Assembly: GCF_046105845.1 (NCBI RefSeq) | Contig: NZ_CP151004.1 | From: Escherichia coli | GTDB taxonomy: Bacteria > Pseudomonadota > Gammaproteobacteria > Enterobacterales > Enterobacteriaceae | Strand: one strand, 5' to 3' | DNA length: 64,000 bases | Translations under genes and position numbers: made by a program | The notes under the pieces: generated by a model | Told to the model about the DNA's origin: nothing | Seen by the model: only the letters and a program-made list of their open reading frames with translations | The model's database searches: none | Part shown: piece after piece, positions 1 through 64,000 of the stretch | Position numbering within the stretch: the first letter of the stretch is position 1 | How the letters are laid out: every line of letters starts with the position of its first letter

Positions 1-476
1 GTACCTTCGGTATCCGTAATGATTTGATACAGCTCTTCATCGCTCTGGGCTGCGCGTAAACGGCGGCAGATGGTTTTGTCCGCCAGACGTTTCGCCACCA
101 GCGACAGAGTATGCAGGTGCGTTTTGGTTTGGTCAGCCGGCACCAGCAGGGCAAAAAGTAAATCCACCGGTTGGTTGTCGATGGCATCGAAAGCTATAGG
201 CGTTTCGAGCTGAACGAAAACGCCAACGGCGCGCAGAGTATCTTCTTCCAGTTTGCCATGCGGAATAGCAATACCATTGCCGATACCGGTACTGCCCATT
301 TTTTCCCGCGTCAGGATAGCTTCAAAAACCACCTGAGGCGGCAGGCTAAGTTGTTTCGCCGCCAGCTCGCTGATGATTTCCAGGGCGCGTTTTTTGCTCT
401 GACAGTGGACGCGGCTTCGCGTACATTCCCTGTTAAGAACACTGCTAAGCTGTAGAGTTGTATCATTATTTGTCAT
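1..476 (-). CDS. ptsN: Nitrogen-regulatory PTS EIIA(Ntr) PtsN; C-terminal end lies beyond the window start
   Basis: Minus-strand ATG at 474-476; translation begins MTNNDTTLQLSSVLNRECTRSR and runs off the window edge; lies downstream of hpf as in the rpoN-hpf-ptsN operon. Confidence 0.85.
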   Translation of the reverse strand, partial: MTNNDTTLQLSSVLNRECTRSRVHCQSKKRALEIISELAAKQLSLPPQVVFEAILTREKMGSTGIGNGIAIPHGKLEEDTLRAVGVFVQLETPIAFDAIDNQPVDLLFALLVPADQTKTHLHTLSLVAKRLADKTICRRLRAAQSDEELYQIITDTEG

Positions 477-593
477 AATTTCACCTAAGAACCTGCCCAC
501 TCAAACAGTGGAACAGGCTCGGAGCATTAACCGTACAAATGGCCCGTTGTGCCGCACAACAGGCCGCCATGCACATGCTAATTGCCCGGACAA

Positions 594-881
594 TTAGTGT
601 TGTTTCAGTTTATCTTTATGTTTGGTCAACTGGCGTGCCAGCTTATCAATTAAGCCATCAATGGCAGCGTACATGTCCTGACCTTCCGCGCTGGCATGAA
701 TTTCACCACCGTTTACATGCAGTGTTGCATCTGAGGTGTGGGTGACTTTCTCCACTTTCAGAACAACATAGACCTGGTTGATTCGGTCAAAATATTGCTC
801 AAGTTTGGCAAATTTGGCTGTAACAAATTCGCGCAGTGCCTCGGTGATCTCGACGTTATTTCCGGTAATGTTGAGCTGCAT
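594..881 (-). CDS. hpf: Ribosome hibernation promoting factor (YhbH), 95 aa
   Basis: ORF 594..965 contains the conserved start MQLNITGNNVEITEALREF 28 codons in; CAT (ATG on minus) at 879-881. Confidence 0.9.
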   Translation of the reverse strand: MQLNITGNNVEITEALREFVTAKFAKLEQYFDRINQVYVVLKVEKVTHTSDATLHVNGGEIHASAEGQDMYAAIDGLIDKLARQLTKHKDKLKQH

Positions 882-903
882 AGTGTCTTCCTTATCGGTT
901 GGG

Positions 904-2337
904 TCAAACGAGCTGTTTACGCTGGTTTGACGGCGGAATGGATAAAGACTCTCGGTACTTCGCAACAGTGCGGCGTGCCACCATGATACCTTGTTCCGAC
1001 AGCAAAGAGGTTAACTTGCTGTCGCTCAACGGCTTCGCTGGGTTTTCCGCCGCGATTAATTTCTTCACCAGTGCACGAATCGCCGTGGAGGAGGCTTCGC
1101 CGCCGCCCTCGGTATTGACGTGACTGGAAAAGAAATACTTCAGTTCAAAAATGCCTCGTGGACTATGCAGGTATTTTTGCGTGGTCACGCGAGATATCGT
1201 CGATTCATGCATTTCGACAGCCTGGGCGATATCGGCCAGTACCATCGGTTTCATATATTCTTCGCCTTGCTCAAAGAAGGCTTGCTGCTGTTCAACGATA
1301 CAGCGACTCACGCGCAGTAGCGTATCGTTACGGCTTTCCAGACTCTTGATCAACCATTTGGCATCCTGCAGATTGCTGCGGATAAACTGGCTGTCACCAT
1401 CGTTGCGCGCGTTATTGCACATCGAGGCGTAGTGCTGGTTGATTTGCAGACGCGGAATGCTGTCACTGTTGAGTTCTACCGTCCAGTGACCGTTATGCTT
1501 ACGCACCAGCACATCTGGAATGACATACTCAGGTTCGCCAGTCTGGATCGACTGCCCGGGGCGCGGATCGAGCGACTGGATCAGATTGACGGCTTCTTTC
1601 AGCACATCTTCTTTCAGACGCGTGACGCGCATTAAAGTGCGGAAGTCGTGATTGGCTAACAGATCGAGATGATCGCTAATAATCAGTCTGGCCTCTTCCA
1701 GCCACGGCGTGGTCTTATCGAATTGGGAGAGTTGGATCAGCAGACAGTCACGCAGATCTTTTGCCGCCACACCGACCGGATCAAACCGTTGGATCCGCTT
1801 AAGGACGGCTTCAACTTCGTCGATGTCGATCTCTTCATCGCCCATACTTTCGAGAATATCTTCCAGCGGGACAGTCAGATAACCGGTGTCATCAACGGCA
1901 TCGACGATAGAGGTAGCAATAGCGCGGTCAGTGTCAGAAAACGGTGTCAACTCGACCTGCCACATCAGGTAATCCTGCAAGGTCTGCGTCGTTTCGCCCT
2001 GATAGACCGGCAGCTCGTCGTCAATGTAGTCACCGCTGGTGCCGGATGGTGTACCAGCGGTGTAAATGGTGTCCCAACTGGCATCGAGCGGCAGCTCTTC
2101 CGGCATCTCTTTTTGTTCGAGCGCGTCGGCGGTGTCCAGCGTTTCACTGTCTTGCGTTTCGCGGGTGTCGATTTCTTCATGAGTGTCGATTTGCTCAAGC
2201 AGCGGATTACTCTCCAGCGCCTGCTGTAGCTCCTGCTGAAGTTCCAGCGTCGACAACTGCAACAGACGAATTGCCTGTTGGAGCTGTGGCGTCATCGCCA
2301 GTTGTTGGCTAAGCCTGAGTTGCAAACCTTGCTTCAT
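904..2337 (-). CDS. rpoN: RNA polymerase sigma-54 factor, 477 aa
   Basis: ORF-track protein [27 protein letters not shown] with Gln/Leu-rich region I and C-terminal RpoN-box region [10 protein letters not shown]. Confidence 0.95.
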
Positions 2338-2384
2338 GTTCAGAATCGTACTCTCCTGCTAAAACGTCGCAAACTTCTACCCTA

Positions 2385-3110
2385 TCAGAGTCTGAAGTCT
2401 TCCCCAAGGTATACACGCTTAACGTGTTCGTCTTGTAAGATTTCTGTAGGCGTGCCGTGGGCGATCAAATGCCCCTGACTGACGATATAAGCGCGTTCAC
2501 AAACCGCCAGTGTTTCACGCACGTTGTGGTCAGTGATCAGTACGCCCAAGCCGCTGTCGCGCAGGTGTTCAATGATGCGTTTAATGTCGATAACCGAGAT
2601 CGGGTCAACCCCGGCAAACGGTTCGTCGAGCAGAATAAATTTCGGATTCGCAGCCAGTGCGCGGGCAATTTCTACACGGCGACGTTCACCCCCGGAGAGT
2701 GACTGCCCCATGCTGTCACGCAGGTGCTCAATGTGAAACTCTTCCATCAGCTCGTTCGCGCGGTCTTCACGTTGTTCAGCAGACAAGTCGTCACGAATTT
2801 GCAGTACCGCCATCAGGTTATCGTAAACGCTGAGGCGACGGAAAATGGAGGCTTCCTGTGGCAGATAGCCGATACCGCGGCGCGCGCGTGCATGCAGAGG
2901 CAGCAGACTGATATCGTCATCATCAATAATGATGTTGCCCGCATCGCGCGGCACAATGCCTACAACCATGTAGAAAGTGGTGGTCTTACCGGCACCGTTT
3001 GGCCCCAGCAGACCGACAATTTCCCCGGAGTTGACGGTCAGGCTGACGTCTTCTACCACGCGACGGCCTTTATAGGCTTTTGCAAGGTTCTTTGCAGTTA
3101 ATGTTGCCAT
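2385..3110 (-). CDS. lptB: LPS export ABC transporter ATPase, 241 aa
   Basis: [24 protein letters not shown]; Walker [10 protein letters not shown]; ABC signature LSGGERRR. Confidence 0.95.
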
Positions 3111-3116
3111 AACGAA

Positions 3117-3674
3117 TTAATTACCCTTCTTCTGTGCCGGGGTCTGGCCTTTGTTGTTTTTGTCCTGCAGCTGCGACGGCACCAGAACGGTGGTTACGCG
3201 CTTACCTTTGTCGCTGAAAGCCTGCATTTTCTGCTCTTTCACCAGGTAAGTGATCTTATCGCCCTTAATGTTGCTATCGACCTGCTGCAGATAAGCATTA
3301 CCCGTCAGAACGACAAAATCTTTTGCCAGTTCGTAGTGCATCTGGGAAGCGTGACCTTCAACGGGTTTACCATTGTCCTGCATCTGGTAGAACGTTGCCG
3401 GTTTACCGTAGCCGTCAATCACTTCTTTACCTTGTTCGCCGCCCGGACGGGTAACGACCACTTTGTCGGCATTAATTTTGATGGTGCCCTGGGTGACGAT
3501 GACATTACCGGTAAAGGTAACCACGTTGCCTTGCATATCAAGAGATTGCTGGTCCGATTCAATGTGGATCGGCTGATCAGTGTCTCCGGTTACGGCAAAT
3601 GCCGGAATGCTGGCGGCCAGAAGTGAGCTGGCAAGCACAAGATTAAGGCTGAGTTTGTTTGTTTTGAATTTCAT
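3117..3674 (-). CDS. lptA: Periplasmic LPS transport protein LptA
   Basis: ORF 3117..3695 with conserved start MKFKTNKLSLNLVLASSLLAASIPAFA (signal peptide) 7 codons in; ATG at 3672-3674 on minus strand. Confidence 0.93.
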   Translation of the reverse strand: MKFKTNKLSLNLVLASSLLAASIPAFAVTGDTDQPIHIESDQQSLDMQGNVVTFTGNVIVTQGTIKINADKVVVTRPGGEQGKEVIDGYGKPATFYQMQDNGKPVEGHASQMHYELAKDFVVLTGNAYLQQVDSNIKGDKITYLVKEQKMQAFSDKGKRVTTVLVPSQLQDKNNKGQTPAQKKGN

Positions 3675-4218
3675 AGGATGTTCTAACCTTTTCAATCAGC
3701 TCGGCGTTCTTGCTGCGTAAGTTGCCGCGCATTTTCAGACCGCTGGAGTTAAATGTTGTTCCGTATAACGTGACGAGGTCTTCAGAGGTAACATCCTGCG
3801 TCACCAGATTGATCTGCGCGTTATCCGTCGTGATTCTGCGAAGTTGAGAGTCCGGCACAAGTGCGTTGACTTCAACGTGTCCATATAAATAGAGCATCCG
3901 GTCATTGGTCAGCTTGGCTTTATCTGCTTTTACGGACCATGTCGGGATTTTATCCTTATCAAACGTGGTAAGTACCGGCTGCGTAAACCACGAAACGGCC
4001 TGATCGGAATAATATTCAACATGTTGAGCAATCAATCGATAGCTTAGTGCCCCTTCTGGGTTATAGACGAGCGTGTCCGTATGCTCGCTTTTATAGGTGG
4101 GATCATTGTTGTTGACGACCACCTGGGCGGTATCGTCTTTTTCGGCCATATTAATGCCGATCATCACCAGAACCGCCAGTGATAGCACAATGATAACCCA
4201 ACGTCTGGCTTTACTCAT
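3643..4218 (-). CDS. lptC: Inner-membrane LPS transport protein LptC, 191 aa
   Basis: MSKARRWVIIVLSLAVLVMIGINMAEK N-terminal membrane anchor; 3' end overlaps the lptA start by about 32 nt. Confidence 0.93.
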   Translation of the reverse strand: MSKARRWVIIVLSLAVLVMIGINMAEKDDTAQVVVNNNDPTYKSEHTDTLVYNPEGALSYRLIAQHVEYYSDQAVSWFTQPVLTTFDKDKIPTWSVKADKAKLTNDRMLYLYGHVEVNALVPDSQLRRITTDNAQINLVTQDVTSEDLVTLYGTTFNSSGLKMRGNLRSKNAELIEKVRTSYEIQNKQTQP

Positions 4219-4781
4219 ATCGATTGCCCTTTGGCTTCATCCAGTTTGCCCTGCGCCAGGAGTAATAAGTCGCAAACTTCACGCACTGCACCACGACCGC
4301 CAGCAATGCGCGTCACGTAATCGGCGCGCGGGAGCAACAGTGGATGCGCATCGGCCACGGCGACGCTTAAACCCACTTTTTCCATTACCGGCCAGTCGAT
4401 GAGATCATCGCCGACATAAGCCACATTTTCCGGGGCAATCGCCAGTTTTTCCAGCAAATCGCTAAAGGCGATCAGTTTGTTTGACTGCCCCTGATACAAG
4501 TGAGTGATCCCCAATGTGGCACAACGATCTTCTACCAGTTTAGCCTTTCGCCCGGTAATGATAGCGACTTCAATATCAGAGGTGAGCGCACAACGAATGC
4601 CATAACCGTCACGAACATTGAACGCTTTCAGCTCTTCGCCGTTATTGCCCATATAAATCAGGCCATCTGACAGTACGCCATCGACATCGAGGATCAGCAG
4701 ACGAATGTTCTCTGCTTTTGCTATAACGTCGGCGCTGACAGGGCCGTAACAGGTCGCAAGCGACGCACCTGCTTTGCTCAT
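4215..4781 (-). CDS. kdsC: 3-deoxy-D-manno-octulosonate 8-phosphate phosphatase, 188 aa
   Basis: MSKAGASLATCYGPVSADVIAKAENIRLLILDVDGVLSDG (HAD motif DVDGV); stop overlaps the lptC start. Confidence 0.93.
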   Translation of the reverse strand: MSKAGASLATCYGPVSADVIAKAENIRLLILDVDGVLSDGLIYMGNNGEELKAFNVRDGYGIRCALTSDIEVAIITGRKAKLVEDRCATLGITHLYQGQSNKLIAFSDLLEKLAIAPENVAYVGDDLIDWPVMEKVGLSVAVADAHPLLLPRADYVTRIAGGRGAVREVCDLLLLAQGKLDEAKGQSI

Positions 4782-4801
4782 TGTTGTTTATCCTTGAATC
4801 T

Positions 4802-5788
4802 TTACACTACGCCTGCACGCAGTAAATCATGCATATGTAACACACCGAGTAAATGGTCGCCATCGGCAACCATCACGGAGGTGATATGGCGGGACTGCAT
4901 TAAGTTCAGTGCCTCAACGGCCAGAATGCCAGGGCGCACGCGTATTCCCCCCGGCGTCATAACATCGGCAATACTTAACTGACGAACATCCACGCCCATA
5001 TCGAAGACACGGCGTAAATCACCGTCGGTAAAGATGCCTTCAATCATCATATTGTCATCGCAAATGACAGTCATACCAAGATTTTTGCGGGTAACTTCCA
5101 GCAATGCGTCACGCAGACTGGCCGTTTTCTTAACATGCGGGATCTCATCGCCCGTATGCATAATATCGTTTACGCGCAGCAGAAGTTTACGACCCAGTGC
5201 GCCGCCTGGGTGTGAGAGCGCAAAATCTTCAGCAGTAAAGCCGCGTGCTTTTAACAGAGCGACAGCGAGGGCATCGCCCATAACCAGCGTGGCGGTGGTG
5301 CTGCTGGTCGGTGCCAGCCCTAACGGACAGGCTTCTTTCGCTACTTTAACACACAGATGCACATCTGCGGCGCGCGCCATGCTGCTCTCCGGGCGACCGG
5401 TGATGCAGATTAACGGTACGTGAAGACGCTTAAGCACTGGAATTAAGGCCGTGATTTCGCTGGATTCACCTGAGTTAGAGATAGCAATCACCACATCCTG
5501 TGGGGTGACCATGCCTAAATCACCATGCGCGGCTTCACCAGGATGGACGAAAAATGAAGGTGTACCGGTGCTGGCAAACGTTGCCGCCATTTTGCGCCCA
5601 ATATGCCCCGATTTCCCCATCCCCATGACGACAACTTTCCCTTTACACCAGAACATCTTTTCACAGGCAAGCGTGAAATTCTGATTGATGTATTGATCAA
5701 GCTCCGCCAGGCATTCACGTTCAATCGCCAGGACTTCTTTACCTGCTTGCTGAAAGTCAAAACCCGGTTGTAACTCTACGTGCGACAT
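4802..5788 (-). CDS. kdsD: D-arabinose 5-phosphate isomerase (SIS + CBS domains)
   Basis: ORF 4802..5809; conserved start MSHVELQPGFDFQQAGKEVL 7 codons in; ATG at 5786-5788 on minus strand. Confidence 0.93.
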   Translation of the reverse strand: MSHVELQPGFDFQQAGKEVLAIERECLAELDQYINQNFTLACEKMFWCKGKVVVMGMGKSGHIGRKMAATFASTGTPSFFVHPGEAAHGDLGMVTPQDVVIAISNSGESSEITALIPVLKRLHVPLICITGRPESSMARAADVHLCVKVAKEACPLGLAPTSSTTATLVMGDALAVALLKARGFTAEDFALSHPGGALGRKLLLRVNDIMHTGDEIPHVKKTASLRDALLEVTRKNLGMTVICDDNMMIEGIFTDGDLRRVFDMGVDVRQLSIADVMTPGGIRVRPGILAVEALNLMQSRHITSVMVADGDHLLGVLHMHDLLRAGVV

Positions 5789-5801
5789 AATGCGTTTCCA
5801 G

Positions 5802-6779
5802 TTATTCAACGAGTATTGGCGATAACCAGTACAACATCGCCAGCCATACGATAAATCCGCCAGTTAATAATACCCCTACACCACGGCCCGATTGCGGGGA
5901 GCGCCGCCAGCACAGCAACGCAAAAATAATGCTCACCAGCAACATCACGCTGTAGTCACGACTGTACGCCAGTGGATCAATCTCTCCTGGCGTTATCAGC
6001 GCGGGTAAACCCAACACGATGACAATATTAAAAATGTTTGCGCCAATGATATTTCCGACCGCAATGTCGTTTTCACCTTTGCGAACCCCCGCTATTGCGG
6101 TTGCCAGTTCCGGCAGGCTGGTTCCGATAGCAATTGCCGTCAGACCCATCGTCAACTCGCTGATGGCAAAGTAATTCGCCAGCACCGTGGCGTTATCAAC
6201 CACCATCCGCGTGGCCACTGGCATGATGATAAGCGCAATGCCGAGCCATAAAAACGCGACGGGCAATCCGCCGTCACGCGGCAGCTCTGCAAGCTGCTCT
6301 CTGGTCAGGCTGTCAGTCCCCTGACGTTCAGCCTGACGTGCAAGTTTAACAATGAACAGCAGCCATAGCACAGCCAGAAAGAGGAGAAAGATACCATCGC
6401 TGCGACTAAGTTGTCCGTCATAGAGTACGGAACCGGCCACCACGCTGACCAACAACATTAAGGGTAATTCACGGCGTAGAACATCAGAATGGACGGTAAA
6501 AGGACGAACCAGCGCAGCCAGACCGAGGATCAGCAATATATTGATAATGTTTGAGCCGAGGGCTGTACCAACGGCTAAATTGCGTTGTTCGTGCAGTGAC
6601 GCGGCAAGCGAGACGATGATTTCTGGTAACGATGTACCAATACTGACCACCGTCATGCCGATGATCAGCGGCGGGATGCCAAAGGTTCGGCAAAGAATGG
6701 ACGCGGCAAAAACCAGGCGGTCGGCACTGTAAACGACCAAAAGTAAACCAACAATTAACAGTGCCGTAGCTAAAAGCAT
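5802..6779 (-). CDS. yrbG: Na+/Ca2+ exchanger family inner-membrane protein, 325 aa
   Basis: MLLATALLIVGLLLVVYSADRLVFAASILCRTFGIPPLIIGMTVVSIGTSLPE; duplicated GTSLPE motifs. Confidence 0.9.
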   Translation of the reverse strand: MLLATALLIVGLLLVVYSADRLVFAASILCRTFGIPPLIIGMTVVSIGTSLPEIIVSLAASLHEQRNLAVGTALGSNIINILLILGLAALVRPFTVHSDVLRRELPLMLLVSVVAGSVLYDGQLSRSDGIFLLFLAVLWLLFIVKLARQAERQGTDSLTREQLAELPRDGGLPVAFLWLGIALIIMPVATRMVVDNATVLANYFAISELTMGLTAIAIGTSLPELATAIAGVRKGENDIAVGNIIGANIFNIVIVLGLPALITPGEIDPLAYSRDYSVMLLVSIIFALLCWRRSPQSGRGVGVLLTGGFIVWLAMLYWLSPILVE

Positions 6780-6988
6780 CTAACGTCCTTTCTTCAGGTA
6801 TACTCGCCGGTCCGCTGAAGATTTTCAGAAAGCCGTAACGGATTCTTAATTTTGACTTTATGCGGCTAAAAAGTAAAACAAATGCCAGCTTTCGCTAACC
6901 ACGGCGGGTAATATTCTGTAAATATGTTGGGTTCAAGGTTAAATTGAGCGCCATGCTTAGAAAATCAACGCAAGACGAAGGGTGAATT

Positions 6989-8588
<1,600 letters not shown>

Positions 8589-8592
8589 GTTC

Positions 8593-9144
8593 ATGCAAAC
8601 GAAAAAAAATGAAATTTGGGTGGGTATCTTTTTATTAGCAGCACTACTGGCGGCGCTGTTTGTTTGCCTGAAGGCGGCGAACGTGACGTCCATACGTACT
8701 GAACCGACCTACACGCTTTATGCGACGTTCGATAACATTGGCGGCCTGAAAGCGCGCTCTCCGGTCAGCATTGGTGGTGTTGTTGTGGGCCGGGTGGCGG
8801 ATATTACGCTGGACCCGAAAACATATCTGCCGCGCGTAACGCTGGAAATTGAACAACGTTATAACCACATTCCTGATACCAGTTCGCTGAGCATTCGTAC
8901 TTCCGGCCTGCTGGGGGAACAATATCTGGCATTAAACGTCGGTTTTGAAGACCCGGAACTGGGGACTGCTATCCTGAAGGATGGCGATACAATTCAGGAC
9001 ACCAAGTCTGCGATGGTGCTGGAAGATCTTATTGGTCAGTTCCTTTACGGTAGTAAAGGCGATGACAATAAGAATAGTGGCGATGCGCCAGCTGCTGCGC
9101 CAGGTAATAATGAAACCACTGAACCTGTGGGTACAACGAAATAA
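8593..9144 (+). CDS. mlaD: MCE-domain periplasmic phospholipid-binding protein MlaD
   Basis: ORF 8578..9144; conserved start MQTKKNEIWVGIFLLAALLAALFV at ATG 8593. Confidence 0.93.
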   Translation: MQTKKNEIWVGIFLLAALLAALFVCLKAANVTSIRTEPTYTLYATFDNIGGLKARSPVSIGGVVVGRVADITLDPKTYLPRVTLEIEQRYNHIPDTSSLSIRTSGLLGEQYLALNVGFEDPELGTAILKDGDTIQDTKSAMVLEDLIGQFLYGSKGDDNKNSGDAPAAAPGNNETTEPVGTTK

Positions 9145-9797
<653 letters not shown>

Positions 9798-9798
<1 letters not shown>

Positions 9799-10091
9799 TG
9801 AGCGAGTCACTGAGCTGGATGCAGACGGGTGACACGCTGGCGCTATCCGGAGAGCTGGATCAGGACGTTCTGCTACCGCTTTGGGAAATGCGTGAGGAAG
9901 CGGTGAAGGGGATTACCTGCATCGATCTTAGCCGTGTGTCCCGCGTGGATACGGGTGGACTGGCACTGCTGCTCCATCTTATCGATCTGGCGAAAAAGCA
10001 GGGCAACAACGTGACGCTTCAGGGGGTAAACGATAAAGTGTATACCCTGGCGAAATTGTATAATTTGCCTGCTGATGTTCTGCCTCGTTAA
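9798..10091 (+). CDS. mlaB: STAS-domain protein MlaB, 97 aa
   Basis: Start ATG 9798-9800 overlaps the mlaC stop (TAATG); MSESLSWMQTGDTLALSGELDQDVLLPLWEMREE. Confidence 0.9.
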
Positions 10092-10250
10092 ATTTTTTCA
10101 GGCCGGATATGGCGTTAACCGCCGGTCCGGCAAACCTGCCTGCAAGTCGAGCCTTGTCTGATTTATCAGCGAGGCTTTTTGCTTATTTATGCCAGCGCAA
10201 CTTTGCTCTAAGATGTTTCGCTGGTTTATTAACTGATGATTGAAGATCCC

Positions 10251-10505
10251 ATGGAAAATAATGAAATTCAGAGCGTGTTGATGAACGCTCTCTCCCTCCA
10301 GGAAGTCCACGTTTCCGGCGATGGCAGCCACTTTCAGGTTATTGCCGTGGGTGAGTTGTTTGACGGCATGAGTCGGGTTAAAAAACAGCAGACGGTCTAT
10401 GGCCCGCTGATGGAATATATTGCGGATAACCGCATTCATGCTGTGTCGATCAAAGCGTATACCCCTGCGGAGTGGGCGCGCGATCGCAAACTGAACGGCT
10501 TTTGA
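10251..10505 (+). CDS. ibaG: BolA-family acid-stress protein IbaG (YrbA), 84 aa
   Basis: ORF 10236..10505; conserved start [33 protein letters not shown] at ATG 10251. Confidence 0.9.
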
Positions 10506-10559
10506 GCTATGGGCGATTCGCCGGTAGCGGATATGAATTGTTAACTGAGAACAAACTAA

Positions 10560-11819
<1,260 letters not shown>

Positions 11820-11866
11820 TCGTCTGAGAGCTGGCAGCCCCGTTCGCGGGGCTACCGCCAGACCAC

Positions 11867-12145
11867 TCATTTTTTCGGTTTAGTGTAGCTACGCATCAAC
11901 TGCGTTCTGTCGATAAACTCATGGGTCTGCGGATCATGGTAGCGTGATGGCCATATAACCCAGGGGTCAGTTCCCAGGGCTTTCGCAATAATCATCTCTC
12001 CTTTCGGCCAGGGGCGCGATAATGCGTTCGCCAGCGTTGAGGAACTCAAACCATTTCTGCGAGATTCCGCCGCCATTGACGTTCCCTTCTTGCGCAAACC
12101 CGCAATGATGTCAGCGGGATGCCAGTCAATGAAATTACTTTCCAT
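11867..12145 (-). CDS. sfsB: Ner-like DNA-binding transcriptional regulator SfsB (Nlp), 92 aa
   Basis: MESNFIDWHPADIIAGLRKKGTSMAAESRRNGLSSSTLANAL. Confidence 0.88.
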   Translation of the reverse strand: MESNFIDWHPADIIAGLRKKGTSMAAESRRNGLSSSTLANALSRPWPKGEMIIAKALGTDPWVIWPSRYHDPQTHEFIDRTQLMRSYTKPKK

Positions 12146-12339
12146 CTTTCCTCACTCCTTAAGTTAGTCGCTTTCATTCAGAACACTTCTTCTGTCGAGC
12201 ATCACTATACTCCTGATGGCCTATTGTTCTAAAAAGTTCCTGTAAAGAGTGTGAATATTCAGAATATATAAAGATACATACACTGGTTTTTCAGGCGTTA
12301 TTGCGCTGAATAAGTGTTTTTATGGAACATATTGGAATC

Positions 12340-12364
12340 ATCCCGCGCACTGCGCGGGATGAGG
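12340..12364 (-). terminator. Perfect palindrome just downstream of the ispB stop; possible terminator or REP-like hairpin
   Basis: catcccgcgcactgcgcgggatg palindrome about 10 bp past ispB 3' end; no clean U-tract. Confidence 0.35.
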
Positions 12365-12373
12365 GGGAGGGGA

Positions 12374-13345
12374 TTAACGATCGCGTTGAACAGCGATGTG
12401 CGCGAGGCCGATGAGTGCTTCTCGCCACGGGGTGTCCGGGAGCACCTGTAACGCTGCGATGGCTTTGTCTGCTTCTTCCTCGGCACGCTGACGCGTCCAT
12501 TCAAGAGATCCACAAGCGTTCATTGCTTCCAGAACCGGTTCCAGAAGATGGCGACCGTTACCCTGTTCGATGGCGGTACGAATCATCTGTGCCTGTTCTG
12601 GTGTGCCATGATGCATTGCATGCAGCAGCGGCAGCGTCGGTTTACCTTCGTTCAGATCGTCGCCGACGTTTTTACCTAACTGTTCGCCATCGGCATTGTA
12701 ATCGAGTAAATCGTCGATCAACTGGAAAGCAGTGCCGAGATAGCGCCCATAATCCTGCAGGCCTTTCTCCTCCTCCGGCGTACAGCCAGCCAGAATCCCG
12801 GAACACTGCGCGGCAGCCTCAAACAGACGCGCGGTTTTGCTATAGATAACGCGCATGTAGTTTTCTTCAGTGATGTCCGGATCGTTAACGTTCATCAGTT
12901 GCAGAACTTCACCTTCTGCGATGACGTTTACGGCTTCTGACATGACTTCCAGCACTTTGAGCGAACCGAGGCTGGTCATCATCTGGAACGCGCGGGTATA
13001 AATAAAATCGCCTACCAGCACGCTGGCGGCATTGCCAAATGCGGCGTTGGCGGTAGCTTTACCCCTGCGCATATCTGATTCATCCACAACGTCGTCGTGC
13101 AGCAGAGTCGCCGTGTGGATAAACTCGATCAGGGCAGCAATGGTGACATGCGCATTTCCCTCATAGCCAACAGCTCGTGCAGCCAGTACAGCAATCATCG
13201 GACGAATACGTTTACCGCCGCCGCTGACGATGTAATAGCCTAACTGATTGATCAGTTGGACGTCGGAATTAAGCTGCTCAAGGATTGCCGCATTAACACC
13301 CGCCATATCTTGCGCGGTTAACTCATTGATTTTTTCTAAATTCAT
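12374..13345 (-). CDS. ispB: Octaprenyl diphosphate synthase, 323 aa
   Basis: MNLEKINELTAQDMAGVNAAILEQL; polyprenyl synthase Asp-rich motifs LLHDDVVDESDMRRG and FQLIDDLLD. Confidence 0.95.
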   Translation of the reverse strand: MNLEKINELTAQDMAGVNAAILEQLNSDVQLINQLGYYIVSGGGKRIRPMIAVLAARAVGYEGNAHVTIAALIEFIHTATLLHDDVVDESDMRRGKATANAAFGNAASVLVGDFIYTRAFQMMTSLGSLKVLEVMSEAVNVIAEGEVLQLMNVNDPDITEENYMRVIYSKTARLFEAAAQCSGILAGCTPEEEKGLQDYGRYLGTAFQLIDDLLDYNADGEQLGKNVGDDLNEGKPTLPLLHAMHHGTPEQAQMIRTAIEQGNGRHLLEPVLEAMNACGSLEWTRQRAEEEADKAIAALQVLPDTPWREALIGLAHIAVQRDR

Positions 13346-13489
13346 CGCAAAAGCCGGGCTTTTCGCCCCGATTACCTTACTGTGAACAAAGGCAACTTAG
13401 GGTTTATGGTTAGGAATATAGGGTGATTGTACTGAAAAAATGGCACAGATAAACGTTACCGTACAAGTTGTGTTTTTTTTCTTCGTGTA

Positions 13490-13531
13490 TTGACTGTAGC
13501 ACTTGTCAAAGGCGTGCGTTTTGCGTAATAT
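13490..13531 (+). promoter_or_regulatory. Candidate sigma70 promoter for rplU-rpmA
   Basis: TTGTCA (13503-13508), 17-bp spacer, TAATAT (13526-13531), followed by GC-rich discriminator tcgcgccc; T-tract upstream. Confidence 0.5.
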
Positions 13532-13567
13532 TCGCGCCCTATTGTGAATATTTATAGCGCACTCTGA

Positions 13568-14193
<626 letters not shown>

Positions 14194-14218
14194 GTTTTTC
14201 GCGTCCCGGTAACGGATG

Positions 14219-14250
14219 AAAGCCCCGCAACACGTTGCGGGGCTTTTTAC
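14219..14250 (+). terminator. Rho-independent terminator after rpmA
   Basis: aaagccccgcaacacgttgcggggcttttta: GC stem plus T-run. Confidence 0.8.
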
Positions 14251-14319
14251 ATTCGATAACCGGTAAAAATGCGCATGGTGCGACGTTAATTCGCAAATGC
14301 GCTTTGCAGGGAATACGGT

Positions 14320-15285
14320 ATGAAGCAGCAGGCAGGCATTGGCATTCTTTTGGCGCTCACCACAGCAATTTGCTGGGGGGCGTTGCCAATCGCAATGAAG
14401 CAGGTGCTGGAGGTGATGGAACCTCCGACAATCGTGTTTTACCGTTTCTTGATGGCGAGTATTGGCCTGGGTGCCATTCTTGCGGTGAAGAAGAGGTTGC
14501 CGCCATTACGCGTGTTTCGTAAGCCACGCTGGTTGATTTTGTTGGCAGTGGCGACCGCCGGGCTGTTTGGGAACTTCATCCTGTTCAGCTCATCCTTGCA
14601 ATACCTGAGTCCGACCGCTTCGCAGGTGATTGGGCAACTCTCGCCAGTTGGCATGATGGTTGCCAGCGTATTTATCCTGAAAGAGAAAATGCGCAGCACT
14701 CAGGTTGTAGGGGCATTGATGCTCCTGAGCGGCCTGGTGATGTTTTTTAACACCAGTCTGGTCGAGATATTTACAAAGCTCACCGATTACACCTGGGGAG
14801 TTATCTTTGGGGTCGGTGCTGCGACGGTTTGGGTGAGTTATGGCGTGGCGCAAAAGGTTTTATTGCGTCGGCTGGCCTCACCGCAGATTCTGTTTTTACT
14901 GTACACTTTATGTACAATTGCGCTCTTCCCTCTGGCAAAGCCTGGAGTGATAGCGCAGCTTAGCCACTGGCAGCTCGCATGTTTAATTTTTTGCGGACTG
15001 AATACATTGGTAGGATATGGCGCCCTGGCGGAAGCGATGGCTCGCTGGCAGGCAGCGCAGGTGAGCGCGATCATTACGCTCACCCCACTGTTTACGCTGT
15101 TTTTTTCAGATCTTTTATCACTGGCCTGGCCCGATTTCTTCGCCAGACCGATGTTAAACCTTTTAGGTTATCTCGGTGCGTTTGTCGTGGTTGCGGGCGC
15201 GATGTATTCCGCCATTGGTCATCGTATTTGGGGCGGATTACGTAAGCATACAACGGTGGTATCGCAACCCCGCGCAGGCGAATGA
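14320..15285 (+). CDS. yhbE: EamA/DMT-family inner-membrane transporter, 321 aa
   Basis: MKQQAGIGILLALTTAICWGALPIAMKQVLEVMEPPTIVFYRF; highly hydrophobic multi-pass protein. Confidence 0.88.
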   Translation: MKQQAGIGILLALTTAICWGALPIAMKQVLEVMEPPTIVFYRFLMASIGLGAILAVKKRLPPLRVFRKPRWLILLAVATAGLFGNFILFSSSLQYLSPTASQVIGQLSPVGMMVASVFILKEKMRSTQVVGALMLLSGLVMFFNTSLVEIFTKLTDYTWGVIFGVGAATVWVSYGVAQKVLLRRLASPQILFLLYTLCTIALFPLAKPGVIAQLSHWQLACLIFCGLNTLVGYGALAEAMARWQAAQVSAIITLTPLFTLFFSDLLSLAWPDFFARPMLNLLGYLGAFVVVAGAMYSAIGHRIWGGLRKHTTVVSQPRAGE

Positions 15286-16473
<1,188 letters not shown>

Positions 16474-16478
16474 TCAGC

Positions 16479-16510
16479 AAAACCCCGGCCATGCGCCGGG
16501 GTTTCTTTTT
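16479..16510. terminator. Bidirectional intrinsic terminator between convergent obgE and dacB
   Basis: aaaaccccggccatgcgccggggtttcttttt: A-run, GC stem, T-run. Confidence 0.8.
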
Positions 16511-16512
16511 GA

Positions 16513-17946
16513 CTAATTGTTCTGATAAATATCTTTGTACAAACGGCTTTCAAAACGCACTAACGGAATACGGCGATTACGCTGATCCGCGGGTTCTACT
16601 GCATAGCCGGAAAGATATTGCACAAACGCCATTCGTTGCCCGCTCGCCGTGGTAATGAATCCCGCCAGGTTATATACCCCCTGCAACGAGCCGGTTTTCG
16701 CTGAGACTTTGCCATCCACGCCCGCCTGATGCAGACCTGCACGGTACTGCAAAGAGCCGTCATAGCCCGCCAGCGGCAGCATAGAGATAAAGTTAAGTTC
16801 ATTGTCGTGTTGGGCTATGTATTGCAGCACCTGCATCATGGTGGCGGGGGCAATCAGGTTATGCCGCGAAAGCCCTGAACCATCGGCAATAATGGTGTTA
16901 CCAATATCGACACCGGCTTGCTGGCGCAGGATCTGACGCACGGCGTCCGACCCGGCCCGCCATGTTCCAGGCACATTGAAGCGCGCATGGCCTATCATGC
17001 GGAAAACCGTATCGGCAATCATGTTGTCCGACTTTTTCAGCATAATCTTAAGCAGATCGTGCAGCGGGGCCGACTGTTTACTGGCAACTACCGTTCCAGG
17101 TTCGTTAACCTGCGTCTGACGCAGCAGTGTTCCGCTCCAGGTGATACCTGCCTGTTTTAACTCATCTTTCAGAATTGCTCCGGCATAGCTGGCTCCATCC
17201 TGCACGGCAAAAGCCAACGGGAGCGGCTCAGAACGTTGTGGCAGGCATCCGGTCAGCGTAAAGCGGTTCAGGTCGCCTGGCACCACATCCAGCTCGCAAT
17301 ATTGCGCTTCGGCAGAACCACGGGGGAGGGTGCGTACCTGGCTGAACATCGTAACGGGGTAATAAGATGCCACGCGTATAAAAGCCATATCACCAGGTTT
17401 TGGGGCACTGTAGAGCGAGACGGAGAAACAGTTGCGGTCAACTATGGCGGCAGCAGGCGGAGCGCTAAAGCATTGTGTCATGTCATTCCATGGCCAGCCG
17501 GGGGCTTTATCGTGGCTGGCGAAAATGGAGGTATCTATCAACACATTGCCATCGATTTGGTTGACGCCAGATTTTTTCAAAGTCGCGACCATATTGCGAA
17601 TATCCTGACGTTTTAACGTCGGATCGGCACCAAATCGCGCCACTAAGTCACCCTTAAGTACGCCGTTTTCCACATTACCTTTGGTTTCAAGCGTCGTGGT
17701 AAAACGAAAATCGGGGCCGAGTTGAATCAACGCCGCCAGTGCAGTAATCACTTTCTGCGTACTGGCGGGCAGCGCCATCTGCTGACTGTGGTAATCAATA
17801 GCGGGGGCCGACGCGCCGACTTTTTGCACCATCAGGGCAAGGTTGGCACCAGCGGGGAGTTGAGTAATGTACTCATCAACATTTGCGGCCTGAACACTGA
17901 ACGCTATACAGCTGGTCAATCCGATGATAAATCTGGAAAATCGCAT
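16513..17946 (-). CDS. dacB: D-alanyl-D-alanine carboxypeptidase/endopeptidase PBP4, 477 aa
   Basis: MRFSRFIIGLTSCIAFSVQAANVDEYITQLPAGANLALMVQKVGA; active-site STQK within PASTQKVITALAAL. Confidence 0.95.
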   Translation of the reverse strand: MRFSRFIIGLTSCIAFSVQAANVDEYITQLPAGANLALMVQKVGASAPAIDYHSQQMALPASTQKVITALAALIQLGPDFRFTTTLETKGNVENGVLKGDLVARFGADPTLKRQDIRNMVATLKKSGVNQIDGNVLIDTSIFASHDKAPGWPWNDMTQCFSAPPAAAIVDRNCFSVSLYSAPKPGDMAFIRVASYYPVTMFSQVRTLPRGSAEAQYCELDVVPGDLNRFTLTGCLPQRSEPLPLAFAVQDGASYAGAILKDELKQAGITWSGTLLRQTQVNEPGTVVASKQSAPLHDLLKIMLKKSDNMIADTVFRMIGHARFNVPGTWRAGSDAVRQILRQQAGVDIGNTIIADGSGLSRHNLIAPATMMQVLQYIAQHDNELNFISMLPLAGYDGSLQYRAGLHQAGVDGKVSAKTGSLQGVYNLAGFITTASGQRMAFVQYLSGYAVEPADQRNRRIPLVRFESRLYKDIYQNN

Positions 17947-18065
17947 AATCTCGCGCTAACAACCTGGAATCGAGCCGTCATACTACGGCGCAACGCCCTA
18001 TAAAGTAAACGATGACCCTTCGGGAACTTCAGGGTAAAATGACTATCAAAATGTGAATTGTAGCT

Positions 18066-18099
18066 GACCTGGGACTTGTACCCGGGTCGGTATTTTTTT
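18066..18099 (+). promoter_or_regulatory. greA leader hairpin plus U-tract (attenuator; likely 3' end of the GraL leader RNA)
   Basis: gacctggg...cccgggtc inverted repeat followed by ggta ttttttt (18093-18099), about 95 nt upstream of the greA ATG. Confidence 0.5.
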
Positions 18100-18193
18100 G
18101 CTTCTGGTCCCGGTGAGGAGTTATGCCGGGCAGGCCGAACAGCCGGGGTGGGTGAAGACTTGCCCCATCAGGAATATTCAAGAGGTATAACAA

Positions 18194-18670
<477 letters not shown>

Positions 18671-18713
18671 GAATTACCCAATACTCAAGATGTTGATGTA
18701 TTGTAAAGAAAGG

Positions 18714-18738
18714 AAAAAGGCCGCTATGCGGCCTTTTA
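18714..18738. terminator. Bidirectional intrinsic terminator between greA and yhbY
   Basis: aaaaaggccgctatgcggcctttta. Confidence 0.75.
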
Positions 18739-18825
18739 TCAACGAACAGAGCGTGGCATTTTGCTCTCCTGCCTGCGGAAAACCCCTCGTTTTACACAGC
18801 AAATGTGTGTAACTTTAGGATAATC

Positions 18826-19119
18826 TTAGCGTGGCAGCGAGATTTTACGTTCTTTAGTTGGGCGATAAAGCACCAGCGTTTTACCGATGACCTGTACATT
18901 ACAGGCGCCGGTTTCGCGCACGATAGCTTCCACGATCAAGGTTTTAGTTTCGCGATCTTCGGTGGCGATTTTCACCTTGATGAGTTCATGGTGCTCTAAC
19001 GCTTGTTCAATCTCGGCCAGCACCCCTTCGGTCAAACCATTACTGCCAAGCAGAACAACTGGCTTGAGCGGATGTGCCAGACCTTTCAGGTGCTGTTTTT
19101 GTTTAGTACTCAGATTCAT
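18826..19119 (-). CDS. yhbY: CRS1/YhbY-family RNA-binding ribosome assembly protein, 97 aa
   Basis: MNLSTKQKQHLKGLAHPLKPVVLLGSNGLTEGVLAEIEQALEHHELIKVKI. Confidence 0.9.
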   Translation of the reverse strand: MNLSTKQKQHLKGLAHPLKPVVLLGSNGLTEGVLAEIEQALEHHELIKVKIATEDRETKTLIVEAIVRETGACNVQVIGKTLVLYRPTKERKISLPR

Positions 19120-19244
19120 CGTATTTTTTGCTTACGTTGGGATTGAAAACGGGTCATTCTACCGCCATCTCCCATATATCACCAAATAGGCGCGTAAAAA
19201 TTTACGCAATTGGTTACGATGAGTTATCCCCATGGGAAAGTTAA

Positions 19245-19874
19245 ATGACAGGTAAGAAGCGTTCTGCCAGCTCCAGCCGCTGGCTTCAGGAACACTTTAG
19301 CGATAAATATGTTCAACAGGCACAGAAAAAGGGGTTACGTTCCCGTGCCTGGTTTAAACTTGATGAAATACAGCAAAGTGACAAACTCTTTAAACCGGGA
19401 ATGACGGTTGTCGACCTTGGTGCTGCCCCGGGTGGTTGGTCACAATATGTGGTCACCCAAATTGGCGGCAAAGGCCGCATCATCGCTTGCGATCTTTTAC
19501 CTATGGATCCTATCGTTGGTGTGGACTTTCTTCAGGGCGATTTTCGTGATGAACTGGTGATGAAAGCACTGCTGGAGCGCGTTGGCGACAGCAAAGTCCA
19601 GGTTGTCATGTCCGATATGGCACCAAACATGAGCGGAACACCGGCGGTGGATATCCCCCGTGCCATGTATCTGGTGGAACTGGCGCTAGAAATGTGTCGT
19701 GATGTATTAGCGCCAGGTGGCAGTTTTGTAGTGAAGGTGTTCCAGGGCGAAGGTTTCGATGAGTATCTAAGGGAAATTCGCTCCCTGTTTACGAAGGTCA
19801 AAGTTCGTAAGCCGGACTCTTCTCGTGCACGTTCGCGGGAAGTGTATATTGTAGCGACCGGGCGTAAACCCTAA
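19245..19874 (+). CDS. rlmE: 23S rRNA 2'-O-ribose U2552 methyltransferase RlmE (FtsJ/RrmJ), 209 aa
   Basis: [44 protein letters not shown]; SAM motif [13 protein letters not shown]. Confidence 0.95.
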
Positions 19875-19973
19875 CCGGGAGATTTCAGACGAAAGTTTGA
19901 AAGATGCTGGATATAGAGTATCCTGACGCTGTTTTTAACACAGTTGTAATAAGAGGTTAATCCCTTGAGTGAC

Positions 19974-21908
19974 ATGGCGAAAAACCTAATACTCTGGCTG
20001 GTCATTGCCGTTGTGCTGATGTCAGTATTCCAGAGCTTTGGGCCCAGCGAGTCTAATGGCCGTAAGGTGGATTACTCTACCTTCCTACAAGAGGTCAATA
20101 ACGACCAGGTTCGTGAAGCGCGTATCAACGGACGTGAAATCAACGTTACCAAGAAAGATAGTAACCGTTATACCACTTACATTCCGGTTCAGGATCCGAA
20201 ATTACTGGATAACCTGTTGACCAAGAACGTCAAGGTTGTCGGTGAACCGCCTGAAGAACCAAGCCTGCTGGCTTCTATCTTCATCTCCTGGTTCCCGATG
20301 CTGTTGCTGATTGGTGTCTGGATCTTCTTCATGCGTCAAATGCAGGGCGGCGGTGGCAAAGGTGCCATGTCGTTTGGTAAGAGCAAAGCGCGCATGCTGA
20401 CGGAAGATCAGATCAAAACGACCTTTGCTGACGTTGCGGGCTGCGACGAAGCAAAAGAAGAAGTTGCTGAACTGGTTGAGTATCTGCGCGAGCCGAGCCG
20501 CTTCCAGAAACTCGGCGGTAAGATCCCAAAAGGCGTCCTGATGGTCGGTCCTCCGGGTACCGGTAAAACGCTGCTGGCGAAAGCGATTGCAGGCGAAGCG
20601 AAAGTTCCGTTCTTTACTATCTCCGGTTCTGACTTCGTAGAAATGTTCGTCGGTGTGGGTGCATCCCGTGTTCGTGACATGTTCGAACAGGCGAAGAAAG
20701 CGGCACCGTGCATCATCTTTATCGATGAAATCGACGCCGTAGGCCGCCAGCGTGGCGCTGGTCTGGGCGGTGGTCACGATGAACGTGAACAGACTCTGAA
20801 CCAGATGCTGGTTGAGATGGATGGCTTCGAAGGTAACGAAGGTATCATCGTTATCGCCGCGACTAACCGTCCGGACGTTCTTGACCCGGCGCTGCTGCGT
20901 CCTGGCCGTTTCGACCGTCAGGTTGTGGTTGGCTTGCCAGATGTTCGCGGTCGTGAGCAGATCCTGAAAGTTCACATGCGTCGCGTACCATTGGCACCCG
21001 ATATCGACGCGGCAATCATTGCCCGTGGTACTCCTGGTTTCTCCGGTGCTGACCTGGCGAACCTGGTGAACGAAGCGGCACTGTTCGCTGCTCGTGGCAA
21101 CAAACGCGTTGTGTCGATGGTTGAGTTCGAGAAAGCGAAAGACAAAATCATGATGGGTGCGGAACGTCGCTCCATGGTGATGACGGAAGCGCAGAAAGAA
21201 TCGACGGCTTACCACGAAGCGGGTCACGCGATTATCGGTCGCCTGGTGCCGGAACACGATCCGGTGCACAAAGTGACGATTATCCCACGCGGTCGTGCGC
21301 TGGGTGTAACTTTCTTCTTGCCTGAGGGCGACGCAATCAGCGCCAGCCGTCAGAAACTGGAAAGCCAGATTTCTACGCTGTACGGTGGTCGTCTGGCAGA
21401 AGAGATCATCTACGGGCCGGAACATGTTTCTACCGGTGCGTCCAACGATATTAAAGTTGCGACCAACCTGGCACGTAACATGGTGACTCAGTGGGGCTTC
21501 TCTGAGAAATTGGGTCCACTGCTGTACGCGGAAGAAGAAGGTGAAGTGTTCCTCGGCCGTAGCGTAGCGAAAGCGAAACATATGTCTGATGAAACTGCAC
21601 GTATCATCGACCAGGAAGTGAAAGCACTGATTGAGCGTAACTATAATCGTGCGCGTCAGCTTCTGACCGACAATATGGATATTCTGCATGCGATGAAAGA
21701 TGCTCTCATGAAATATGAGACTATCGACGCACCGCAGATTGATGACCTGATGGCACGTCGCGATGTACGTCCGCCAGCGGGCTGGGAAGAACCAGGCGCT
21801 TCTAACAATTCTGGCGACAATGGTAGTCCAAAGGCTCCTCGTCCGGTTGATGAACCGCGTACGCCGAACCCGGGTAACACCATGTCAGAGCAGTTAGGCG
21901 ACAAGTAA
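19974..21908 (+). CDS. ftsH: ATP-dependent zinc metalloprotease FtsH, 644 aa
   Basis: Conserved start [22 protein letters not shown] at ATG 19974 (ORF track begins 3 codons upstream at TTG); Walker A GPPGTGKT; zinc motif HEAGH. Confidence 0.95.
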
Positions 21909-21938
21909 GTTCCCGCATCAGATGACTGTATTTGTACC

Positions 21939-21970
21939 AAAAACCCCGGGGCGTGCTCCGGGGTTTTTTC
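21939..21970 (+). terminator. Rho-independent terminator after ftsH
   Basis: aaaaaccccggggcgtgctccggggttttttc. Confidence 0.8.
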
Positions 21971-21997
21971 TTATCAATTCATACCAGGGATAACATT

Positions 21998-22846
21998 ATG
22001 AAACTCTTTGCCCAGGGTACTTCACTGGACCTTAGCCATCCTCACGTAATGGGGATCCTCAACGTCACGCCTGATTCCTTTTCGGATGGTGGCACGCATA
22101 ACTCGCTGATAGATGCGGTGAAACATGCGAATCTGATGATCAACGCTGGCGCGACGATCATTGACGTTGGTGGCGAGTCCACACGTCCAGGGGCGGCGGA
22201 AGTTAGCGTTGAAGAAGAGTTACAACGTGTTATTCCTGTGGTTGAGGCAATTGCTCAACGCTTCGAAGTCTGGATCTCGGTAGATACATCCAAACCAGAA
22301 GTCATCCGTGAGTCAGCGAAAGTTGGCGCTCACATTATTAACGATATCCGCTCCCTTTCCGAACCTGGCGCTCTGGAGGCGGCTGCAGAAACCGGTTTAC
22401 CGGTTTGTCTGATGCATATGCAGGGAAATCCAAAAACTATGCAGGAAGCCCCGAAGTATGACGATGTCTTTGCAGAAGTGAATCGCTACTTTATTGAGCA
22501 AATAGCACGTTGCGAGCAGGCGGGTATCGCAAAAGAGAAATTGTTGCTCGACCCCGGATTCGGTTTCGGTAAAAATCTCTCCCATAACTATTCATTACTG
22601 GCGCGCCTGGCTGAATTTCACCATTTCAACCTGCCGCTGTTGGTGGGTATGTCACGAAAATCGATGATTGGGCAGCTGCTGAACGTGGGGCCGTCCGAGC
22701 GCCTGAGCGGTAGTCTGGCCTGTGCGGTCATTGCCGCAATGCAAGGCGCGCACATCATTCGTGTTCATGACGTCAAAGAAACCGTAGAAGCGATGCGGGT
22801 GGTGGAAGCCACTCTGTCTGCAAAGGAAAACAAACGCTATGAGTAA
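21998..22846 (+). CDS. folP: Dihydropteroate synthase, 282 aa
   Basis: ORF 21932..22846; conserved start [32 protein letters not shown] at ATG 21998. Confidence 0.93.
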
Positions 22847-24176
22847 TCGTAAATATTTCGGTACCGATGGGATTCGTGGTCGTGTAGGGGATGCGCCGAT
22901 CACACCTGATTTTGTGCTTAAGCTGGGTTGGGCCGCGGGTAAAGTGTTGGCGCGCCACGGCTCCCGTAAGATCATTATTGGTAAAGACACGCGTATTTCT
23001 GGCTATATGCTGGAGTCAGCACTGGAAGCGGGTCTGGCGGCTGCCGGTCTTTCCGCGCTCTTCACTGGCCCGATGCCAACACCGGCCGTGGCTTATCTGA
23101 CGCGGACTTTCCGCGCAGAGGCTGGGATTGTGATATCTGCATCGCATAACCCGTTCTACGATAATGGCATTAAATTTTTCTCTATCGACGGCACCAAACT
23201 GCCGGATGCAGTTGAAGAGGCCATCGAAGCGGAAATGGAAAAAGAGATCAGCTGCGTTGATTCGGCAGAACTGGGTAAAGCCAGCCGTATCGTTGATGCT
23301 GCGGGTCGCTATATCGAGTTTTGCAAAGCCACGTTCCCGAACGAACTTAGCCTCAGTGAACTGAAGATTGTGGTGGATTGTGCAAACGGTGCGACTTATC
23401 ACATCGCGCCGAACGTGCTGCGTGAACTGGGGGCGAACGTTATCGCTATCGGTTGTGAGCCGAACGGTGTAAACATCAATGCCGAAGTGGGGGCTACCGA
23501 CGTTCGCGCTCTCCAGGCTCGTGTGCTGGCTGAAAAAGCGGATCTCGGTATTGCCTTCGACGGCGACGGCGATCGCGTGATTATGGTTGACCATGAAGGC
23601 AATAAAGTCGATGGCGATCAGATCATGTATATCATCGCGCGTGAAGGTCTTCGTCAGGGCCAGCTGCGTGGTGGCGCTGTGGGTACATTGATGAGCAACA
23701 TGGGGCTTGAACTGGCGCTGAAACAGTTAGGAATTCCATTTGCGCGCGCGAAAGTGGGTGACCGCTACGTACTGGAAAAAATGCAGGAGAAAGGCTGGCG
23801 TATCGGTGCAGAGAATTCCGGTCATGTGATCCTGCTGGATAAAACCACTACCGGTGACGGCATCGTTGCTGGCTTGCAGGTGCTGGCGGCGATGGCACGT
23901 AACCATATGAGCCTGCACGACCTTTGCAGCGGCATGAAAATGTTCCCGCAGATTCTGGTTAACGTGCGTTACACCGCAGGTAGCGGCGATCCGCTTGAGC
24001 ATGAGTCAGTTAAAGCCGTGACCGCAGAGGTTGAAGCTGCGCTGGGCAACCGTGGACGCGTTTTGCTGCGTAAATCTGGCACCGAGCCGTTAATTCGCGT
24101 GATGGTAGAAGGTGAAGACGAAGCGCAGGTAACTGAATTTGCACACCGTATCGCCGATGCAGTAAAAGCCGTTTAA
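22839..24176 (+). CDS. glmM: Phosphoglucosamine mutase, 445 aa
   Basis: [34 protein letters not shown]; active-site SASHNP; start overlaps the folP stop. Confidence 0.96.
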
Positions 24177-24195
24177 AGCGTTAGATAACTGGCTA

Positions 24196-24224
24196 AAAAG
24201 GCGGCGATTGTCGCCTTTTTTCTC
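24196..24224 (+). terminator. Rho-independent terminator after glmM
   Basis: aaaaaggcggcgattgtcgccttttttct. Confidence 0.8.
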
Positions 24225-24403
24225 GGCGAACACATCTATTTTGCTGTTTTTTTCCGCAGTTGATACAATGTGATAAAATTGCCCTTGCGAAGGTCATTCG
24301 CTTTGGTTAGTATTCACACCCGCTTCAGTGGGAAAGATTAAAAACTCCCGCTTTATTGGTTGAAGCATTGGTACGCGGCAACTCCGCAAGGAACAGGTTG
24401 ATT

Positions 24404-24736
24404 ATGTACGAAGCTCTTTTGGTAGTTTTCCTTATTGTGGCAATTGGCCTTGTTGGTCTGATCATGCTGCAGCAAGGTAAAGGCGCTGATATGGGAGCCT
24501 CCTTCGGAGCAGGCGCTTCCGCTACGCTGTTTGGTTCAAGTGGTTCTGGTAACTTCATGACCCGCATGACGGCGCTGCTGGCAACGTTATTCTTCATCAT
24601 CAGTCTGGTGCTGGGTAACATCAATAGCAACAAAACCAATAAAGGTAGCGAATGGGAAAACCTGAGTGCGCCGGCCAAAACCGAACAAACTCAGCCAGCT
24701 GCTCCGGCTAAGCCGACCAGCGATATCCCGAACTAA
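24404..24736 (+). CDS. secG: Protein translocase subunit SecG, 110 aa
   Basis: ORF 24356..24736; conserved start MYEALLVVFLIVAIGLVGLIMLQQGKGADMGASFGAG at ATG 24404. Confidence 0.93.
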   Translation: MYEALLVVFLIVAIGLVGLIMLQQGKGADMGASFGAGASATLFGSSGSGNFMTRMTALLATLFFIISLVLGNINSNKTNKGSEWENLSAPAKTEQTQPAAPAKPTSDIPN

Positions 24737-24750
24737 AAAGTAGTATCCGT

Positions 24751-24837
24751 GCCGAGGTGGTGGAATTGGTAGACACGCTACCTTGAGGTGGTAGTGCCCA
24801 ATAGGGCTTACGGGTTCAAGTCCCGTCCTCGGTACCA
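24751..24837 (+). tRNA. leuU: tRNA-Leu (GAG anticodon), 87 nt with encoded CCA
   Basis: gccgaggtggtggaattggtagacacgctaccttgaggtggtagtgcccaatagggcttacgggttcaagtcccgtcctcggtacca: long variable arm, T-loop GTTCAAGTC. Confidence 0.95.
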
Positions 24838-24845
24838 AATTCCAG

Positions 24846-24876
24846 AAAAGAGACGCTGAAAAGCGTCTTTTTTCGT
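24846..24876 (+). terminator. Rho-independent terminator after leuU
   Basis: aaaagagacgctgaaaagcgtcttttttcg. Confidence 0.8.
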
Positions 24877-25293
24877 TTTGGTCCTGGTCTGAGGAATGGT
24901 TGTCAGGTATCTGTATCTCGTCCAGTTGCTTTACTCGTAGCTGGTACTTTGAAACGATGGTGCCGGTACGCCTTAGTTATAAACTTTTCCCTTCTGCTGA
25001 CATAATTGGCACTTTATTGTGTCAACTCCAGTTCCGGTACGAATACGGATATGTTTACTTCTCGATAAACCATCCTGCTCCTGTCAGTATAACTACTGAT
25101 GGCTACGTTCTGCGTAATGTTTAGAGACGCATTGATAATGTTATTTAATTACTGAGAACAATGGCCGCATCATTTAAAAAGAAAAAACTAACAGTGTTTC
25201 GGTCTGATATGGATCAGAGTTGAAAAACATGTCTGATATAAAATTGAACATTGTTGATAATTGTTTATATTGGTTGTGAACTTGGATTTCTGG

Positions 25294-26919
25294 ATGACAG
25301 TATTCAACAAATTTGTTAGAAGTTTTAAATCTCATTGGTTGTTGTATCTTTGTGTTATTGTTTTTGGTATTACGAACTTAGTCGCCTCTTCCGGAGCGCA
25401 TATGGTTCAGCGATTGCTGTTCTTCGTTCTGACCATCCTGGTTGTTAAACGTATATCATCCCTTCCGCTTCGCCTGCTTGTTGCCGCACCATTTGTGTTA
25501 CTGACAGCGGCAGACATGAGTATTAGCCTCTATTCATGGTGTACCTTTGGTACAACTTTCAATGATGGATTTGCGATTAGCGTGCTGCAGAGTGATCCGG
25601 ATGAAGTTGTCAAAATGCTGGGGATGTATATCCCTTATCTATGTGCTTTTGCCTTTTTATCCCTTCTTTTTTTTGCAGTAATAATAAAATATGATGTTTC
25701 CTTGCCGACGAAAAAAGTGACAGGAATATTATTGCTGATTGTCATTTCGGGCAGTTTATTTTCCGCTTGTCAATTTGCTTATAAAGATGCAAAAAATAAA
25801 AAAGCGTTCAGTCCATATATACTAGCGTCGCGATTTGCTACCTATACACCGTTTTTCAATCTCAATTATTTTGCTTTAGCAGCGAAAGAGCATCAAAGAT
25901 TACTCTCAATTGCAAACACGGTGCCGTATTTTCAATTATCAGTCAGGGATACAGGTATTGATACCTACGTGTTGATTGTGGGGGAGTCTGTACGTGTCGA
26001 CAATATGTCTTTGTATGGATATACACGCTCTACGACACCGCAAGTCGAAGCACAAAGAAAACAGATCAAACTGTTTAATCAAGCAATAAGCGGTGCACCT
26101 TACACTGCGCTGTCGGTTCCCCTTTCTTTAACTGCTGATTCTGTTTTGAGTCATGACATTCATAATTACCCGGACAACATTATTAATATGGCTAATCAAG
26201 CAGGATTTCAGACTTTCTGGCTAAGCTCGCAATCCGCTTTTCGGCAGAATGGTACAGCAGTTTCCAGTATCGCCATGCGCGCCATGGAAACAGTCTATGT
26301 CAGAGGATTTGATGAATTGTTGTTGCCGCATTTATCGCAAGCGTTACAGCAAAAGACGCAGCAAAAGAAATTGATTGTTCTTCATTTAAATGGAAGCCAT
26401 GAACCGGCTTGTAGCGCCTATCCGCAATCCAGCGCCGTGTTTCAACCGCAGGACGATCAGGATGCCTGCTATGACAACTCCATTCATTACACAGATAGTT
26501 TGCTAGGTCAGGTTTTTGAATTATTAAAAGATCGCCGCGCCTCGGTCATGTATTTTGCCGATCACGGCCTGGAACGCGACCCTACGAAGAAGAACGTCTA
26601 TTTTCATGGAGGCAGGGAGGCCAGCCAGCAGGCATATCATGTCCCGATGTTTATCTGGTATAGCCCCGTTCTTGGGGATGGCGTTGATCGTACAACGGAA
26701 AACGATATCTTTTCCACTGCGTACAATAATTACCTTATTAATGCGTGGATGGGGGTAACAAAGCCGGAACAGCCGCAAACGCTGGAGGAAGTGATTGCAC
26801 ACTATAAAGGAGACTCACGGGTTGTAGATGCAAACCATGATGTTTTCGATTTTGTGATGCTAAGAAAGGAGTTTACTGAGGATATGCAAGGTAACCCCAC
26901 CCCTGAAGGGCAGGGTTGA
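25294..26919 (+). CDS. yhbX: Putative phosphoethanolamine transferase (EptA/sulfatase-fold family), 541 aa
   Basis: ORF 25261..26919; likely start MTVFNKFVRSFKSHWLLYLCVIVFG at ATG 25294; N-terminal multi-TM region then sulfatase-like domain (VLIVGESVRVDNMSLYGYTR ... HLNGSHEPA); visibly AT-rich. Confidence 0.85.
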   Translation: MTVFNKFVRSFKSHWLLYLCVIVFGITNLVASSGAHMVQRLLFFVLTILVVKRISSLPLRLLVAAPFVLLTAADMSISLYSWCTFGTTFNDGFAISVLQSDPDEVVKMLGMYIPYLCAFAFLSLLFFAVIIKYDVSLPTKKVTGILLLIVISGSLFSACQFAYKDAKNKKAFSPYILASRFATYTPFFNLNYFALAAKEHQRLLSIANTVPYFQLSVRDTGIDTYVLIVGESVRVDNMSLYGYTRSTTPQVEAQRKQIKLFNQAISGAPYTALSVPLSLTADSVLSHDIHNYPDNIINMANQAGFQTFWLSSQSAFRQNGTAVSSIAMRAMETVYVRGFDELLLPHLSQALQQKTQQKKLIVLHLNGSHEPACSAYPQSSAVFQPQDDQDACYDNSIHYTDSLLGQVFELLKDRRASVMYFADHGLERDPTKKNVYFHGGREASQQAYHVPMFIWYSPVLGDGVDRTTENDIFSTAYNNYLINAWMGVTKPEQPQTLEEVIAHYKGDSRVVDANHDVFDFVMLRKEFTEDMQGNPTPEGQG

Positions 26920-26926
26920 TGTCGAA

Positions 26927-28285
<1,359 letters not shown>

Positions 28286-28321
28286 TTAATTAACTGATGA
28301 TGAGCCTGGATTTCCGCTCTC

Positions 28322-28360
28322 ACTGAATTTTTATGCAAAATAAATGAGTTTTCATTTAAT
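28322..28360. promoter_or_regulatory. Candidate tandem ARG boxes (ArgR operator) upstream of argG
   Basis: ctgaatttttatgcaaaa and aaatgagttttcattt each approximate TGAAT-w4-ATTCA; about 50-90 bp upstream of the argG start. Confidence 0.45.
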
Positions 28361-28495
28361 CATCTTTTATCGGAGACAGGAAGAGTTTAGTGTGTTTTTT
28401 GTAAAATAATGCGCTTAAGGGAGAGCAGGAGAAGGCAAAAGTATTCAACAAATGAAAGTGAACTGGATATTCATTCACGTGATTAGCAATAAACG

Positions 28496-28525
28496 TTGAC
28501 AAAATGTGGCATGGATCACTATAAT
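28496..28525 (+). promoter_or_regulatory. Candidate distal sigma70 promoter of the metY operon
   Basis: TTGACA (28496-28501), 18-bp spacer, TATAAT (28520-28525). Confidence 0.55.
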
Positions 28526-28573
28526 GCCTGCAGATTTTACGTCCCGTCTCGGTACACCAAATCCCAGCAGTAT

Positions 28574-28602
28574 TTGCATTTTTTACCCAAAACGAGTAGA
28601 AT
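28574..28602 (+). promoter_or_regulatory. Candidate proximal sigma70 promoter of metY
   Basis: TTGCAT (28574-28579), 17-bp spacer, TAGAAT (28597-28602); about 15 nt upstream of the mature tRNA 5' end. Confidence 0.55.
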
Positions 28603-28617
28603 TTGCCACGTTTCAGG

Positions 28618-28694
<77 letters not shown>

Positions 28695-28816
28695 CTTTCC
28701 CTTAGAGTCCTTTTTCAAATATACTGTGAAGACTTCGGCCTTCGTAGTGGGATTTGAAAAAATCCTTCTGGAAAGTGCTCCAGACCGCAGTTGCGGTTAT
28801 AGGGTTCAGTTATATA

Positions 28817-28842
28817 AAGCCCCGATTTATCGGGGTTTTTTG
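28817..28842 (+). terminator. Intrinsic terminator/attenuator between metY and rimP
   Basis: aaagccccgatttatcggggttttttg; a second weaker hairpin gggctttaggcccttttttt at 28864-28883. Confidence 0.65.
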
Positions 28843-28900
28843 TTATCTGACTACAGAATAACTGGGCTTTAGGCCCTTTTTTTATGTCTTGGGGGTGGGC

Positions 28901-29353
28901 TTGTCCACATTAGAGCAAAAATTAACAGAGATGATTACTGCGCCAGTTGAGGCCCTGGGTTTTGAACTGGTTGGCATCGAATTTATTCGCGGTCGCACAT
29001 CCACACTGCGCATCTATATTGATAGTGAAGATGGCATCAATGTTGATGATTGTGCTGATGTGAGCCACCAGGTAAGTGCTGTGCTGGATGTTGAAGATCC
29101 CATCACCGTTGCTTATAACCTGGAAGTCTCCTCACCGGGTCTCGATCGCCCACTGTTCACGGCTGAACACTACGCCCGTTTCGTCGGAGAAGAGGTGACT
29201 CTGGTTCTCCGCATGGCGGTACAAAACCGTCGTAAATGGCAGGGCGTTATCAAAGCGGTAGACGGTGAAATGATCACAGTTACCGTCGAAGGTAAAGATG
29301 AAGTGTTCGCGCTGAGTAATATCCAGAAGGCGAACCTGGTTCCCCACTTTTAA
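28901..29353 (+). CDS. rimP: Ribosome maturation factor RimP (YhbC), 150 aa
   Basis: ORF 28889..29353; conserved N-terminus [27 protein letters not shown], likely TTG start at 28901. Confidence 0.88.
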
Positions 29354-29380
29354 TAGTCTGGATGAGGTGAAAAGCCCGCG

Positions 29381-30868
<1,488 letters not shown>

Positions 30869-30892
30869 TAAACTGTAGCAGGAAGGAACAGC

Positions 30893-33565
30893 ATGACAGA
30901 TGTAACGATTAAAACGCTGGCCGCAGAGCGACAGACCTCCGTGGAACGCCTGGTACAGCAATTTGCTGATGCAGGTATCCGGAAGTCTGCTGACGACTCT
31001 GTGTCTGCACAAGAGAAACAGACTTTGATTGACCACCTGAATCAGAAAAATTCAGGCCCGGACAAATTGACGCTGCAACGTAAAACACGCAGCACCCTTA
31101 ACATTCCTGGTACCGGTGGAAAAAGCAAATCGGTACAAATCGAAGTCCGCAAGAAACGCACCTTTGTGAAACGCGATCCGCAAGAGGCTGAACGCCTTGC
31201 TGCGGAAGAGCAAGCGCAGCGTGAAGCGGAAGAGCAAGCCCGTCGTGAGGCAGAAGAATCGGCTAAACGCGAGGCGCAACAAAAAGCTGAACGTGAGGCC
31301 GCAGAACAAGCTAAGCGTGAAGCTGCTGAACAAGCGAAACGTGAAGCTGCGGAAAAAGACAAAGTGAGCAATCAACAAGACGATATGACTAAAAACGCCC
31401 AGGCTGAAAAAGCCCGCCGTGAGCAGGAAGCTGCAGAGCTCAAGCGTAAAGCCGAAGAAGAAGCGCGTCGTAAACTCGAAGAAGAAGCACGTCGCGTTGC
31501 TGAAGAAGCACGTCGTATGGCGGAAGAAAACAAATGGACTGATAACGCGGAACCGACTGAAGATTCCAGCGATTATCACGTCACTACTTCTCAACATGCT
31601 CGCCAGGCAGAAGACGAAAGCGATCGTGAAGTCGAAGGCGGCCGTGGCCGTGGTCGTAACGCGAAAGCTGCGCGTCCGAAGAAAGGCAACAAACACGCTG
31701 AATCAAAAGCTGATCGTGAAGAAGCACGCGCAGCAGTACGTGGCGGTAAGGGCGGAAAACGTAAAGGTTCTTCGCTGCAGCAAGGCTTCCAGAAGCCTGC
31801 TCAGGCCGTTAACCGTGACGTTGTGATCGGCGAAACCATCACCGTTGGCGAACTGGCGAACAAGATGGCGGTTAAAGGCTCTCAGGTCATCAAAGCGATG
31901 ATGAAACTGGGCGCAATGGCAACCATCAACCAGGTTATCGATCAGGAAACCGCACAGCTGGTTGCTGAAGAGATGGGCCACAAAGTTATCCTGCGTCGTG
32001 AAAACGAGCTGGAAGAAGCGGTAATGAGCGACCGTGACACGGGTGCAGCGGCTGAACCGCGCGCGCCGGTTGTGACCATCATGGGTCACGTTGACCACGG
32101 TAAAACCTCTCTACTGGACTACATTCGTTCAACGAAAGTGGCCTCTGGCGAAGCGGGCGGCATTACCCAGCACATTGGTGCATACCACGTTGAAACTGAA
32201 AACGGCATGATCACCTTCCTGGACACCCCGGGGCACGCCGCGTTTACTTCAATGCGTGCTCGTGGTGCGCAGGCAACGGACATCGTAGTCCTGGTTGTTG
32301 CTGCCGACGACGGCGTAATGCCGCAGACCATCGAAGCAATCCAGCACGCGAAAGCGGCGCAGGTTCCGGTGGTCGTTGCAGTGAACAAGATCGATAAACC
32401 AGAAGCCGATCCGGATCGCGTTAAGAACGAACTCTCCCAGTACGGCATCCTGCCGGAAGAGTGGGGCGGTGAAAGCCAGTTCGTACATGTGTCTGCGAAA
32501 GCGGGTACTGGTATCGATGAGCTGCTGGACGCTATCCTGCTGCAGGCGGAAGTTCTGGAACTGAAAGCGGTACGTAAAGGCATGGCGAGCGGTGCGGTTA
32601 TCGAATCCTTCCTCGATAAAGGTCGTGGTCCGGTTGCTACCGTTCTGGTACGTGAAGGTACTCTGCACAAGGGCGATATCGTTCTGTGTGGCTTCGAATA
32701 CGGTCGTGTTCGTGCGATGCGTAACGAACTGGGTCAGGAAGTGCTGGAAGCGGGTCCGTCCATTCCGGTGGAAATCCTCGGCCTGTCCGGCGTTCCGGCT
32801 GCGGGTGATGAAGTTACCGTTGTACGTGACGAGAAGAAAGCGCGTGAAGTTGCACTCTATCGTCAGGGTAAATTCCGCGAAGTTAAACTGGCGCGTCAGC
32901 AGAAATCTAAACTCGAGAACATGTTCGCCAACATGACCGAAGGCGAAGTTCACGAAGTGAATATCGTCCTGAAGGCAGACGTACAGGGTTCCGTGGAAGC
33001 TATCTCCGACTCCTTGCTGAAACTGTCTACTGACGAAGTTAAAGTGAAGATCATCGGTTCTGGCGTAGGTGGTATCACCGAAACCGACGCTACCCTGGCT
33101 GCGGCGTCCAACGCCATCCTGGTTGGCTTCAACGTACGTGCTGATGCCTCTGCACGTAAAGTAATTGAAGCGGAAAGCCTGGATCTGCGTTACTACTCCG
33201 TCATCTATAACCTGATCGACGAAGTGAAAGCGGCAATGAGCGGTATGCTGTCTCCGGAACTGAAACAACAGATTATCGGTCTGGCGGAAGTTCGTGACGT
33301 ATTCAAATCACCGAAATTTGGTGCCATCGCAGGTTGTATGGTTACCGAAGGTGTGGTTAAACGTCACAACCCGATCCGCGTTCTGCGCGACAACGTGGTT
33401 ATCTACGAAGGCGAGCTGGAGTCCCTGCGCCGCTTCAAAGATGACGTTAACGAAGTCCGTAACGGTATGGAATGTGGTATCGGCGTTAAGAACTACAACG
33501 ACGTCCGCACTGGTGATGTGATCGAAGTATTCGAAATCATCGAAATCCAACGTACCATCGCTTAA
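30893..33565 (+). CDS. infB: Translation initiation factor IF-2, 890 aa
   Basis: [31 protein letters not shown]; G domain GHVDHGKTS; in-frame internal GTG (31364) and ATG (31385) at codons 158 and 165. Confidence 0.97.
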
Positions 33566-33578
33566 GGTTGTCTGGGTT

Positions 33579-33656
33579 GTAGGCCGGATAAGGCTTTTAC
33601 GCCGCATCCGGCAGCCGTTGCCTGATGCGACGCTCGCGCGTCTTATCAGGCCTACA
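33579..33656. repeat. REP/BIME element (two inverted REP units) in the infB-rbfA spacer
   Basis: gtaggccggataaggcttttacgccgcatccggca and gcctgatgcgacgctcgcgcgtcttatcaggcctaca match the REP palindromic unit consensus. Confidence 0.8.
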
Positions 33657-33683
33657 CAGCCCTTTCCACCTGAGATTAATTTT

Positions 33684-33708
33684 AAAAGGGGCTATGGCCC
33701 CTTTTTTG
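33684..33708 (+). terminator. Hairpin plus T-run immediately upstream of the rbfA RBS (partial terminator/attenuator)
   Basis: aaaaggggctatggccccttttttg, followed by aggag RBS and rbfA ATG. Confidence 0.6.
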
Positions 33709-33723
33709 TCAGGAGAATTTATT

Positions 33724-34125
33724 ATGGCGAAAGAATTTGGTCGCCCGCAGCGCGTAGCGCAGGAAATGCAAAAAGAGATCGCTCTCATCCTGCAGCGTGA
33801 AATTAAAGATCCTCGTCTGGGCATGATGACCACCGTTTCCGGTGTCGAAATGTCTCGCGACCTGGCGTATGCCAAAGTATATGTAACGTTCCTCAACGAC
33901 AAAGATGAAGACGCGGTTAAAGCGGGCATCAAAGCGCTGCAGGAAGCTTCTGGTTTCATCCGCAGCCTGCTGGGGAAAGCGATGCGCCTGCGTATCGTGC
34001 CGGAACTGACCTTCTTCTACGACAACTCGCTGGTTGAAGGGATGCGCATGTCAAACCTGGTGACCAGCGTGGTCAAACATGACGAAGAACGTCGTGTTAA
34101 CCCGGACGACAGCAAGGAGGACTAA
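33724..34125 (+). CDS. rbfA: Ribosome-binding factor A, 133 aa
   Basis: ORF 33625..34125; conserved start [36 protein letters not shown] at ATG 33724. Confidence 0.93.
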
Positions 34126-35069
34126 TGAGTCGTCCTCGTCGTCGCGGTCGCGACATTAACGGTGTTTTGTTGCTGGATAAACCGCAGGGTATGTCCAGCA
34201 ACGATGCGCTGCAAAAAGTGAAACGTATATATAACGCCAACCGTGCCGGGCATACCGGTGCGCTGGACCCGCTGGCGACCGGCATGTTGCCGATTTGCCT
34301 CGGGGAAGCGACGAAGTTTTCCCAGTATCTGTTGGACTCCGACAAACGCTATCGGGTCATTGCGCGTCTTGGACAGCGTACCGATACTTCTGATGCCGAC
34401 GGACAAATCGTTGAAGAACGTCCGGTAACCTTTAGCGCAGAGCAACTGGCGGCGGCACTGGATACTTTCCGTGGCGATATCGAACAGATCCCATCGATGT
34501 ATTCAGCACTGAAATACCAGGGCAAAAAACTGTACGAATATGCACGTCAGGGCATTGAAGTTCCGCGTGAAGCGCGTCCGATTACCGTTTATGAACTGCT
34601 GTTTATTCGCCATGAAGGCAATGAGCTGGAGCTGGAAATTCACTGCTCAAAAGGCACTTATATCCGCACCATCATTGATGACCTGGGTGAAAAACTCGGT
34701 TGTGGCGCGCATGTTATTTACCTGCGTCGTCTGGCGGTAAGTAAATATCCGGTTGAACGGATGGTGACCCTGGAACATCTGCGTGAACTGGTTGAGCAAG
34801 CCGAACAGCAGGATATTCCGGCTGCGGAGTTACTTGATCCATTACTGATGCCAATGGACAGTCCAGCTTCGGACTACCCGGTGGTGAATCTTCCGTTAAC
34901 GTCTTCTGTTTACTTCAAAAATGGTAACCCGGTTCGTACATCCGGTGCGCCGCTGGAAGGACTGGTTCGCGTTACAGAAGGTGAGAACGGCAAGTTTATC
35001 GGTATGGGCGAAATTGACGATGAAGGCCGCGTCGCGCCTCGTCGGCTGGTGGTTGAATACCCGGCGTAA
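34125..35069 (+). CDS. truB: tRNA pseudouridine-55 synthase, 314 aa
   Basis: [64 protein letters not shown] (catalytic Asp in GALDPLATG). Confidence 0.96.
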
Positions 35070-35081
35070 TGTTAACCGTCT

Positions 35082-35110
35082 TGCGATAACAGGTCGCTAC
35101 GAGTAGAATA
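35082..35110 (+). promoter_or_regulatory. Candidate sigma70 promoter for rpsO
   Basis: TTGCGA (35082-35087), 17-bp spacer, TAGAAT (35105-35110), just downstream of the truB stop. Confidence 0.55.
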
Positions 35111-35121
35111 CTGCCGCTTAA

Positions 35122-35487
<366 letters not shown>

Positions 35488-35502
35488 TTCTTGCGAGTTT
35501 CA

Positions 35503-35531
35503 GAAAAGGGGGCCTGAGTGGCCCCTTTTTT
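35503..35531 (+). terminator. Rho-independent terminator after rpsO
   Basis: aaaagggggcctgagtggccccttttttc. Confidence 0.8.
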
Positions 35532-35733
35532 CAAGCTGACGGCAGCAATTCACTGGAAACTAATGTATTGTTGCTATGAATGATCTTCCGTTGCAGAGGT
35601 TCGCGCGGCTAATGAGAGGCTTTACCCACATTGGGCTGGGTTAGGGTTGTCATTAGTCGCGAGGATGCGCAGAAGATCGGGTATTAACACCAGTGCCGTA
35701 AGGTACTGTCTAAGAAAGAGAAAGGATATTACA

Positions 35734-37869
35734 TTGCTTAATCCGATCGTTCGTAAATTCCAGTACGGCCAACACACCGTGACTCTGGAAACCGGCATGA
35801 TGGCTCGTCAGGCTACTGCCGCTGTTATGGTTAGCATGGATGACACCGCGGTATTCGTTACCGTTGTTGGCCAGAAAAAAGCCAAACCAGGTCAGGACTT
35901 CTTCCCACTGACCGTTAACTATCAGGAGCGTACCTACGCTGCTGGTCGTATCCCGGGTAGCTTCTTCCGTCGTGAAGGCCGCCCAAGCGAAGGCGAAACC
36001 CTGATCGCGCGTCTGATTGACCGCCCGATTCGCCCGCTGTTCCCGGAAGGCTTCGTCAACGAAGTTCAGGTTATCGCCACCGTGGTTTCTGTTAACCCGC
36101 AGGTTAACCCGGATATCGTCGCGATGATTGGTGCTTCCGCAGCACTGTCTCTGTCTGGTATTCCGTTCAATGGTCCGATTGGTGCTGCCCGCGTAGGTTA
36201 CATCAATGACCAGTACGTACTGAACCCGACTCAGGACGAACTGAAAGAGAGCAAACTGGATCTGGTTGTTGCGGGTACTGAAGCCGCTGTACTGATGGTT
36301 GAATCTGAAGCTGAACTGCTGAGCGAAGACCAGATGCTGGGCGCAGTAGTGTTCGGTCATGAACAACAGCAGGTTGTTATTCAGAACATCAATGAACTGG
36401 TGAAAGAAGCCGGTAAACCGCGTTGGGACTGGCAGCCGGAGCCGGTAAACGAAGCGCTGAACGCGCGCGTTGCTGCACTGGCTGAAGCTCGTCTGAGCGA
36501 TGCTTACCGTATCACCGACAAACAAGAGCGTTATGCGCAGGTTGATGTCATCAAATCTGAAACCATCGCGACGCTGCTTGCTGAAGACGAAACCCTGGAC
36601 GAAAACGAACTGGGTGAAATTCTGCACGCTATCGAGAAAAACGTTGTTCGTAGCCGCGTACTGGCAGGCGAACCGCGTATCGACGGTCGTGAAAAAGATA
36701 TGATCCGTGGTCTGGATGTGCGTACTGGCGTGCTGCCGCGTACTCACGGTTCTGCGCTGTTCACCCGTGGTGAAACGCAGGCACTGGTTACTGCAACGCT
36801 GGGTACCGCTCGTGACGCACAGGTTCTTGATGAACTGATGGGCGAACGTACCGACACCTTCCTGTTCCACTACAACTTCCCTCCGTACTCCGTAGGCGAA
36901 ACCGGCATGGTCGGTTCTCCGAAGCGTCGTGAAATTGGTCACGGTCGTCTGGCGAAGCGCGGCGTGCTGGCAGTAATGCCGGATATGGACAAATTCCCGT
37001 ATACCGTACGTGTGGTGTCTGAAATCACTGAATCCAACGGTTCTTCTTCTATGGCTTCCGTGTGCGGCGCGTCTCTGGCGCTGATGGACGCAGGTGTGCC
37101 AATCAAAGCTGCCGTTGCGGGTATCGCAATGGGTCTGGTGAAAGAAGGCGACAACTACGTTGTACTGTCTGACATTTTGGGTGACGAAGATCACCTGGGC
37201 GATATGGACTTCAAAGTTGCGGGTTCCCGCGACGGTATCTCTGCATTGCAGATGGATATCAAAATTGAAGGTATCACCAAAGAGATCATGCAGGTTGCGC
37301 TGAACCAGGCTAAAGGTGCGCGTCTGCATATCCTGGGCGTAATGGAACAGGCGATCAACGCGCCGCGTGGCGATATCTCTGAGTTCGCACCGCGTATCCA
37401 TACCATCAAGATCAACCCGGACAAGATCAAAGATGTTATCGGTAAAGGCGGTTCTGTAATCCGTGCTCTGACCGAAGAAACTGGCACCACCATCGAAATC
37501 GAAGATGACGGTACTGTGAAGATCGCAGCGACCGACGGCGAGAAAGCGAAACATGCTATTCGTCGTATCGAAGAGATCACTGCAGAAATCGAAGTGGGCC
37601 GCGTCTACAATGGTAAAGTGACCCGTATCGTTGACTTTGGCGCATTTGTTGCCATCGGTGGCGGTAAAGAAGGTTTGGTACACATCTCTCAGATCGCTGA
37701 CAAACGCGTTGAGAAAGTGACCGATTACCTGCAGATGGGTCAGGAAGTACCGGTGAAAGTTCTGGAAGTTGATCGCCAGGGCCGTATCCGTCTGAGCATT
37801 AAAGAAGCGACTGAGCAGTCTCAACCTGCTGCAGCACCGGAAGCTCCGGCTGCTGAACAGGGCGAGTAA
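35734..37869 (+). CDS. pnp: Polynucleotide phosphorylase, 711 aa, TTG start
   Basis: ORF 35647..37869; conserved N-terminus [30 protein letters not shown] from TTG at 35734; KH and S1 domains at C-terminus. Confidence 0.95.
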
Positions 37870-37878
37870 GGTTGCCAT

Positions 37879-37907
37879 TTGCCCTCCGCTGCGGCGGGGG
37901 GCTTTTA
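37879..37907 (+). terminator. Candidate terminator hairpin after pnp
   Basis: gccctccgctgcggcggggggctttt (imperfect stem, short T-run). Confidence 0.45.
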
Positions 37908-37977
37908 ACCGGGCAGGACGCCTTGTTAGCAACCGGGAACAGGACGTTCATTCAACCGTGGTCTTCGGGAGTGGGAA

Positions 37978-38862
37978 ATGAAGCCTTTTTTGCGCTGGTG
38001 TTTCGTTGCGACAGCACTTACGCTTGCAGGATGCAGTAATACTTCCTGGCGTAAAAGTGAAGTCCTCGCGGTACCATTGCAACCGACTTTACAGCAGGAA
38101 GTGATTCTGGCACGTATGGAACAAATCCTTGCCAGTCGGGCTTTAACCGATGACGAACGCGCACAGCTTTTATATGAGCGCGGAGTGTTGTATGATAGTC
38201 TCGGTCTGAGGGCATTAGCGCGTAACGATTTTTCGCAAGCGCTGGCAATCCGACCGGATATGCCTGAAGTATTCAATTACTTAGGCATATATTTAACGCA
38301 GGCAGGCAATTTTGATGCTGCCTATGAAGCGTTTGATTCTGTACTTGAGCTTGATCCAACTTACAACTACGCGCACTTGAATCGCGGGATCGCATTATAT
38401 TACGGCGGTCGTGACAAGTTAGCGCAAGATGATCTGCTGGCGTTTTATCAAGACGATCCCAATGATCCTTTCCGTAGTCTGTGGCTTTATCTCGCCGAGC
38501 AGAAGCTCGATGAGAAGCAGGCTAAAGAAGTGTTGAAACAGCACTTCGAAAAATCGGATAAGGAACAGTGGGGATGGAACATTGTCGAGTTCTACCTGGG
38601 CAACATTAGCGAACAAACGTTAATGGAAAGGCTCAAGGCGGACGCAACGGATAACACCTCGCTCGCTGAGCATCTCAGTGAAACCAACTTCTATTTAGGT
38701 AAGTACTACCTAAGTCTGGGGGATTTGGACAGCGCCACGGCACTGTTCAAACTGGCGGTTGCCAACAACGTTCATAACTTTGTTGAGCACCGATACGCAT
38801 TGTTGGAATTATCGCTCCTGGGCCAGGACCAAGATGACCTGGCAGAATCGGACCAGCAATAG
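37978..38862 (+). CDS. nlpI: TPR-repeat outer-membrane lipoprotein NlpI, 294 aa
   Basis: [28 protein letters not shown] (lipobox LAGC); TPR-like repeats. Confidence 0.95.
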
Positions 38863-39041
38863 CTGACGTACACATCAGCCCGTAATCTTTTTTGATTGCC
38901 ATCACCTTAACGGGTGAGGGCGTTGTTGTTCGTTAATACACCTACTTTGAGCCGGTTCACACTTTTCAATGAAAATTGCTGATCAATTTCATGATGAGTT
39001 ATGTAGACTGGCCGCCATTAATTTTGAGGCACACGTACTAC

Positions 39042-40943
39042 ATGGCTGAATTCGAAACCACTTTTGCAGATCTGGGCCTGAAGGCTCCTATCCTTGAAGC
39101 CCTTAACGATCTGGGTTACGAAAAACCATCTCCAATTCAGGCAGAGTGTATTCCACATCTGCTGAATGGCCGCGACGTCCTGGGTATGGCCCAGACGGGG
39201 AGCGGAAAAACTGCAGCATTCTCTTTACCTCTGCTGCAGAATCTTGATCCTGAGCTGAAAGCACCACAGATTCTGGTGCTGGCACCGACCCGCGAACTGG
39301 CGGTACAGGTTGCTGAGGCAATGACGGATTTCTCTAAACACATGCGCGGCGTAAACGTGGTTGCCCTGTACGGCGGCCAGCGTTATGACGTGCAATTACG
39401 CGCCCTGCGTCAGGGGCCGCAGATCGTTGTCGGTACTCCGGGCCGTCTGCTGGATCACCTGAAACGTGGCACTCTGGACCTTTCTAAACTGAGCGGTCTG
39501 GTTCTGGATGAAGCTGACGAAATGCTGCGCATGGGCTTCATCGAAGACGTTGAAACCATTATGGCGCAGATCCCGGAAGGTCATCAGACCGCTCTGTTCT
39601 CTGCAACCATGCCGGAAGCGATTCGTCGCATTACCCGCCGCTTTATGAAAGAGCCGCAGGAAGTGCGCATTCAGTCCAGCGTGACTACCCGTCCTGACAT
39701 CAGCCAGAGCTACTGGACTGTCTGGGGTATGCGTAAAAACGAAGCACTGGTACGTTTCCTGGAAGCGGAAGATTTTGATGCGGCGATTATCTTCGTTCGT
39801 ACCAAAAATGCGACTCTGGAAGTGGCTGAAGCTCTTGAGCGTAACGGCTACAACAGCGCCGCGCTAAACGGTGACATGAACCAGGCGCTGCGTGAGCAGA
39901 CACTGGAACGCCTGAAAGATGGTCGTCTGGACATCCTGATTGCGACCGACGTTGCGGCCCGTGGCCTGGACGTTGAGCGTATCAGCCTGGTAGTTAACTA
40001 CGATATCCCGATGGATTCTGAGTCTTACGTTCACCGTATCGGTCGTACTGGTCGTGCGGGCCGTGCTGGCCGTGCGCTGCTGTTCGTTGAGAACCGTGAG
40101 CGTCGTCTGCTGCGCAACATTGAACGCACCATGAAGCTGACCATTCCGGAAGTTGAACTGCCGAACGCAGAACTGCTGGGCAAACGTCGTCTGGAAAAAT
40201 TCGCCGCTAAAGTACAGCAGCAGCTGGAAAGCAGCGATCTGGATCAATACCGTGCACTGCTGAGCAAAATTCAGCCGACTGCCGAAGGCGAAGAGCTGGA
40301 TCTCGAAACTCTGGCCGCCGCACTGCTGAAAATGGCACAGGGTGAACGTACTCTGATTGTTCCGCCAGATGCGCCGATGCGTCCGAAACGTGAATTCCGT
40401 GACCGTGATGACCGTGGTCCGCGCGATCGTAACGACCGTGGCCCGCGTGGTGACCGTGAAGATCGTCCGCGTCGTGAACGTCGTGATGTTGGCGATATGC
40501 AGCTGTACCGCATTGAAGTGGGCCGCGATGATGGTGTTGAAGTTCGTCATATCGTTGGCGCGATTGCTAACGAAGGTGACATCAGCAGCCGTTACATTGG
40601 TAACATCAAGCTGTTTGCTTCTCACTCCACCATCGAACTGCCAAAAGGTATGCCGGGTGAAGTGCTGCAACACTTTACGCGTACTCGCATTCTCAACAAG
40701 CCGATGAACATGCAGTTACTGGGCGATGCACAGCCGCATACTGGCGGTGAGCGTCGTGGCGGTGGTCGTGGTTTCGGTGGCGAACGTCGTGAAGGTGGTC
40801 GTGAAGGCGGTCGTAACTTCAGCGGTGAACGCCGTGAAGGTGGTCGTGGTGATGGTCGTCGTTTTAGCGGCGAACGTCGTGAAGGCCGCGCTCCGCGTCG
40901 TGATGACTCTACCGGTCGTCGTCGTTTCGGTGGTGATGCGTAA
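39042..40943 (+). CDS. deaD: Cold-shock DEAD-box RNA helicase DeaD/CsdA
   Basis: ORF 38976..40943; conserved start [33 protein letters not shown] at ATG 39042; Walker [13 protein letters not shown] motif [11 protein letters not shown]; RGG/RE-rich C-terminal tail. Confidence 0.95.
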
Positions 40944-40969
40944 TCATCGCTGAACAGCGAACACAATCT

Positions 40970-40987
40970 GTAAAATAATATATACAG
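40970..40987. promoter_or_regulatory. TyrR-box-like sequence upstream of mtr
   Basis: TGTAAAataataTATACA versus consensus TGTAAA-N6-TTTACA (one mismatch); overlaps the deaD terminator. Confidence 0.45.
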
Positions 40988-41018
40988 CCCCGATTTTTAC
41001 CATCGGGGCTTTTTTTCT
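40986..41018 (+). terminator. Rho-independent terminator after deaD
   Basis: cagccccgatttttaccatcggggctttttttct. Confidence 0.8.
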
Positions 41019-41026
41019 GTCTTTTG

Positions 41027-41047
41027 TACTCGTGTACTGGTACAGTG
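41027..41047. promoter_or_regulatory. TrpR operator-like palindrome in the mtr promoter region
   Basis: gtACTcGTgtACTgGTACagt resembles the trp operator half-sites ACTAGT..ACTAGTAC; about 50 bp upstream of the mtr ATG. Confidence 0.5.
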
Positions 41048-41096
41048 CAATGCATAACAACGCAGTCGCACTATTTTTCACTGGAGAAAAGCCCTC

Positions 41097-42341
41097 ATGG
41101 CAACACTAACCACCACCCAAACGTCACCGTCGCTGCTTGGCGGCGTGGTGATCATCGGCGGCACCATTATTGGCGCAGGGATGTTTTCTCTGCCAGTGGT
41201 TATGTCCGGGGCGTGGTTCTTCTGGTCAATGGCGGCGCTGATCTTTACCTGGTTCTGTATGCTGCATTCCGGCTTGATGATTCTGGAAGCTAACCTGAAT
41301 TATCGAATCGGTTCTAGCTTTGACACCATCACCAAAGATTTGCTGGGCAAAGGCTGGAACGTAGTCAACGGCATTTCCATTGCCTTTGTGCTCTATATCC
41401 TGACTTACGCCTATATTTCTGCCAGCGGTTCGATTCTGCATCACACCTTCGCGGAGATGTCGCTGAACGTCCCTGCACGGGCAGCTGGATTTGGTTTTGC
41501 ACTGCTGGTAGCGTTCGTGGTGTGGTTGAGTACGAAAGCTGTCAGCCGGATGACAGCAATTGTGCTGGGGGCGAAAGTCATTACTTTCTTCCTCACCTTC
41601 GGCAGCCTGCTGGGGCATGTACAGCCAACGACCTTGTTCAACGTTGCCGAAAGCAATGCGTCTTATGCGCCGTATCTGCTGATGACACTGCCATTCTGTC
41701 TGGCATCGTTTGGTTATCACGGTAACGTGCCGAGCCTGATGAAGTATTACGGCAAAGATCCGAAAACCATCGTGAAATGCCTGGTGTACGGTACGCTGAT
41801 GGCGCTGGCGCTGTATACCATCTGGTTGCTGGCGACGATGGGCAACATCCCTCGTCCGGAGTTTATCGGCATTGCCGAGAAGGGCGGTAACATTGATGTG
41901 CTGGTACAGGCATTAAGCGGCGTGCTGAACAGCCGTAGCCTGGATCTGCTGCTGGTCGTGTTCTCAAACTTTGCGGTAGCGAGTTCGTTCCTCGGCGTTA
42001 CGCTGGGTTTGTTTGACTATCTGGCAGATCTGTTTGGTTTCGATGACTCGGCTATGGGCCGCTTGAAAACAGCATTGTTGACCTTTGCACCGCCTGTTGT
42101 GGGTGGTCTGCTGTTCCCGAATGGATTCCTGTACGCCATTGGCTATGCTGGCTTAGCAGCTACCATCTGGGCGGCAATTGTACCGGCGCTGTTGGCCCGC
42201 GCATCGCGTAAACGCTTTGGCAGCCCGAAATTCCGCGTCTGGGGCGGTAAGCCGATGATTGCGCTGATTCTGGTGTTTGGCGTCGGCAACGCACTGGTGC
42301 ATATTTTATCGAGCTTTAATTTGCTGCCGGTGTATCAGTAA
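41097..42341 (+). CDS. mtr: Tryptophan-specific permease Mtr, 414 aa
   Basis: [50 protein letters not shown]. Confidence 0.95.
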
Positions 42342-42349
42342 TTGAACGA

Positions 42350-42374
42350 GCCGGATGAGCAGTTTTCATCCGGC
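42350..42374. other. Stem-loop just past the mtr stop (weak terminator or junction hairpin)
   Basis: gccggatgagcagttttcatccggc: 8-bp stem, no U-tract. Confidence 0.35.
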
Positions 42375-42401
42375 AATAATTCACAAGTACACGAGATGGT
42401 A

Positions 42402-42932
42402 TCAAATAAACCCCTGTTTATTATAAAGTTCTTCAGCGAGAGCTTCCCCGTGCTCATCGAAAAAAGCATCGGCGATAGTTAAATTTTCTGCCTTAGGATT
42501 TGCCGTTATTTTGCTACCATTGGCATCAAATTCGAGCGCGATAGCGGTCTCCGAACCCCACCAGTAATAATAAATTAGCGCAAAATTATTTTCCCCTGGC
42601 GTAATAAACTTCTCGATTCCCCGCACACAGGCCATGAGTGGCATGAAGATTTCATAGCTCTCTGAGAGAAATATGTGATCCATCGTGACTATCTGTGTTT
42701 CTTTATTAAAGTTGATATGTTCGGCATAAATATTCTTTTCACTTTCACCAGAATTACAAGCTGCAAGATTGTTAAGCATTTTTGCAGGATCGCCGTACAA
42801 CCGCTGCTTCTCGATAAACCATGGCAACCAGTCGTCATGGTCTTTGATATTTGTTGCTGGTGAATGGAAAAACTTCTCGAGGTTACTCTCGGTAATATGT
42901 GCATGAAGAAAAAAGGAAGCCGGTTCACTCAT
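42402..42932 (-). CDS. Hypothetical acidic cytoplasmic protein, 176 aa, no recognizable family
   Basis: ATG at 42930-42932 (minus); MSEPASFFLHAHITESNLEKFFHSPATNIKDHDDW...IYYYWWGSETAIALEF; no signal peptide or TM segment; AT-rich; lies between mtr and yhbW, which I recall as adjacent in K-12. Confidence 0.6.
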   Translation of the reverse strand: MSEPASFFLHAHITESNLEKFFHSPATNIKDHDDWLPWFIEKQRLYGDPAKMLNNLAACNSGESEKNIYAEHINFNKETQIVTMDHIFLSESYEIFMPLMACVRGIEKFITPGENNFALIYYYWWGSETAIALEFDANGSKITANPKAENLTIADAFFDEHGEALAEELYNKQGFI

Positions 42933-43089
42933 AATGATTTTCTCTGGTAATAAGTCGATTTGTTCATTTCTCTGTTTGGCGATGATAAAACGATGACTAT
43001 TTTATAAAAGTACAGAACTGGACCTTTTATCTATTTCATATCATAAGAAAATATATACAAGAACTGGCTCAGAATAAGCGGAATACGAA

Positions 43090-43809
43090 ATGGGGCGTAA
43101 AGGACTACTTGCTATTGTATTGTTGAGCCTGTTTATCGCCATGATTTTTCAATTTTTCTGGCCTGCCCCACACGATGAACACGTTTTCCTGCCAGTTGAA
43201 AAACCTGTCGCACCGTCTTTAAAAATCATTCATCCTGGTGACCAGTTATTTATCCGCATTCTGAAAGCGGAAGATAAGCTGGAACTGTGGGCAAGCACCA
43301 ACAACAAGCCTTACGAACTCTATAAAACCTGGACTATATGCGCGTGGTCTGGTGGCTTAGGGCCAAAACACAAACAGGGGGATGGTAAAAGCCCGGAAGG
43401 TTTTTATGCCACCAACAAAGGGTTGCTTAACCCAAACAGCCGCTATCATCTGGCATTTAATATTGGTTACCCGAATGCTTACGATCGGGCAAACGGCTAC
43501 ACCGGTGATTTCATTATGGTTCACGGGAACTGCGTTTCAGCGGGCTGCTATGCCATGACCGATGCTGGTATTGAAGAGATTTATCAACTGGTGGCGCAGG
43601 CGCTGAATAGCGGGCAGAAGAGCGTGCCGGTGCATATCTTCCCGTTTGCGATGAACGAAGAAAATATGCGCCAGGCGCAGGTATGGCCGGAATATAATTT
43701 CTGGCGTATGTTGAAGCCCGGCTATGATTACTTTGAAAAAAATCGCCGATTGCCAACCATCACCGTTGAAAACCGGCGTTATAAAATCAGCCCAACAATT
43801 CTTCCTTAA
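43090..43809 (+). CDS. YafK/DpaA-like L,D-transpeptidase-fold (YkuD domain) protein, 239 aa
   Basis: [24 protein letters not shown] hydrophobic N-terminus; [19 protein letters not shown]; catalytic-type motif [15 protein letters not shown] (His...Ser-x-Gly-Cys); LKPGYDYFE; 3' end overlaps the yhbW 3' end by 23 bp. Confidence 0.8.
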
Positions 43810-44794
43810 CATCCATCGCCAGTTCAAACGAATGCAGGCGCGCCTGGTGATCGAAAATCTGCCCGTTAACCATAATCTCATCGGCGTCGGTTTCGCGCAG
43901 GATCGACTGCAAGCCATGACGCACTTTCGCTTTATCACCCACCAGCGACATACTCAGCGCCTGCTGCACGCCATACTGCTCGGACGGTGACCAGAACTGA
44001 TCCATATTTTGAATCGGCGGCGGTAGTTGCCCGGTTTCGCCACGGCGCAGCTTCACAAAGGCTTGCTGCATTGAGGTAAAGAGAAATTCAGCGTCGCGGT
44101 TGCTGTCGGCGGCGATAATATTGATGCACACCATCGCATACGGTTTTTCCAGCCGTGCCGACGGTTTGAAGTTGCTGCGATAAAGATGCAGCGCCTGGAA
44201 CAACATATCCGGCGCGAAGTGTGAGGCAAACGCAAACGGCAGACCAAGCTGCGCCGCCAGTTGCGCGCTGTAAAGGCTGGAGCCTAACAACCACACGGGG
44301 ATTTTCTCGCCATAGCCCGGTACCGGGCGCACATGCGGATTGGGATCGCGGGCGTCAAACCAGTCCACCAGCTCCGCGACATCGCGGGGGAAATTATCAA
44401 TATCGCCGCTCATATGACGACGTAGAGCCATCATGGTTCGCTGGTCACTACCCGGAGCACGGCCCAGCCCCAAATCGATTCGCCCCGGATAGAGCGTATT
44501 AAGCGTGCCGAACTGTTCGGCGATCACCAATGGTGAGTGATTAGGCAACATCACGCCGCCAGACCCCAGATGCAGCGTAGTGGTATTCGCCGCCAGATAG
44601 CCAATCAAAACTGATGTTGCAGCACTGGCAATGCCGGTCATATTGTGGTGTTCTGCCAGCCAGTAGCGATGATAGCCGCGCTTTTCAGCCAGACGGGCGA
44701 GCTCGAGAGAGTGGGAGAACGCTTCCCGCGCTGAAGAGCCTTCGGGAATGGGGGCCAGATCGAGTAGCGAAAACGCAATGGTTTTATCAGTCAT
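43787..44794 (-). CDS. yhbW: Luciferase-like (LLM-class) flavin monooxygenase, 335 aa
   Basis: [62 protein letters not shown]. Confidence 0.9.
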
Positions 44795-44874
44795 AACAGC
44801 TCACTTTGTTACCGATTAATCTTTAATACTGCATTAAAGAGTAGTTAAAGTTGTTAACAAAGTGAGCTATTTAC

Positions 44875-45753
44875 TTAGGCTTGCAGCTCCAGCCCAGCCA
44901 GCCGCCGCCAGTAGCCGTTACAGTCGCTGTTTGCCGTCAACGGCAGTGGCGCAGCGCCATTTTCATTGGCGCGGAAGGCGTCGAGCATAGCGAAAGTGTC
45001 AGTCCCCTGCGGTGACAGACGAACCACATCAACCAGTCCCTGCATGGATGCCAGCTCGTTACCGAGGTTGTAAACGTAGCCGCTCATGGTCTGAATGCCG
45101 TTGAGTACAAACACTTGTTGGTTTTCCTGCGACAGCACGTTGCGCCCGTTCGGATACTTAATGCAGCAGGTTTCGCACTCATCTTTCGGGCGGTCTTCCG
45201 AACGCGCGGTAAAGCAGCGGGCGGAGTAGGCCAGCGGCAGATGACCGTAGCTCAGGACTTCCACTTCAAACTGGTTGCGAATGCCCAGCTCATCGCACTG
45301 ATTAAGCAGATTCACCAGCCAGTCGCGGGAAAGCTCCACCGGCATACACCAGCGCATCATGCCCTGTTTGAGCAATATTTTCAGCGTCACCGCGTTGTAG
45401 CAGTTCAGCGCGTGTCCGGCGACGAACGGTAGTTTGCGCTCAGCGCACATATTCACCACGCCGAGATCGCTGGCTTCAATCAGAAACTCACCGTTCTCAA
45501 CATAGCGTTTCAGTTCGCCCAGTTCAGAGGATGCCTGCACCAGCGCCAGCGTGGAGAGCACAATCTGCTTACCACTTCCGGCGAGTGATTTTGCCATCTC
45601 CAGCCAGTCGCCAACTTTGGTTGCCCGGCGCTTGCTGCATACCGCTTCACCAAGATAAATCACGTCGGCGCTGCTGGCGGCGGCCTGCTGATAAAATTCT
45701 TCCAGCGTCTCTTTTGGCCAGTACCACAGCACTGGCCCTAAGGAATATTTCAT
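44875..45753 (-). CDS. ubiV: U32-peptidase-family protein UbiV (YhbV), O2-independent ubiquinone biosynthesis
   Basis: ORF 44875..45771; conserved start MKYSLGPVLWYWPKETLEEFYQQAA at ATG 45751-45753; Cys cluster PKDECETCC. Confidence 0.88.
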   Translation of the reverse strand: MKYSLGPVLWYWPKETLEEFYQQAAASSADVIYLGEAVCSKRRATKVGDWLEMAKSLAGSGKQIVLSTLALVQASSELGELKRYVENGEFLIEASDLGVVNMCAERKLPFVAGHALNCYNAVTLKILLKQGMMRWCMPVELSRDWLVNLLNQCDELGIRNQFEVEVLSYGHLPLAYSARCFTARSEDRPKDECETCCIKYPNGRNVLSQENQQVFVLNGIQTMSGYVYNLGNELASMQGLVDVVRLSPQGTDTFAMLDAFRANENGAAPLPLTANSDCNGYWRRLAGLELQA

Positions 45754-45761
45754 TGCTTTTC

Positions 45762-46757
45762 TCACTGCCATTTACGGTGATACGCGCCAAGGGTGGTCTG
45801 CGTGCCTTCGGACATCGACCCGAGCGTCTCCATCCACGCGCTTTGCGGTATGAAGTTTTGCGGATCGGCCTTACAACGGTCGATAGCCTGACGCCAGACT
45901 TTCGCCACCTGGCTGACATACGCCGGGCTACGCTGGCGGCCTTCAATTTTCACCGAAGCAATATTCGCTGCCATTAACTCCGGCAGCAGTTCCAGGGTAT
46001 TGAGACTGGTGGGTTCTTCCAGCGCGTGATAGCGCTCGCCGTCCACCAGATAACGCCCTTTACACAGCGTCGGATAACCTGCGTTTTCGCCATCCTGATA
46101 ACGGTCGATCAGCACTTCGTTCAGGCGAGATTCCAGCCCCTGCGGCGTTTGCTGCCAGCGCACGAAACGGGCCGGAGAACACGCACCCACAGTGTTGGGC
46201 GACTCACCCGTCAGATACGACGACAGATAGCAACGCCCTTCCGACATAATGCACAGGCTGCCGAAAGCAAACACTTCCAGCGGGACAGGTGTGACCCGTG
46301 CCAGTTGTTTCACCTGATGAATCGACAACACGCGCGGCAGCACCACGCGGGCAACGTCAAAATGGCGATGATAAAAGTTAATCGCCTCTTCATTGGTCGC
46401 CGAAGCCTGCACTGACACATGACGCTCAATATGCGGGTAACGCTCGGCGGCGTACTCCAGCATGGCGAGGTCGGCGAGGATCAGCGCGTCGGCACCCAGC
46501 TGCGCCGCCATATCCACGGCGCGCTGCCAGCGGGCGTAACCGTCCGGGTGCGCAAAAGTGTTAATCGCGATGTGAAGTTTGCGGCGATGTTGATGGACAA
46601 AACTCACCGCTTCCTGCAATTTTTTCTCGGTAAAGTTAAGGCCGGCGAAGTGACGGGCATTGGTATCATCTTTTAGCCCGATATAAACAGCATCTGCGCC
46701 GTTTTCGATGGCCGCCTTAAGCGCCGGGAGATTTCCGGCAGGGCAGAGCAGCTCCAT
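45762..46757 (-). CDS. ubiU: U32-peptidase-family protein UbiU (YhbU)
   Basis: ORF 45762..46784; conserved start MELLCPAGNLPALKAAIENGADAVYIGL at ATG 46755-46757; Cys-rich FGSLCIMSEGRCYLSSYLTGESPNTVGACSPA. Confidence 0.88.
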   Translation of the reverse strand: MELLCPAGNLPALKAAIENGADAVYIGLKDDTNARHFAGLNFTEKKLQEAVSFVHQHRRKLHIAINTFAHPDGYARWQRAVDMAAQLGADALILADLAMLEYAAERYPHIERHVSVQASATNEEAINFYHRHFDVARVVLPRVLSIHQVKQLARVTPVPLEVFAFGSLCIMSEGRCYLSSYLTGESPNTVGACSPARFVRWQQTPQGLESRLNEVLIDRYQDGENAGYPTLCKGRYLVDGERYHALEEPTSLNTLELLPELMAANIASVKIEGRQRSPAYVSQVAKVWRQAIDRCKADPQNFIPQSAWMETLGSMSEGTQTTLGAYHRKWQ

Positions 46758-46965
46758 AATTTTTCCTGAAGGTTGCGCTATCAAAACGCAAAAATGTTAA
46801 CGAACTGGGATTTTAGTTAACCTTGCTGCGACAATTTTTGATTTAAGGCAGTTAAAGTTGTATTGGTGGTAGCAGCAATTTCATATGGAATTGTTGATTT
46901 ATACCGCTATGTTATTTTTCTGATATGGCAAAATAGGATGATTGTTGAAACAGGGAGTAAAACTC

Positions 46966-47490
46966 GTGTTGGATAAACTGCGTTCCCGTATTGTGCATTT
47001 GGGGCCATCTCTGTTGAGTGTACCGGTAAAACTGACGCCATTTGCGCTAAAACGTCAGGTTCTTGAGCAGGTCCTAAGCTGGCAATTCCGTCAGGCGCTG
47101 GATGATGGCGAGCTGGAGTTTCTTGAAGGCCGCTGGTTAAGTATTCATGTGCGTGATATTGACCTGCAATGGTTTACCTCGGTGGTGAATGGCAAACTGG
47201 TCGTTAGCCAGAACGCGCAAGCTGATGTGAGTTTTAGTGCCGACGCCAGCGATCTGCTGATGATTGCGGCGCGTAAACAAGATCCGGATACGCTCTTCTT
47301 CCAGCGTCGGCTGGTGATTGAAGGCGATACGGAGCTGGGGCTGTATGTGAAAAACCTGATGGACGCCATTGAACTGGAGCAAATGCCGAAAGCCTTACGC
47401 ATGATGCTGCTGCAACTGGCGGATTTTGTTGAGGCGGGAATGAAAACCGCGCCTGAAACCAAACAGACATCGGTAGGTGAACCATGCTAA
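46966..47490 (+). CDS. ubiT: SCP2-domain lipid-binding protein UbiT (YhbT), GTG start
   Basis: ORF 46942..47490; conserved N-terminus LDKLRSRIVHLGPSLLSVPVKLTPFALKRQVLEQ from GTG at 46966; divergent from ubiUV. Confidence 0.85.
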   Translation: MLDKLRSRIVHLGPSLLSVPVKLTPFALKRQVLEQVLSWQFRQALDDGELEFLEGRWLSIHVRDIDLQWFTSVVNGKLVVSQNAQADVSFSADASDLLMIAARKQDPDTLFFQRRLVIEGDTELGLYVKNLMDAIELEQMPKALRMMLLQLADFVEAGMKTAPETKQTSVGEPC

Positions 47491-47987
47491 TTCGAGTAGA
47501 AATTCCCATTGATGCGCCGGGTATTGATGCCCTGCTGCGTCGTTCATTCGAAAGTGATGCGGAAGCGAAGCTGGTTCACGATCTGCGTGAAGATGGCTTT
47601 CTGACGTTGGGGCTGGTGGCGACAGATGACGAAGGTCAGGTCATTGGCTATGTGGCATTTAGTCCGGTTGATGTGCAGGGCGAAGACCTGCAATGGGTCG
47701 GCATGGCACCGCTGGCGGTAGATGAAAAATACCGTGGACAGGGGCTGGCACGCCAACTGGTCTATGAAGGACTCGATTCGCTCAATGAGTTCGGCTATGC
47801 CGCAGTGGTGACGCTGGGCGATCCGGCGCTGTACAGTCGTTTCGGCTTTGAACTGGCGGCGCATCACGATCTGCGTTGCCGCTGGCCGGGCACTGAAAGC
47901 GCCTTCCAGGTACATCGTTTAGCGGATGACGCGCTGAACGGCGTAACCGGTCTGGTTGAGTATCACGAGCATTTCAATCGCTTTTAA
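47484..47987 (+). CDS. yhbS: GNAT-family N-acetyltransferase, 167 aa
   Basis: [62 protein letters not shown]; acetyl-CoA motif RGQGLARQL. Confidence 0.88.
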
Positions 47988-48276
47988 TCTCCGGGGGTTG
48001 CAGGCTGCTCAACAGCTCTGCAAACCCTGCGCCTTCCGCTACCAGACGCTCTTTTTGCCGTTTGGTCAGTTGCTTAACGCGATATTCCGCCCGTAGTGCC
48101 AGCGAACGATCGCCCACTGGCGCGGAAAACGCCAGCGTTAGTTCTCCTTTCCCGCGCAGTGCTTTCGCCCCTTTGCCGCTTTGGTGCTGCTGATAGCGGC
48201 GTTCGACATCTGTGGTGATCCCGGTATAAAGCTTATTGTCGGCGGTACGGATCAAGTAAAGAAACCAGGGTGTCAT
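47974..48276 (-). CDS. yhbQ: GIY-YIG domain protein, 100 aa
   Basis: [44 protein letters not shown] (YLIR...LYTGIT...R..H core). Confidence 0.88.
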
Positions 48277-48326
48277 CGTCTGCGTCGCATGTTAAGGTCA
48301 GGCCCACAGTATAAAAGAGAACAGCA

Positions 48327-48749
48327 ATGGAAACACTCACCGCCATCAGCCGTTGGCTGGCAAAACAACATGTTGTCACCTGGTGTGTGCAGCAGGAAGG
48401 GGAACTCTGGTGCGCTAATGCCTTTTATCTTTTTGATGCGCAGAAAGTCGCCTTCTACATTTTGACGGAAGAAAAAACGCGCCACGCGCAGATGAGTGGG
48501 CCGCAGGCGGCAGTTGCCGGAACGGTAAACGGTCAGCCGAAAACGGTAGCGTTAATTCGCGGCGTGCAATTTAAAGGCGAGATCCGCAGGCTTGAAGGTG
48601 AGGAAAGCGACCTCGCACGCAAGGCGTACAACTGTCGCTTTCCGGTTGCCAGAATGCTGTCGGCCCCGGTATGGGAAATCCGGCTCGATGAAATCAAATT
48701 CACCGACAACACGCTGGGCTTTGGTAAAAAAATGATTTGGCTACGTAAC

Positions 48750-48770
<21 letters not shown>
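48327..48770 (+). CDS. yhbP: Pyridoxamine 5'-phosphate oxidase-like FMN-binding protein, 147 aa
   Basis: [55 protein letters not shown]. Confidence 0.85.
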
Positions 48771-49280
<510 letters not shown>

Positions 49281-49281
49281 A

Positions 49282-50031
<750 letters not shown>

Positions 50032-50103
50032 TTATTCCCAAGAATTGATAGTGAGCGTAATATTCACGCGCTCAATTATCATAACTTATTCCTGGGGAAT
50101 GCT

Positions 50104-51144
50104 ATGACTGGTCAGTCTTCATCTCAGGCGGCAACGCCCATTCAGTGGTGGAAACCCGCGCTTTTCTTTCTCGTTGTCATTGCTGGTCTCTGGTATGTGA
50201 AATGGCAACCTTACTACGGCAAAGCGTTTACTGCTGCCGAAACCCACAGTATCGGTAAATCTATCCTTGCGCAGGCGGATGCTAATCCGTGGCAGGCGGC
50301 GTTGGATTACGCGATGATCTATTTCCTCGCGGTATGGAAAGCGGCGGTGCTGGGCGTACTGCTCGGGTCGTTGATTCAGGTGCTGATTCCGCGTGACTGG
50401 TTGCTGCGTACGCTTGGGCAATCGCGCTTTCGCGGCACGCTGCTGGGAACGCTGTTTTCGCTGCCGGGCATGATGTGTACCTGCTGTGCGGCTCCGGTCG
50501 CGGCGGGAATGCGTCGCCAACAGGTATCGATGGGCGGGGCGCTGGCATTCTGGATGGGGAATCCGTTGTTAAACCCGGCGACGCTGGTGTTTATGGGGTT
50601 TGTCCTCGGCTGGGGGTTTGCGGCGATTCGTCTGGTGGCGGGGCTGGTGATGGTGTTGCTGATTGCGACGCTGGTGCAAAAATGGGTACGTGAAACACCG
50701 CTAACGCAGGCACCGGTCGAAATTGACATACCGGAAGCGCAGGGCGGATTTTTTAGCCGCTGGGGCAGGGCGCTATGGACGCTTTTCTGGAGTACGATCC
50801 CGGTTTATATCCTTGCCGTACTGGTGTTGGGTGCCGCTCGCGTCTGGTTATTCCCCCATGCTGATGGTGCTGTCGATAACAGCCTGATGTGGGTGATTGC
50901 GATGGCGGTAGCGGGATGCTTGTTTGTCATTCCAACGGCAGCAGAAATTCCAATTGTACAAACGATGATGCTGGCAGGCATGGGAACCGCTCCGGCGCTG
51001 GCATTGTTGATGACGCTCCCGGCGGTGAGTTTGCCGTCACTGATTATGCTGCGCAAAGCGTTCCCGGCGAAAGCCTTATGGCTGACGGGGGCGATGGTGG
51101 CAGTGTCAGGTGTGATTGTCGGCGGGTTGGCGCTGTTGGCCTAA
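50104..51144 (+). CDS. yraQ: Predicted permease, 346 aa
   Basis: MTGQSSSQAATPIQWWKPALFFLVVIAGLWYVKWQPYYGK; multi-pass membrane protein with Cys cluster GMMCTCCAAP. Confidence 0.88.
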   Translation: MTGQSSSQAATPIQWWKPALFFLVVIAGLWYVKWQPYYGKAFTAAETHSIGKSILAQADANPWQAALDYAMIYFLAVWKAAVLGVLLGSLIQVLIPRDWLLRTLGQSRFRGTLLGTLFSLPGMMCTCCAAPVAAGMRRQQVSMGGALAFWMGNPLLNPATLVFMGFVLGWGFAAIRLVAGLVMVLLIATLVQKWVRETPLTQAPVEIDIPEAQGGFFSRWGRALWTLFWSTIPVYILAVLVLGAARVWLFPHADGAVDNSLMWVIAMAVAGCLFVIPTAAEIPIVQTMMLAGMGTAPALALLMTLPAVSLPSLIMLRKAFPAKALWLTGAMVAVSGVIVGGLALLA

Positions 51145-51178
51145 GATGTTGGATGCTCCTGAATACAGCACTGGACGG

Positions 51179-51215
51179 TCCCCTCTCCCCTTTGGGGAGA
51201 GGGTTAGGGTGAGGG
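51179..51215. repeat. GC-rich perfect hairpin plus canonical G-quadruplex motif between convergent yraQ and dolP
   Basis: ccctctcccc ttt ggggagaggg (10-bp perfect stem) then GGGG-aga-GGG-tta-GGG-tga-GGGG on the + strand; no U-tract. Confidence 0.6.
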
Positions 51216-51265
51216 GAACAGGTCGGCTAAGGTGTGAATATTTACTTCAACGACCGATCAATGGC

Positions 51266-51841
51266 TTATTTAATAAACGTAAACGCCGTGGTTACCCGCT
51301 TCACGCCGCTTACCCGGCTGGCAATATCTGCCGCCGCTTTCGCTTCACGTTCAGTCACTAGCCCCATCAGGAACACTTCACCGTTTTCGGTGGTCACTTT
51401 CACGTTGGACGATTTCACCAGGTCGCTGGTTAAGAGCTGCGAACGCACTTTGGTGGTGATCCACGTATCGTTAGACGCTTCGCCCAGACCAATCGGCTGG
51501 CCCTGACGAATCTCGTTATACACTTCGTTGGCACCGTCTACGCCCATAGCAATCTGTTTGGCGCGAGCCGAAAGTTCAGCGTTTGGTGACTGCCCAACCA
51601 GCAGCACTTTGCCCTGATACGCCGTGACATTAATACGGGTTTCTTTCTTAATCTGTTCGTCTTTCGACAATGCGCTGTTTACGCGCACTTCCAGGGTACC
51701 ATCGTCCACCTGGGTGCCGACACTGCGTGGGTCAGTTGCGGCTTTGGTACCTACAGCAGCGGTACCCACTACGGCAGCGGCAACACAACCTTGCAACAGC
51801 AGCGCGGAAAGAAGGACTGCGATTGGCGATAATGCCTTCAT
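51266..51841 (-). CDS. dolP: Dual-BON-domain outer-membrane lipoprotein DolP (YraP), 191 aa
   Basis: MKALSPIAVLLSALLLQGCVAAAVVGTAAVGTKAATDPRSVGTQVDDGTLEVRVNSAL (lipobox LQGC). Confidence 0.93.
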   Translation of the reverse strand: MKALSPIAVLLSALLLQGCVAAAVVGTAAVGTKAATDPRSVGTQVDDGTLEVRVNSALSKDEQIKKETRINVTAYQGKVLLVGQSPNAELSARAKQIAMGVDGANEVYNEIRQGQPIGLGEASNDTWITTKVRSQLLTSDLVKSSNVKVTTENGEVFLMGLVTEREAKAAADIASRVSGVKRVTTAFTFIK

Positions 51842-51850
51842 GTATTCTCC

Positions 51851-52441
51851 TTAAACATCCTGGTGAGGGAAAAGCGTGTTATCGATCAGATCGCACAGGC
51901 AATTTACCGTCAGCATATGCATTTCCTGAATGCGAGCACTACGATGCGAAGGAATGCGGATCTCCACATCCTGTGGCCCTAACAAACCTGCAAGTTCACC
52001 GCCGTCATAGCCGGTTAATGCCACAATGGTCATATCACGCGTAACGGCAGCTTCTACCGCTTTTACAATATCGCGGCTGTTGCCACGGGTGGAAATGGCT
52101 AACAATACATCCCCCGCATGACCCAGCGCCCGCACCTGTTTTGCATACACTTCATCATGTAAGCGATCGTTGGCAATCGCCGTTAAGACAACATTATCAG
52201 TATTTAGTGCAATGGCAGGTAAGCTGGGCCGCTCCGTTTCGAAACGGTTGATCATGCTGGCAGCAAAATGCTGTGCATTGGCAGCGGAAGTTCCATTACC
52301 ACAACAGAGGATTTTGTTGCCATTGAGCAGAGACTGAACCAGCGTCATGGCTGCACGGGAGATGGCATCCGGAAGCGCCTCTGCCGCCGCAATTTGAGTT
52401 TGAATGCTTTCAGTGAAGCAAGCTTTAATTCTTTCTTGCAC
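51851..52441 (-). CDS. diaA: DnaA initiator-associating protein DiaA (SIS domain), 196 aa
   Basis: [63 protein letters not shown]. Confidence 0.95.
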
Positions 52442-52460
52442 GCTAATCCTTAAACCTTAA

Positions 52461-52856
52461 TTATGAGTGGTCATTAAAGGCATCCTTAATCCACTCAACC
52501 TCATTCCCGGTGAAGGCTACCACATCGAACCGGCAATCCACAGTATCAAAACTCCCATTATGACGCGCGAGCCACAAGCGGGCAGTCTGTAATAATTTGT
52601 GTTGTTTGCTGCGGGTCACACTGGCTGCCGCGCCGCCATAAAGCGCAGAGCGGCGGTAACGCACCTCAACAAAAACGGTGGTCCGGCCTTCACGCATTAT
52701 CAGATCGATCTCGCCGCCACGCTCGTTCACGTTAGCGGCGATAAACCGCAGTCCTTTGCCTTCCAGCCAGCGACGCGCTTGTGCTTCCCACGCATCGCCG
52801 GTCTGTTTGGTGGTTAACTGGCGGGGACTACCTGACCTTGTTGGTACTGTAGCCAT
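52461..52856 (-). CDS. yraN: UPF0102 family protein YraN, 131 aa
   Basis: [57 protein letters not shown]; start lies about 43 nt inside the lpoA 3' end. Confidence 0.88.
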
Positions 52857-54850
52857 GATAACTTCCTGTTAATCACGCAATCCGGGTTAGCCGTCAGACT
52901 TCCGGTATTACCGTTGATTTCAAAACCCTGAACCTGGCGCATTTGTGAGAAATGATTTGTCAACGACCAGGCATCGACGCCCATCGCATACATGCGAGCC
53001 AGCGAATAATCGTTGTTCACCGCGCTGAGCGCCTGCTGCATTAACGGCAGATTACCGCCTGCCAGCATCGGGATTTCGCTGTACTGCAAGCCTTCCATCT
53101 CCAGACGGAAATCCGGGCCTGCGGTGCCTTGTGCGCTGCGGGAACTGGCGTACAGCGTTGCACCGCTCTGGCTACCGTTACGCATGGCGATCATCGGTTT
53201 GATAAAAGCGATTTCACCCGGCGTTGCCACAATGTAGACCGCATCGACACGACCGCCATTATTGGTGAACTGGTCATCGGTTGGCGTGGTTTGCAGCGTT
53301 GGATTGTTGGTCGTCATGCCGGAGTCGGTTGTCGCTCTGGGAGTAATCGGGCTACCCGTTAAAGCAATACCAGAACCGCCGTTAACACCCGCGCGTAATT
53401 CGCTGGTGGAACCAAATTTTTGTTGCAGAACGGTGCCGCCACCCAGTTTCTGCCACTCTTGCGCAAACGCATTGGCTACGCGATCGCCCAATGAACTACG
53501 TGGGATCAGCACCAGCGGCGCTTGTTTACCCTGGTCACGAATATGACGCGCAGCATCGCGCGCTTCGTCTTCTGGTGAAAGCGCGAAGTAACAAATATTG
53601 ACGCGGTTTTCGATATTCTCCGGCTGGTTCAGTGCCAGCACGTTCAGCGGGGTGTTGCTCTTCAGCAACTCTTCAACGTTATTTTTCAGCAACGGGCCGA
53701 CCACAATACTCGCGCCATCCTGTTGAACCTGGTTGAGGATCTGGCTAAGTGGTTGTGATGATGTATCGTAGATTTTCAGCTCTGCGGATGGATTCGCAGG
53801 TGCGCTTACCGCTGCGGTGGTTGCCGCCGGGGCGTTTACAGGCACCGGCTGGGCCGCAGGTTGTTCACCGGTCAGATCGCTAACCGAGGCTTGTGCCGGG
53901 CTGGCAACGCCATCCACGGTTTGCGGCTGAGGTTGTTCTGCTACGTCTGCGGCAGGTGCGGCAGCTACCTGAGTCGCCACTGGCTGAGTGCCGATATTTT
54001 TCGCCGCTTCAAAGCCTTGCTGAATAGTGCGACCAAATACCGCTGCCTGGCCATTCAGTGGCAACAGCAGGGCGATTTTGTTGGTCGATGCGGGTTTAAA
54101 CGCTTTTACGTTAACCAACTGCGTTGGCAGCATTTTCGCGCCCGGGTTGTTCGGATAACGTTTCTGCCAGTCGGCGATCCCGGCTTTCATCATGTCGGGA
54201 TCGTTACGGTTATCAAACCAGATGCGCTGCAGATCCAGCCAGCCTTGCAGAATATTTTCGTCGGCATTGATCACCAGCGTATTCGCCTGTTCCTGAGTCA
54301 TGGAGGAGAGCGCCTGCCAGGTGGCGTCAATATTCTGCTGCTTTTCTTTCGCGCCGAGCAGCGGTTCCTGAGCAATTAACGCGCGCAGTAAATCAATGGA
54401 AGGACGCCCCTGGCTGGCATCGATTTTTGCCTGCCAGTAACGCGCTTGCTGGTTTTGTTCTAAATCTGCAGGTGTGATTTTCGCCAGCAAGTTTTGCGCG
54501 CCAGCAAAATCTTTCTGCGCCAGTTTAATCTCTGCCGCCAGCAGTGTTTTCTCGCGACGCTGAGAATCGTTCAGTTCTTGCGGTAGTTGGTTAAACAACT
54601 CCACCGCCTGTCCGGTTTTACCTTCTTTCACCAGTGCACGAATGGCGAGTAATTGCCAGTTGATCCTGGTATCATCAGAACTTTGCTGCATCTGTTGCAG
54701 GTAAAAGGCAGAATCAGCCTGCGCCGTGCCCTGCATATAGGCAGTGGACTGATCGGGAGTATGGGTGCCACAACCGGCGAAAATCAGGGCTGCCAGAACA
54801 ACAGGCAGACAACGCGCGGCTTTCAAACGAGAAAATGTTGAGGGTACCAT
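52814..54850 (-). CDS. lpoA: PBP1A activator lipoprotein LpoA, 678 aa
   Basis: ORF 52814..54880; conserved start [28 protein letters not shown] (lipobox) at ATG 54848-54850. Confidence 0.93.
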
Positions 54851-54914
54851 AATGTATCCAGTGATATTTTTTTTACGCAATGCTCAATATTAAATCGGCA
54901 ATACGGACGACACA

Positions 54915-55775
54915 ATGAAACAACACCAATCGGCGGATAATTCTCAGGGCCAGCTTTACATTGTACCGACGCCAATCGGCAATCTGGCGGATATCACCCA
55001 GCGTGCGTTGGAGGTATTACAGGCCGTTGATCTGATTGCCGCCGAGGATACGCGTCACACCGGTTTATTGCTGCAACATTTTGGGATTAATGCTCGGTTG
55101 TTTGCGCTGCACGACCATAACGAACAACAAAAAGCCGAAACGCTGCTGGCGAAGCTGCAAGAGGGGCAAAACATTGCGCTGGTTTCCGATGCCGGAACGC
55201 CGCTAATTAACGATCCTGGCTACCATCTGGTGCGTACCTGCCGTGAAGCGGGGATTCGCGTGGTGCCGCTACCCGGGCCGTGTGCTGCTATCACTGCGTT
55301 AAGCGCCGCGGGTTTACCATCCGATCGTTTTTGTTATGAAGGCTTTTTACCTGCCAAATCAAAAGGCCGCCGTGATGCGCTAAAAGCCATTGAAGCGGAG
55401 CCGCGCACGCTGATTTTTTATGAATCTACCCACCGTCTGTTAGATAGCCTGGAAGATATCGTTGCGGTATTAGGCGAATCCCGCTACGTGGTTCTGGCGC
55501 GTGAGCTGACCAAAACCTGGGAAACCATTCACGGCGCGCCCGTTGGCGAGCTGCTGGCGTGGGTCAAAGAAGATGAAAACCGTCGCAAAGGCGAAATGGT
55601 ACTGATTGTCGAAGGCCATAAAGCACAGGAAGAAGACTTACCCGCCGATGCCCTGCGCACGCTGGCGCTGCTACAGGCAGAACTGCCGCTGAAAAAAGCG
55701 GCGGCGCTGGCGGCAGAAATTCACGGCGTGAAGAAAAATGCGCTATATAAGTATGCGCTGGAGCAGCAGGGGTAA
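54915..55775 (+). CDS. rsmI: 16S rRNA C1402 2'-O-methyltransferase RsmI, 286 aa
   Basis: [58 protein letters not shown]. Confidence 0.95.
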
Positions 55776-55790
55776 GCCTGCTGCTGGAAA

Positions 55791-56885
55791 TTACCTGACA
55801 ATAACCGTAATGGTAGCTGATGCTTTAAAAGGTCCGGTCGACAATACTCCACCGACCAGATTTACAGGATAAGCCTGAAAGTGTGTTGTTCCTGCTCCGG
55901 TTTTATCTAGCAGAATGATGCCTGGATTAAATGGAACATCTACTTGCCCTTTAGTCACATCCATAAGGCGGATACCAACATCAGGGACATCATCACTTTC
56001 ACGGCGTCTTGCGACTAAATTATATTGATTAACATAATCTGAACCTTCAATTTTCATATACAAGCTATTGTTAATTTGGGACATATCACCGCAATCATAG
56101 GTAATATCAAAGCTTACTGGAGTGTAACCTGTTGGCATCTGATTTTGTAGGGTGAAACGTTGAGCGCTAATAAATCCAAGATTTACATTAATGGTATCAC
56201 CTTGATTTATTTTGCAACTTTGAGGTACCGTAATTCGGCCTTGAATATAGATTTTAGCAATATCCTTAATGGGACGTGGTGCAGCAGAAGTACTTGTCCA
56301 CGCAGCCTGGACTGAAGCAATATGTGTTTCAGGGATATTCAGTTCACCCAAAAATGGCGTAGTGACGTATAGTGTAATCGTTGTATTTTTACCAATAGAA
56401 AAGTCTGATCCCCGAACATTGGCTGGGTCGGCCATGCACACACTATTGTTTTTGTTAGCATGGTAAGTACCAGTACCGTCTCTAAGCGGTGTATATGAAT
56501 TGCTTGGAACCATAACAGATGGATTACCAGGAATGTCGTTTATTTGGGTTTTAATATCCAGATTAGAATTCAGTCGATAGAAATCTCGTTCTTTACCTTG
56601 AGTTATTAATGCAGATGTTACTGTATAATACAGGTTAACTTTACTACCTGCCGGACAAGAGCAGTTTAAGGTGTAATTGCTCCCAATAGCTGAATTCTTT
56701 ACCACATAATCTTTGCCGGCAACATTATTATCTTGTGTCCAGTCCTCAGAAGCATCTGTCCGAAATTCACCTGTTCCTTCACAATCACCTGTTGCTGCCT
56801 TTACCGATGGGCTAAGTAACAGGGGGGAGACCACGGCAGCAATAGACAATAGTTGTTTAATCATTTTGAAACTCCCTAAAGACAC
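55791..56885 (-). CDS. yraK: Putative fimbrial adhesin/tip protein of the yra chaperone-usher operon
   Basis: MSLGSFKMIKQLLSIAAVVSPLLLSPSVKAATGDCEGTGEF (signal peptide; start could be the internal MIKQ); last gene of the usher operon. Confidence 0.85.
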   Translation of the reverse strand: MSLGSFKMIKQLLSIAAVVSPLLLSPSVKAATGDCEGTGEFRTDASEDWTQDNNVAGKDYVVKNSAIGSNYTLNCSCPAGSKVNLYYTVTSALITQGKERDFYRLNSNLDIKTQINDIPGNPSVMVPSNSYTPLRDGTGTYHANKNNSVCMADPANVRGSDFSIGKNTTITLYVTTPFLGELNIPETHIASVQAAWTSTSAAPRPIKDIAKIYIQGRITVPQSCKINQGDTINVNLGFISAQRFTLQNQMPTGYTPVSFDITYDCGDMSQINNSLYMKIEGSDYVNQYNLVARRRESDDVPDVGIRLMDVTKGQVDVPFNPGIILLDKTGAGTTHFQAYPVNLVGGVLSTGPFKASATITVIVR

Positions 56886-59398
56886 TTTGCCGAATCACGA
56901 ATAATGGGGGTAGTGATGTTCGCGCTATCGTTCAGACTAAACGTAAACTGGCATTGTTGGTTTATTCCACTTCCCCAGCGAACCTTCCAGGTTTGTGGTT
57001 TTTTATTAATGCCGGAGAGATAAATAACTCCAGCTTCATCGACAATACTTTGTTGGAATTGGCCTTCATTACTGGCAACAGCACCAAAAGGAATGGGCTT
57101 ACCTTGGACGTCAGTTAGTGCTAATAGCACTCTGTGACCGGTTTGGGCATTAAAATTTGCAACGACAGCGGCGCCCTGTCCTGGCACGACAATCTTTGCA
57201 GTCTCCTGGACATCTACATTATCCGGCATTGTAGTAGTGTCTAAGGCAATACGATTTTCCTGATAAGCCGTTAAATAAGGGATGACGGCGTAACCAAAGT
57301 AATCGGTGGCAATACCAGGGTAATTTTTAACCCGAATATTAGATGCACCCTGGGTATCAATTACGGCAAATGTATTACCCAGCGGTTGTGAGAGAGTCAC
57401 CCCATGGGGGTGTGCGACAATTCCACCTGAAAGACCATAGCTGAACTGGCGACTGTTTGACGTGTAATCATAGTTGGCGTTAACAGTGCCATAAGCAGAG
57501 CGGTAACTACCAGAAAGCGTACTGCCGTTATTATTATTTTCCTGGTCCATTCGTTGTTTAAAGCTGTAACTTAATCGGTTGTCATCAAGGAAAGAACCGG
57601 TAATGCCAGTCTCATATTGAGTTGAACGGTATTTTTCATCAGTGACACGAAACGTAGCTTGTGCATTAGGTAACCAACGATCCAGAGGCAGACTAATACT
57701 AAAAAAGATTGCCCTATCACTATCGCGATCGGAATAATCTGTGAATTGTCCACTCACGCTGTAGCTGATGCCGGCAAGATAGCCGTTCAGTCCGGCAGAA
57801 TAATTGCGATCATTTTGTTCTGCTCCCCAGTATTCTCGTTGTGCACCTGAAATATAAAAACTGAGATTATCAGTCAGCGTTTGGTTAACGTTGAAAATCG
57901 CTTCGCTGCGTTGGCGATTGTTTACATTAATATCACGTTGGTTTGCGTCGGCAAAGGTAAAAAAAACTGAGTTGGAATAGCGCGAGTAACTAAGAGAAAG
58001 GCTTGTTCCTGTTTCGGGTATATCTTTAATATATTGAAAACGTAAACCTTCCCCGGTAAATTTTTCTTTATTTTCTAACTTCGTTTTGGCATAAGTTAAA
58101 TCAACGGAAAGTGCGCCCAAAATACTCAATGTGCTACCGATGCCTAATGCTGCTGCTTGATAATCCTTGGATCCAGTTACCCCACCATAAAGAGTGAAAA
58201 TATTAGTAAGGCCGTAAAATGCTGTGCCTTCGATGAACTCTGGTTCTTTACTATTAGATGACGGGTCTGCACGAAATCGCCCTGCTGTCATGCTATATAA
58301 AAGATGGCCTGGCCGTTGCATAACAGGAAGTGCTGAAAACGGCTGAGTAAATTGGCGAACGGTACCATCGGCTTCTTCAATTGTAACGTCTAAATCACCG
58401 CTAAATGAGGATGGATAGAGATCGTTGATTTCGAATGCTCCCGCCGGGACATTGCTTTGATAAATTGTATAGCCATTCTGGCGGATGGTGACTATTGCGC
58501 TGGTATTGGCAATCCCACGGATAATCGGTGCAAAACCTCGTAAGCTATTCGGTAACATGTTCTCGTCAGAATAAATTCTGGCACCCGTAAACTGAACGCT
58601 GGAAAAAATTGTGCCATCAGTGGCGCTTTCACCAAGCACTAATTGCGACTTTAAACTCTTAATATCACGCTGCAACCAACTATTAATACTATCCCAGCGA
58701 GTCTCATTACTGCTATGTGTCCACGTGGAGTAATTACGCAACCGCCATGGGCCGATATTGACTCCATTTTGCATATTGAGATAAAACCTTTCATTCTTTT
58801 CGCTGTTACTATAATAACTGTTCGAGCCACTAAAACTGTAATTGGTAAACAATACTGGAATACCATGATCCCACCTGGCGGGATCAACATAACCAGAAGG
58901 GTCACGCCGCAGGGCAATTTGTGGAATGTCCAGGATGAGAGTGCTATGGTTGAGGTCTATCTTTGTTTTGCTTCCAGGTACGGTTTTGGATAAATCTGTT
59001 ATCAGGGCGTTGTCATCAAGAGTATTTAGTGAATTTATTTCGTCAACTTTAAAACCCAATTCGCGTAAAAGACCAACGGTAAGCTGTGGGCGAATTTCTC
59101 CATTATCATCTATAGCAAAAGTGATTTTTCTCTGAGTCACCTTTTTTTTATTGATAACGATCTCAACATCATAATCACCGGGACTATGAGTATTTTTACC
59201 GGAGAAAGCAGATAAATCGCTTGCCTTTTGACCACTCTTTGTTGTTTCCAGCAATGAGGGATCAAAATAGTAATTGTCAGCAATGGCATGAAGAGGGGAC
59301 AGAACTCCACCAGTAATAAGAACAGGTAATACTGTTTTTAACCAGCAGGAAAGTGGTTTCATAACAGGTAAAGAGATGCATTTTATTTTGGTTTTCAT
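56876..59398 (-). CDS. yraJ: Fimbrial outer-membrane usher protein, 840 aa
   Basis: MKTKIKCISLPVMKPLSCWLKTVLPVLITGGVLSPLHAIADNYYFDPSLLE; usher-size beta-barrel protein; C-terminal Cys pair. Confidence 0.92.
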   Translation of the reverse strand: MKTKIKCISLPVMKPLSCWLKTVLPVLITGGVLSPLHAIADNYYFDPSLLETTKSGQKASDLSAFSGKNTHSPGDYDVEIVINKKKVTQRKITFAIDDNGEIRPQLTVGLLRELGFKVDEINSLNTLDDNALITDLSKTVPGSKTKIDLNHSTLILDIPQIALRRDPSGYVDPARWDHGIPVLFTNYSFSGSNSYYSNSEKNERFYLNMQNGVNIGPWRLRNYSTWTHSSNETRWDSINSWLQRDIKSLKSQLVLGESATDGTIFSSVQFTGARIYSDENMLPNSLRGFAPIIRGIANTSAIVTIRQNGYTIYQSNVPAGAFEINDLYPSSFSGDLDVTIEEADGTVRQFTQPFSALPVMQRPGHLLYSMTAGRFRADPSSNSKEPEFIEGTAFYGLTNIFTLYGGVTGSKDYQAAALGIGSTLSILGALSVDLTYAKTKLENKEKFTGEGLRFQYIKDIPETGTSLSLSYSRYSNSVFFTFADANQRDINVNNRQRSEAIFNVNQTLTDNLSFYISGAQREYWGAEQNDRNYSAGLNGYLAGISYSVSGQFTDYSDRDSDRAIFFSISLPLDRWLPNAQATFRVTDEKYRSTQYETGITGSFLDDNRLSYSFKQRMDQENNNNGSTLSGSYRSAYGTVNANYDYTSNSRQFSYGLSGGIVAHPHGVTLSQPLGNTFAVIDTQGASNIRVKNYPGIATDYFGYAVIPYLTAYQENRIALDTTTMPDNVDVQETAKIVVPGQGAAVVANFNAQTGHRVLLALTDVQGKPIPFGAVASNEGQFQQSIVDEAGVIYLSGINKKPQTWKVRWGSGINQQCQFTFSLNDSANITTPIIRDSAKCL

Positions 59399-59450
59399 TA
59401 TTCCCTTATTTCCTTATTCCCTGTCATATGTATAAGTTTTGTATAAATAA

Positions 59451-60143
59451 TTATGGCAAAGTAGATGTATATGTATCCGTATTACCGCCATAGTCATTAA
59501 TGGCTGCCCATTTCACGATGTTTTCTGAAACTAATGGCAATGGTAATTGCTTATGTTCACCCGGTGCAATAAATTCTATTTTATCGGTAAAGTCGGTTTT
59601 TCCTACAGCCAGTCCTGAAAAAACAACGTAATATGCCGAAGGATTATATATCTCCAGTTGGTTGTTCTTCCTTGAGAATTTTAGGCCTTTATAGGCATCT
59701 GAAGGTCTACCGTCCATTTCTGATGGTCTGTAAAAGAGTTTAATGCGTGTTTTAAATACTAAAGTAAGTAGGTTCTTATCTTGCGTTTCTTTTTTATCGA
59801 CAGCAGGAATTGCACGGACGTTAATATAAAAAAGTGATTCTTTATCTCTCGGTAGATTGCCATCGGTTTTAATGATACGCAATGAAGAGTTGTCTCCGGC
59901 ATCAAGACGAAATAGCGGAGGGGTAATAATAAAAGGGCCGCGAGAAGAGTCATAGATATTTTCAACCCACGATTGTAATAAATATGGTGGTTTATCACTT
60001 CGATTAGTGACCGGCAATGCAGCTTCTTTTTTACTACCATCATAAACTACACGCGTTCTTTCCAGAAGGATTCCACCAGCCAGACTCTGGTTCACCCAGC
60101 CAGCTAATAGAAAAAGTATTGCAAACGATTTTTTAATCTTCAT
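59451..60143 (-). CDS. yraI: PapD-like periplasmic fimbrial chaperone, 230 aa
   Basis: [62 protein letters not shown]. Confidence 0.92.
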
Positions 60144-60232
60144 CTTCTGTTACCGCTACGAAATAAAATTGTCTCTTTAACAGCAGACCGCTAAAGAGAC
60201 AAAATAAAGGATTATGAACTAATGACTAGTTA

Positions 60233-60805
60233 TCAACGATAATCAAGAGTTACATCCACAGTAGCATTAGCTTCACCGGGTTTGATTTTATCGGCTGTTG
60301 TGGTTGACACATAGTAAGCCGCTAAATCTAAATTCATCGTGGAACCAGTAATTGGGAAAGATATCTTTGGAACACTAAGTTTGTTAATTGCCATAGGTGT
60401 TTGAGCATCTTTTTCAATCCGAATACCAACACCTGTAGCCGCGGTATCTGGGTCCATACTTGTAACAGCAACTAACTCATTGTTATCACCGGTAGTTGCT
60501 CCGTTACGCGTTTCCAGCCATAACTGGAAAGACGCATCTTTAGTACCATCAATGTGATCCCAGGCTACCGTTGGGCAGTTTTTCAACGGAATAGTGAAAG
60601 GGATCGTAGGGGATTTATCCCCTTTAAACTTAAACTGATTAGCGGCATAGTGACCTAATTCAACATAAACTGTATCACCATTCGCAAATTCACAGACAGT
60701 GCCAAGAATTTCACCCGTGAATTCAATTTTTCCATCGGTTGCGGAGGCGCTACCGGCAAAAAGCGCCAGCAGGCCAGCGGCAACTGTCTTAGCTACTTTA
60801 CTCAT
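60233..60805 (-). CDS. yraH: Fimbrial major subunit (pilin), 190 aa
   Basis: MSKVAKTVAAGLLALFAGSASATDGKIEFTGEILGTVCEF (signal peptide, conserved Cys pair); first gene of the usher operon. Confidence 0.9.
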   Translation of the reverse strand: MSKVAKTVAAGLLALFAGSASATDGKIEFTGEILGTVCEFANGDTVYVELGHYAANQFKFKGDKSPTIPFTIPLKNCPTVAWDHIDGTKDASFQLWLETRNGATTGDNNELVAVTSMDPDTAATGVGIRIEKDAQTPMAINKLSVPKISFPITGSTMNLDLAAYYVSTTTADKIKPGEANATVDVTLDYR

Positions 60806-61285
60806 AAGATAACCTTAGTCCTTGTAACTAGTACTTCGAATAAATATGAAATGTAAGATTCTTTTCAACAACAGAAACGATTATACCTACTGAAGCATGG
60901 AGTGGATAAAAAATAGTCATTTTTAAGAATATATTTATATTTCCTGAAGCTATTTAAAAACCATATATATTAGTATTGATTATGTTATGATGTGAATGTA
61001 GTAAGACTAAAAGGGTAATTATAAGTATAATTCAATGGGTTGATAGCAGTTATTGTAATGATAATCACTAATATTGACTTTTGTAGTTATGAGTTGTGAA
61101 CTGTAAGAATAAAATGTAATATGTTATGACGTTTAATAGTTGATGTTGTTAAATATAAGCTTAATTAAACTATATGATATTGAAAAAGTGGGGATGGATA
61201 ACTAAAACTATTTTGCCTGTATATACGAGCAGTGGAAGGGGTTTGCACAGGAAGCCCTTTCTTCTGTTGAACAGGCCTCCCCTAC
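60806..61285 (-). promoter_or_regulatory. Extremely AT-rich upstream/regulatory region of the yraHIJK fimbrial operon
   Basis: About 480 bp of long A/T tracts (e.g. atatatattagtattgattatgttatgatgtgaatg); no convincing ORF; typical of nucleoid-protein-silenced fimbrial promoters. Confidence 0.45.
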
Positions 61286-61403
61286 GATGGTTGCAGAACG
61301 GGCGTTCTTCTGCGAGTGCTCTGACACGTTATCGATAGCCTTCACTGGCCGTGAATCAGACGATTATCAATACGAGTTAAGAGAATATTTGACAATGTCA
61401 TGT
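61286..61403 (-). pseudogene. Relic of a mannose-family PTS operon: EIIB start (19 codons) joined out of frame to an EIID-like fragment
   Basis: Minus strand from ATG 61401-61403 reads MTLSNILLTRIDNRLIHGQ* (EIIB-Man hallmark RIDxRLIHGQ); the next frame reads VKAIDNVSEHSQKNARSATI, about 80 percent nucleotide-identical to agaD 62874-62950 (VKAIDKVRENSQMIARSATI). Confidence 0.6.
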
Positions 61404-61451
61404 TTTTATTTCCTATCATCCATTTCACCTTTATTTGGTTTATCAGAGGGC

Positions 61452-61482
61452 AATAAAAAAGGCAGATAATTAATTATCTGCC
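61452..61482 (-). terminator. Intrinsic terminator on the minus strand about 370 nt downstream of agaI
   Basis: Perfect palindrome ggcagataattaattatctgcc (61461-61482) followed on the minus strand by a U-run (complement of aaaaaa 61455-61460). Confidence 0.6.
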
Positions 61483-61852
61483 TGATGTGTCATGCTTTTT
61501 TTGCATCCGTTCTCATGTTTTTACCAGAAAATATCTTTGTGTGCCGAAGTTAAAACGTAAGTAATTTCACCGTTTTGCACATAGTGGCAGCAACCTTCAA
61601 TAATGATTCTGGCATTGCAAGCAAAATGATTGACCCATTCGGTCGCTGTGTGTCCGCTTTTTTCGTTGGCGGGTTTTGTTCTGATTACTGAACAACGTAA
61701 CGTGTTTATCTATAAATTAAACAGTGAACATAATTTCATTTTTAAGTGAAATTATGTTCAAGTTGATTACAGATTACTTAACTTAAAATATAGTTAATGA
61801 AGTTAAAGTATTGGTTTTGGCGTATTAGTCGTATTTCTGATAAAGAAAGTGG

Positions 61853-62617
61853 TTATGCTTTGCTTCTCTCTATTAAACAAATAAAGTTACTGTGCAGCCA
61901 TAAAAACGAAGCCGGGATAGCGGTGGAGACTTTAGCCGTGAGAAAACGTTCTGTCGCATCCTGCTTTCCTTCGCCAGTCACCAGTAACAAAACTTCGCGG
62001 GCACTGAGAATATCCTTCAGGCCTAAGGTGATCCCACGAATCACGGGACGGCCCGCGGTTTTTAACATCTCATGTTGCTGTGTTCTGGCATCAAGTTGAC
62101 TGATATGGCAGGCCGGTTGCAGGCTTTCTCCCGGTTCGTTCAGCCCAAGATGACCGTTTTTCCCCAACCCGAGAACGCATAAATCCAGACCGCCTTTGCG
62201 CGCAATCAGGTTCGTTACCCGTTCGCACTCTGTCTCATTTATCTCTTCGGAGCGAAAGCTGATGAGCTGGTCTTCACGCAGCCCCAGCGGCTGCACGATA
62301 TGCTGTTGTAGGAAAGTTTCGCAGGTGCCAGGCATCGTTAATGGCAGATCCACCCATTCGTCGAGCTTCACGAAGGTGAGCTGGCTGACATCAACCTGCT
62401 GCTGGTGGATTTTTTCTACCAGATAATGATACGTCAGTAATGGCGTGGCTCCGGTCGCCAGGCAAATCACGGCATCCGGTTTGCTACGGATCACGGCCAA
62501 TAAATATTCGCTGGCACGTTCACTTAACGCCGTATAGTTTTCAACTTGTTGAAGGGTTTGCACAGGATGAAATTCCTTAAGTAAAGAGGCACCGCCAGAC
62601 GCGGTGCCTCGTTCCAT
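61853..62617 (-). CDS. agaI: Galactosamine-6-phosphate deaminase/isomerase-like protein (NagB family), 254 aa
   Basis: MERGTASGGASLLKEFHPVQTLQQVENYTALSERASEYLLAVIRSKPDAVICLATGATPLLTYHYLVEK. Confidence 0.9.
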   Translation of the reverse strand: MERGTASGGASLLKEFHPVQTLQQVENYTALSERASEYLLAVIRSKPDAVICLATGATPLLTYHYLVEKIHQQQVDVSQLTFVKLDEWVDLPLTMPGTCETFLQQHIVQPLGLREDQLISFRSEEINETECERVTNLIARKGGLDLCVLGLGKNGHLGLNEPGESLQPACHISQLDARTQQHEMLKTAGRPVIRGITLGLKDILSAREVLLLVTGEGKQDATERFLTAKVSTAIPASFLWLHSNFICLIERSKA

Positions 62618-63409
62618 TTACAAAATGCCGAATGCGGAACAAACAATAGAGAGCACAAAAGTCACGCCGATTAACAGCACCGGATGCGCTTTTTTCACCC
62701 GCAGGAAGTAATACATCAGCAGGGTGTAGGCCATCGGTAAAATGTTCGGGAAGACTTTATCGAAGAAATCCTGTTGCAGCGCGACGCTGTGGGTACTGTC
62801 GATGGCAAACGATGTCACCACGTTAATATGCACATACGAAGCGATCAGCCCGCCGATTACCGTGATCCCGAGGATGGTTGCCGAACGAGCAATCATCTGC
62901 GAGTTCTCTCGCACTTTATCGATCGCCTTCACGCCGACTGAATAACCGACGTGGGTCCAGCCGACGCGCAGGAAGAAGATAAGCAGGTAAACGGCGAAAA
63001 ATAGAATCGGCCCCAGCAAGTTTCCCTGGCTGGCAAATGATGAGCAAATTCCCGCCATAATCGGCAATAAGGTAAACCAGAAAATCGCATCGCCAATCCC
63101 GGCGATTGGGCCAAACAGTGCCACTTTGAGGCCTTTAATGGTGTCGCGGTTTTCTCCTTTTTCTTCCATCGAAATTAATAACCCCATCAGGAATCCGACC
63201 AGATTCGGGTGGGTATTAATAAATTCGAGGTTATCTTTCATCGCCGCGCTTAGGCCCGGTTTGTCGTCCTTATAAATCTTTTTCAGGATCGGCAACATCG
63301 CCCAGGTAAAACCGCCCGCCTGCATCCTTTCGTAGTTAAAGCTTGCTTGTAGCAGTGACGAACGAAAGCCCAGACGGGTGATATCTTTTTTACTGATTTC
63401 AGATCCCAT
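62618..63409 (-). CDS. agaD: PTS N-acetylgalactosamine/galactosamine EIID component, 263 aa
   Basis: ORF 62618..63571; conserved start MGSEISKKDITRLGFRSSLLQASFNYERMQAGGFTWAM at ATG 63407-63409. Confidence 0.9.
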   Translation of the reverse strand: MGSEISKKDITRLGFRSSLLQASFNYERMQAGGFTWAMLPILKKIYKDDKPGLSAAMKDNLEFINTHPNLVGFLMGLLISMEEKGENRDTIKGLKVALFGPIAGIGDAIFWFTLLPIMAGICSSFASQGNLLGPILFFAVYLLIFFLRVGWTHVGYSVGVKAIDKVRENSQMIARSATILGITVIGGLIASYVHINVVTSFAIDSTHSVALQQDFFDKVFPNILPMAYTLLMYYFLRVKKAHPVLLIGVTFVLSIVCSAFGIL

Positions 63410-64000
63410 TGCTGTAGTCCTCTTCTTCATTTTTACTGGCAACGGGCTGCGGTTGCGCTTGCTGCCGGGATTTCGCATTGAAAAACTCATACACCGCAAA
63501 GCCTGCGCCCAGTACGGCAACCGGCAACAGGTTGCTGACCTGGATGTAGCAAACAAACAGGAAGCCGGCAATCAGGTAAGGGATATATTGCGCTTTGAAC
63601 ATCACGCGCAGCAGCAAGCCAAAACCAACGGCAGGCAGAATACCGCCAGCCACTTCAAAGCCGTGGGTCAGCCAGGCGGGCATCGCTTTCACCAGCGCCT
63701 GCATCGCCCCTTGTGCCAGGTAAGTACAGAGGAAAGCAATCACCGCATACGCTGAAGCAACGATGAGCATCGTTGTCCAGTTAAGTCGGGAAAACGCTGC
63801 CGTATCCGCTTCTTTCGCGCATTTATCGGCTTTGGTCATAAATAATGAGAAAGCAGAATAGAAGAACAGAATGACATACTGCATTAACAAACTAAACGGC
63901 AGGCCAAGACCAATTGCTGTTTTGGCATCAACGCCCGTAGACCATGCAATGACGGTGGTCATCAGACCCGCCATAATCGGGTTGGGCGGCTGAACACCAC
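63399..64000 (-). CDS. agaC: PTS EIIC component AgaC; N-terminus lies beyond the window end
   Basis: Hydrophobic multi-pass ORF running to the window edge, ending ...AKSRQQAQPQPVASKNEEEDYSNGI; stop overlaps the agaD start by about 11 nt. Confidence 0.85.
   Translation of the reverse strand, partial: GVQPPNPIMAGLMTTVIAWSTGVDAKTAIGLGLPFSLLMQYVILFFYSAFSLFMTKADKCAKEADTAAFSRLNWTTMLIVASAYAVIAFLCTYLAQGAMQALVKAMPAWLTHGFEVAGGILPAVGFGLLLRVMFKAQYIPYLIAGFLFVCYIQVSNLLPVAVLGAGFAVYEFFNAKSRQQAQPQPVASKNEEEDYSNGI

Follow-up and report, generated by a model that had tools for sequence, protein, structure and literature searches.

Two convergent core genes of Escherichia coli, mtr and yhbW, raise the question of whether the DNA found between them here is an inserted and undescribed module, as the initial annotation of the locus proposed. 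In the window (the whole stretch of 64,000 nucleotides that was analysed) the 3′ ends of the two genes lie 1,445 bp apart by ORF coordinates. In K-12 MG1655 they are immediate neighbours, as the initial annotation stated, and adjoin directly across a REP-containing spacer of 117 bp. The immediate neighbourhood in the RefSeq annotation comprises mtr, deaD, yhbW and ubiV.

Organization and composition of the locus

The accessory segment holds only two ORFs, named here genes A and B. Their divergent arrangement, with 176 aa encoded on the minus strand and 239 aa on the plus strand across a spacer of 157 bp, was confirmed at every coordinate. The features of the locus are the following:

41097-42341, plus strand: mtr, tryptophan permease, left flanking core gene (ORF; annotated as mtr in the identical strain Ecol_316; K-12 homology to 42342)
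42343-43790, unstranded: accessory segment, 1,448 bp, GC 43.2% (no K-12 counterpart by blastn)
42350-42374, unstranded: hairpin rich in GC, GCCGGATGAG / TTCATCCGGC, in the gap that separates the mtr stop codon from that of gene A (predicted by folding)
42402-42932, minus strand: gene A, 176 aa (ORF and RefSeq annotation)
42933-43089, unstranded: divergent intergenic region, 157 bp, 30.6% GC
43090-43809, plus strand: gene B, 239 aa (ORF; NCBIfam, Pfam and PDB matches)
43787-43809, unstranded: convergent overlap of the gene B and yhbW 3′ ends, 23 bp (ORF coordinates; the same overlap is annotated in RefSeq)
43787-44794, minus strand: yhbW, luciferase-like monooxygenase, right flanking core gene (ORF, annotation and K-12 comparison)

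Homology to K-12 in blastn ends at the mtr stop (42342) and restarts at 43791, at the yhbW stop, and the last codons of gene B are read from DNA homologous to the 3′ end of K-12 yhbW. The GC content is 41.2% in gene A, 30.6% in the A-B spacer and 47.1% in gene B, compared with 53.4% in mtr, 56.1% in yhbW and 50.6% in the entire window. Similarly, GC3 is 0.42 for gene A and 0.51 for gene B against 0.63–0.67 in the flanks. Thus the AT-richness noted at the outset is borne out, both islet genes falling below mtr and yhbW in GC and in GC3.

Two intergenic elements border gene A. The hairpin at 42350-42374 folds with -18.1 kcal/mol on the plus strand (z = -3.3) and -19.6 kcal/mol on the minus strand (z = -3.8), has a weak T-tract and is probably a bidirectional terminator common to mtr and gene A. 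The spacer at 42933-43089 is presumably the site of both promoters; since a simple sigma-70 scan of this region returned no consensus promoter, its promoter function we only infer. The spacer is kept among the E. coli and Salmonella alleles, with the exception of one strain in which it is 79.5% identical. A structured RNA in the spacers was considered and rejected, as no Rfam match was obtained at E ≤ 1.

Distribution of the islet

Of 5,426 complete E. coli genomes, 183 (3.4%) carry the segment, always as one chromosomal copy at this same site; about 96.6% of these genomes lack it, and so does K-12. Comparison with K-12 and with a genome panel, which had been proposed as the way to establish accessory status, therefore upholds it. 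Genes A and B are not ordinary core genes of K-12 and essentially all Escherichia, the K-12 site being empty, and the mtr/yhbW segment is a genuine accessory islet that is rare in E. coli.

The mtr/yhbW site also holds the A-B pair in Salmonella (L010/L011), Superficieibacter, K. oxytoca-type contigs and gut MAGs, and the proteins of the pair are 60–95% identical across E. coli, Salmonella, K. oxytoca and Superficieibacter. Cluster membership includes many Salmonella and K. oxytoca assemblies. A scan of species-representative genomes gave matches in Superficieibacter and Leminorella only, a sampling too sparse for inferring absence elsewhere. The islet is ordinary, previously annotated accessory genome of the Enterobacteriaceae and no new kind of system; the result is useful at the level of annotation and leaves current concepts unchanged.

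Exchange between genera

Between the window and Salmonella L011 the flanks are 84–86% identical at the nucleotide level, with dS values of 0.73 for mtr and 1.02 for yhbW, whereas the islet genes are 93–95% identical, with dS values of 0.19 for gene A and 0.23 for gene B. An islet dS of about 0.2, far below the flank dS of 0.7–1.0, indicates exchange of the islet between the two genera. Divergence among the E. coli islet alleles is nearly as great as their divergence from the Salmonella allele. DNA from ~39900 to 46500 is more divergent from K-12 than the adjoining sequence, and mtr varies unusually strongly among the strains that carry the islet (dS 0.14–0.28).

The segment contains no integrase, transposase or other mobility gene, the annotation places no tRNA at the mtr/yhbW site, and the flanks display no direct or inverted repeats of note, only imperfect repeats of 12–20 nt. 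No plasmid copy was found, the sole "plasmid" match being a 4.9-Mb chromosome filed in a plasmid collection, and the phage matches, two short unannotated records of about 50% identity, were not meaningful. Thus the locus carries none of the marks of an integrative element (integrase or transposase, direct repeats, attachment site), and a mobile element, prophage or plasmid origin was rejected in view of the missing mobility genes and flanking repeats. Of the proposal that the islet was "inserted", the difference between occupied and empty sites stands, but an insertion event is doubtful, because mobility traits are lacking (no integrase, repeats, tRNA, plasmid or phage copy) and A and B are paired at this position in Salmonella, K. 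oxytoca and Superficieibacter as well. On these same grounds the islet looks like an old resident of the mtr/yhbW site that has been lost and regained through homologous exchange. The conserved flanks would serve homologous recombination, by which the segment is lost or is swapped between strains and even genera. The locus is a small, clean example of genes passing between Escherichia and Salmonella with no mobile element involved.

Selection on genes A and B

Among E. coli and Salmonella alleles, dN/dS is 0.07–0.12 for gene A and 0.13–0.19 for gene B. Judged by these ratios (0.07–0.19 overall) and by conservation across genera, A and B are real genes under purifying selection; spurious ORFs lacking homologs, the other outcome foreseen in the initial annotation, were rejected on this evidence.

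The same ratios argue against the islet being a decaying remnant that has no present function in E. coli and is retained by drift in a few lineages. So do the intact frames of A and B in the window and the retention of at least 80% of the segment in 183 of 183 E. coli carriers. Decay would nevertheless fit the rarity of the islet in E. coli (3.4%), the many truncated forms in Salmonella and K. oxytoca, the loss of gene A in E. fergusonii and the occurrence of gene B as a pseudogene in E. coli SC434, and the balance leaves this explanation distinctly unlikely. Weak selection in some lineages is suggested by the SC434 pseudogene, by the truncated forms of B that are common in Salmonella and by the truncated forms of A in K. 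oxytoca.

Gene B belongs to the YafK/DpaA/LdtF subfamily

Gene B is annotated in RefSeq as "L,D-transpeptidase family protein" (WP_000532754.1) and matches the Pfam YkuD model PF03734 with E = 2.8e-6. It shares fold family and a similar length with DpaA, and in an alignment of 196 residues its identity to the solved DpaA structure (PDB 8IKR) is 51%. In this alignment K83, H135, C143 and A145 of DpaA correspond to K93, H145, C153 and A155 of gene B. The catalytic-loop His and Cys that define a YkuD protein are therefore present (H145/C153) within a His-Gly...Ser-x-Gly-Cys-Tyr-Ala-Met loop, as are the two marks of a DpaA-type active site, the equivalent of Lys83 (K93) and an Ala two residues past the catalytic Cys (A155). 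In DpaA the catalytic Cys143, Lys83 and Ala145, which replaces the transpeptidase Arg, form the basis of hydrolase rather than transpeptidase chemistry (PMC10653827). By these profile and active-site matches gene B is a member of the well-studied YafK/DpaA/LdtF subfamily. Its score against NCBIfam NF040599 is 252.5 bits, under the equivalog cut-off of 365, and gene B is thus a paralog within the subfamily and not a DpaA equivalog. In contrast to DpaA, which is core, it is accessory and AT-rich. Its closest relatives outside the islet are located downstream of atpC in Budviciaceae, and literature searches found no published assay of gene B.

The N-terminus of gene B displays a charged start followed by a hydrophobic core, and by eye no small-x-small cleavage site is apparent in the window allele; the E. 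fergusonii and MAG alleles carry A-L-G and A-A-G in this segment. DpaA differs in this respect, being a soluble protein whose residues 1–19 constitute a cleavable signal peptide. The gene B product may be exported or membrane-anchored, anchoring being suggested by the lack of an obvious signal-peptidase site.

DpaA cleaves the amide bond that links the meso-diaminopimelate (mDAP) of a stem peptide to the C-terminal Lys of Braun's lipoprotein (Lpp). In gene B, the N-terminal hydrophobic segment would bring the product to the periplasmic side, where it would most likely act as DpaA does, as a Cys/His hydrolase of the YkuD fold (Cys153, His145). It would cut the mDAP-Lys (Lpp) bond or the equivalent bond in another wall-tethered protein; with a score so far below the equivalog cut-off, it may act on another substrate than DpaA. 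From such DpaA-like action, carriers would gain another activity that detaches lipoprotein and is controlled separately; its expression would start in an AT-rich region, one probably silenced under standard conditions.

Lpg1514 of Legionella pneumophila, a protein of the YafK family, performs serine-dependent hydrolysis of beta-lactams, and the published alignment of this family includes two S. Typhimurium proteins, Q8ZLT7 and Q7CR54 (PMC13400389). Gene B probably has its Salmonella ortholog in one of these two. Lpg1514 is placed in the same YafK subfamily as gene B; its beta-lactam activity is weak. Several YafK homologs are reported to turn over beta-lactams (PMC13400389), which lends some weight to the alternative that gene B has diverged to another chemistry, such as L,D-carboxypeptidase activity, the release of some other protein from the wall, or the binding and slow hydrolysis of beta-lactams. 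The sub-equivalog score, the 51% identity to DpaA and an N-terminal targeting segment unlike that of DpaA point in the same direction. As a known core gene of E. coli, dpaA accompanies gene B in all carriers, and a second identical activity beside it therefore seems redundant. Lys83, Cys143, Ala145 and the catalytic loop S-x-G-C-Y-A-M are, however, kept in both DpaA and gene B, and we judge a different chemistry unlikely, if deserving of consideration.

If gene B is active in the DpaA-like manner that we favour, a minority of E. coli possess two enzymes releasing Braun's lipoprotein, as would many Salmonella and K. oxytoca assemblies. This would bear on studies of outer-membrane tethering, vesicle release and envelope stress that assume a single DpaA, and on dpaA knock-outs in non-K-12 strains.

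Gene A belongs to an uncharacterised family

Gene A is named "hypothetical" or "cytoplasmic protein" in RefSeq (WP_001294022.1), and sequence searches against Pfam, NCBIfam, PADLOC and PDB returned no match. Its product is a cytoplasmic, soluble protein of alpha/beta type, well folded in the AlphaFold model (pLDDT 88), and its family is uncharacterised. The wider family comprises 132 representative clusters; its range includes Proteobacteria and Bacteroidota, and it is widespread in bacteria that, like Bacteroidota, are not known for type III secretion. Gene A is a marker of this sizeable family, which has neither a Pfam nor an NCBIfam model.

The N-terminus is the most distinctive trait of the family. 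About 80 of the ~105 full-length representatives begin with M-S-E and several with M-A-E or M-A-D, while in four exported relatives the predicted signal-peptide cleavage would leave an S/T-E N-terminus. In its mature form the N-terminus thus hardly varies: a small residue, then Glu. An Ntn-hydrolase identity, considered in view of the conserved N-terminal Ser, which calls for a mature Ser/Thr/Cys nucleophile in a four-layer alpha-beta-beta-alpha fold, did not hold and the idea is weakened, as the M-A-E and M-A-D members exclude an obligate N-terminal nucleophile.

A Salmonella cluster that is 95% identical to gene A carries the source name "cytoplasmic protein [Salmonella enterica]", a description it shares with STM3278 of S. 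Typhimurium LT2. By LT2 gene order and this shared name, STM3278 would be gene A in LT2, and STM3277 is presumably the gene B counterpart. STM3278, listed as "putative cytoplasmic protein", has been computationally predicted to be a type III effector (PMC3240867). This role was rejected for gene A, since its family is common in phyla that are not known to have type III secretion, for example Bacteroidota. A PADLOC defence system was also rejected, neither A nor B giving a match at E ≤ 1.

Family members were found in six kinds of genomic context, with neighbours that include cupin, Smr, DoxX, MamF-like, LRR, GntP and SymE-like proteins. No neighbour recurs among the contexts examined, no member has a tandem paralog and no toxin gene adjoins a member in any of the six kinds. 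The last result bears directly on the proposal that gene A encodes orphan immunity to a polymorphic toxin, protecting against competitors, with gene B as unrelated cargo. Such a protein would suit the small size, cytoplasmic location, AT-richness and patchy distribution of gene A, the tandem fusion of two copies in one family member (P0031) and the automatic SMI1/KNR4 names that some relatives bear in the AlphaFold database. However, besides the absence of a toxin gene beside every member examined, none of 40 members matched a Pfam immunity family, or indeed any Pfam model, at E ≤ 0.001. Moreover, some members are exported, and the strongly conserved N-terminus and core motifs would be unusual for fast-evolving immunity proteins. 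We regard the proposal as highly improbable.

Relationship between genes A and B

In E. fergusonii gene B adjoins yhbW and a malonate-decarboxylase cluster takes the place of gene A, whereas Chania and Leminorella carry gene A without B nearby; a gene A homolog is also present in Providencia. Since each gene occurs without the other in further taxa, A and B are separable and a functional module is not supported. Of the "undescribed module" first proposed, the uncharacterised status of gene A stands, but gene B belongs to a known subfamily and is annotated in RefSeq, and a joint A-B function did not hold up. Presence and absence, synteny, exchange between genera, purifying selection, and the family and active-site residues of gene B are established directly. 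The explanation that best accommodates the whole, and which we consider fairly probable, is an exchangeable mtr/yhbW islet devoid of mobility functions that carries a DpaA-like gene B and gene A as a passenger. Gene A would be a passenger independent of B, and any function ascribed to it is conjectural.

That A and B form one module, in which cytoplasmic A regulates B or processes a wall product released by B, such as a recycled peptide, appears rather unlikely. In four genera the two genes diverge from an AT-rich spacer at one and the same site, with 60–95% protein identity, and the near-invariant N-terminus of A, exposed also in the four exported relatives, suggests a defined biochemical activity. 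Against this stand the solitary genes of E. fergusonii, Chania and Leminorella, the predicted location of the two products in different compartments, and the distant gene A family members, which have neither a YkuD neighbour nor any recurrent neighbour. A bolder version would make the gene A family a new enzyme or ligand-binding family of ~180 residues that depends on an N-terminus freed by Met removal or signal cleavage, recruited in Enterobacteriaceae beside a DpaA paralog as a two-compartment envelope-remodelling module spread by recombination through the flanks; this we hold to be very unlikely.

A known pair invites comparison with the islet. Tlde1 of Salmonella is an L,D-transpeptidase-like effector of type VI secretion, against which periplasmic Tldi1 confers immunity; as in the islet, the gene of a YkuD-like enzyme adjoins that of a small partner, in Salmonella and its relatives. 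In such pairs the effector lacks a signal peptide, the immunity protein has one, and type VI genes are linked. The topology of the islet is nevertheless reversed, as enzyme B has an N-terminal hydrophobic segment and partner A is cytoplasmic and lacks one. Gene B also belongs to the YafK and not to the Tlde1 subfamily. No type VI genes were found near the islet among the window ORFs or in the annotation, and an effector/immunity pair of this type was rejected on topology and gene context.

A second departure from the K-12 backbone

The islet had been described as the only place in the window where gene content leaves the conserved backbone. This was wrong, as yraHIJK also departs from K-12: the fimbrial region at 55776-61871 is a strongly divergent allele, 65–69% identical to K-12 at the nucleotide level.

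Organization and distribution of the mtr-yhbW segment

On the E. coli chromosome, the site lies within the gene order pnp-nlpI-deaD-mtr ... yhbW-ubiV-ubiU and comprises the following features.

Features of the mtr-yhbW segment in the window
3' end at 42341, mtr, left flank of the islet
42350-42374, GC-rich hairpin between the stops of mtr and gene A
42402-42932, minus strand, gene A (WP_001294022.1), ORF of 176 aa
42933-43089, spacer between genes A and B, 157 bp
43090-43809, plus strand, gene B (WP_000532754.1), ORF of 239 aa
43787-44794, minus strand, yhbW, right flank of the islet

The 3' ends of gene B and yhbW overlap through the final 23 bp of gene B. The GC content is 41.2% in gene A, 30.6% in the spacer and 47.1% in gene B, against 53-56% in the flanking genes; both the coordinates and the picture of an AT-rich two-ORF islet in the initial annotation are thus right. 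Homology to K-12 MG1655 stops at 42342 (mtr stop) and restarts at 43791 (yhbW stop). The two core genes are 117 bp apart in K-12, and this spacer, unrelated to the islet when the window and K-12 are compared, looks by eye like REP-type palindromic repeats. The suspected absence of the segment from K-12 is therefore borne out, and the islet is accessory, being carried by 183 of 5,426 complete E. coli genomes, always chromosomal and in one copy. Identity to the window is at least 99% in 168 carriers, 95-99% in 10 and 90-95% in 5. Nearly all islet-free genomes display a short K-12-like spacer, into which several have received a copy of IS621 of the IS110 family (hits H55-H57, H59 and H65), so that the locus exists in at least three states. 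An apparent plasmid copy in PLSDB is a collection artefact, since the record (NZ_CP141089.1, 4.94 Mb, E. coli) is evidently a chromosome.

Genes A and B as co-residents of one site

The divergent A-B pair also lies between mtr and yhbW in Salmonella enterica, with clusters of about 950-1,050 sequences and two gene A alleles that each occur on at least 1,000 contigs. It occupies the same site in Superficieibacter, K. oxytoca-type contigs and gut MAGs. A true functional module is a rival, less likely reading of this recurrent pair. However, each gene is found without the other, and A and B are therefore treated as co-resident, not as a proven module. In E. fergusonii (two loci, positions 1-3680), gene B adjoins yhbW and is 90.5% identical at the nucleotide level from codon 15 on, while a malonate-decarboxylase cluster (CitG/MdcB-like, OAD_beta and Mal_decarbox_Al) replaces gene A and the spacer directly upstream. 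The yhbW-adjacent site thus holds different accessory cargo according to species. Gene A stands alone among unrelated genes in Chania and Leminorella. In Leminorella grimontii (Budviciaceae; locus L013, 5001-10543) its homolog lies ~4.4 kb from a yhbW ortholog, with SymE-like, Sel1/TPR-like, formylglycine-generating-enzyme-like and 2-hydroxyacid dehydrogenase genes between them, and at another locus (L025) a distant homolog of gene A has a luciferase-like monooxygenase ~6 kb away. The closeness of yhbW-like genes to distant gene A homologs may be coincidence.

Exchange between genera

Synonymous divergence (dS) between the window and a Salmonella locus (L011) is 0.73 for mtr and 1.02 for yhbW, against 0.19 for gene A and 0.23 for gene B, with nucleotide identities of 93-95% in the islet and 84-86% in the flanks. 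These values show that the two islet copies share a common ancestor much more recent than that of their flanks, which requires Escherichia-Salmonella transfer into the same site. Towards Superficieibacter and the K. oxytoca type the islet genes are instead more divergent (66-78%) than the flanks (80-84%), which fits old residence at the site together with faster evolution. E. coli islet alleles are 2-6% apart, almost as far as they are from the Salmonella allele. The flanking genes mtr and yhbW are also unusually divergent among carriers (dS 0.14-0.29); between the window and a second E. coli locus (L003), dS is 0.28 for mtr, 0.29 for yhbW, 0.13 for gene A and 0.17 for gene B. This pattern points to import of the flanks or to a long-standing polymorphism of the locus. 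In the window, the tract ~39900-46500 (deaD 3' end, mtr, yhbW, ubiV and ubiU) is ~96% identical to K-12, falling to 90% at 41400-41699, whereas neighbouring stretches are 99-100% identical, consistent with import of the islet along with its flanks by homologous recombination.

The dN/dS values of 0.07-0.19 indicate purifying selection on both genes, against which functional decay of the islet has to be weighed as an alternative. Decay is also present: gene B is a pseudogene in E. coli SC434, and truncated forms are common for gene B in Salmonella and for gene A in K. oxytoca.

Gene B is a DpaA/YafK paralog

Gene B matches Pfam YkuD and, with 252.5 bits, NCBIfam LdtF_DpaA_YafK, under the 365-bit equivalog cut-off; its alignment with the E. 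coli DpaA crystal structure (PDB 8IKR) spans 196 residues at 51% identity. The hydrolase rather than transpeptidase chemistry of DpaA is ascribed to catalytic Cys143, to Lys83, held in a shallow, single-entrance cleft, and to Ala145, whose position is an exposed Arg in transpeptidases (PMC10653827). Alignment to DpaA reveals that gene B retains its active-site Lys, His, Cys and Ala, as K93, H145, C153 and A155. Its N-terminus, MGRKG followed by ~20 hydrophobic residues, would carry the catalytic domain over the inner membrane, and may act either as a cleaved signal or as an anchor; no standard signal-peptidase site is seen by eye in the window allele, and other alleles display A-L-G or A-A-G in this segment. 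Gene B would thus be a periplasm-facing Cys/His hydrolase that, by analogy with DpaA, most likely cuts Braun's lipoprotein, or another mDAP-tethered protein, off peptidoglycan. An altered substrate or a beta-lactam-related activity is the competing reading of a paralog that scores below the equivalog threshold and keeps the DpaA-type residues. The AT-rich control region suggests that gene B may be separately regulated and normally silenced; a simple scan of this region found no consensus promoter. Outside the islet, gene B is closest to genes that follow atpC in Leminorella and Budvicia, and E. albertii is among the recorded sources of B-type proteins.

Gene A belongs to an uncharacterised protein family

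Searches of Pfam, NCBIfam, PADLOC and the PDB sequence set give no match for gene A, and PHROGs yields only a noise-level one (E = 0.29). Its near homologs form just 22 clusters, all of them from Enterobacterales, and profile searching across 1.84 billion representatives extends the family to 132 clusters of ~180-aa proteins; none of 40 diverse members matches Pfam. AlphaFold predicts with confidence (pLDDT 88, pTM 0.85) a two-layer alpha/beta fold, with which Foldseek retrieves ~70 uncharacterised AlphaFold-database relatives from Pseudomonas, Burkholderia, Bacteroidota and others. The N-terminus is striking: it is M-S-E-P in most members (67 of the full-length representatives), alongside M-S-E-x and a few M-A-E forms. 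Four members (P0039, P0061, P0064 and P0098) have a signal peptide, and their predicted cleavage (…SVSA↓SEP…, …LHA↓SEP…, …LWA↓SEP… and …SSA↓TEL…) would bare the same S/T-E-(P/L) N-terminus as in cytoplasmic forms. Because exported and cytoplasmic members end up with the same N-terminus, these sequences suggest that the free mature N-terminus matters for function; variants with Ala count against an obligate Ser nucleophile there. One 399-aa member (P0031) consists of two copies fused in tandem. The neighbourhoods compared share no genes among distant members, and the loci covered contain no tandem gene A copies. Gene A would act as an independent cytoplasmic protein, an orphan immunity protein being a much less likely alternative. 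A scan of species-representative genomes recovered gene A from Superficieibacter and Leminorella only; it conflicts with the protein clusters, where very many assemblies of S. enterica and K. oxytoca have sequences that agree with the patterns searched for, and is not used as evidence of absence.

Novelty and significance

Searches with the RefSeq protein accessions, DpaA/YafK paralogs in Salmonella and STM3277/STM3278 (probable S. Typhimurium LT2 counterparts of the islet genes, judged by gene order and, for STM3278, a shared name) found no published study of the islet. The only traces are STM3278 in a computational list of type III effectors (PMC3240867) and a 2026 alignment (PMC13400389) that includes Q8ZLT7 and Q7CR54, both YafK-family proteins of S. 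Typhimurium, one of which is probably the gene B ortholog. The islet is a genuine accessory two-gene segment with pre-existing annotation. The initial proposal of an accessory or undescribed module holds for its accessory nature; gene B is already labelled "L,D-transpeptidase family protein" in RefSeq, and the two genes are separable. The segment pairs a known enzyme's unstudied paralog with a member of an unmodelled protein family and does not constitute a new type of system. Its significance is modest and lies mainly in three points: some pathogens may have a second enzyme that detaches Lpp, the islet has passed between genera with no mobile element involved, and the gene A family is uncharacterised.

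Other departures from K-12

The islet had been regarded as the only departure from the conserved backbone, but there is a second at 55776-61871 (rsmI-agaI, GC 39.8%), which aligns patchily to K-12 yraK-yraJ-yraI-yraH at 65-69% nucleotide identity; here the entire chaperone-usher fimbrial operon is present as a strongly divergent allele. At ~16476-16480, ~150 bp of K-12 cgtA-dacB intergenic DNA is missing, and at 51139-51266 ~125 bp between yraQ and dolP is swapped for sequence unrelated to K-12; both differences are probably REP-type elements.

Follow-up and report, generated by a model that had tools for sequence, protein, structure and literature searches.

A 23-bp convergent overlap between yhbW and an accessory YafK/DpaA-like gene in Escherichia coli, probably lengthened by a stop-codon shift, with a predicted yhbW terminator in the accessory coding sequence

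Convergent gene overlaps have been catalogued in Escherichia coli, where 58 were counted in one genome and where mutation of stop codons is the main source of such arrangements (PMC2174442). In the cases described by Lillo & Krakauer (2007, PMC2174442), real genes on opposite strands overlap at their 3' ends, an in-frame stop having been lost so that the frame runs on. In 19 of the 58 E. coli overlaps, a rho-independent terminator is predicted for one of the partners and necessarily lies in coding sequence (PMC2174442). Overlapping 3' UTRs and the excludon concept are reviewed in PMC7821165. In multicopy, yhbW suppresses the essentiality of sigma-E, and its overexpression lowers envelope stress responses (PMC2215328). 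DpaA/YafK/LdtF is the amidase by which Braun's lipoprotein is released from peptidoglycan (bioRxiv 10.1101/2021.02.21.432140; PMC10653827).

The locus described here lies in a stretch of 64,000 nucleotides of E. coli DNA (contig NZ_CP151004.1), referred to as the window, in which yhbW and an LDT-like gene meet tail to tail. The genes are arranged as follows, ubiV and ubiU coming next after yhbW:
41097 to 42341, plus strand: mtr
42402 to 42932, minus strand: gene of 176 aa with no Pfam or NCBIfam match, divergent from the LDT-like gene
43090 to 43809, plus strand: LDT-like gene, 239 aa, YkuD/YafK family, TAA stop at 43807-43809
43787 to 44794, minus strand: yhbW, 335 aa, luciferase-like monooxygenase, ending ...K-E-E-L-L-G-TGA with the stop at 43789-43787
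43787 to 43809, both strands: tail-to-tail overlap of 23 bp

The overlap, which the preliminary description of this DNA had reported, is read directly from the sequence, and in strain Ecol_316 (99.8% identical) RefSeq/PGAP gives both gene ends identically. The earlier account had allowed that a re-annotated start or stop might remove it. As a 3'/3' overlap depends on stop codons only, re-annotation of a start cannot abolish it, and both open reading frames are real, conserved protein-coding genes: YhbW scores 732 bits against the NCBIfam equivalog NF007802, above the cut-off, and the LDT-like protein has 6132 homologues in which H145, G146 and C153 are invariant. In the overlap, codon positions 1, 2 and 3 of the LDT-like gene face positions 1, 3 and 2 of yhbW, a phase that by our reading is the 123:132 class of PMC2174442, the commonest among convergent overlaps of more than 4 bp. 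An overlap of 23 bp is a known, ordinary kind of feature and not very unusual.

The LDT-like protein is a member of PF03734 at the Pfam level (29.1 against a cut-off of 23.4) and scores 252.5 bits against the DpaA/YafK equivalog NF040599, below the cut-off of 365, and is therefore regarded as a paralogue within the YafK/DpaA family. Its best relative in the PDB is 8ikr (E 9e-65). It shares with DpaA/YafK/LdtF a YkuD fold signature of the YafK type, conserved His and Cys included; unlike them it is encoded at another genomic site by an accessory gene (3.4% of E. coli). This neighbour of yhbW is presumably an envelope enzyme. We consider it fairly probable that core yhbW and this accessory YafK/DpaA-like gene have long met tail to tail, that their overlap was lengthened by a shift of the accessory stop codon, and that a yhbW terminator is embedded in the accessory coding sequence.

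The closest homologues of the LDT-like protein stop five residues sooner, ending ...YK(I/F)N* or ...YRIN*. In two enterobacterial assemblies, L005 and L007, the order is mtr -> LDT -> <- yhbW with an overlap of 8 bp, and the overlap is also 8 bp in Superficieibacter electus (L008) and in a near-identical assembly (L094). The window junction aligns with those of L005, L007 and L008 colinearly and ungapped, and the TAA of all three aligns with CCA at 43792-43794; L008 reads ATT AAC TAA ACA GCT CTT CTT TAA where the window reads ATC AGC CCA ACA ATT CTT CCT TAA. Colinearity and stop shift are direct observations, as are the overlap itself and the statistics and distribution of the hairpin described below. 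The added segment can be listed as follows:
43792 to 43809, plus strand: read-on extension of the LDT-like frame, P-T-I-L-P-stop, with CCA 43792-43794 at the position of the ancestral TAA

On the opposite strand, the ancestral LDT TAA spans the last two yhbW codons. These encode Phe-Ser or Leu-Ser in the loci with an 8-bp overlap and Leu-Gly in all the Escherichia and Salmonella yhbW genes examined. The ancestral LDT-like gene would have ended ...Y-K-I-N-TAA, 8 bp inside yhbW. In Escherichia and Salmonella the final yhbW codons would then have become Leu-Gly, and since this change of the yhbW end destroys the LDT stop by turning TAA into CCA, the frame would have continued to the following TAA with a gain of five codons.

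Because position 2 of LDT codons faces position 3 of yhbW codons, silent third-position changes in yhbW alter second positions in the LDT-like gene. Two cases were found. The tail reads SPTTLP in E. coli 042 and in a Salmonella-flanked locus and SPTILP in the window, with yhbW GAG versus GAA, which are synonymous. In E. coli SC477 (L096 1161-1940, NZ_LR778152.1), a silent GTT->GTG change in a yhbW Val codon turns the LDT TAA into TCA, and the result is an LDT frame of 259 aa (20 further residues) and an overlap of 83 bp; PGAP labels this allele an incomplete pseudogene though the whole conserved domain is intact. The added tail gives no sign of protein conservation, being missing from the homologues, polymorphic (I/T) and extended in SC477. 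As changes in the tail follow synonymous changes in yhbW, the SPTILP tail is, judged from these comparisons, a passive product of read-on, its sequence and length being dictated by the synonymous choices of the core gene. As in the cases of Lillo & Krakauer (2007), an in-frame stop was lost and the frame runs on, and steps of 8, 23 and 83 bp are visible at this locus. Unlike in those cases, the LDT stop was lost via changes in the partner's last codons, some of them purely synonymous, so that the core gene dictates the C-terminus of the accessory protein.

Past the stop of yhbW, the minus strand carries two further elements:
43744 to 43778, minus strand: hairpin of the proposed yhbW intrinsic terminator, 35 nt, 13 pairs, -16.5 kcal/mol, within LDT codons N218-R230
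43736 to 43742, minus strand: U7 tract, complement of the A7 in GAA-AAA-AAT (E216-K217-N218), one nt past the hairpin

Read on the minus strand, the UGA of yhbW is followed by 9 nt (8 nt in L008), the hairpin from 43778 to 43744, an A and the U7 tract from 43742 to 43736. The hairpin has the sequence CGCCGGUU-U-UCAAC-GGUGAUG-GUUGG-C-AAUCGGCG, with CGCCG/CGGCG at the base of the stem. Both elements lie wholly inside LDT codons 216-230 and outside the yhbW coding sequence. The arrangement has the parts of an intrinsic terminator, with a stable GC-rich stem, a U tract directly 3' of it and a position just past a stop on the same strand. It does not have the form of a bidirectional terminator, as the plus-strand tail is UUAUAAAAUCAG; at -10.7 kcal/mol, the plus-strand version of the hairpin is also less stable, and it precedes the LDT stop by about 30 nt. 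The preliminary description had stated that no hairpin/U-tract terminator separates the genes. There is indeed no intergenic DNA, and the plus strand has no convincing dedicated terminator, but the statement overlooked the minus-strand hairpin and U7 after the yhbW stop. The consensus scan missed this hairpin because its stem has a 1x1 internal loop, and simple terminator scans overlook such stems. The minus-strand site that the scan did return, from 43679 to 43667 (5-bp stem, -6.3 kcal/mol, z +0.3), was no better than chance, and an Rfam search at the junction gave no family, the sole match being a spurious one to mir-1285.

From this canonical-looking, predicted terminator, most yhbW transcripts are expected to end within the last ~25 LDT codons, about 45-51 nt beyond the stop, and yhbW most likely still stops transcription there, inside its neighbour. 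With no intergenic DNA available, the stop signal of yhbW would have been written into the LDT coding sequence; the U7 tract would come free from the conserved E-K-N codons and synonymous codon choice would maintain the hairpin. Like the terminators embedded in coding sequence of PMC2174442, the element consists of a GC-rich hairpin and then a U tract, a few nt past the stop and within the partner's codons. The present locus goes beyond those cases in showing signs of selection at synonymous sites, two compensatory pairs, and loss or weakening of the predicted terminator in relatives that have a spacer.

Among the 70 runs of at least six T on both strands of the 64-kb window, this element ranks fifth by stability of the upstream hairpin, and the other top-ranked runs look like terminators, as judged by appearance and not by position relative to gene ends. 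The helix is consistently more stable on the minus than on the plus strand, with -16.5 versus -10.7 kcal/mol in the window, -23.0 versus -13.7 in L008 and -19.5 versus -9.1 in L005. This strand specificity arises because positions that form G.U pairs in the minus-strand RNA are A.C mismatches in its plus-strand counterpart. The same helix was obtained with RNAfold from the window and with RNAalifold from the alignment. Two stem pairs have changed on both sides by paired synonymous substitutions (e.g. Val GTT/GTC with Pro CCA/CCG), and 83% of the alignment cells pair, compared to 20-48% when the partners are slid. The covariation score of the alignment was equalled or exceeded in 33 of 500 shuffles, for a sample of 6-8 sequences representing about three independent, related lineages.

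To assess codon choice, 20 codons were recoded synonymously with local codon usage, and the recodings with a hairpin-plus-U-tract score at least equal to that observed were counted; this null is built on codon usage only and not on dinucleotide context, and the statistics were computed after the hairpin had been spotted. The outcome for each locus was as follows:
Window (E. coli), 23-bp overlap: 71 of 5000 recodings as good
L093 (Salmonella-type), 23-bp overlap: 16 of 3000
L005, 8-bp overlap: 0 of 3000
L007, 8-bp overlap: 0 of 3000
L008 (Superficieibacter), 8-bp overlap: 1 of 5000
L004 (Escherichia-like), 131-bp REP spacer: 306 of 3000, -11 kcal/mol
L088 (Klebsiella-type), 42-bp spacer: no U tract, embedded helix of -7.1 kcal/mol, 68% of recodings as stable

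In all the overlap loci the observed hairpin beats 98.6-100% of the synonymous recodings, and in the two spacer loci the signal of hairpin and U tract is weak or missing. In L088 the LDT-like protein reads E-K-Y (GAG AAA TAC) and not E-K-N, and the A7/U7 tract is absent. The spacer of L088 (3712-3753, 42 nt) has a hairpin of its own, a 66-nt fold of -20.2 kcal/mol on the plus strand and -28.3 on the minus strand. A scan of contigs for YafK homologues returned 80 loci, mostly distant and elsewhere in their genomes, which serve as negative controls only; Superficieibacter electus was the only addition among close relatives. In Leminorella grimontii (L009 3100-3201), a YafK-like homologue is found downstream of the atp operon and not beside yhbW, a convergent LysR-type gene ends 11 nt past its stop, and the opposite strand of the same LDT region carries a small hairpin and U5, which may be a parallel case or a coincidence.

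On the plus strand, no convincing dedicated terminator was found after the LDT stop. The one candidate is a weak structure within yhbW antisense:
43884 to 43935, plus strand: weak hairpin (43884-43922) with an interrupted U-rich tail, -17.3 kcal/mol, tail score -2.35

This structure is identical in K-12, which lacks the islet described below, and is absent from Superficieibacter L008; it is not specific to the LDT-like gene and is probably not a dedicated terminator for it. The plus-strand RNA between about 43870 and 44030 is C-rich and G-poor, with 28-30 C versus 15-17 G per 80 nt. As Rho has an established role in suppressing antisense transcription, we infer that this stretch is compatible with Rho loading on untranslated RNA. 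The LDT-like mRNA would run untranslated into yhbW antisense until Rho acts at this stretch. Probably, then, no intrinsic terminator stops the LDT-like transcript, and its read-through is limited at most by Rho. The claim that each transcript must read into the other gene stands in so far as each mRNA holds at least 23 shared bases, and probably stands for the LDT side; for yhbW it is overstated, given the hairpin and U7. If both genes are expressed, their mRNAs would be complementary over at least ~70 nt (43736-43809), which recalls excludons and overlapping 3' UTRs (PMC7821165). Excludons are marked by long overlapping transcripts, RNase III processing and reciprocal expression, whereas at this locus an apparent terminator on one side would limit the overlap to a short stretch.

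The LDT-like gene belongs to an islet that most E. coli strains lack, and the left edge of this islet carries a structure of its own:
42343 to 43790: islet relative to islet-less E. coli, 1448 bp, replacing a 117-nt REP-containing mtr-yhbW spacer
42350 to 42374: strong 10-bp hairpin between mtr and the 176-aa gene, -18.0 kcal/mol on the plus strand (z -2.7) and -19.8 on the minus strand (z -3.8)

The second of these has poor U tracts and is likely a shared 3'-end structure of the convergent pair formed by mtr and the 176-aa gene, as far as such a fold can be interpreted. Alignment with islet-less strains confirms the earlier proposal that the right boundary of the islet coincides with the yhbW stop. 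Similarity to these strains breaks off at 42342, one base past the end of mtr, and begins again at 43791; the stop codon and the Gly wobble position of yhbW differ (TGA/GGC in the window, TAG/GGA in K-12). Of 5426 complete E. coli genomes, 183 carry the islet, strain 042 among them, and the GC content of the islet is 37-46% compared to 51-59% in the flanks. It does not resemble a mobile genomic island, with two genes only, neither of them a recombinase, and no boundary repeats; no direct or inverted repeats or target-site duplication were found at its ends. Escherichia, Salmonella-flanked, Superficieibacter and Klebsiella-type genomes all have the two-gene module between mtr and yhbW, the partner gene (176-182 aa) travelling with the LDT-like gene in four genera, and in L005 and L007 the LDT-like gene is alone at the mtr-yhbW site, without its 176-aa partner.

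The contig L004, Escherichia-like and ~91% identical, carries the islet. Its LDT stop is directly followed by what is left of an old yhbW 3' end, 14 bases out of 15; compared in register, this fossil agrees at 13-14 of 21 bases, the null maximum being 13. Next come a 131-nt spacer, which is homologous to the mtr-yhbW spacer of K-12, and then a working yhbW end (region 1570-1700). As far as the sequence can be interpreted, the layout of L004 implies that a REP-associated insertion took place and that the yhbW end was duplicated with it. The K-12 spacer seemed by eye to retain part of the LDT 3' end, GGCTTCC...CGCGTTAAGACA resembling LDT codons; this was rejected, as local alignment against shuffles gave p ~0.4-0.7, and none of the spacer comparisons for such a remnant fell below p 0.1. 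Likewise, a BLAST match of 52% coverage in islet-less B2 strains was a fortuitous similarity.

These observations bear on whether the islet could be a recent insertion and the overlap its scar, the right end having come to the yhbW stop by chance. The rarity of the islet among complete E. coli genomes and its low GC content would fit such an origin. So would its similarity to the Salmonella-flanked locus L093, which is 93-95% identical over the islet (local 90-99%) and 84-86% over the mtr and yhbW flanks, with the switch in similarity at the islet edges, a pattern that suggests exchange of just the islet cassette between E. coli and Salmonella. Against a recent insertion, the module occupies the same site in Klebsiella-type genomes as in Escherichia, Salmonella and Superficieibacter, with LDT/yhbW junctions that align base for base where the genes overlap, flanking repeats and mobility genes are absent, the K-12 spacer is homologous to that of L004, and L004 keeps a fossil of the overlapped yhbW end. 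We therefore regard a recent insertion as improbable. Since the module is found at one site in four genera, loss of the islet in most E. coli is favoured, with the overlapped junction old and the islet-less state apparently derived; given the L004 fossil, its K-12-like spacer and the colinear junction, that state would arise most simply from an L004-like intermediate by deletion of the two genes. The preliminary description had left open whether the boundary reflects a deletion elsewhere or an insertion here. The colinear junction, the spacer homology and the fossil favour deletion, and lateral exchange is also indicated; homologous recombination through the conserved flanks fits both the old junction and the lateral movement.

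An old junction carrying a yhbW terminator in the LDT codons must in turn be weighed against other accounts of the hairpin and of the antisense RNA. The hairpin and U7 might be a by-product of protein sequence and shared ancestry, without terminator function: the E-K-N codons, by our estimate from typical E. coli codon use, are expected to give A7 in about half of the recodings; the hairpin arms encode a repeated N-R-R, 11 codons apart, which predisposes to self-complementarity; the window recoding result is modest on its own (1.4%); independent lineages are few; and Leminorella has a different small hairpin with U5. Such a by-product would not explain why recoding gives p <= 0.0003 in the three loci with an 8-bp overlap, why the structure is weak or absent in both spacer lineages, why two stem pairs show compensatory synonymous changes or why the minus strand is consistently the more stable, and we hold it to be doubtful. 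That the A7 and hairpin act on the plus strand for the LDT-like gene, as a frameshift or slippage site or as an mRNA structure, is exceedingly improbable. The dnaX frameshift cassette has a heptamer of the A_AAA_AAG type, which the zero-frame A_AAA_AAT followed by a hairpin superficially recalls; however, the gap between heptamer and hairpin is 0-1 nt and not 5-9, A.C mismatches leave the plus-strand hairpin much weaker, and the -1 frame, as we read it, closes after ~8 codons and yields nothing conserved. The first reading of this junction, by which no terminator is present and both transcripts run far into their partner, with mutual antisense interference or excludon-like regulation, draws on the lack of intergenic DNA, on a consensus scan that finds nothing at the junction, on a plus strand without an LDT-specific terminator and on overlapping convergent 3' UTRs being known to give rise to antisense RNA and to substrates of RNase III (PMC7821165). 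It is countered by the hairpin and U7 that follow directly on the yhbW stop and bear signs of selection. It is also countered by Rho, which normally curtails untranslated antisense RNA. Mutual antisense is unlikely, and this reading could hold for the LDT-side transcript alone. With yhbW acting on sigma-E essentiality and envelope stress when overexpressed (PMC2215328) and its neighbour a paralogue of an envelope enzyme, a functional link between the two is conceivable. That the conserved junction is more than tolerated, the embedded terminator and the unterminated LDT transcript giving the accessory gene's expression one-sided antisense control of yhbW in an asymmetric, excludon-like arrangement, is very improbable.

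Combined, these results place the locus among convergent overlaps made by stop-codon mutation, with what appears to be a rho-independent terminator in the coding sequence of the partner, and the comparative evidence for this assignment is unusually tidy. That the junction has no terminator most likely does not hold for yhbW, and probably does for the LDT-like gene. Both classes of feature are already known and the locus is a clean worked example more than a discovery. At one locus and in few genomes, a convergent overlap is seen to grow from 8 to 23 to 83 bp via changes in the partner gene, some of them silent, and the longest-overlap allele is one that annotation pipelines may call a pseudogene, as PGAP did for SC477. 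The locus also illustrates how a predicted terminator of a core gene can be encoded in the synonymous sites of an accessory gene and be weak or absent where a spacer is present. Deletion or recoding of the 3' end of the LDT-like gene would probably remove the proposed terminator of yhbW.

Follow-up and report, generated by a model that had tools for sequence, protein, structure and literature searches.

The ubiT and ubiU-ubiV genes let facultative anaerobes make ubiquinone without O2, the co-substrate of the aerobic hydroxylases, with FNR as the switch. In canonical class II promoters of the FNR/CRP family the FNR site is centred near −41.5. The closest described system is the ubiT-ubiUV region of Escherichia coli K-12, which was dissected with dRNA-seq starts into three promoters, ubiUVp, ubiTp1 (P1) and ubiTp2 (P2), and two Fnr sites (Arias-Cartin et al. 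2023, mBio 14:e03298-22). One of these sites, F1, lies 36 nt upstream of the ubiUVp start, and the other, F2, lies 33 nt upstream of ubiTp2 and 19 nt downstream of the ubiTp1 start. Fusions of ubiUVp and ubiTp2 were activated by pBAD-fnr and the ubiTp1 fusion was not. Mutation of F1 abolished UbiV and left UbiT unaffected, and mutation or deletion of F2 removed the anaerobic induction of UbiT, with the basal level kept and UbiV unaffected. Further, Flag-UbiT rises approximately 35-fold anaerobically in an Fnr-dependent manner, without effect of an arcA deletion (Luo et al. 2023), and in E. coli, Dickeya and Pectobacterium alike the expression of yhbUV goes up when O2 is limiting. In Pseudomonas aeruginosa an FNR-family sensor, Anr, likewise activates the anaerobic ubiquinone genes (Cao et al. 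2023, Nature 618:358), which in Pseudomonas form a single operon, ubiUVT, in contrast to the divergent pair of E. coli; Vo et al. (2020) contains nothing on Anr regulation, the string "ANR" there being the name of a funding agency.

We analyzed the equivalent region in a stretch of 64,000 nucleotides from an E. coli genome (contig NZ_CP151004.1; hereafter the window). Positions 46758-46965 of the window form a 208-bp spacer between ubiU-ubiV on the minus strand and ubiT on the plus strand, a divergent arrangement for which the gene calls and coordinates of a first-pass annotation, made from the sequence alone, proved correct. The GC content of the spacer is 34%, versus 51% for the whole window, and the neighborhood has the order typical of E. 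coli, namely yhbW-ubiV-ubiU / ubiT-yhbS(hqbA)-yhbQ-yhbP-yhbO. The genes and their translation signals are:

44875-45753, minus strand: ubiV coding sequence, 292 aa, U32 family (open reading frame, Pfam PF01136, name from matching genomes)
UbiV residues C39, C180, C193 and C197: [4Fe-4S] ligands, residues compared with Pelosi 2019
45762-46757, minus strand: ubiU coding sequence, 331 aa, U32 family, ATG at 46757 (open reading frame, Pfam, annotation of matching genomes)
UbiU residues C169, C176, C193 and C232: [4Fe-4S] ligands, residues compared with Pelosi 2019
46764-46768, minus strand: ubiU Shine-Dalgarno sequence CAGGA (a TCCTG block conserved in 51 Enterobacterales spacers; position relative to the ATG from the sequence)
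46954-46958, plus strand: ubiT Shine-Dalgarno sequence GGGAG, a conserved block
46966-47490, plus strand: ubiT coding sequence, 174 aa, SCP2 domain, GTG start at 46966
47484-47987, plus strand: yhbS/hqbA coding sequence, second gene of the ubiT operon, overlapping ubiT by 7 nt (operon according to Luo 2023)

Pfam searches recovered Peptidase_U32 in both minus-strand proteins (E = 1.6e-67 and 1.2e-9) and SCP2 (PF02036) in the plus-strand protein (E = 7.9e-20), and the RefSeq annotation of matching E. coli genomes names the three genes ubiV, ubiU and ubiT. The CETCC cluster that had been noticed in UbiV is present as C193-E-T-C196-C197, in addition to C39 and C180, and the Cys-rich segment of UbiU that had been taken as consistent with Fe-S binding holds the published ligands. 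Thus, the locus encodes the complement of the UbiT/UbiU/UbiV pathway, with two PF01136 proteins bearing four cysteine ligands each and one PF02036 protein. The second gene of the ubiT operon, hqbA, is co-induced with ubiT by FNR (Luo 2023). It codes for a GNAT protein that, according to recent work, modulates how Hfq binds RNA, and is also expressed aerobically, possibly via a promoter within ubiT.

Of 5,426 complete E. coli genomes, 5,424 match a 701-bp query comprising the spacer and its flanks, at genes annotated as ubiU and ubiT. At 208 of 208 positions the spacer agrees with that of E. coli K-12 MG1655, and hence the K-12 experiments are directly applicable to it; the flanks differ from MG1655 at five of the 701 positions (46530, 46548, 47055, 47074 and 47091), all of them in ubiU or ubiT. 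The source strain is not K-12, and among the 10 best E. coli matches listed there is no full identity over the 701 bp, the best reaching 99.6%. With the same F1 and F2 strings, the same three promoters and no differences in the spacer, the region is the same object as that dissected in K-12. Experiments published in 2023 have described it in detail for the identical sequence, and our finding therefore adds nothing new to it. In particular, the view of the first-pass annotation that this is an oxygen-responsive divergent control region of an anaerobic ubiquinone module agrees with what has been published for the identical sequence, and the anaerobic induction is documented in the literature as FNR-dependent.

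The elements that serve ubiU-ubiV are as follows:

46838-46851, no strand assigned: F1, TTGATTTAAGGCAG, probable class II activator site of ubiUVp, an exact match to the published F1
46801-46802, minus strand: approximate ubiUVp start, by arithmetic from the published 36 nt between F1 and the dRNA-seq start
46810-46815, minus strand: putative ubiUVp −10 hexamer TAAAAT, within the conserved block GGGATTTTAGTTAACC

To score FNR sites we used a symmetric position weight matrix (PWM) built from 30 ChIP-chip motifs in the table of Grainger et al., with yhbT/yhbU left out. F1 attains 14.6 bits, which places it first among 63,977 window positions and above the 75th percentile of the leave-one-out training scores, and it is a clear computational FNR call. 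Hence, the FNR scan of 46758-46965 that the first-pass annotation had recommended does return a site above threshold, and the top score of the 64-kb window at that. Plain counting of matches to the consensus (TTGATNNNNATCAA) gives F1 and F2 7/10 each, which is not above chance, and a search allowing at most two mismatches to the FNR consensus yielded 37 matches in the window versus 32 expected, with none in the spacer; mismatch counting was thus too crude and was replaced by the PWM. Occupancy data point to the same place: the motif given for yhbT/yhbU in the FNR ChIP-chip study (Grainger et al.), TTTAACTGCCTTAAATCAAAAATT, is 46833-46856 in reverse complement, and the yhbUV peak of FNR ChIP-seq at 3,299,421 (older K-12 numbering) converts to window position 46844, the centre of F1.

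From the published distance the centre of F1 falls at −42.5 or −43.5, slightly off the canonical −41.5. The conserved −10 at 46810-46815 fits with this, and a site centred approximately 42 bp upstream of the ubiUV start suggests that FNR acts there as a class II activator. The locus resembles canonical class II FNR promoters in combining 1) a perfect TTGAT half with a weaker half that keeps a critical G/C, 2) overlap with the −35 region, 3) a recognisable −10 and 4) absolute dependence on FNR. Unlike them, it has two promoters back to back, with site centres 56 bp apart, and the strong half-sites of F1 and F2 share one orientation, being promoter-proximal for ubiUV and promoter-distal for ubiT. 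A generic sigma-70 scan reported one weak minus-strand match by the ubiU start codon, at the level of shuffled sequence, and missed the real promoters. The GGCAG...TTG stretch downstream of F1 was considered by eye as a sigma-54 promoter and rejected, as its GG-to-GC spacing is off by one and the GC is absent in E. coli. Two GTTAAC words (46796-46801 and 46816-46821) lie 20 bp from each other on either side of the ubiUVp −10 and start, in the layout GGTTAAC-TAAAAT-CCCAGTTC-GTTAACA; both words are highly conserved in Enterobacteriaceae, and their spacing is unlike that of ArcA sites.

On the ubiT side the spacer contains:

46894-46907, no strand assigned: F2, TTGATTTATACCGC, activator site of ubiTp2, an exact match to the published F2, with published mutagenesis
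46926-46934, plus strand: putative ubiTp2 extended −10, TGG CAAAAT, in the near-invariant block T(G/A)TGGCAAAATAG, 6-7 nt upstream of the published P2 start
46940-46941, plus strand: approximate ubiTp2 start, by arithmetic from the published 33 nt between F2 and the P2 start
46838-46866, plus strand: proposed ubiTp1 core, with a −35-like TTGATT at 46838-46843, a 17-bp spacer and a −10-like TATTGG at 46861-46866 as putative hexamers

The published P2 distance puts the centre of F2 at −39.5 or −40.5, again not quite the canonical −41.5. The start of ubiTp1, taken from its published position 19 nt upstream of F2, comes to approximately 46874-5; the promoter scan did not report the hexamers proposed for it. 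We infer the exact −10 and −35 assignments and the overlap of F1 with the P1 −35, and likewise a direct contact of FNR with F2.

Taken together, the spacer almost certainly comprises two FNR-activated promoters placed back to back and one FNR-independent promoter. Without oxygen, [4Fe-4S] FNR binds F1 and switches on the otherwise silent ubiU-ubiV, probably in the class II manner, and FNR at F2, a site whose centre precedes the P2 start by some 40 bp, would raise the expression of ubiT-hqbA. P1, with its start at about 46874-5, is FNR-independent and supplies basal aerobic UbiT. The TTGATT of F1 would double as the P1 −35, so that FNR sitting on F1 would overlap this element, with F2 some 26 bp beyond the P1 start, a layout that hints at a change of promoter from P1 to P2 when oxygen is absent. 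As UbiT was unchanged in the published F1 mutant, any effect of such a switch should be small. Experiments by others have established the occupancy by FNR, the dependence on FNR, the loss of induction upon mutation of each site and the independence of the two sites. To these our analysis joins the identity with K-12, the strong PWM site at F1 and the footprints of both sites and both −10 elements across Enterobacterales.

For the comparison across species we scanned GTDB genomes for a pattern of UbiU N-terminus codons, which gave 120 loci, none of them from Salmonella, Klebsiella, E. fergusonii or Shigella; ubiT and ubiU are adjacent and divergent in 79 of these. A MAFFT alignment of 51 Enterobacterales spacers showed discrete conserved blocks in otherwise unalignable DNA, namely: 1) the ubiU Shine-Dalgarno sequence; 2) GGGATTTTAGTTAACC, with the ubiUVp −10; 3) TTTTGATTTAAGGCAG, corresponding to F1; 4) G-TATTGRT at 46860-46867; 5) TTGTTGATnTA..CCGC, corresponding to F2; 6) T(G/A)TGGCAAAATAG, the extended −10 of P2; and 7) the ubiT Shine-Dalgarno sequence. 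In about 50 Enterobacterales species the alignment thus footprints F1, F2 and both −10 elements, which shows that this arrangement of two sites is ancient and under tight constraint. Across the 51 spacers, 13 of the 14 positions of F1 are conserved, its non-consensus right half GGCAG included, and the site is near-invariant in about 70 species. Vibrio (TTGATATAAGGCAG), Moritella (TTGATTTAGGGCAG) and Shewanella (TTGATnTAAAACAG) have versions of it, and in Salinivibrio a perfect TTGATATGTATCAA stands 67.5 nt from the ubiU ATG, approximately the F1-type position in Vibrio, Pantoea and Shewanella.

In Enterobacterales, Vibrio and Moritella the right half of F1 (46847-46851) is GGCAG with hardly any variation; Shewanella has AACAG instead. 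FNR binding by itself would not obviously fix GGCAG, and tuning of affinity or a second constraint on these positions is possible. The distance between ubiT and ubiU is approximately 2.4 kb in many genomes of Vibrio and Photobacterium and in one Plesiomonas MAG (nine loci), and hence the shared spacer is not universal. Where Enterobacterales have F2, about 66.5 nt ahead of ubiT, four Shewanella loci carry TTTGTGATCATAAA-like words, and these look closer to the CRP half-site (TGTGA) than to the FNR half-site.

Beyond the literature consulted go only the invariant weak half of F1 and a candidate lead that Escherichia has lost, a PdhR-type palindrome in its relatives. What the window retains of the latter is:

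46862-46867, no strand assigned: ATTGGT, left half of the PdhR-type palindrome; Escherichia has lost the right half by deletion

In many Enterobacteriaceae the conserved TATTGRT block forms the left arm of this palindrome. Its centre lies 24.5 bp from that of F1, and it sits over the proposed P1 −10 and start (window positions 46860-46879). Three of four Citrobacter genomes have TATTGGTG(A/T)CACCAATA, which matches ATTGGT-N3-ACCAAT at 12/12 positions, and the fourth matches at 11/12. Nine further Enterobacteriaceae spacers reach 10-11/12, some of them as symmetric variants such as ATTGAT...ATCAAT; in shuffled spacers at least 10/12 occurred in 1.25% of trials and at least 11/12 in 0.06%. The published PdhR box is AATTGGTnnnACCAATT, known at pdhR, cyoA, ndh and grcA (Anzai et al. 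2020), and the three Citrobacter boxes agree with it at 12/14 consensus positions, with a perfect GGT-N3-ACC core, whereas the E. coli window has TATTGGTGGTAGCAGCA, with 9/14 matches and only the left half.

Could a second regulator then act on these promoters beside FNR? One reading retains FNR as the main switch and adds to it YbcM in E. coli and, in other Enterobacteriaceae, a PdhR-type repressor of the GntR family over ubiT P1; we hold this to be possible and on the whole doubtful. For the PdhR part, a PWM derived from 28 PdhR gSELEX sites (median of the known sites 14.3 bits) gives the perfect Citrobacter boxes 13.5 bits, about that median, and the palindrome is intact there and seldom equalled by shuffles; most boxes outside Citrobacter, however, score 3-10 bits, below the lower quartile of the known sites, and the E. 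coli remnant scores 4.6 bits. A PdhR operator with an intact GGT-N3-ACC core is absent from the window spacer, and the alignment does not extend beyond the left arm in any of the 5,419 E. coli genomes with a match. The E. coli PdhR gSELEX targets include no yhbT/yhbU entry, which is what loss of the operator would predict. For the YbcM part, the ChIP-exo site assigned to ubiT has a signal-to-noise of 470, the highest of 12 YbcM sites (Gao et al. 2021), and converts to 47013-47027, with the coordinate offset checked against the FNR peak; this coordinate nevertheless falls inside ubiT and hinges on the conversion between genome versions. YbcM belongs to the AraC family, and its peak is within the first 60 nt of ubiT.

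E. coli and E. albertii, in which a deletion of about 11 bp has left only the left arm, have a spacer of 208 bp versus approximately 220 bp in the relatives, and an F1-F2 distance of 56 versus approximately 65-67 bp. From such sequence comparisons one might propose that an ancestral enterobacteriaceal operator of PdhR type (GntR/FadR family) lay over the −10 and start of P1, and that this deletion, about one helical turn and fixed in E. coli and E. albertii, removed its right half, a scenario that we consider rather unlikely. If it were true, UbiT would have been tied to pyruvate sensing, as ndh and cyo are, and the deletion would have made P1 constitutive and moved F1 and F2 from about 65-67 to 56 bp apart. 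The best match of the PdhR PWM in the window, TAATGGTGTTACCAATA (16890-16906, 16.1 bits), is inside a 477-aa open reading frame, which we take to be dacB, and is probably a chance match.

A weaker alternative to activation of P2 by FNR bound at F2 holds that F2 is not a direct FNR site, that the mutations disrupt either a different part of the P2 promoter or a site bound by some other factor, and that ubiT depends on FNR indirectly or by way of F1. The PWM score of F2 would allow for this, since at 2.0 bits (rank 553) it is at background level, below the lower training quartile of 7.7, and two sites with no lower scores occur in 45% of 208-bp segments of the window. F2 matches in its TTGAT half and in A10 and C12 of the second half, so that its right half, ACCGC, has only 2/5 matches to ATCAA. 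ChIP is unable to resolve sites 56 bp apart, genome-scale studies do not list ubiT as an FNR target, and in its accessible part the published work on this spacer reports no in-vitro binding of FNR to F2. A weak YciT ChIP-exo site (4.1; Gao et al. 2021), converting to 46872-46901, between P1 and F2, offers another candidate factor. Against this alternative, the fusion containing P2 alone responded to pBAD-fnr, UbiT was indifferent to the F1 mutation, and an F2 point mutant and an F2 deletion both abolished induction (Arias-Cartin 2023). Further, the TTGAT of F2 is invariant: in about 45 Enterobacterales species it stands exactly 33 nt upstream of the −10 block GGCAAAAT, and position 12, in the weak half, keeps its key C. 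We accordingly regard an indirect route as very improbable. The case for FNR at F2 rests on published mutagenesis and genetics together with conservation and not on its PWM score. This cautions that counting mismatches or matching a consensus by eye misses functional FNR sites which a PWM (F1) or conservation (F2) detects, and F2 would have been wrongly discarded had a score above threshold been required. Several other YciT sites (dmsA, yjjI and zwf) are at or near genes with reported FNR peaks.

ArcA-regulated promoters have at least two direct repeats of TGTTA type, 11 bp apart from centre to centre. A role of ArcA in the redox control of the spacer, alone or with FNR, is scarcely credible: TGTTAA-like words do occur at 46795-46800 and 46815-46820, and the spacer contains two matches to the 11-bp-spaced repeat pattern, both with three mismatches and none better, but the pattern is at chance in the window (62 matches versus 51.6 expected), the good GTTAAC words are 20 bp apart, neither 11 nor 22, and UbiT induction is unchanged by deletion of arcA (Luo 2023). 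The ArcA scan that the first-pass annotation had coupled to that for FNR gave no site above chance.

The FNR candidate that the first-pass annotation had put forward as the closest, TTGCGCTATCAAAA, or ttgcgctatcaaaa at 46773-46786, is not an FNR-type site, and the real sites F1 and F2 had been missed; its interpretation is thus supported in substance, with the named site wrong. Read as TTGCG..ATCAA, TTGCGCTATCAAAA has half-sites 2 nt apart where FNR needs 4, its FNR PWM score is −2.4 bits (rank 2691), and ttgcgctatcaaaa has 5/10 matches to TTGAT-N4-ATCAA, under the scan cut-off of at least 6/10. The candidate occupies approximately +16 to +29 of the ubiUV transcript, on the downstream side of its start, and makes up an arm and the loop of a predicted hairpin:

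46773-46791, minus strand: stem-loop in the ubiUV 5'UTR, 7 bp with a 5-nt loop, TTGCGTT/AGCGCAA, containing ttgcgctatcaaaa

The predicted fold has −7.3 kcal/mol, and the z-score of the whole E. coli UTR is weak (−0.86). A hairpin is predicted at the same place, with differing stem sequences, in 23 of 25 Enterobacteriaceae, with z-scores of −0.6 to −4.2 for the individual sequences. RNAalifold found no consensus pairs in 23 ubiU 5'UTRs, because the stems vary in length and register, and folding of the individual sequences supports only a hairpin conserved in position. An Rfam 15 search of 44000-49000 in E-value mode gave two sub-threshold matches, both far under the gathering scores. The ubiU 5'UTR of P. 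aeruginosa likewise has a stem-loop; this one blocks the ribosome-binding site unless opened by the sRNA SicX (Cao et al. 2023). The E. coli hairpin, in contrast, ends 5 nt before the Shine-Dalgarno sequence and would leave it uncovered. We know of no sRNA partner for the E. coli ubiUV hairpin. In the ubiUV transcript it begins at about +12, and Pseudocitrobacter has lost it through a deletion.

Follow-up and report, generated by a model that had tools for sequence, protein, structure and literature searches.

A type A BoxC repeat between the convergent genes yraQ and dolP of Escherichia coli

The element in the yraQ-dolP gap and its relatives

Within the window, i.e. the whole 64-kb stretch of DNA analysed here, the genes yraQ (a permease of 346 aa; 50104-51144, + strand) and dolP (191 aa; 51266-51841, - strand) are convergent, as an earlier sequence-only reading had seen, with yraQ ending at 51144 and dolP at 51266. 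The gap of 121 bp between them (51145-51265) consists of a strictly intergenic element, located between the two stop codons, and of flanks of 36 nt on the left and 49 nt on the right. The core of the element is the 36-mer CCCTCTCCCC-TTT-GGGGAGAGGG-TTA-GGGTGAGGGG at 51181-51216 (+), a motif for which shuffled sequences gave a chance expectation of zero matches. It had been described earlier as a hairpin joined to a G-run motif at 51179-51215; both parts are real, and the positions were off by 1-2 nt. On the + strand the core comprises the C-rich arm CCCTCTCCCC (51181-51190), a hairpin loop, TTT, read from the sequence (51191-51193), the purine arm GGGGAGAGGG (51194-51203), which forms the 3' arm of the hairpin and also provides G-runs 1 and 2, a second loop, TTA (51204-51206), which is the marker of type A (HPG1) copies (PMC4666352, PMC5100583), and a third strand, GGGTGAGGGG (51207-51216), which is a mirror repeat of the purine arm and holds G-runs 3 and 4. 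The yraQ mRNA reads the element as G-rich, the dolP mRNA as C-rich (CCCCUCACCCUAACCCUCUCCCCAAAGGGGAGAGGGGACC).

A hairpin scan returned a perfect 10-bp stem between 51181-51190 and 51194-51203 with TTT as loop. Perfect stems of at least 10 bp gave 12 overlapping register hits in the 64-kb window, corresponding to 9 distinct hairpins, this one included. A regular expression for canonical G3+N1-7 motifs (four runs of at least three G, loops of 1-7 nt) matched twice in the same 64 kb, once at 51194-51216 (+), where the sequence GGGG-AGA-GGG-TTA-GGG-TGA-GGGG repeats G3+N3 four times, and once at 5597-5624 (-), where the motif GGGGATGGGGAAATCGGGGCATATTGGG lies within a 335-aa ORF (4802-5809, -). 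A further perfect hairpin of 10-11 bp, TCATCCCGCG CACTG CGCGGGATGA, followed by the G-rich tail GGATGAGGGGGAGGGG, is located at 12338-12372 (+); its likeness to the yraQ-dolP element is superficial, with 3 mismatches to the 16-mer, and it was rejected as a relative. An Rfam scan of 50000-52500 yielded only whalefall-1 with 15 bits versus a gathering score of 37 (E = 2), which we dismissed as a chance hit.

What lies in the gap is a well-preserved BoxC repeat of type A, present as a single copy; the repeat also goes by the names PIT, TMECO or HPG1. BoxC was described by Bergler (1992) and Bachellier (1999) and PIT by Hoyne and Maher (2000, 2002), and according to the account given in PMC4666352 the TMECO sequences are the same as both. 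The core is identical to K-12 TMECO copies 7, 11 and 15 (Table 1 of PMC4666352) at 35 of its 36 positions and differs by one base from CCCTCGCCCCTTTGGGGAGAGGGTTAGGGTGAGGGG, the commonest among the 23 copies listed for K-12 (Holder 2015, PMC4666352). The deviation is a T for G in the C-rich arm, which reads mostly CCCTCGCCCC in K-12, where most type A copies carry the G, and the T results in a perfect proximal hairpin, free of the 'mm' mismatch. The 36-mer agrees with the core consensus CCCTC(G/T)CCCC-N3-GGGGAGAGGG-TTA-GGGTGAGGGG. Aligning the window copy with nine BoxC copies fetched from K-12 (alignment A2) resulted in 33 invariant columns, spanning C.GTCCCCTC to GGGTGAGGGG, and in weaker similarity that continues for ~10 nt on each side, from ~51166 to 51222 overall, with shared flanks of the form ..GGAC(G/A)GTC on the 5' side and AAC(A)G on the 3' side. 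In blastn-short searches against nine K-12 copies gap positions 26-78, i.e. 51170-51222 (~53 bp), were matched with 92-96% identity. The invariant columns and the extended similarity identify the window copy as a bona fide type A BoxC. From both comparisons the whole unit, whose G-rich strand is the + strand, extends over 51166-51222 (~53-57 bp), and since the 36-nt and 49-nt flanks are single-copy, the repeated unit reaches only a few bases beyond the core. A unit size of 56 bp, taken from the literature, and 32 copies are listed for BoxC by Petrillo (2008, PMC2267715).

Of the 5426 complete E. coli genomes searched by blastn with the 121-bp gap, 5425 contain the family, and the median number of places per genome is 18. 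A genome-wide search, for copies of a 37-mer, had been proposed in the sequence-only reading, and the result confirms the suspicion voiced there of a dispersed repeat family, the identity of which with BoxC had escaped notice. BoxC is a non-coding intergenic repeat of ~55 bp with ~20 scattered copies per E. coli genome, and besides core and TTA loop the window copy shares with the type A elements the ~53-bp flank similarity and the intergenic, multi-copy nature. No second copy was found elsewhere in the 64-kb window. The yraQ-dolP locus is not among the 23 copies of K-12, where 7 of the 19 BoxC-holding gaps are convergent, as is the yraQ-dolP gap, and where the RefSeq record carries no repeat annotation at the BoxC sites. 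When 51166-51222 was compared with collections of plasmids and phages, BoxC-like 50-mers with 85-92% identity were observed in replicons of Azospirillum, Rhizobium, Sinorhizobium, Aeromonas, Pantoea and Klebsiella, at up to 18-20 places per replicon in the plasmid collection, whereas phages were nearly free of them (two Campylobacter phage records, 3 places each). Such a wide taxonomic reach is striking for a non-coding sequence of 50 bp.

The core could also serve as a binding site for a protein, either a RAYT-like mobilising enzyme or a nucleoid protein, with the three GGG(A/T)GAGGG 9-mers, one inverted and two direct, as putative recognition units. Such a site would fit the conservation, which exceeds the needs of a hairpin and includes the third strand and ~5 nt of flank, the recurrence of type A and type B copies as inverted pairs, and the wide taxonomic spread. 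Yet no protein is known as a candidate. For REP elements a family of mobilising enzymes (RAYT) and protein partners have been described; we know of neither for BoxC. We rate this explanation as very improbable.

Hairpin, triplex and G-quadruplex

Hairpin and G-quadruplex (G4) both use the tract 51194-51203 and exclude each other by sequence, as had been pointed out in the sequence-only reading. Calculations with ViennaRNA gave -21.1 kcal/mol for the perfect hairpin of the window copy versus -12.6 kcal/mol for the isolated G4 (gquad, -12.64), so that the energy model clearly favours the hairpin, by ~8 kcal/mol. The BoxC hairpin is the sole strong structure predicted in the gap (-21.1 and -21.7 kcal/mol). 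The common 'mm' copies of K-12, which carry CCCTCGCCCC, behave differently in the same calculations: their RNA of minimum free energy pairs the C-rich arm with the third G-strand, including one G.U pair, at -23.7 kcal/mol, i.e. it uses the third rather than the middle strand, implying two competing hairpins in those copies, whereas the window copy with CCCTCTCCCC is locked into the proximal one.

The idea that the G-tract toggles between hairpin and G4 was put forward in the sequence-only reading and, before it, by Kaplan (2016), who found the motif by G4 prediction (HPG1, GGGAGAGGGTTAGGGTGAGGG, and also HPG2), remarked on the C-rich stretch 5' of it and advanced the concept of a 'G-quadruplex-Hairpin-Duplex switch' (PMC5100583). 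In this scheme K+ versus Mg2+, or a chaperone, would flip the tract and thereby modulate transcription or termination; as both states have Tm values above 70 °C, a chaperone would be needed. The scheme draws on the canonical motif matched by the regular expression and on CD spectra, which for the HPG2 oligonucleotide differ between K+ and Li+/Mg2+ (PMC5100583). The 18 imino signals recorded by NMR for the same oligonucleotide family, in contrast, fit an intrastrand purine-motif triplex, and G4 was rejected in vitro (Holder 2015, PMC4666352), so that the literature on G4 folding of BoxC-type sequences is divided between a K+-dependent form seen by CD and a triplex seen by NMR. Moreover, the strand goes into duplex whenever its complement is there, the hairpin of the window copy is predicted to be the better fold by the energy difference given above, and among the RNAs only the yraQ-sense transcript could form the G4. 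The sole K-12 RNA 3' end in a yraQ-like orientation lies in the TTA loop, and this RNA thus lacks G-runs 3 and 4. Hence the motif that had been noticed is present, the G4 fold is not established, and we regard a G4/hairpin switch at this locus as extremely improbable.

The three blocks of the window copy also have the sequence make-up of a class II purine-motif intrastrand triplex, as triads are allowed at all 10 third-strand positions (8 G.G-C, 1 A.A-T, 1 T.A-T). In an H-DNA-like reading at the DNA level the G-rich strand would fold back twice upon strand separation, causing polymerase stalling and local rearrangement. Type A oligonucleotides are indeed stable by NMR and CD with Tm values of 74-82 °C (PMC4666352), primer extension shows a polymerase stop, TM loci are rearranged more than control loci, and the yraQ-dolP locus is itself a site of allele replacement. 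DMS probing in vivo, however, revealed an ordinary duplex and no non-B structure at TMECO (Holder 2015, PMC4666352), neither polymerases nor conjugation were affected by PIT elements in vivo, according to the summary in PMC4666352, and the variability may be mere repeat turnover. A DNA-level triplex is therefore, in our view, a quite improbable basis for the local effect of the element.

Published work already covers the element and its family, the triplex potential and the idea of a hairpin/G4 switch, the last being neither new nor favoured by the existing biophysics. As a copy of a known repeat, BoxC, for which even the rivalry of hairpin and quadruplex has already been described, the find is an ordinary one.

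RNA 3' ends at BoxC copies and the proposed hairpin cap

Like an intrinsic terminator, BoxC is a G+C-rich hairpin that can lie between convergent genes, and a true bidirectional terminator occupies this very position in other genera. It differs in that the U-tract is absent on both strands: the stem continues into TTAGGGTG on the + strand and into GACCGTCC on the - strand, and neither side carries a T-run. A promoter and terminator scan of 50900-51500 returned 0 terminator-like sites and no promoter. The BoxC of the yraQ-dolP gap thus lacks the combination of G+C-rich hairpin and U-tract that defines an intrinsic terminator, and the sequence-only reading was right to deny it that role. The denial agrees with K-12 data, where the RNA end at the lldD BoxC has an intrinsic-terminator score of only 1.3 (threshold 3), and with the report of Hoyne and Maher (2002), in which, according to the account in PMC4666352, PIT elements altered neither promoter nor terminator activity and left RNA polymerase unaffected.

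We inspected the Term-seq table of strain MG1655 (Adams 2021, PMC7815308), which lists strings of 61 nt with the RNA 3' end at index 51, and found curated 3' ends 3-12 nt beyond BoxC hairpins at six K-12 loci. These ends are located at 164636 (+) in the hrpB-mrcB gap, at 624567 (-) in the fepB-entC gap, at 632098 (+) in the cstA-ybdD gap, at 3781065 (+), the primary 3' end of lldD, at 4231270 (-), antisense to rluF, and at 847200 (-), intercistronic between glnH and glnP, with an RNA terminus inside the TTA loop. For ~25 copies fewer than 0.2 coincidences would be expected, a rough estimate that assumes ~2300 table rows as judged from file size. Sister copies of the window element thus mark RNA 3' ends. 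Where a genuine terminator adjoins the BoxC, as at gcvP and ppiC/ilvC, the 3' end is found at the terminator and not at the BoxC, indicating that BoxC acts only by default. Five of the BoxC ends belong to the C-rich and one to the G-rich reading. We did not retain this apparent strand asymmetry, which lacks support since the expressed genes in the G-reading, gcvP and ppiC, have their own upstream terminators. The fepB-entC gap contains an inverted BoxC pair, and the end at 624567 lies just beyond it. A second end in this gap, at NC_000913.3 624680 (-), with 100,000-240,000 Term-seq reads, lies 1-4 nt upstream of the pair and is not accounted for by the hairpin-cap model described below.

Termination by Rho has been mapped close to these sites. 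The lldD BoxC end lies within a significant Rho region, two of the six BoxC-associated ends are followed by Rho termination regions 430 nt and 180 nt downstream, and K-12 dolP has a Rho region at 3297309 (+) with a score of 8.5 (p = 2e-17), 325 nt past the stop codon and inside antisense yraQ, demonstrating that read-through beyond dolP is terminated by Rho in K-12. The link to Rho that had been suspected from sequence is thereby borne out, by the K-12 regions near BoxC ends and dolP. These data fit the model of Peters and of Dar and Sorek (2018, PMC6061677), in which PNPase and RNase II shorten transcripts terminated by Rho until they meet a stem-loop that lacks a U-tract, a part that REP has long been known to play. 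The protective 3' stem-loops described by Peters (2012) and by Dar and Sorek (2018) combine a stable stem devoid of a U-tract, RNA ends a few nt beyond it and Rho termination further downstream; the pattern of an end just past a U-less stem is the one seen at the six K-12 BoxC copies. The class is defined by function and not by sequence, and the window copy would belong to it by analogy with those copies.

On balance, the likeliest local effect of the U-tract-less BoxC hairpin is that it would cap the Rho-terminated transcripts of dolP and yraQ, as REP does. Transcription from either side would produce the 10-bp G+C hairpin of ~-21 kcal/mol, and RNA polymerase, not being released there, would enter the antisense strand of the convergent gene, where Rho would stop it. 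The 3'-to-5' exonucleases PNPase and RNase II would then remove the tail as far as the foot of the hairpin, which would set and shield the mature 3' ends of both mRNAs. From the other BoxC copies the caps would be expected at ~51169-51177 (-) for dolP and at ~51204-51207 (+) for yraQ, the former being the predicted steady-state dolP 3' end, 4-12 nt beyond the stem, by analogy with the Term-seq ends 164636, 624567, 632098, 3781065 and 4231270. This role would be that of REP elements and of generic stem-loops on Rho-dependent transcripts. The null result for PIT elements, as related in PMC4666352, speaks against the cap model. As any stable hairpin would serve, the model also fails to explain why the third strand is invariant and why the repeat is found even on Azospirillum and Rhizobium replicons, and the conservation of the third strand probably reflects recognition or spread of the repeat.

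Alleles of the gap in E. coli and other genera

The whole BoxC gap allele occurs in 428 of the 5426 E. coli genomes (~8%), among them an ST648 strain and FDAARGOS_497, and the 36-nt left and 49-nt right flanks are confined to those same 428 genomes. In most of the other genomes (~5000) REP/BIME stands between yraQ and dolP instead of BoxC; K-12, ATCC 11775, E28 and JML285, for instance, have one or two REP/BIME units in the gap. The REP consensus is GCC(G/T)GATG.CG(G/A)CG...CTTATC(C/A)GGCCTAC; the window gap lacks it, and it occurs in the corresponding gap of K-12, ATCC 11775, E28 and JML285 and in E. albertii. REP/BIME resemble BoxC in being short G+C-rich intergenic palindromes downstream of genes and in occupying the same gap in other E. 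coli, whereas the sequences are unrelated and the third G-rich block is a feature of BoxC only.

Comparison of the window with the REP allele revealed that homology is lost in the last yraQ codons and regained within the dolP stop codon. The last yraQ codon (51142-51144) encodes Ala in the window and Phe or Val elsewhere, and the dolP stop codon is TAA in the window (51266-51268) and TAG in K-12; as both differ, the replaced block extends into both reading frames. Judged from these alignments, BoxC reached the yraQ-dolP gap by a swap of the whole gap allele and not by simple insertion into a K-12-type gap, which we rejected since the entire gap differs from the REP allele; for the same reason neither a target-site duplication nor a clean insertion boundary is definable. 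That the unique flanks are themselves repeats or an import from another genus was also rejected, as they are single-copy in E. coli and had no match in the orthologous loci of 80 other species. The modest value of the locus is that of a natural experiment, in which the same gene pair has BoxC, REP/BIME or a classical terminator between its stop codons, and isogenic gap alleles would be a clean test bed for the effect of BoxC on mRNA 3' ends, antisense read-through and genome stability.

The comparison set comprised the dolP loci of these 80 species (L005-L084; 440 kb). BoxC-like copies are found directly downstream of dolP in seven of them, namely in two strains labelled Enterobacter with yraQ as neighbour (L017, L019), in Phytobacter massiliensis (L031), in three loci with a common 641-aa neighbour (L041, L043 and L047, the last being Cedecea neteri) and in a Serratia (L055). 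With a profile of the E. coli copies we obtained hits with E < 0.1 in 7 loci (10 copies), all within the post-dolP gap (positions 3075-3260 of the loci), and none outside this gap in the 440 kb. The copy nearest dolP is mostly read C-rich by the dolP mRNA, as in the window. Other species have REP after dolP, and repeat-free loci have a bidirectional terminator hairpin with A/T runs (e.g. Kosakonia L007, L056, L080 and Hafnia L082). In the sequences compared, the slot behind dolP is thus always occupied by some strong hairpin, be it a terminator, REP or BoxC.

A broader reading, which we offer tentatively and with considerable doubt, is that the post-dolP gap might be a long-lived slot that requires a strong hairpin and in which BoxC, REP/BIME and bidirectional terminators have repeatedly been interchanged across Enterobacterales. 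BoxC might then be a REP-like, selected 3'-end cap for Rho-terminated transcripts, whose third strand would be what a mobilising or copying activity recognises and would not have a G4 or triplex function. Alternatively, BoxC may be a selfish or neutral repeat that came to lie between these convergent genes, either by landing there or together with a recombined gap allele, and that does no harm in a gap free of promoters, the RNA 3' ends being incidental. The polymorphism of the locus, with 428 genomes carrying BoxC and ~5000 REP, agrees with this, as do the lack of association of BoxC with gene function or ORF distance (Holder 2015, PMC4666352), the unusual variability of BoxC loci among strains and, in the form in which PMC4666352 relates it, the null result of Hoyne and Maher for function. 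A purely neutral origin is harder to reconcile with a core that is nearly invariant across copies and genera, with a dolP gap that always holds a strong hairpin, and with the fact that every profile hit in the 440 kb of orthologous loci falls into this single gap; we consider it unlikely. Within what is otherwise known of BoxC, the alternation of REP/BIME, BoxC and terminators after dolP is a small detail that is possibly unreported. E. albertii NBRC 107761 (L006) has a tandem array of four BIME units behind dolP (3076-3540) and retains of yraQ only a short piece of the 3' end.

Follow-up and report, generated by a model that had tools for sequence, protein, structure and literature searches.

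The closest described relatives of the gene arrangement reported here are the NTGA (-4) and -1 overlaps of bacterial operons, in which co-directional neighbours interlock and both the start codon and the Shine-Dalgarno (SD) sequence of the downstream gene lie within the upstream open reading frame (ORF) (PMC12548453). More than 80% of overlaps are shorter than 30 bp (PMC12548453), and the efficiency of translational coupling drops steeply as the distance between stop and start grows (PMC12548453, PMC10666635). A longer precedent is the coat/lysis pair of phage MS2, at -50 nt, whose coupling has been explained by RNA unfolding (PMC12548453).

The lpoA/yraN pair of Escherichia coli, in which the start of yraN lies 43 nt inside the 3′ end of lpoA, shares with the -4 and -1 overlaps the co-directional neighbours, the embedded start and SD and, with 43 mod 3 = 1, an identical phase class. 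It differs from them in being much longer, with stop and start 40 nt apart rather than interlocked. With MS2 coat/lysis it has in common a long out-of-frame overlap and a downstream start placed tens of nucleotides before the upstream stop; coupling of the MS2 pair, however, is attributed to RNA structure, and the pair belongs to a phage RNA genome, whereas the yraN start lies in a chromosomal operon and no significant or conserved structure was found there. A third comparison is offered by lptC/lptA, likewise a same-strand overlap of tens of nucleotides; it belongs to a conserved operon for envelope biogenesis, and every E. coli record inspected annotates it. Its phase is different (32 mod 3 = 2), and its two products work in the same LPS-transport machine, whereas the known roles of LpoA and YraN are unrelated. 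Overprinted N-terminal extensions, finally, resemble the case in that YraN residues 1-13 are encoded wholly over the conserved LpoA tail and are missing from Yersinia/Photorhabdus orthologues and from the family models. The YraN leader, however, comprises only 13 residues, shows no selection of its own and is not a new functional domain.

As detailed below, lpoA and yraN very probably form a genuine out-of-phase overlap within the row lpoA-yraN-diaA-dolP, with yraN starting only at the AUG at 52856 (minus strand) and with its SD selected within lpoA. The overlap is genuine, already known, long annotated and biologically routine; the papers on lpoA and yraN that we consulted do not comment on it. 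Its interest lies in being a clean and conserved case of a long (>30 nt) overlap on one strand that does not come from a misplaced start, and in its asymmetric constraint: the LpoA tail is kept, the YraN leader is free to vary, and a rare AGG codon is retained as part of a Shine-Dalgarno sequence.

Position and annotation of the lpoA/yraN overlap

The window, a stretch of 64,000 nt, is an E. coli chromosome segment that runs from ptsN/hpf to agaC in the reverse of the K-12 orientation. Its features are collected in Table 1. The region around lpoA/yraN has matches at 95-100% identity in more than 5,400 complete E. coli genomes. The 43-nt yraN/lpoA overlap of the preliminary description was borne out by the ORF list and by RefSeq annotations, and the gene names, coordinates, lengths and orientations given there were all right. 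PGAP annotation of strains PCN033 and MEW contains the identical 43-nt overlap, as does the RefSeq record of K-12 MG1655 (lpoA 3293400..3295436, yraN 3295394..3295789); it is annotated in the K-12 reference and in every E. coli record that we inspected. The annotated lpoA start at 54850 precedes a lipobox, FAGC, and the ORF lister extends the same ORF to a TTG at 54880.

Across the junction, the minus strand in the lpoA frame is GTG ATT AAC AGG AAG TTA TCA TGG CTA CAG ... AGT TAA. The yraN ATG spans TC-A TG-G, the lpoA codons for Ser665 and Trp666. The overlap comprises the lpoA codons from the third base of S665 to S678 plus the stop codon, and yraN codons 1-14 plus one base, and each lpoA wobble base within it is the first base of a yraN codon.

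Table 1 Coordinates of the lpoA/yraN junction, of the other tabulated overlaps and of known RNAs in the window.
Feature	Positions	Strand	Description
lpoA CDS	52814..54850	-	678 aa; stop TAA 52814..52816; ORF list and RefSeq annotation
yraN CDS	52461..52856	-	131 aa; ATG 52854..52856; ORF list
lpoA/yraN overlap	52814..52856	-	43 nt; direct reading
Shine-Dalgarno AGGAAG for yraN	52862..52867	-	5 nt upstream of the ATG; lpoA codons AGG (R662) and AAG (K663)
TAA in the yraN frame	52869..52871	-	15 nt upstream of the ATG; direct reading
lptC/lptA overlap	3643..3674	-	32 nt, same-strand; a typical signal peptide (MKFKTNKLSLNLVLASS...) begins at the lptA ATG (3674)
L,D-transpeptidase-family ORF (43090..43809, +)/yhbW (43787..44794, -) overlap	43787..43809	.	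23 nt, convergent; YkuD PF03734
ubiT/yhbS overlap	47484..47490	+	7 nt, same-strand
yhbS/yhbQ overlap	47974..47987	.	14 nt, convergent 3′ ends, set by two stop codons
yhbP/yhbO overlap	48750..48770	.	21 nt, convergent 3′ ends, set by two stop codons
agaC/agaD overlap	63399..63409	-	11 nt, same-strand; agaC runs off the window end
greA leader	17977..18098		Rfam
rimP leader	28783..28883		Rfam
naRNA4	33582..33652		Rfam
S15 leader	35160..35274		Rfam
SraG	35504..35675		Rfam

Both overlapping genes encode members of conserved protein families

LpoA is an outer-membrane lipoprotein that activates PBP1A (PMC7806268, PMC8824477). The encoded protein matches the Pfam family LppC (PF04348, E = 2e-135) as far as residue 672 of 678, and the alignment with the Haemophilus influenzae LpoA structures 3CKM and 5KCN extends through its tail, as TWYQYQDGAIVPV. 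YraN belongs to the UPF0102/YraN family of PD-(D/E)xK nucleases: the motifs GEIDLI ... VEV(R/K) are present, PF02021 matches residues 24-114 (E = 3.6e-25), and TIGR00252 matches residues 10-131 with 202.7 bits against a curated cut-off of 69. The search returned 6777 YraN homologues, with 131-aa orthologues throughout the Enterobacteriaceae, and the solved relative PDB 3FOV aligns with YraN from residue 14. The family profiles, the homologues and the structures of relatives together indicate that lpoA and yraN are both real protein-coding genes. A preprint describes YraN as acting with the helicase ComM to resolve D-loops in natural transformation (Legionella, Acinetobacter, Vibrio).

Residue 66 of YraN (window positions about 52659..52661, minus strand) is an Arg, in E-V-R, where the Lys of PD-(D/E)xK is expected. 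We considered this as a peculiarity or defect of E. coli and rejected the idea, since E-V-R occurs in 80 of 82 loci (L001-L083) and is lineage-wide; a Lys was found only in two Vibrio species.

The yraN start codon and Shine-Dalgarno sequence are conserved across species

We aligned enterobacterial YraN proteins and scanned species-representative genomes, which yielded 80 loci with flanking sequence; at each locus the lpoA stop and all candidate yraN starts were located and the junction was read. The 43-nt, same-phase arrangement was present at 41 of the 80 loci, each a species representative, although these 41 are phylogenetically related and amount to far fewer than 41 independent observations. 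They belong to Escherichia, Citrobacter, Enterobacter, Kosakonia, Kluyvera, Pluralibacter, Cedecea and Mangrovibacter, and further to Erwinia, Pantoea, Edwardsiella, Acerihabitans and Zophobihabitans. A canonical start (ATG, GTG or TTG) occupies the 43-nt site in all but one of these species representatives (40 of 41). The start codon begins on the wobble base of the lpoA codon that precedes the invariant Trp666; at this base, 31 species have A, 3 have G, 6 have T and 1 has C.

The SD region showed a similar pattern. Arg662 of LpoA is encoded by AGG in 36 of the 41 species, a codon that accounts for 5 of the 486 Arg codons (~1%) in 24 genes of the window. At the lpoA wobble sites -12, -9 and -6, entropy is 0.44, 0.28 and 0.60 bits, compared with a mean of 1.16, which places these sites among the least variable of 60. 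The low wobble entropy and the retention of AGG point to selection on the yraN start codon and SD, and not on LpoA.

Within E. coli yraN itself, the in-frame TAA bounds any upstream extension, and the first in-frame ATG, GTG or TTG downstream of codon 1 is codon 43. As this codon is already within the PF02021 domain, the annotated ATG is the sole canonical start that gives an intact YraN. An evaluation of alternative starts, which the preliminary description had proposed as a check, leaves the overlap in place, and the removal of the overlap by remapped starts, which it named as the refuting outcome, is very unlikely for yraN. The supplements of three start-site studies (TetRP, INRI-seq and the TRAINSPOTTER N-terminomics) contain no yraN entry.

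Long overlaps often arise from mispredicted start sites (the theme of PMC2478687), and the true yraN start might on that account lie downstream of the lpoA stop or be non-canonical, with no real overlap at all. YraN residues 2-14 are indeed not conserved in their own frame, and the YraN proteins of Yersinia and Photorhabdus lack the leader. Since purifying selection on these residues as such is not seen, their translation cannot be confirmed from protein conservation, and it is the start codon, the SD and the absence of alternatives that carry the case for a genuine start. These speak strongly against an artefact: the first downstream candidate falls within the nuclease domain, and the start codon and SD have been kept against the codon usage expected of lpoA. 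The one species without the start codon has gained a TTG at codon 14, which is what relocation looks like, whereas E. coli has TTA there. We therefore regard a misplaced start as highly improbable; the conservation of the yraN start across species indicates that the overlap is neither chance nor an artefact of annotation.

A fusion of LpoA to YraN by programmed frameshifting was also considered and rejected. Inspection by eye found no canonical slippery heptamer in the 43 nt, and it would be senseless to join a lipoprotein of the periplasm to a nuclease of the cytoplasm. The idea had been prompted by one E. coli protein entry (P0004, 'YraN family protein', 160 aa, 2 member sequences), which carries the LpoA tail in frame with YraN from residue 10; it is probably the product of a rare one-base genomic frameshift inside the 43-nt overlap.

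The shared bases evolve as lpoA sequence

To see which frame constrains the shared bases, we aligned the 41 junctions, essentially without gaps, and compared the entropy of the alignment columns between codon positions. In the lpoA frame, the entropies at positions 1/2/3 were 0.56/0.51/1.15 within the overlap and 0.47/0.33/1.16 in the 60 upstream codons that belong to lpoA only. In the yraN frame, the overlap gave 1.15/0.46/0.51, a periodicity inverted relative to that of yraN-only sequence (0.62/0.56/1.27). Selection on both frames would be expected to restrain the lpoA wobble bases, whose entropy across the 41 junctions was 1.15 inside the overlap versus 1.16 outside. Only the lpoA frame is visibly constrained, and the 43 shared bases change in the manner of lpoA sequence.

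The two protein sequences reflect this. The LpoA tail, W-[LSNQ]-[QK]-[YF]-x-Q-G-Q-[IV]-V-P-[AV]-[SN], is conserved as far as Haemophilus, also in taxa that have no overlap, and YraN residues 3-13 vary freely across species. Leu14 of YraN looks invariant in the closer enterobacterial set, largely because the lpoA stop fixes bases 2 and 3 of its codon. Residues 2-14 of YraN thus appear to be an unconstrained, dispensable leader that is laid over the conserved LpoA tail and precedes the nuclease domain.

Distribution and loss of the overlap

No overlap was found in Yersinia, Rahnella, Photorhabdus, Xenorhabdus, Providencia or Morganella, where the two genes are separated by gaps of 5 to about 360 nt. 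Most of these taxa keep the LpoA tail. Their yraN start codons correspond to residue ~9-14 of the E. coli protein, and several are preceded by an intergenic SD of their own, e.g., AAGGACG. Overlaps of other lengths and in another phase occur in Vibrio (35 or 11 nt), Tolumonas (47 nt), Zobellella (32 nt) and Aeromonas, where the yraN starts are ambiguous. As read from this distribution rather than from a reconstructed phylogeny, the adjacency of lpoA and yraN would be old in Gammaproteobacteria, and overlaps between them would have arisen or shifted more than once. The 43-nt form would be ancestral to much of Enterobacterales and would have been resolved later in Yersinia, Rahnella and the Photorhabdus/Providencia group, by a spacer bearing an SD for yraN and a start matching E. 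coli residue ~14.

The single species without a canonical start at the 43-nt site, 'Klebsiella sp. BIGb0407' (L034, 2954-2996), is the only one with CTG there, and its SD is degraded too (AAC AGA AAA). A TTG at codon 14 forms a classic 4-nt TTGA overlap with the lpoA stop, and this locus is a natural example of a long overlap collapsing to the common NTGA form. Two routes by which the arrangement is dismantled can accordingly be distinguished: in one the start moves to codon 14, leaving a 4-nt overlap; in the other, exemplified by Yersinia and Photorhabdus, a spacer containing a new SD separates the genes.

A further locus, that of the bee-gut symbiont Candidatus Schmidhempelia bombi (L077, 3001-3060), has stop codons within the first few yraN codons (ME*VS*...), which suggests that its yraN is a pseudogene or uses a different start.

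Initiation at the embedded yraN start

The genes lpoA, yraN, diaA and dolP form a co-directional row, with gaps of 19 nt between yraN and diaA and 9 nt between diaA and dolP. Within this row, sigma-E promoters have been placed only just upstream of dolP (PMC7806268). A promoter pattern scan around lpoA/yraN found no promoter-like site near the yraN start, and the terminator patterns around the pair included nothing informatively positioned. We infer that initiation of yraN is directed by its SD on a polycistronic mRNA, at an AUG embedded in lpoA: the ribosome would be recruited by AGGAAG inside lpoA, an SD kept at the cost of a rare Arg codon. Ribosomes translating lpoA may modulate this initiation, by helping it or by occluding the site.

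According to the preliminary description, same-strand overlaps imply translational coupling. For lpoA/yraN the overlap permits coupling without implying it. In a termination-reinitiation scheme, a ribosome ending lpoA at 52814 would go back ~40 nt and reinitiate at the yraN AUG, so that YraN would be made in proportion to LpoA. The two genes are co-directional and apparently co-transcribed, with no promoter-like site close to the yraN start; models of bidirectional ribosome scanning and SD-dependent 70S scanning in vitro have been described (PMC12548453), and the conserved SD could serve as the capture site for the returning ribosome. The lpoA stop, however, lies 40 nt downstream of the yraN start, outside the close stop-start spacing of termination-reinitiation, and the classic form of that process fits the pair poorly because the two codons are so far apart. 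The steep distance dependence of coupling, the preponderance of overlaps below 30 bp and the attribution of the MS2 case to unfolding (PMC12548453) weigh in the same direction. Moreover, a gene that initiates independently would need just such a strong, conserved SD, and nothing that we examined suggests that a secreted lipoprotein and a cytoplasmic nuclease are required in matched amounts. We consider reinitiation rather unlikely.

Ribosomes on lpoA might instead act on the yraN ribosome-binding site (RBS) directly, either by opening a structure that hides it or by covering it and so keeping YraN low. The RBS lies wholly within a translated ORF, so that every ribosome on lpoA passes over it, and in the minimum-energy fold of the E. 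coli sequence a small hairpin takes up part of the AUG. This fold is no better than that of shuffled sequence (120-nt fold, z = -1.07; 31 of 200 shuffles fold equally well), and the 21-species consensus fold at the RBS reaches only -0.56 kcal/mol, with 0 compensatory pairs. With the fold non-significant and the consensus empty, we rejected an RNA structure masking the yraN RBS as a conserved feature, and regulation of yraN by unfolding or occlusion seems unlikely overall. SD-directed initiation is the step that the evidence supports; coupling is possible alongside it and is required by nothing seen here, and occlusion of the RBS by lpoA ribosomes is equally conceivable.

Consequences for yraN knock-outs

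The overlap matters chiefly in practice: deleting or tagging yraN at its 5′ end, or LpoA at its C-terminus, alters the other gene. In the Keio design, nothing of the target gene remains but its initiation codon and its six final codons (PMC9504249). A Keio-type deletion of yraN would by this design also cost lpoA its final 13 codons. Given the standard P1 primer sequence (ATTCCGGGG...), TCA would be followed in the lpoA frame by the stop TGA, truncating LpoA after Ser665 and depriving it of the invariant Trp666 and the conserved tail.

In an lpp+21 screen, lpoA and yraN were both synthetic-lethal, and yraN, the 'only cytoplasmic factor', was dismissed as a technical artefact (PMC8824477). Truncation of LpoA is a candidate explanation of this result that is simpler than a technical artefact. 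More generally, the phenotypes of yraN knock-outs may be partly lpoA phenotypes, which could explain the lpp+21 result; we regard this as plausible rather than probable. Counter-evidence comes from the heat sensitivity of yraN::kan, which a yraN plasmid complemented at least partly (PMC5828445). The proposal of YraN as a nuclease partner of ComM in the preprint means that such mutants will be made, and envelope phenotypes of the LpoA type could then be misattributed.

Other overlaps and features of the window

The five further overlaps in the preliminary description (lptC/lptA, ubiT/yhbS, yhbS/yhbQ, yhbP/yhbO and agaC/agaD) have the lengths claimed for them, according to mapped annotation and direct reading. 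The list was incomplete: kdsC/lptC overlap by 4 nt, mlaC/mlaB by 1 nt, folP/glmM by 8 nt, rbfA/truB by 1 nt and yrbN/deaD by 8 nt, and the convergent pair formed by the L,D-transpeptidase-family ORF and yhbW had also been left out. A truncation of agaC, as a 191-aa ORF from the lister would have it, was rejected, as the correct frame continues without a stop as far as the end of the window.

The convergent pairs yhbS/yhbQ and yhbP/yhbO had been taken to imply antisense interference, that is, devices by which the partners down-regulate each other. There is no intergenic room for a terminator, and the two transcripts must therefore be complementary over at least 14-21 nt plus the 3′ UTR. Against this, no Rfam family was found at the convergent junctions, and the region holds 7 terminator-like matches against 3.2 expected, none of them convincing or placed as a shared bidirectional terminator at either junction. 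Short 3′ overlaps are, moreover, commonplace in compact bacterial genomes. The claim of interference found no support at these junctions, and we think such a role quite improbable. Across the whole window, Rfam identified seven known RNAs, namely SraG, the greA, S15 and rimP leaders, naRNA4, a tRNA-Leu and a tRNA-Met, and none of them lies at an overlap; SraG is antisense between rpsO and pnp.

Several other features of the window deserve mention. Between rsmI and agaI (55791..60805) lies a four-gene chaperone-usher fimbrial cluster (a fimbrial protein, an 840-aa usher, a chaperone and a fimbrial protein), which in this form is rare among complete E. coli genomes. The part of the window from 40000 to 64000 was covered to at least 80% in 1 of 5,426 genomes, that of strain MEW, from an ivory gull. 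In PCN033, the best match to the lpoA region, the fimbrial cluster is wholly absent.

The interval between mtr and yhbW (42402..43809) contains a 176-aa ORF (42402..42932, minus strand) with no Pfam match and the L,D-transpeptidase-family ORF, which is intact here at 239 aa and is a pseudogene with an internal stop in PCN033. Strain MEW carries an IS621 transposase in the same interval. Lastly, deaD (39042..40943) appears 12 nt longer than that of VCSW5, the expected end for a 1890-nt gene being 40931; the difference suggests four inserted codons, possibly within the repetitive region at the C-terminus.

Follow-up and report, generated by a model that had tools for sequence, protein, structure and literature searches.

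Gene content and composition of the fimbrial operon

In the 64,000-nt stretch of Escherichia coli DNA analyzed here (hereafter the window), positions 55791-60805 of the minus strand contain four same-strand open reading frames that encode a pilin, a PapD-type chaperone, an usher, and a two-domain tip adhesin. The major pilin gene (60233..60805, minus strand) encodes a 190-aa YraH homolog with a Pfam Fimbrial domain (PF00419, E = 8e-26); in the translation, its signal peptide ends in ...AGSASA and is followed by TDG. The gene for the periplasmic PapD-type chaperone (59451..60143, minus strand; 230 aa) has the domains PapD_N (E = 9e-39) and PapD_C (E = 5e-11), with the motifs RTRVVY and RIKLFYRP seen in the translation. 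The outer-membrane usher gene (56876..59398, minus strand; 840 aa) has the domains PapC_N, Usher (E = 5e-194), and PapC_C. The tip adhesin gene (55791..56864, minus strand) encodes a two-domain YraK homolog of 357 aa with the ATG as start, or of 364 aa with a GTG farther upstream, at 56885. For all four proteins, the Pfam scores far exceed the curated cut-offs. The gene rsmI (54915-55775, plus strand) is convergent with the operon, and 15 nt separate it from the adhesin stop. The earlier note had described a complete pilin-chaperone-usher-adhesin operon adjoining rsmI, and both statements agree with these results, which place the operon at the yra position.

The operon has a GC content of 41.2%, compared with 51.7% for positions 1-55775, and no 5,015-bp sliding window elsewhere falls below 46.4% (mean 51.6, sd 1.6). 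GC3 is 29-37% in the operon genes vs. 54-62% in rsmI, lpoA, agaI, and agaD. The low-GC block reported in the earlier note was thus recovered by the sliding-window analysis, with a composition distinct from the remaining window.

Upstream region, promoter box, and hairpins

The 480-bp upstream region described previously as AT-rich (60806-61285) has a GC content of 29.4%, which is extreme in the window; the 1,106 other 480-bp windows have a minimum of 35.6%, with none at 30% or less. Its length has to be revised, however: the next intact gene upstream is agaI, with its stop at 61853, so the intergenic gap is 1,047 bp rather than 480 bp, and the boundary at 61285 falls together with a gene relic. 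The AT-rich non-coding part proper (60806..61279, unstranded) has a GC content of 28.9% and TpA steps at three times the window average, and it may provide a binding platform for H-NS/StpA. The equivalent 450 bp upstream have a GC content of 25-41% in the 12 alleles measured. GATC sites and invertible-element repeats were looked for in the upstream region and none was found.

The gene relic (61280..61401, minus strand) joins, at 61345, the initial 19 codons of an agaB-like PTS IIB gene to 66 nt from the interior of an agaD-like IID gene. Compared with the resident genes by blastn, the agaB part is 91.5% and the agaD part 80-86% identical; the tblastx pairs are MTLSNILLTRIDNRLIHGQ with AgaB MTSPNILLTRIDNRLVHGQ and VKAIDNVSEHSQKNARSATIVG with AgaD VKAIDKVRENSQMIARSATILG. 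Upstream of the agaB relic is a perfect 12+12 palindromic hairpin followed by TTTTTT (61460..61483, minus strand), which resembles an intrinsic terminator. The 170 nt before this hairpin (61484-61655) have no match in any compared locus or E. coli genome. The left junction segment (61656..61872, minus strand) contains the last 20 nt of agaI and ~200 nt downstream, and includes a hairpin with 17-bp arms (61725-61760). It is not found in K-12, to which homology ends at 61872, and is 82.8% identical to the post-agaI sequence of E. whittamii. Before the stop, the C-terminus of agaI reads FICLIERSKA, which is closer to FICLIDRNKA of E. whittamii than to FICLINT of K-12.

The agaI-yraH spacer of K-12 carries an HNS flag in a genomic SELEX table (PMC3946193), and the H-NS motif TCGATAAATT has zero close matches in the 480-bp region vs. 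0.6 expected. Silencing of the operon by H-NS is plausible from the AT-rich composition and the K-12 in-vitro data; the surrounding 29%-GC DNA would be silenced by H-NS/StpA under laboratory conditions.

A conserved 17-nt box, ATAAATATATTCTTAAA (pattern ATAAATWNWWTCYNAAA), is located at 60922..60938 (minus strand), approximately -65 to -49, and is a candidate activator or anti-silencer site. Eleven of its positions do not vary among the 12 alleles aligned, and the box is also present in a 13th (L029). The pattern has one match in the 64-kb window (0.00 expected) and occurs once, always on the operon strand, in each Yra-like locus having enough upstream sequence. It is absent from the non-Yra chaperone-usher loci (L019-L027), and one extra match was found upstream of yadN. 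The predicted -10 hexamer TATAAT (60880..60885, minus strand) would place the transcription start at ~60873 and give a 5' UTR of ~68 nt. At the -35 position, TATCCA resembles the consensus poorly. All 12 alleles have a hexamer similar to TATAAT 32-39 nt downstream of the box, with at least 4 and mostly 6 of 6 positions matching, and none has a good -35. The 32-nt spacing is the one picked for Kluyvera, where TATTAT near 37 nt is an alternative; otherwise the spacing is 35-39 nt. Together with the hairpin after the pilin gene (see below), the box and the predicted TATAAT-like -10 are kept in all examined alleles whose upstream sequence is long enough. We propose that transcription starts ~68 nt before the pilin ATG, at a sigma-70 promoter whose -10 is good and whose -35 is poor, and that this promoter would require a factor bound at the box, centered near -57. 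A generic promoter scan gave 14 sites vs. 18.5 expected from shuffled sequence, and the proposed promoter was not listed among them. For K-12, another promoter upstream of the box, TTGATA-17-TCAAAT, was predicted by Shimada et al. (PMC3946193).

As to the factor, WWTCYNA, the right and promoter-proximal half of the box, is compatible with the RcsB half-sites tatTCctA and wwTTCykA and may resemble an RcsB half-site (consensus from PMC3950696, which also gives an activator position of -57 at leuO). ATAAAT, the left half, is similar to neither an RcsA nor an RcsB half-site, which leaves seven positions as the basis for the RcsB reading. The BglJ-RcsB targets given in PMC3950696 do not include yra (zero occurrences of "yra"). 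It is possible, if doubtful, that the box is not an activator site but belongs to the core promoter, as an A/T tract similar to a UP element or as an alternative -10, or that it is where a nucleoid protein nucleates or bends the DNA. The segment AAATATATTCTTAAAAA is similar to the UP-element consensus AAAWWTWTTTTNNNAAA, the TATAAA inside the box is -10-like, and the region is H-NS-prone. However, the box lies ~6 nt upstream of the canonical UP-element position, an A/T tract does not account for the invariance of TC or for the preference for Y and K, and the spacing from box to TATAAT is held to 35-39 nt.

Between the pilin and chaperone genes, a terminator-like 15-bp stem-loop is followed by a T-run (60169..60202, minus strand; dG -21 kcal/mol, z -2.5). 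In all nine alleles folded, the same place holds a strong hairpin, with z from -2.5 to -8.3, despite differing sequences. We infer that it acts as an intra-operon attenuator or an mRNA 3'-end stabilizer that sets pilin excess; it would keep the pilin mRNA above the chaperone, usher, and adhesin mRNA. At the other end, a 9-bp G+C-rich hairpin (55762..55785, unstranded; dG -17 kcal/mol) is common to the ends of the operon and the convergent rsmI, with one arm in the 3' coding end of rsmI. In Escherichia sp. MOD1-EC7003 this hairpin is retained through paired changes, with both arms altered to match (CAGCAGG/CCTGCTG to CAACAGG/CCTGTTG). It is probably a bidirectional terminator.

Divergence, origin, and state of the operon

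Yra-like operons adjoin rsmI in at least four named genera (Escherichia, Citrobacter, Klebsiella, and Superficieibacter) and in an unclassified Enterobacteriaceae MAG. These operons form two deep lineages that are incongruent with the species tree: lineage A is the common K-12 yraHIJK, and lineage B is that of the window allele and also includes the operons of Citrobacter sedlakii, Klebsiella, and Superficieibacter. Other states of the agaI-rsmI junction are an empty site or a LysR gene with an MBL hydrolase gene. Among 5,426 complete E. coli genomes, a megablast search found the window allele in one; the K-12-type allele is present in 3,264-3,523, all 97.8-100% identical, and no intermediates between the two were found. 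As to spread within E. coli, the operon of strain MEW is 99.82% identical to that of the window, with flanks at 98.4-98.7%.

The closest sampled relative is the operon of Escherichia sp. MOD1-EC7003, and the same allele is present in a draft labeled Shigella flexneri (L006). It likewise lies between agaI and rsmI and has identical gene lengths, with 86% identity in the chaperone and 84% in the usher. In contrast, the pilin and adhesin are 72 and 67% identical, and the operon dS of 0.82-0.86, near the rsmI dS of 0.79, corresponds to species-level divergence. Furthermore, its flanks are not those of E. coli (LpoA 93%), and its spacer is 393 bp long and has no relics.

The suggestion in the earlier note that the operon was horizontally acquired needs qualifying. 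The allele swap is sharp between conserved, ordinary E. coli flanks. The locus is syntenic in at least four genera, and the operon has neither an integrase gene, an IS element, or a tRNA nor direct repeats at its flanks. The locus looks like an old one with allele replacement rather than a recent mobile island. The yra locus would then be old in Enterobacteriaceae, and the window allele would either have entered or been retained in a minor E. coli lineage; it may move between backgrounds through homologous recombination in the flanks. From the sequences compared, ancient retention is not separable from import out of an unsampled Escherichia relative. Recent import of the cassette from Citrobacter, Klebsiella, or another enteric genus is unlikely. 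Lineage B does contain operons from such genera, and the diverged aga relics upstream (80-91% identical) hint at co-carried foreign DNA. Nevertheless, the nearest relative is within Escherichia, with the MOD1-EC7003 usher at 84% vs. 63-67% in other genera, and no sampled donor is close because even MOD1-EC7003 is at species-level dS. Moreover, the 200 nt after agaI are Escherichia-like, and the best non-self adhesin match among 5.8 billion proteins is 67% identical.

It is also very unlikely that the operon is the ordinary E. coli yraHIJK, carried as a horizontally acquired island silenced by H-NS, even though the locus, gene order, and almost equal gene lengths match K-12, the GC content is low, and the K-12 spacer has the HNS flag. 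By BLASTP, identity to the K-12 Yra proteins is 52% for the pilin YraH, 65% for the chaperone YraI, 58% for the usher YraJ, and 46% for the adhesin YraK, and the usher gene DNA is ~67.5% identical. Relative to K-12, the operon pS is 0.69-0.84 (saturated), compared with dS of 0.084 for rsmI and 0.062 for agaD. With these values and the single occurrence among the complete genomes, identity with K-12 yraHIJK is ruled out; the absence of mobility genes and repeats and the synteny of the Yra family across genera also argue against such an island. The name yraHIJK given in the earlier note therefore suits the locus and the homology but not the sequence. A decaying cryptic pseudo-operon heading for loss and without present function is similarly improbable. 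Yra is described as cryptic in K-12 in a passage of PMC4128348, which calls it cryptic but functional (citing Korea et al., 2010), and ~35% of E. coli are without any yra. The operon decays in places, as some E. coli carriers have truncated ushers (e.g., a 293-aa form), and both usher and adhesin are broken in the representatives from C. amalonaticus and Kluyvera genomosp. 3. However, all four frames are intact in both the window and strain MEW, and dN/dS against the MOD1-EC7003 allele is 0.09 for the chaperone, 0.10 for the usher, and 0.26-0.27 for the pilin and adhesin, so the reading frames are under purifying selection. The promoter box, -10 hexamer, spacing, and post-pilin hairpin are also retained across genera.

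Taken together, the operon is probably a minimal chaperone-usher operon for fimbriae of the Yra family (gamma* group), apparently functional and with an LpfD-like adhesin, and a rare, deeply diverged lineage B allele at the agaI-rsmI junction rather than a lineage A one; this assessment includes the proposed assembly, regulation, and origin. In assembly, all four proteins would be exported via Sec, and the chaperone would cap the fimbrial subunits. The adhesin would prime the usher, and the pilin would then polymerize below it via donor-strand exchange.

The adhesin and comparison with known systems

The adhesin domain structure prediction called for in the earlier note gave an AlphaFold2 model (pLDDT 87.5) of a two-domain adhesin that resembles LpfD. 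In a Foldseek search with this model, LpfD was the best match (E = 2e-19, TM 0.54), followed by CupB6, FimH, and PapG; LpfD 5AFO was the sole PDB match of the adhesin family profile (E = 4e-24). The Pfam Fimbrial domain is confined to the C-terminal residues 205-356. Identity to the K-12 adhesin is 38% in the N-terminal receptor-binding domain (~residues 24-200) and 62% in the C-terminal pilin domain. Adhesins of the Yra/Ush group have also been linked to LpfD or CupB6 (PMC5717340, in Open Biology).

LpfD of the long polar fimbriae of E. coli LF82 likewise combines an N-terminal receptor domain with a C-terminal pilin domain, but it is 21% identical, the lpf operons are at other loci and have more genes, and its ligand is not transferable. 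Compared with K-12 yraHIJK, the position between agaI and rsmI, the four-gene order, the promoter box, the -10 hexamer, the post-pilin hairpin, and an AT-rich spacer upstream are shared, and the gene lengths are nearly equal (190/230/840/357 aa in the window and 194/231/838/363 aa in K-12). In contrast, the intergenic region of K-12 is 400 bp vs. 1,047 bp with gene relics in the window, the end-of-operon terminator differs, and K-12 belongs to the other deep lineage. Ush fimbriae (ushABCD, ECSF_0165 type) share the four-gene architecture and the broad usher group (gamma* group), and Ush was reported to be closely related to YraJ and not to occur together with it (PMC5717340). However, ush is located between mrcB and fhuA, the window usher (compared with UshC) and chaperone are 36 and 35% identical, and the pilin and adhesin are not alignable; the candidate identity of the operon as Ush was rejected on the usher identity and the locus.

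For regulation, the comparison is with H-NS-repressed promoters activated by BglJ-RcsB or RcsA-RcsB (leuO, bgl, and wza). The distal half of the box (ATAAAT) differs from the RcsA half TaAGaa, whereas the asymmetric site, with a proximal half that fits wwTTCykA and tatTCctA, is shared. As in leuO P2, the center of the site is near -57, and the target in the window is an AT-rich promoter that is probably bound by H-NS.

A rare Yra-type fimbrial operon

Four consecutive open reading frames occupy the minus strand of the window (60805-55791), and Pfam domains in their products bear out the complete pilin-chaperone-usher-adhesin operon described in the earlier note. The first gene encodes a 190-aa pilin with a fimbrial subunit domain (PF00419); the second, a 230-aa chaperone with both Ig-like domains (PapD_N, E 9e-39; PapD_C, E 5e-11); the third, an 840-aa usher with PapC_N, Usher (E 5e-194, full model length), and PapC_C domains; and the fourth, a 357-aa adhesin in which the Fimbrial domain (PF00419) is limited to the C-terminal ~150 residues (205-356). 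Signal peptides were read from the translations of the first and last genes. Judged from its genes, the operon holds what characterizes a chaperone-usher system, namely, a chaperone, an usher, and a pilin with a signal peptide. The end of agaI lies 1,047 nt from the pilin start, and the convergent rsmI lies 15 nt past the adhesin stop. The operon is located between agaI and rsmI (yraL), as in the Yra type; the earlier note had placed it next to rsmI.

The Yra type is defined through usher phylogeny and locus position (Wurpel et al., 2013, PMC3559732); the classification is in the figures of that paper, and the word "Yra" is absent from its main text. The E. coli usher nearest to the window usher is YraJ (57-58% identity vs. 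36% for UshC). In the trees of the Yra-like proteins, the window usher is placed in a separate deep branch with Escherichia sp. MOD1-EC7003, Citrobacter sedlakii, and Klebsiella. Assignment to the Ush fimbriae was rejected; the ush locus lies between mrcB and fhuA, and the ushers are just 36% identical.

The name yraHIJK, as used for the K-12 operon, does not fit. Nucleotide identity is ~67% and amino-acid identity 46-65% (pilin 52%, chaperone 65%, usher 58%, and adhesin 46%). Compared with K-12 YraK, the pilin domain of the adhesin is 62% identical and the receptor domain just 38%, so the two adhesins probably bind different receptors. By megablast of 55700-61900, the operon was found in one of 5,426 complete E. 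coli genomes, that of strain MEW (ivory gull; 99.6% identity), and the other complete E. coli genomes match just the last 72-77 nt, which belong to rsmI. At ≥80% coverage, 3,264 of the 5,426 have the K-12 operon, always with 97.8-100% identity. A sensitive blastn search with the usher gene found no intermediates between 99.8% (MEW) and ~67.5% (yraJ). Some tens of public contigs encode identical proteins; all are labelled E. coli and have generic names only. On the basis of these comparisons, the feature is best described as an unnamed and rare member of the Yra family of fimbriae that branches deeply and occupies the family's usual position.

Structure prediction of the adhesin, which the earlier note had proposed, gave an AlphaFold2 model (pLDDT 87.5) with LpfD as the best Foldseek match (E 2e-19), followed by CupB6, FimH, and PapG. 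A profile of the 22-member adhesin family matched one solved structure, also LpfD (5AFO; E 4e-24, full length). Together with the Pfam result, these matches identify the product of the fourth gene as a tip adhesin of two domains, with an N-terminal receptor domain in place of the donor strand and a C-terminal pilin domain.

All four reading frames are intact in the window and in MEW. Relative to the allele of MOD1-EC7003, dN/dS is 0.09-0.10 for the chaperone and usher and 0.26-0.27 for the pilin and adhesin, a pattern of purifying selection, weaker for the exposed subunits. Decay of Yra operons does occur elsewhere: the Yra-like usher and adhesin are split into fragments in the representatives of Citrobacter amalonaticus (L017) and Kluyvera genomosp. 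3 (L018), both of which retain a conserved 17-nt upstream box, and a truncated usher is present in some E. coli carriers.

Allelic history of the agaI-rsmI junction

Among E. coli genomes, the agaI-rsmI junction has at least four states: empty (49 bp between the genes), K-12-type yra, a LysR regulator with an MBL hydrolase, and the window allele. Yra-like operons also adjoin rsmI in MOD1-EC7003, E. whittamii, C. sedlakii, C. amalonaticus, Citrobacter sp. MGH106, Klebsiella oxytoca, K. spallanzanii, Superficieibacter, and an Enterobacteriaceae MAG. Two deep lineages emerge from the trees of the four proteins. Lineage A, the K-12 type, includes K-12, E. whittamii, and Citrobacter MGH106; lineage B includes the window, MOD1-EC7003, C. 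sedlakii, Klebsiella, Superficieibacter, and the MAG. Escherichia and Citrobacter are represented in both lineages, and the gene and species trees disagree. The window allele is closest to that of MOD1-EC7003 (identity 84% for the usher, 86% for the chaperone, 72% for the pilin, and 67% for the adhesin); for this pair, the operon dS (0.82-0.86) is similar to that of rsmI (0.79). The pair of K-12 and E. whittamii behaves likewise (dS 0.67-0.88). Searches of 5.8 billion proteins and of ~100,000 species, each with one representative genome, revealed no donor nearer than 67% (adhesin) or 84% (usher).

The flanks, compared with K-12, are those of an ordinary E. coli: the aga flank is 98.3% and the rsmI-lpoA flank 97.5% identical, and the RsmI protein is 100% identical. 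Homology to K-12 breaks off at 61872, within the final 20 nt of agaI, and at 55775, precisely where rsmI stops. Across these boundaries, dS is 0.084 for rsmI and 0.062 for agaD, and pS reaches 0.69-0.84 (saturated) for the operon genes.

The earlier note took the operon as horizontally acquired, and this view holds in part. Presence/absence polymorphism at the junction, phylogenetic incongruence, and the dS contrast between operon and flanks are all found, as in a mobile island. However, the mobility genes or repeats of such an island are absent: no ORF or feature corresponding to an integrase, transposase, IS element, or tRNA target was found at the operon, and flanking direct repeats are not above chance. 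Comparison of the window with MEW (L002) over 53000-64000 supports allele exchange through recombination in the flanks, as the cassette is 99.82% identical (9 differences in 5,015 nt) vs. 98.4-98.7% for the flanks (70 differences in 4,840 nt). Over window positions 44000-55775, identity to any complete E. coli genome is at most 98.8%. We conclude that the operon family is, as far as these sequences indicate, an old resident of the agaI-rsmI junction, and that whole alleles were likely exchanged via recombination in the flanks. Lineage B may have either persisted in E. coli or come from an unsampled Escherichia relative.

In the metagenome sample SRR26188682 (L029 and L008), the window allele is accompanied by a third allele of lineage B, the latter with 72% (usher) and 67% (adhesin) identity to the window; distinct Yra alleles thus co-occur in one community. 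The assembly GCA_037034325.1 (L006), labelled Shigella flexneri, has 96.5% (RsmI) and 93% (LpoA) identity to E. coli, and these values together with the fimbrial allele that it shares with MOD1-EC7003 suggest that it belongs with MOD1-EC7003 rather than with Shigella/E. coli.

Composition and architecture of the upstream region

The operon has a GC content of 41.2% (GC3 29-37%), compared with 51.7% for the remaining window and a GC3 of 54-62% for neighbouring genes. The upstream segment 60806-61285 has 29.4% GC and a three-fold enrichment of TpA steps. Elsewhere in the window, the minimum GC is 46.4% for 5-kb stretches and 35.6% for 480-bp stretches, so the low-GC block and AT-rich upstream region reported previously are correct and far beyond chance in a sliding-window analysis. 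Another low-GC patch (~41%) lies at 42402-43809 between mtr and yhbW; its two genes encode a 176-aa protein (minus strand) and a 239-aa protein (plus strand) with an L,D-transpeptidase-like HG..S.GC motif. Neither gene is known at this position in K-12.

The AT-richness expected of an H-NS-silenced operon is present (29% GC upstream and 41% in the operon vs. 52% elsewhere). The H-NS 10-mer motif TCGATAAATT has zero matches at ≤2 mismatches in the 480-bp region, so the argument for silencing of the window allele comes from composition (29% GC and TpA excess) alone; by this argument, H-NS silencing is likely. A genomic-SELEX table marks the K-12 agaI-yraH spacer with HNS (PMC3946193). Yra fimbriae are cited as cryptic but functional (PMC4128348, citing Korea et al., 2010) but their expression is described for certain clinical settings (PMC6033998).

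The 480-bp control region is real as an AT-rich stretch, but the gap as a whole is longer, and a gene relic forms the outer edge of the stretch. From agaI toward the pilin gene on the minus strand, the gap starts with the agaI end and ~200 nt (61872-61656) that are 82.8% identical to E. whittamii and missing in K-12, and that hold a hairpin with 17-bp arms. The following ~170 nt (61655-61484) had no tblastx or blastn match in the fetched loci or in complete E. coli genomes, MEW excepted. Next are a terminator-like hairpin (61483-61460; perfect 12+12 with a T-run), the gene relic (61401-61280), and 474 nt of AT-rich DNA with 29% GC (61279-60806). In the relic, an agaB-like gene contributes its first 19 codons, to which 66 nt from within an agaD-like gene are joined. 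The two parts are 91% (agaB) and 80-86% (agaD) identical to the resident genes, which are intact 1-3 kb away; this segment appears to be the relic of a second aga-type PTS operon. Its agaB start retains a ribosome-binding site, and there is a single join point to the agaD piece. Within 61460-61655, one frame resembles a protein C-terminus (...NGEITYVLTSAHKDIFW*) and is without a usable start codon. An Rfam search of 55500-62100 at a permissive threshold returned only a snoRNA-like match attributable to chance (E 0.93); thus, the terminator at 61460-61483 is not explained by a known RNA element or sRNA.

Hairpins are found at two other places. Just after the pilin gene, all alleles folded have a strong hairpin with a T-run (z -2.5 to -8.3), formed by differing sequences. 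In fimbrial operons, this is the arrangement expected for an excess of pilin over the assembly proteins. A G+C hairpin is common to rsmI and the end of the operon, and MOD1-EC7003 retains it via paired changes. Phase variation of the fim or pap type is unlikely, because the upstream region has neither an invertible element nor GATC sites: no bracketing inverted repeats, invertible element, or recombinase of a fim-type switch was found, and 60806-61285 contains zero GATC sites for pap-type Dam/Lrp control.

When the 220 nt preceding the pilin start were aligned for 12 alleles, conservation was nearly absent except for two elements, a 17-nt box (ATAAATWNWWTCYNAAA; 60938-60922, minus strand) and a TATAAT-like hexamer (60885-60880, minus strand), which lies 35-39 nt past the box in the 12 alleles. 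For the Kluyvera allele, the hexamer with the best score is 32 nt past the box, and there is an alternative TATTAT near 37 nt. The box has a single match in the 64-kb window vs. 0.00 expected. It occurs once per Yra-like locus given enough upstream sequence, always on the strand of the operon, and is absent from all nine non-Yra chaperone-usher loci (L019-L027). The -35 position and the box-hexamer interval are not conserved. This layout fits an activator-dependent sigma-70 promoter, with a predicted start near 60873 and the box at ~-65 to -49. A generic sigma-70 scan found no excess over shuffles and missed the conserved promoter because its -35 is poor; the scan is uninformative either way.

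The only match to the box beyond Yra loci among the 28 fetched loci is upstream of the Yad operon of E. coli SE15 (L028; 5538-5554, minus strand; ATAAATAAATTCCGAAA). It is in operon orientation, 308 nt before yadN, and a CACAAT hexamer is located 39 nt downstream. The Yad operon, of which yadN is the first gene, is H-NS-repressed (PMC13245861).

A candidate RcsB half-site and the standing of the locus

The RcsA-RcsB box is TaAGaa|tatTCctA, and the RcsB half of the BglJ-RcsB motif is wwTTCykA; BglJ-RcsB sites are centred at -57 to -79, and the RcsB half is usually the one on the promoter side (PMC3950696). The 17-nt box carries WWTCYNA in its promoter-proximal half, a sequence that fits both of these RcsB half-sites and is present in 13 of 13 Yra alleles with the box. 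By hand tabulation of the 12 aligned alleles and yadN, the k position is G or T in 12 of 13 instances. The box is centred near -57.5 relative to the predicted start, and its distal half, ATAAAT, fits neither RcsA nor RcsB. As a pattern match, the box has the asymmetric site of RcsB-heteromer promoters, which we take as a lead and not as a demonstration.

These patterns may be combined into one reading, a conserved RcsB-type switch for Yra (possibly also Yad) together with two trans-species adhesin lineages at yra, although we consider the combination unlikely to be correct. The box would be a dedicated switch of Yra fimbriae conserved across genera, and possibly of Yad fimbriae given the match upstream of yadN. 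RcsB and a putative partner reading ATAAAT would counteract H-NS silencing. Such a switch would tie envelope-stress signalling to the expression of the "cryptic" Yra fimbriae. The two adhesin lineages would predate the Escherichia species, and recombination would maintain both, giving a trans-species polymorphism in receptor specificity.

Overall, the observation made in the earlier note stands, and its interpretation is supported in part. Annotation by position would name this operon yraHIJK and transfer knowledge from K-12, and typing by nucleotide identity ("yra present or absent") will miss such alleles. The locus illustrates how adhesins may vary in E. coli without mobile elements, through operon alleles that predate the species and are swapped between conserved flanks. 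The layout of box, -10, and hairpin, retained amid diverged sequence, offers a cheap handle on the activation of a family called cryptic since 2010. What this analysis adds is that the history of the locus spans several genera in two lineages, and that its promoter region holds a conserved box in which one half resembles an RcsB half-site. Neither is a new kind of system.

Follow-up and report, generated by a model that had tools for sequence, protein, structure and literature searches.

A probable mosaic pseudogene relic of a second, divergent aga-type cluster between agaI and a fimbrial operon in Escherichia coli

The analysed stretch of Escherichia coli DNA (assembly GCF_046105845.1, contig NZ_CP151004.1; 64,000 nt, hereafter the window) contains a spacer on its minus strand (61852-60806, 1047 bp) between agaI and a yraHIJK-type four-gene fimbrial operon, and the question is what this spacer is made of and how it came to lie there. 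The corresponding agaI-yraH spacer of strain K-12 is 400 bp long. An earlier note had read 118 bp of the spacer (61286-61403) as the deletion scar of a second mannose-family PTS operon, in which the start of an EIIB gene had been fused to the 3′ part of an EIID gene. The object proved to be larger. It is a mosaic of 381 bp (~380 bp; 61660-61280, minus strand) that reaches up to 61660 and is composed of a malY-like 3′ end with its terminator, the first 19 codons of an agaB-type gene and 22 internal codons of an agaD-type gene. We assign a probability of about 0.78 to the reading that it is a non-functional pseudogene relic of a second, divergent cluster of the malX2-malY2-agaB-agaC-agaD(-agaI) type. 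The note was thus right about the scar of a second operon, although this operon belonged, as a divergent second copy, to the same agaBCD (galactosamine) type and was not a different mannose-family PTS operon. The relic is flanked by resident, intact agaBCDI genes and by the divergent yra-like fimbrial operon. The names malX2 and malY2 were coined in this analysis for the malX-like and malY-like genes; the MalY/PatB family name is the PGAP annotation of two comparison loci (L001, from E. coli 2020CK-00188, and L003, from O145:H28 strain RM9872; locus coordinates 6417-11438), referred to below as O145-type. A third comparison locus, L004, is from Escherichia sp. MOD1-EC7003 (NZ_PTRE01000040.1). 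The features of the region are as follows:

63409-62618 and 62617-61853, minus strand: resident agaD and agaI, preceded by a partial agaC, at the window end, with agaI starting directly after the agaD stop
61725..61760, minus strand: terminator-like hairpin just downstream of agaI (context, outside the relic)
61488..61660, minus strand: 3′ remnant of malY2 (MalY/PatB family), ~57 codons covering residues 334-388 of 390, with the 5′ 85% missing
61451..61483, minus strand: predicted intrinsic terminator of malY2 (consensus scan), with a 10-bp stem (AGGCAGATAA/TTATCTGCCT) and a T run
61402..61450, minus strand: agaB-type 5′ leader, which aligns with the malY2-agaB spacer of L001, L003 and L004 and has a Shine-Dalgarno-like AGGA at 61414-61411
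61342..61401, minus strand: agaB-type EIIB fragment of 19 codons from its ATG, with the RIDxRLxHGQ phospho-histidine motif and a TGA made by the junction
61280..61345, minus strand: internal fragment of an agaD-type EIID gene (codons 160-181 of 263); its frame differs from that of the agaB piece, and its GTG overlaps the TGA
61232..61252, minus strand: possible third colinear scrap, weak, resembling agaI codons 17-23 (20/21 nt)
60941..61279, minus strand: AT-rich orphan sequence (~340 bp) separating the relic from the promoter region of yraH′
55775..61872, minus strand: divergent 6.1-kb block that begins with the final ~20 nt of agaI and continues through the relic-bearing spacer and the yraH′I′J′K′ fimbrial operon

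Sequence reading and translation of the minus strand showed an ATG at 61401-61399, followed by 19 codons (MTLSNILLTRIDNRLIHGQ) up to 61345 and by a TGA at 61344-61342. The EIIB-like start and its stop codon described earlier are therefore real, with the ATG 2 nt away from the 61403 originally given. The peptide matched K-12 AgaB at 16/19 residues and its paralogue AgaV at 12/17, and the DNA was 91.5% identical to K-12 agaB over 47 nt. The N-terminal motif RIDxRL(I/V)HGQ of AgaB-type EIIB proteins (PF03830) is present, and close truncated relatives carry PF03830. A complete EIIB reading frame of ~158 residues is absent; the piece is a gene fragment and no member of the EIIB family in a functional sense. 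A protein search with the 47-residue AgaB stub of the O145 type returned short truncated proteins only (<84 residues), and none that was both full-length and close to the relic allele.

The adjacent frame, from the GTG at 61345 to 61280, reads VKAIDNVSEHSQKNARSATIVG. When the spacer was compared with the whole window by blastn, this segment matched the resident agaD (62932-62867) with 81.8% identity over 66 nt (E 8e-13), in agreement with the ~80% previously reported for an internal agaD segment. Identity was 83.3% to K-12 agaD and 84.8% to agaD of strain MEW, with E-values down to 1e-15 (blastn). By blastx, 16/22 residues agreed with AgaD residues 160-181; a comparison with the paralogue AgaE gave 8/22, so the piece was assigned by similarity to AgaD-type EIID (PF03613) and not to AgaE. 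The proposed fusion to the 3′ part of an EIID gene did not hold: a complete EIID frame of ~263 residues is absent, just codons 160-181 survive, and agaD homology ends at 61280. As judged from E-values, the similarities of the EIIB start and of the EIID piece lie far beyond chance, and chance similarity of the pieces was rejected on these grounds. The shared antisense peptide MVAERA..TLSIAFT, said to begin two ORFs, does open ORF 61287..61469 but lies at the C-terminal end, not at the start, of ORF 62742..62945. The TGA of the agaB stub and the GTG overlap as GTGA (61342-61345); the GTG opens a 45-codon ORF (61208..61345, minus strand), an arrangement that resembles translational coupling. The overlap is a by-product of the junction. 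Beyond residue 22, no homologue of the 45-codon ORF was found.

The third piece lies upstream of the other two. The segment 61660-61498 encodes MalY2 residues 334-388 in two frames (blastx against O145 MalY2, E 3e-16). The malY2 reading frame is not intact: it is broken by a frameshift near 61566 and by a stop, and its first 333 codons are absent. At the DNA level the remnant was 80% identical to the E. coli O145-type loci and 78% to Escherichia sp. MOD1-EC7003. A search of strain MEW, which bears the relic, matched a single place, so that no second malY2-like copy was seen in that genome. Downstream of the remnant, the predicted terminator (61483-61460) has 10 pairs and a 4-nt loop followed by TTTTTTATTG, and passes the terminator consensus scan. 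A perfect inverted repeat of 23-24 nt is found at this position in the window and in L001, L003 and L004. The 32-nt terminator region is identical to that of the intact loci, whereas its flanks are ~80% identical (~20% diverged); the estimated chance of such an identity at an 80% background is 0.8^32 = 0.001.

The spacer was compared with 5426 complete E. coli genomes by megablast. In 31 other complete E. coli genomes (O145:H28 and relatives), 61660-61345 matched at ~80% a locus annotated as 'MalY/PatB family protein | PTS sugar transporter subunit IIB'. The alignment is contiguous over 316 nt (80%, E 6e-78), runs through the last 173 nt of malY2, the terminator, the leader and agaB to codon 19, and ends at 61345. 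The O145-type gene order is kbaY, malX-like, malY-like, an agaB stub (49-59 codons), a LysR regulator, an MBL-fold hydrolase and rsmI, with neither agaCDI nor yraHIJK. Loci of this kind (e.g. NZ_CP028379.1) share with the relic the malY2-terminator-agaB start (80%) and a dead agaB stub left by deletion or replacement; PGAP labels theirs 'PTS sugar transporter subunit IIB, incomplete'. They differ in that malX2 and malY2 are intact and the stub abuts the LysR and MBL-fold genes, whereas in the window the 19 codons are fused to an agaD scrap and a full resident agaBCDI set is present. Since they lack agaCDI, O145-type strains should be unable to import galactosamine via AgaBCD.

An intact counterpart was found by scanning one genome per species for MalY2, followed by tblastn with aga proteins and ORF listing. 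In Escherichia sp. MOD1-EC7003 the order is kbaY-malX2-malY2-agaB-agaC-agaD-REP-like array-agaI-yraH... rsmI, with all genes full length. The relic aligned with this locus in the same order and on the same strand, 61660-61345 with malY2-agaB (78%) and 61345-61287 with agaD (80%), the first alignment ending at the junction. The K-12 spacer does not contain the relic. The agaBCD set of MOD1-EC7003 is that strain's only copy, while the relic is 20% diverged, spans 381 bp and lies downstream of another, intact agaBCDI set. The REP-like array of MOD1-EC7003 (L004 13400-14230, in the agaD-agaI gap) consists of about seven tandem REP/BIME-like units with a 115-bp period and contains repeated 77-residue pseudo-ORFs. 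In Kluyvera, Enterobacter and Citrobacter, kbaY-malX2-malY2 is followed by rsmI without agaBCDI, and nothing in the scan of species-representative genomes was closer than ~80% to the relic. The relic pieces follow the order and strand of the intact malY2-agaB-agaC-agaD cluster; with only two independent pieces, such an agreement in order and orientation would arise by chance in ~1 in 4 cases and by itself counts for little. The malX2-malY2-agaBCD arrangement was once present in, or donated to, the lineage that carries the relic. The K-12 kbaY-agaB spacer was also considered as a simple deletion derivative of the malX2-malY2 arrangement and rejected, the spacers being unrelated.

In the alignments with L001, L003 and L004, homology to intact or longer agaB genes ends exactly at 61345. 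After codon 19, functional agaB continues with GTT GGC GTG ACC (V20 G21 V22 T23), and agaD has GTC GGC GTG (V158 G159 V160) before K161, so that the motif GT(T/C)GGCGTGA is common to the two parents and coincides with both breakpoints. The 10 nt on the 3′ side of the agaB breakpoint (GTTGGCGTGA) and the 10 nt on the 5′ side of the agaD breakpoint (GTCGGCGTGA) match at 9/10 positions, and the chance of sharing such a motif was estimated at ~1e-4. This suggests a microhomology-mediated deletion of ~1.8 kb. A crossover within the shared motif would have produced an in-frame AgaB(1-22)::AgaD(161-263) fusion. The junction is not that exact product, as the relic lacks 7 nt of it (GTTGGCG), a loss that shifted the frame and created the TGA; it could have occurred at the time of the deletion or later. 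The stop of agaB homology at 61345, the intact malY2-agaB-agaC-agaD order of MOD1-EC7003 and the shared breakpoint motif bear out the earlier proposal that a deletion brought an EIIB start and an EIID piece together and eliminated EIIC.

Because only 22 internal codons of agaD survive, and not the 3′ part of the gene, at least three deletions, presumably illegitimate, would have been needed to reduce the second cluster. One of them would have removed malX2 and the 5′ 85% of malY2 (upstream of codon 334). Another would have run from agaB codon ~19-22 to agaD codon ~158-160, most likely at GT(T/C)GGCGTGA, with agaC lost entirely, together with most of agaB and the 5′ 60% of agaD. A further one would have removed everything past agaD codon 181. 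The homologies, the breakpoints, the intact colinear counterpart in a relative and the absence from K-12 are observed; the order of these events, the loss of function and the former presence of the full second cluster at this exact site are what we infer. Neither an intact second cluster nor an intermediate form was found at this site in any genome examined, and all 11 relic-bearing sequences share the same 1047-bp spacer. On the 3′ side, Smith-Waterman comparison of 61279-60941 with aga, malX2, LysR and MBL loci gave scores no better than those of shuffles, and further scraps were not found. A distant blastn search of E. coli genomes with the AT-rich DNA (60806-61290) returned strain MEW as the sole match. 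The agaI-like match at 61252-61232 scored 30, a value reached by 2/500 shuffles against the 1.5-kb resident agaD+agaI target, but its score did not exceed that of shuffles on larger targets, and for this reason it was not counted as a piece of the relic.

The mismatches between the relic and its functional homologues fell at codon positions 1:2:3 in the ratio 14:8:25 (sum of malY2 vs O145, agaB vs O145 and agaD vs K-12; chi-square ~9.5, p ~0.01). This bias towards third positions indicates that much of the 15-20% divergence arose under purifying selection, before decay, in a divergent lineage. The source copy is thus a once-functional divergent allele, and no recent copy of the resident genes. 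Decay after the divergence would account for the malY2 frameshift and stop and for six replacements in the AgaD segment, whose 22 residues are invariant in four Escherichia alleles and changed at 6/22 in the relic, although the pieces are short. Among 12 closely related sequences, the relic showed 16-23 variable sites per kb and the yra′ genes 0-8; the higher diversity of the relic fits a lack of constraint, but 12 closely related sequences make no strong test. The relic would now be without detectable constraint and would encode nothing useful.

For the block 61872-55775, identity is 65-68% to K-12 and 78-81% to MOD1-EC7003, and the two flanks reach ~98% with K-12; the block's position between K-12-like flanks indicates that the yraHIJK-type operon is an allelic replacement. 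The left crossover falls within the last ~20 nt of agaI and altered the C-terminus of AgaI (…CLIERSKA vs …CLINT in K-12). The relic lies at the agaI-proximal edge of the 6.1-kb block, and since it does, with the crossover inside the end of agaI, joint acquisition, or joint retention, of the relic and the divergent yra′ operon is probable. The closest YraH′ relatives that are not identical (76% and 69% identity) had no relic-like DNA in their surroundings. Upstream of the 76%-identical relative, on a Logan contig of SRR26188678 (L037 1-200), only the last ~15 codons of an agaI-like gene (…SFLWLHSNF…) were seen, so other lineages may also carry agaI remnants beside yra-type operons. In one relic-bearing genome, GCA_002110185.1 (L025 11408-13931), two ORFs (529 and 293 residues) take the place of a single usher gene, and the usher is probably a pseudogene there.

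Such a location raises the alternative that the 381-bp mosaic arrived as a small, already rearranged foreign patch, or through template switching or abortive recombination, and was inserted in the agaI-yraH spacer, possibly with the yra′ block. The position of the relic at the edge of a foreign-looking block whose left crossover lies inside the 3′ end of agaI would suit such an origin, as would the lack of intermediates and the fact that, relative to MOD1-EC7003, the window spacer looks like a ~740-bp insertion between 61683 and 60940. Nevertheless, an imported patch would have required the same deletions elsewhere, so that it departs from decay in place solely as to their site. The microhomology at the breakpoints speaks for a direct agaB-agaD deletion within a colinear cluster, and a same-strand position beside the aga operon is what decay in place predicts. 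We therefore consider importation unlikely. Hardly any probability attaches to the pieces being recent copies, made by gene conversion or small duplications, of the agaB and agaD resident in this genome. The identities to the resident or K-12 genes (89-91% for the agaB piece, 82-85% for the agaD piece) might seem to invite it, but the agaB piece is contiguous with the malY2 3′ end and the malY2-agaB spacer, which are absent at the resident locus, where the kbaY-agaB spacer is unrelated; a divergence of 9-18% with third-codon-position bias excludes recent copying as well. The malY2 linkage and the codon-position bias together rule it out.

A different possibility is that the relic is functional, its Shine-Dalgarno-ATG 19-codon ORF, the GTGA-overlapping 45-codon ORF or the terminator hairpin acting as a micropeptide, leader or insulator that controls the fimbrial operon. 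The SD-like AGGA and the ATG are preserved, and the terminator region, which passes the consensus scan, has stayed identical amid flanks of 80% (chance ~0.001). Yet the two ORFs owe their existence to the junction, the longer one has no homologue past residue 22, and the whole is absent from K-12 and almost all E. coli, has neither a gene call nor an RNA family match, and is polymorphic within its lineage 1 nt before the ATG and at other sites inside both pieces. Selection at a time when malY2 was still alive accounts for the conserved hairpin. A present function of this kind thus appears very improbable. Slightly fainter still is the prospect that the relic has been co-opted, its preserved terminator and/or the coupled 19- and 45-codon ORFs serving as an insulator or leader that sets how much aga transcription reaches the yra-like operon. 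If the relic is instead a decayed remnant, as we favour, the fossil terminator is the sole feature of it that might still act; this predicted terminator of malY2, having been retained, may happen to go on blocking transcription that runs on from agaI.

The relic is rare. Megablast found the whole spacer at 99% in 1/5426 complete E. coli genomes (strain MEW, GCF_060446345.1), and the relic was found in ~150 assembly blocks. All ten contigs encoding the identical YraH′ protein have the same 1047-bp spacer, with 99.0-99.8% identity over 61700-61200, and intact agaBCDI. No donor with >81% identity was found in the 5426 E. coli genomes, in species-representative genomes or in a metagenome scan; the metagenome scan with the 32-nt terminator returned one contig, of O145 type. 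There were no gene calls in the spacer in 11 genomes, and PGAP annotates nothing there in strain MEW. An Rfam scan gave no match, promoter-like matches were not commoner than in shuffles, and a literature search returned nothing on the relic or on malX2-malY2 variants. For the K-12 aga/gam cluster, PMC3668189, citing Brinkkoetter et al. 2000, describes a 2.3-kb deletion that left truncated agaW′ and agaA′. It resembles the relic in being an internal deletion of the aga/gam region that fused truncated genes with loss of a PTS component; it differs in that it affects the single functional Aga PTS operon, is annotated and gives an Aga- Gam- phenotype, whereas no phenotype is expected of the relic, a second and redundant copy.

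The relic adds one unannotated example to a familiar kind of object, the pseudogene scar, in an interval prone to recombination. It changes nothing known about amino-sugar transport; its interest is mainly evolutionary and its practical value modest, although it provides a clean lineage marker and a textbook-like case of deletion at a short microhomology. Were co-option true, it would link amino-sugar availability to fimbrial expression in this lineage. The case also indicates that a 1-kb 'intergenic' gap should not be taken for regulatory DNA by default. With four architectures seen (the K-12, O145, MOD1-EC7003 and window types), the kbaY-rsmI interval of Escherichia has been rebuilt repeatedly.
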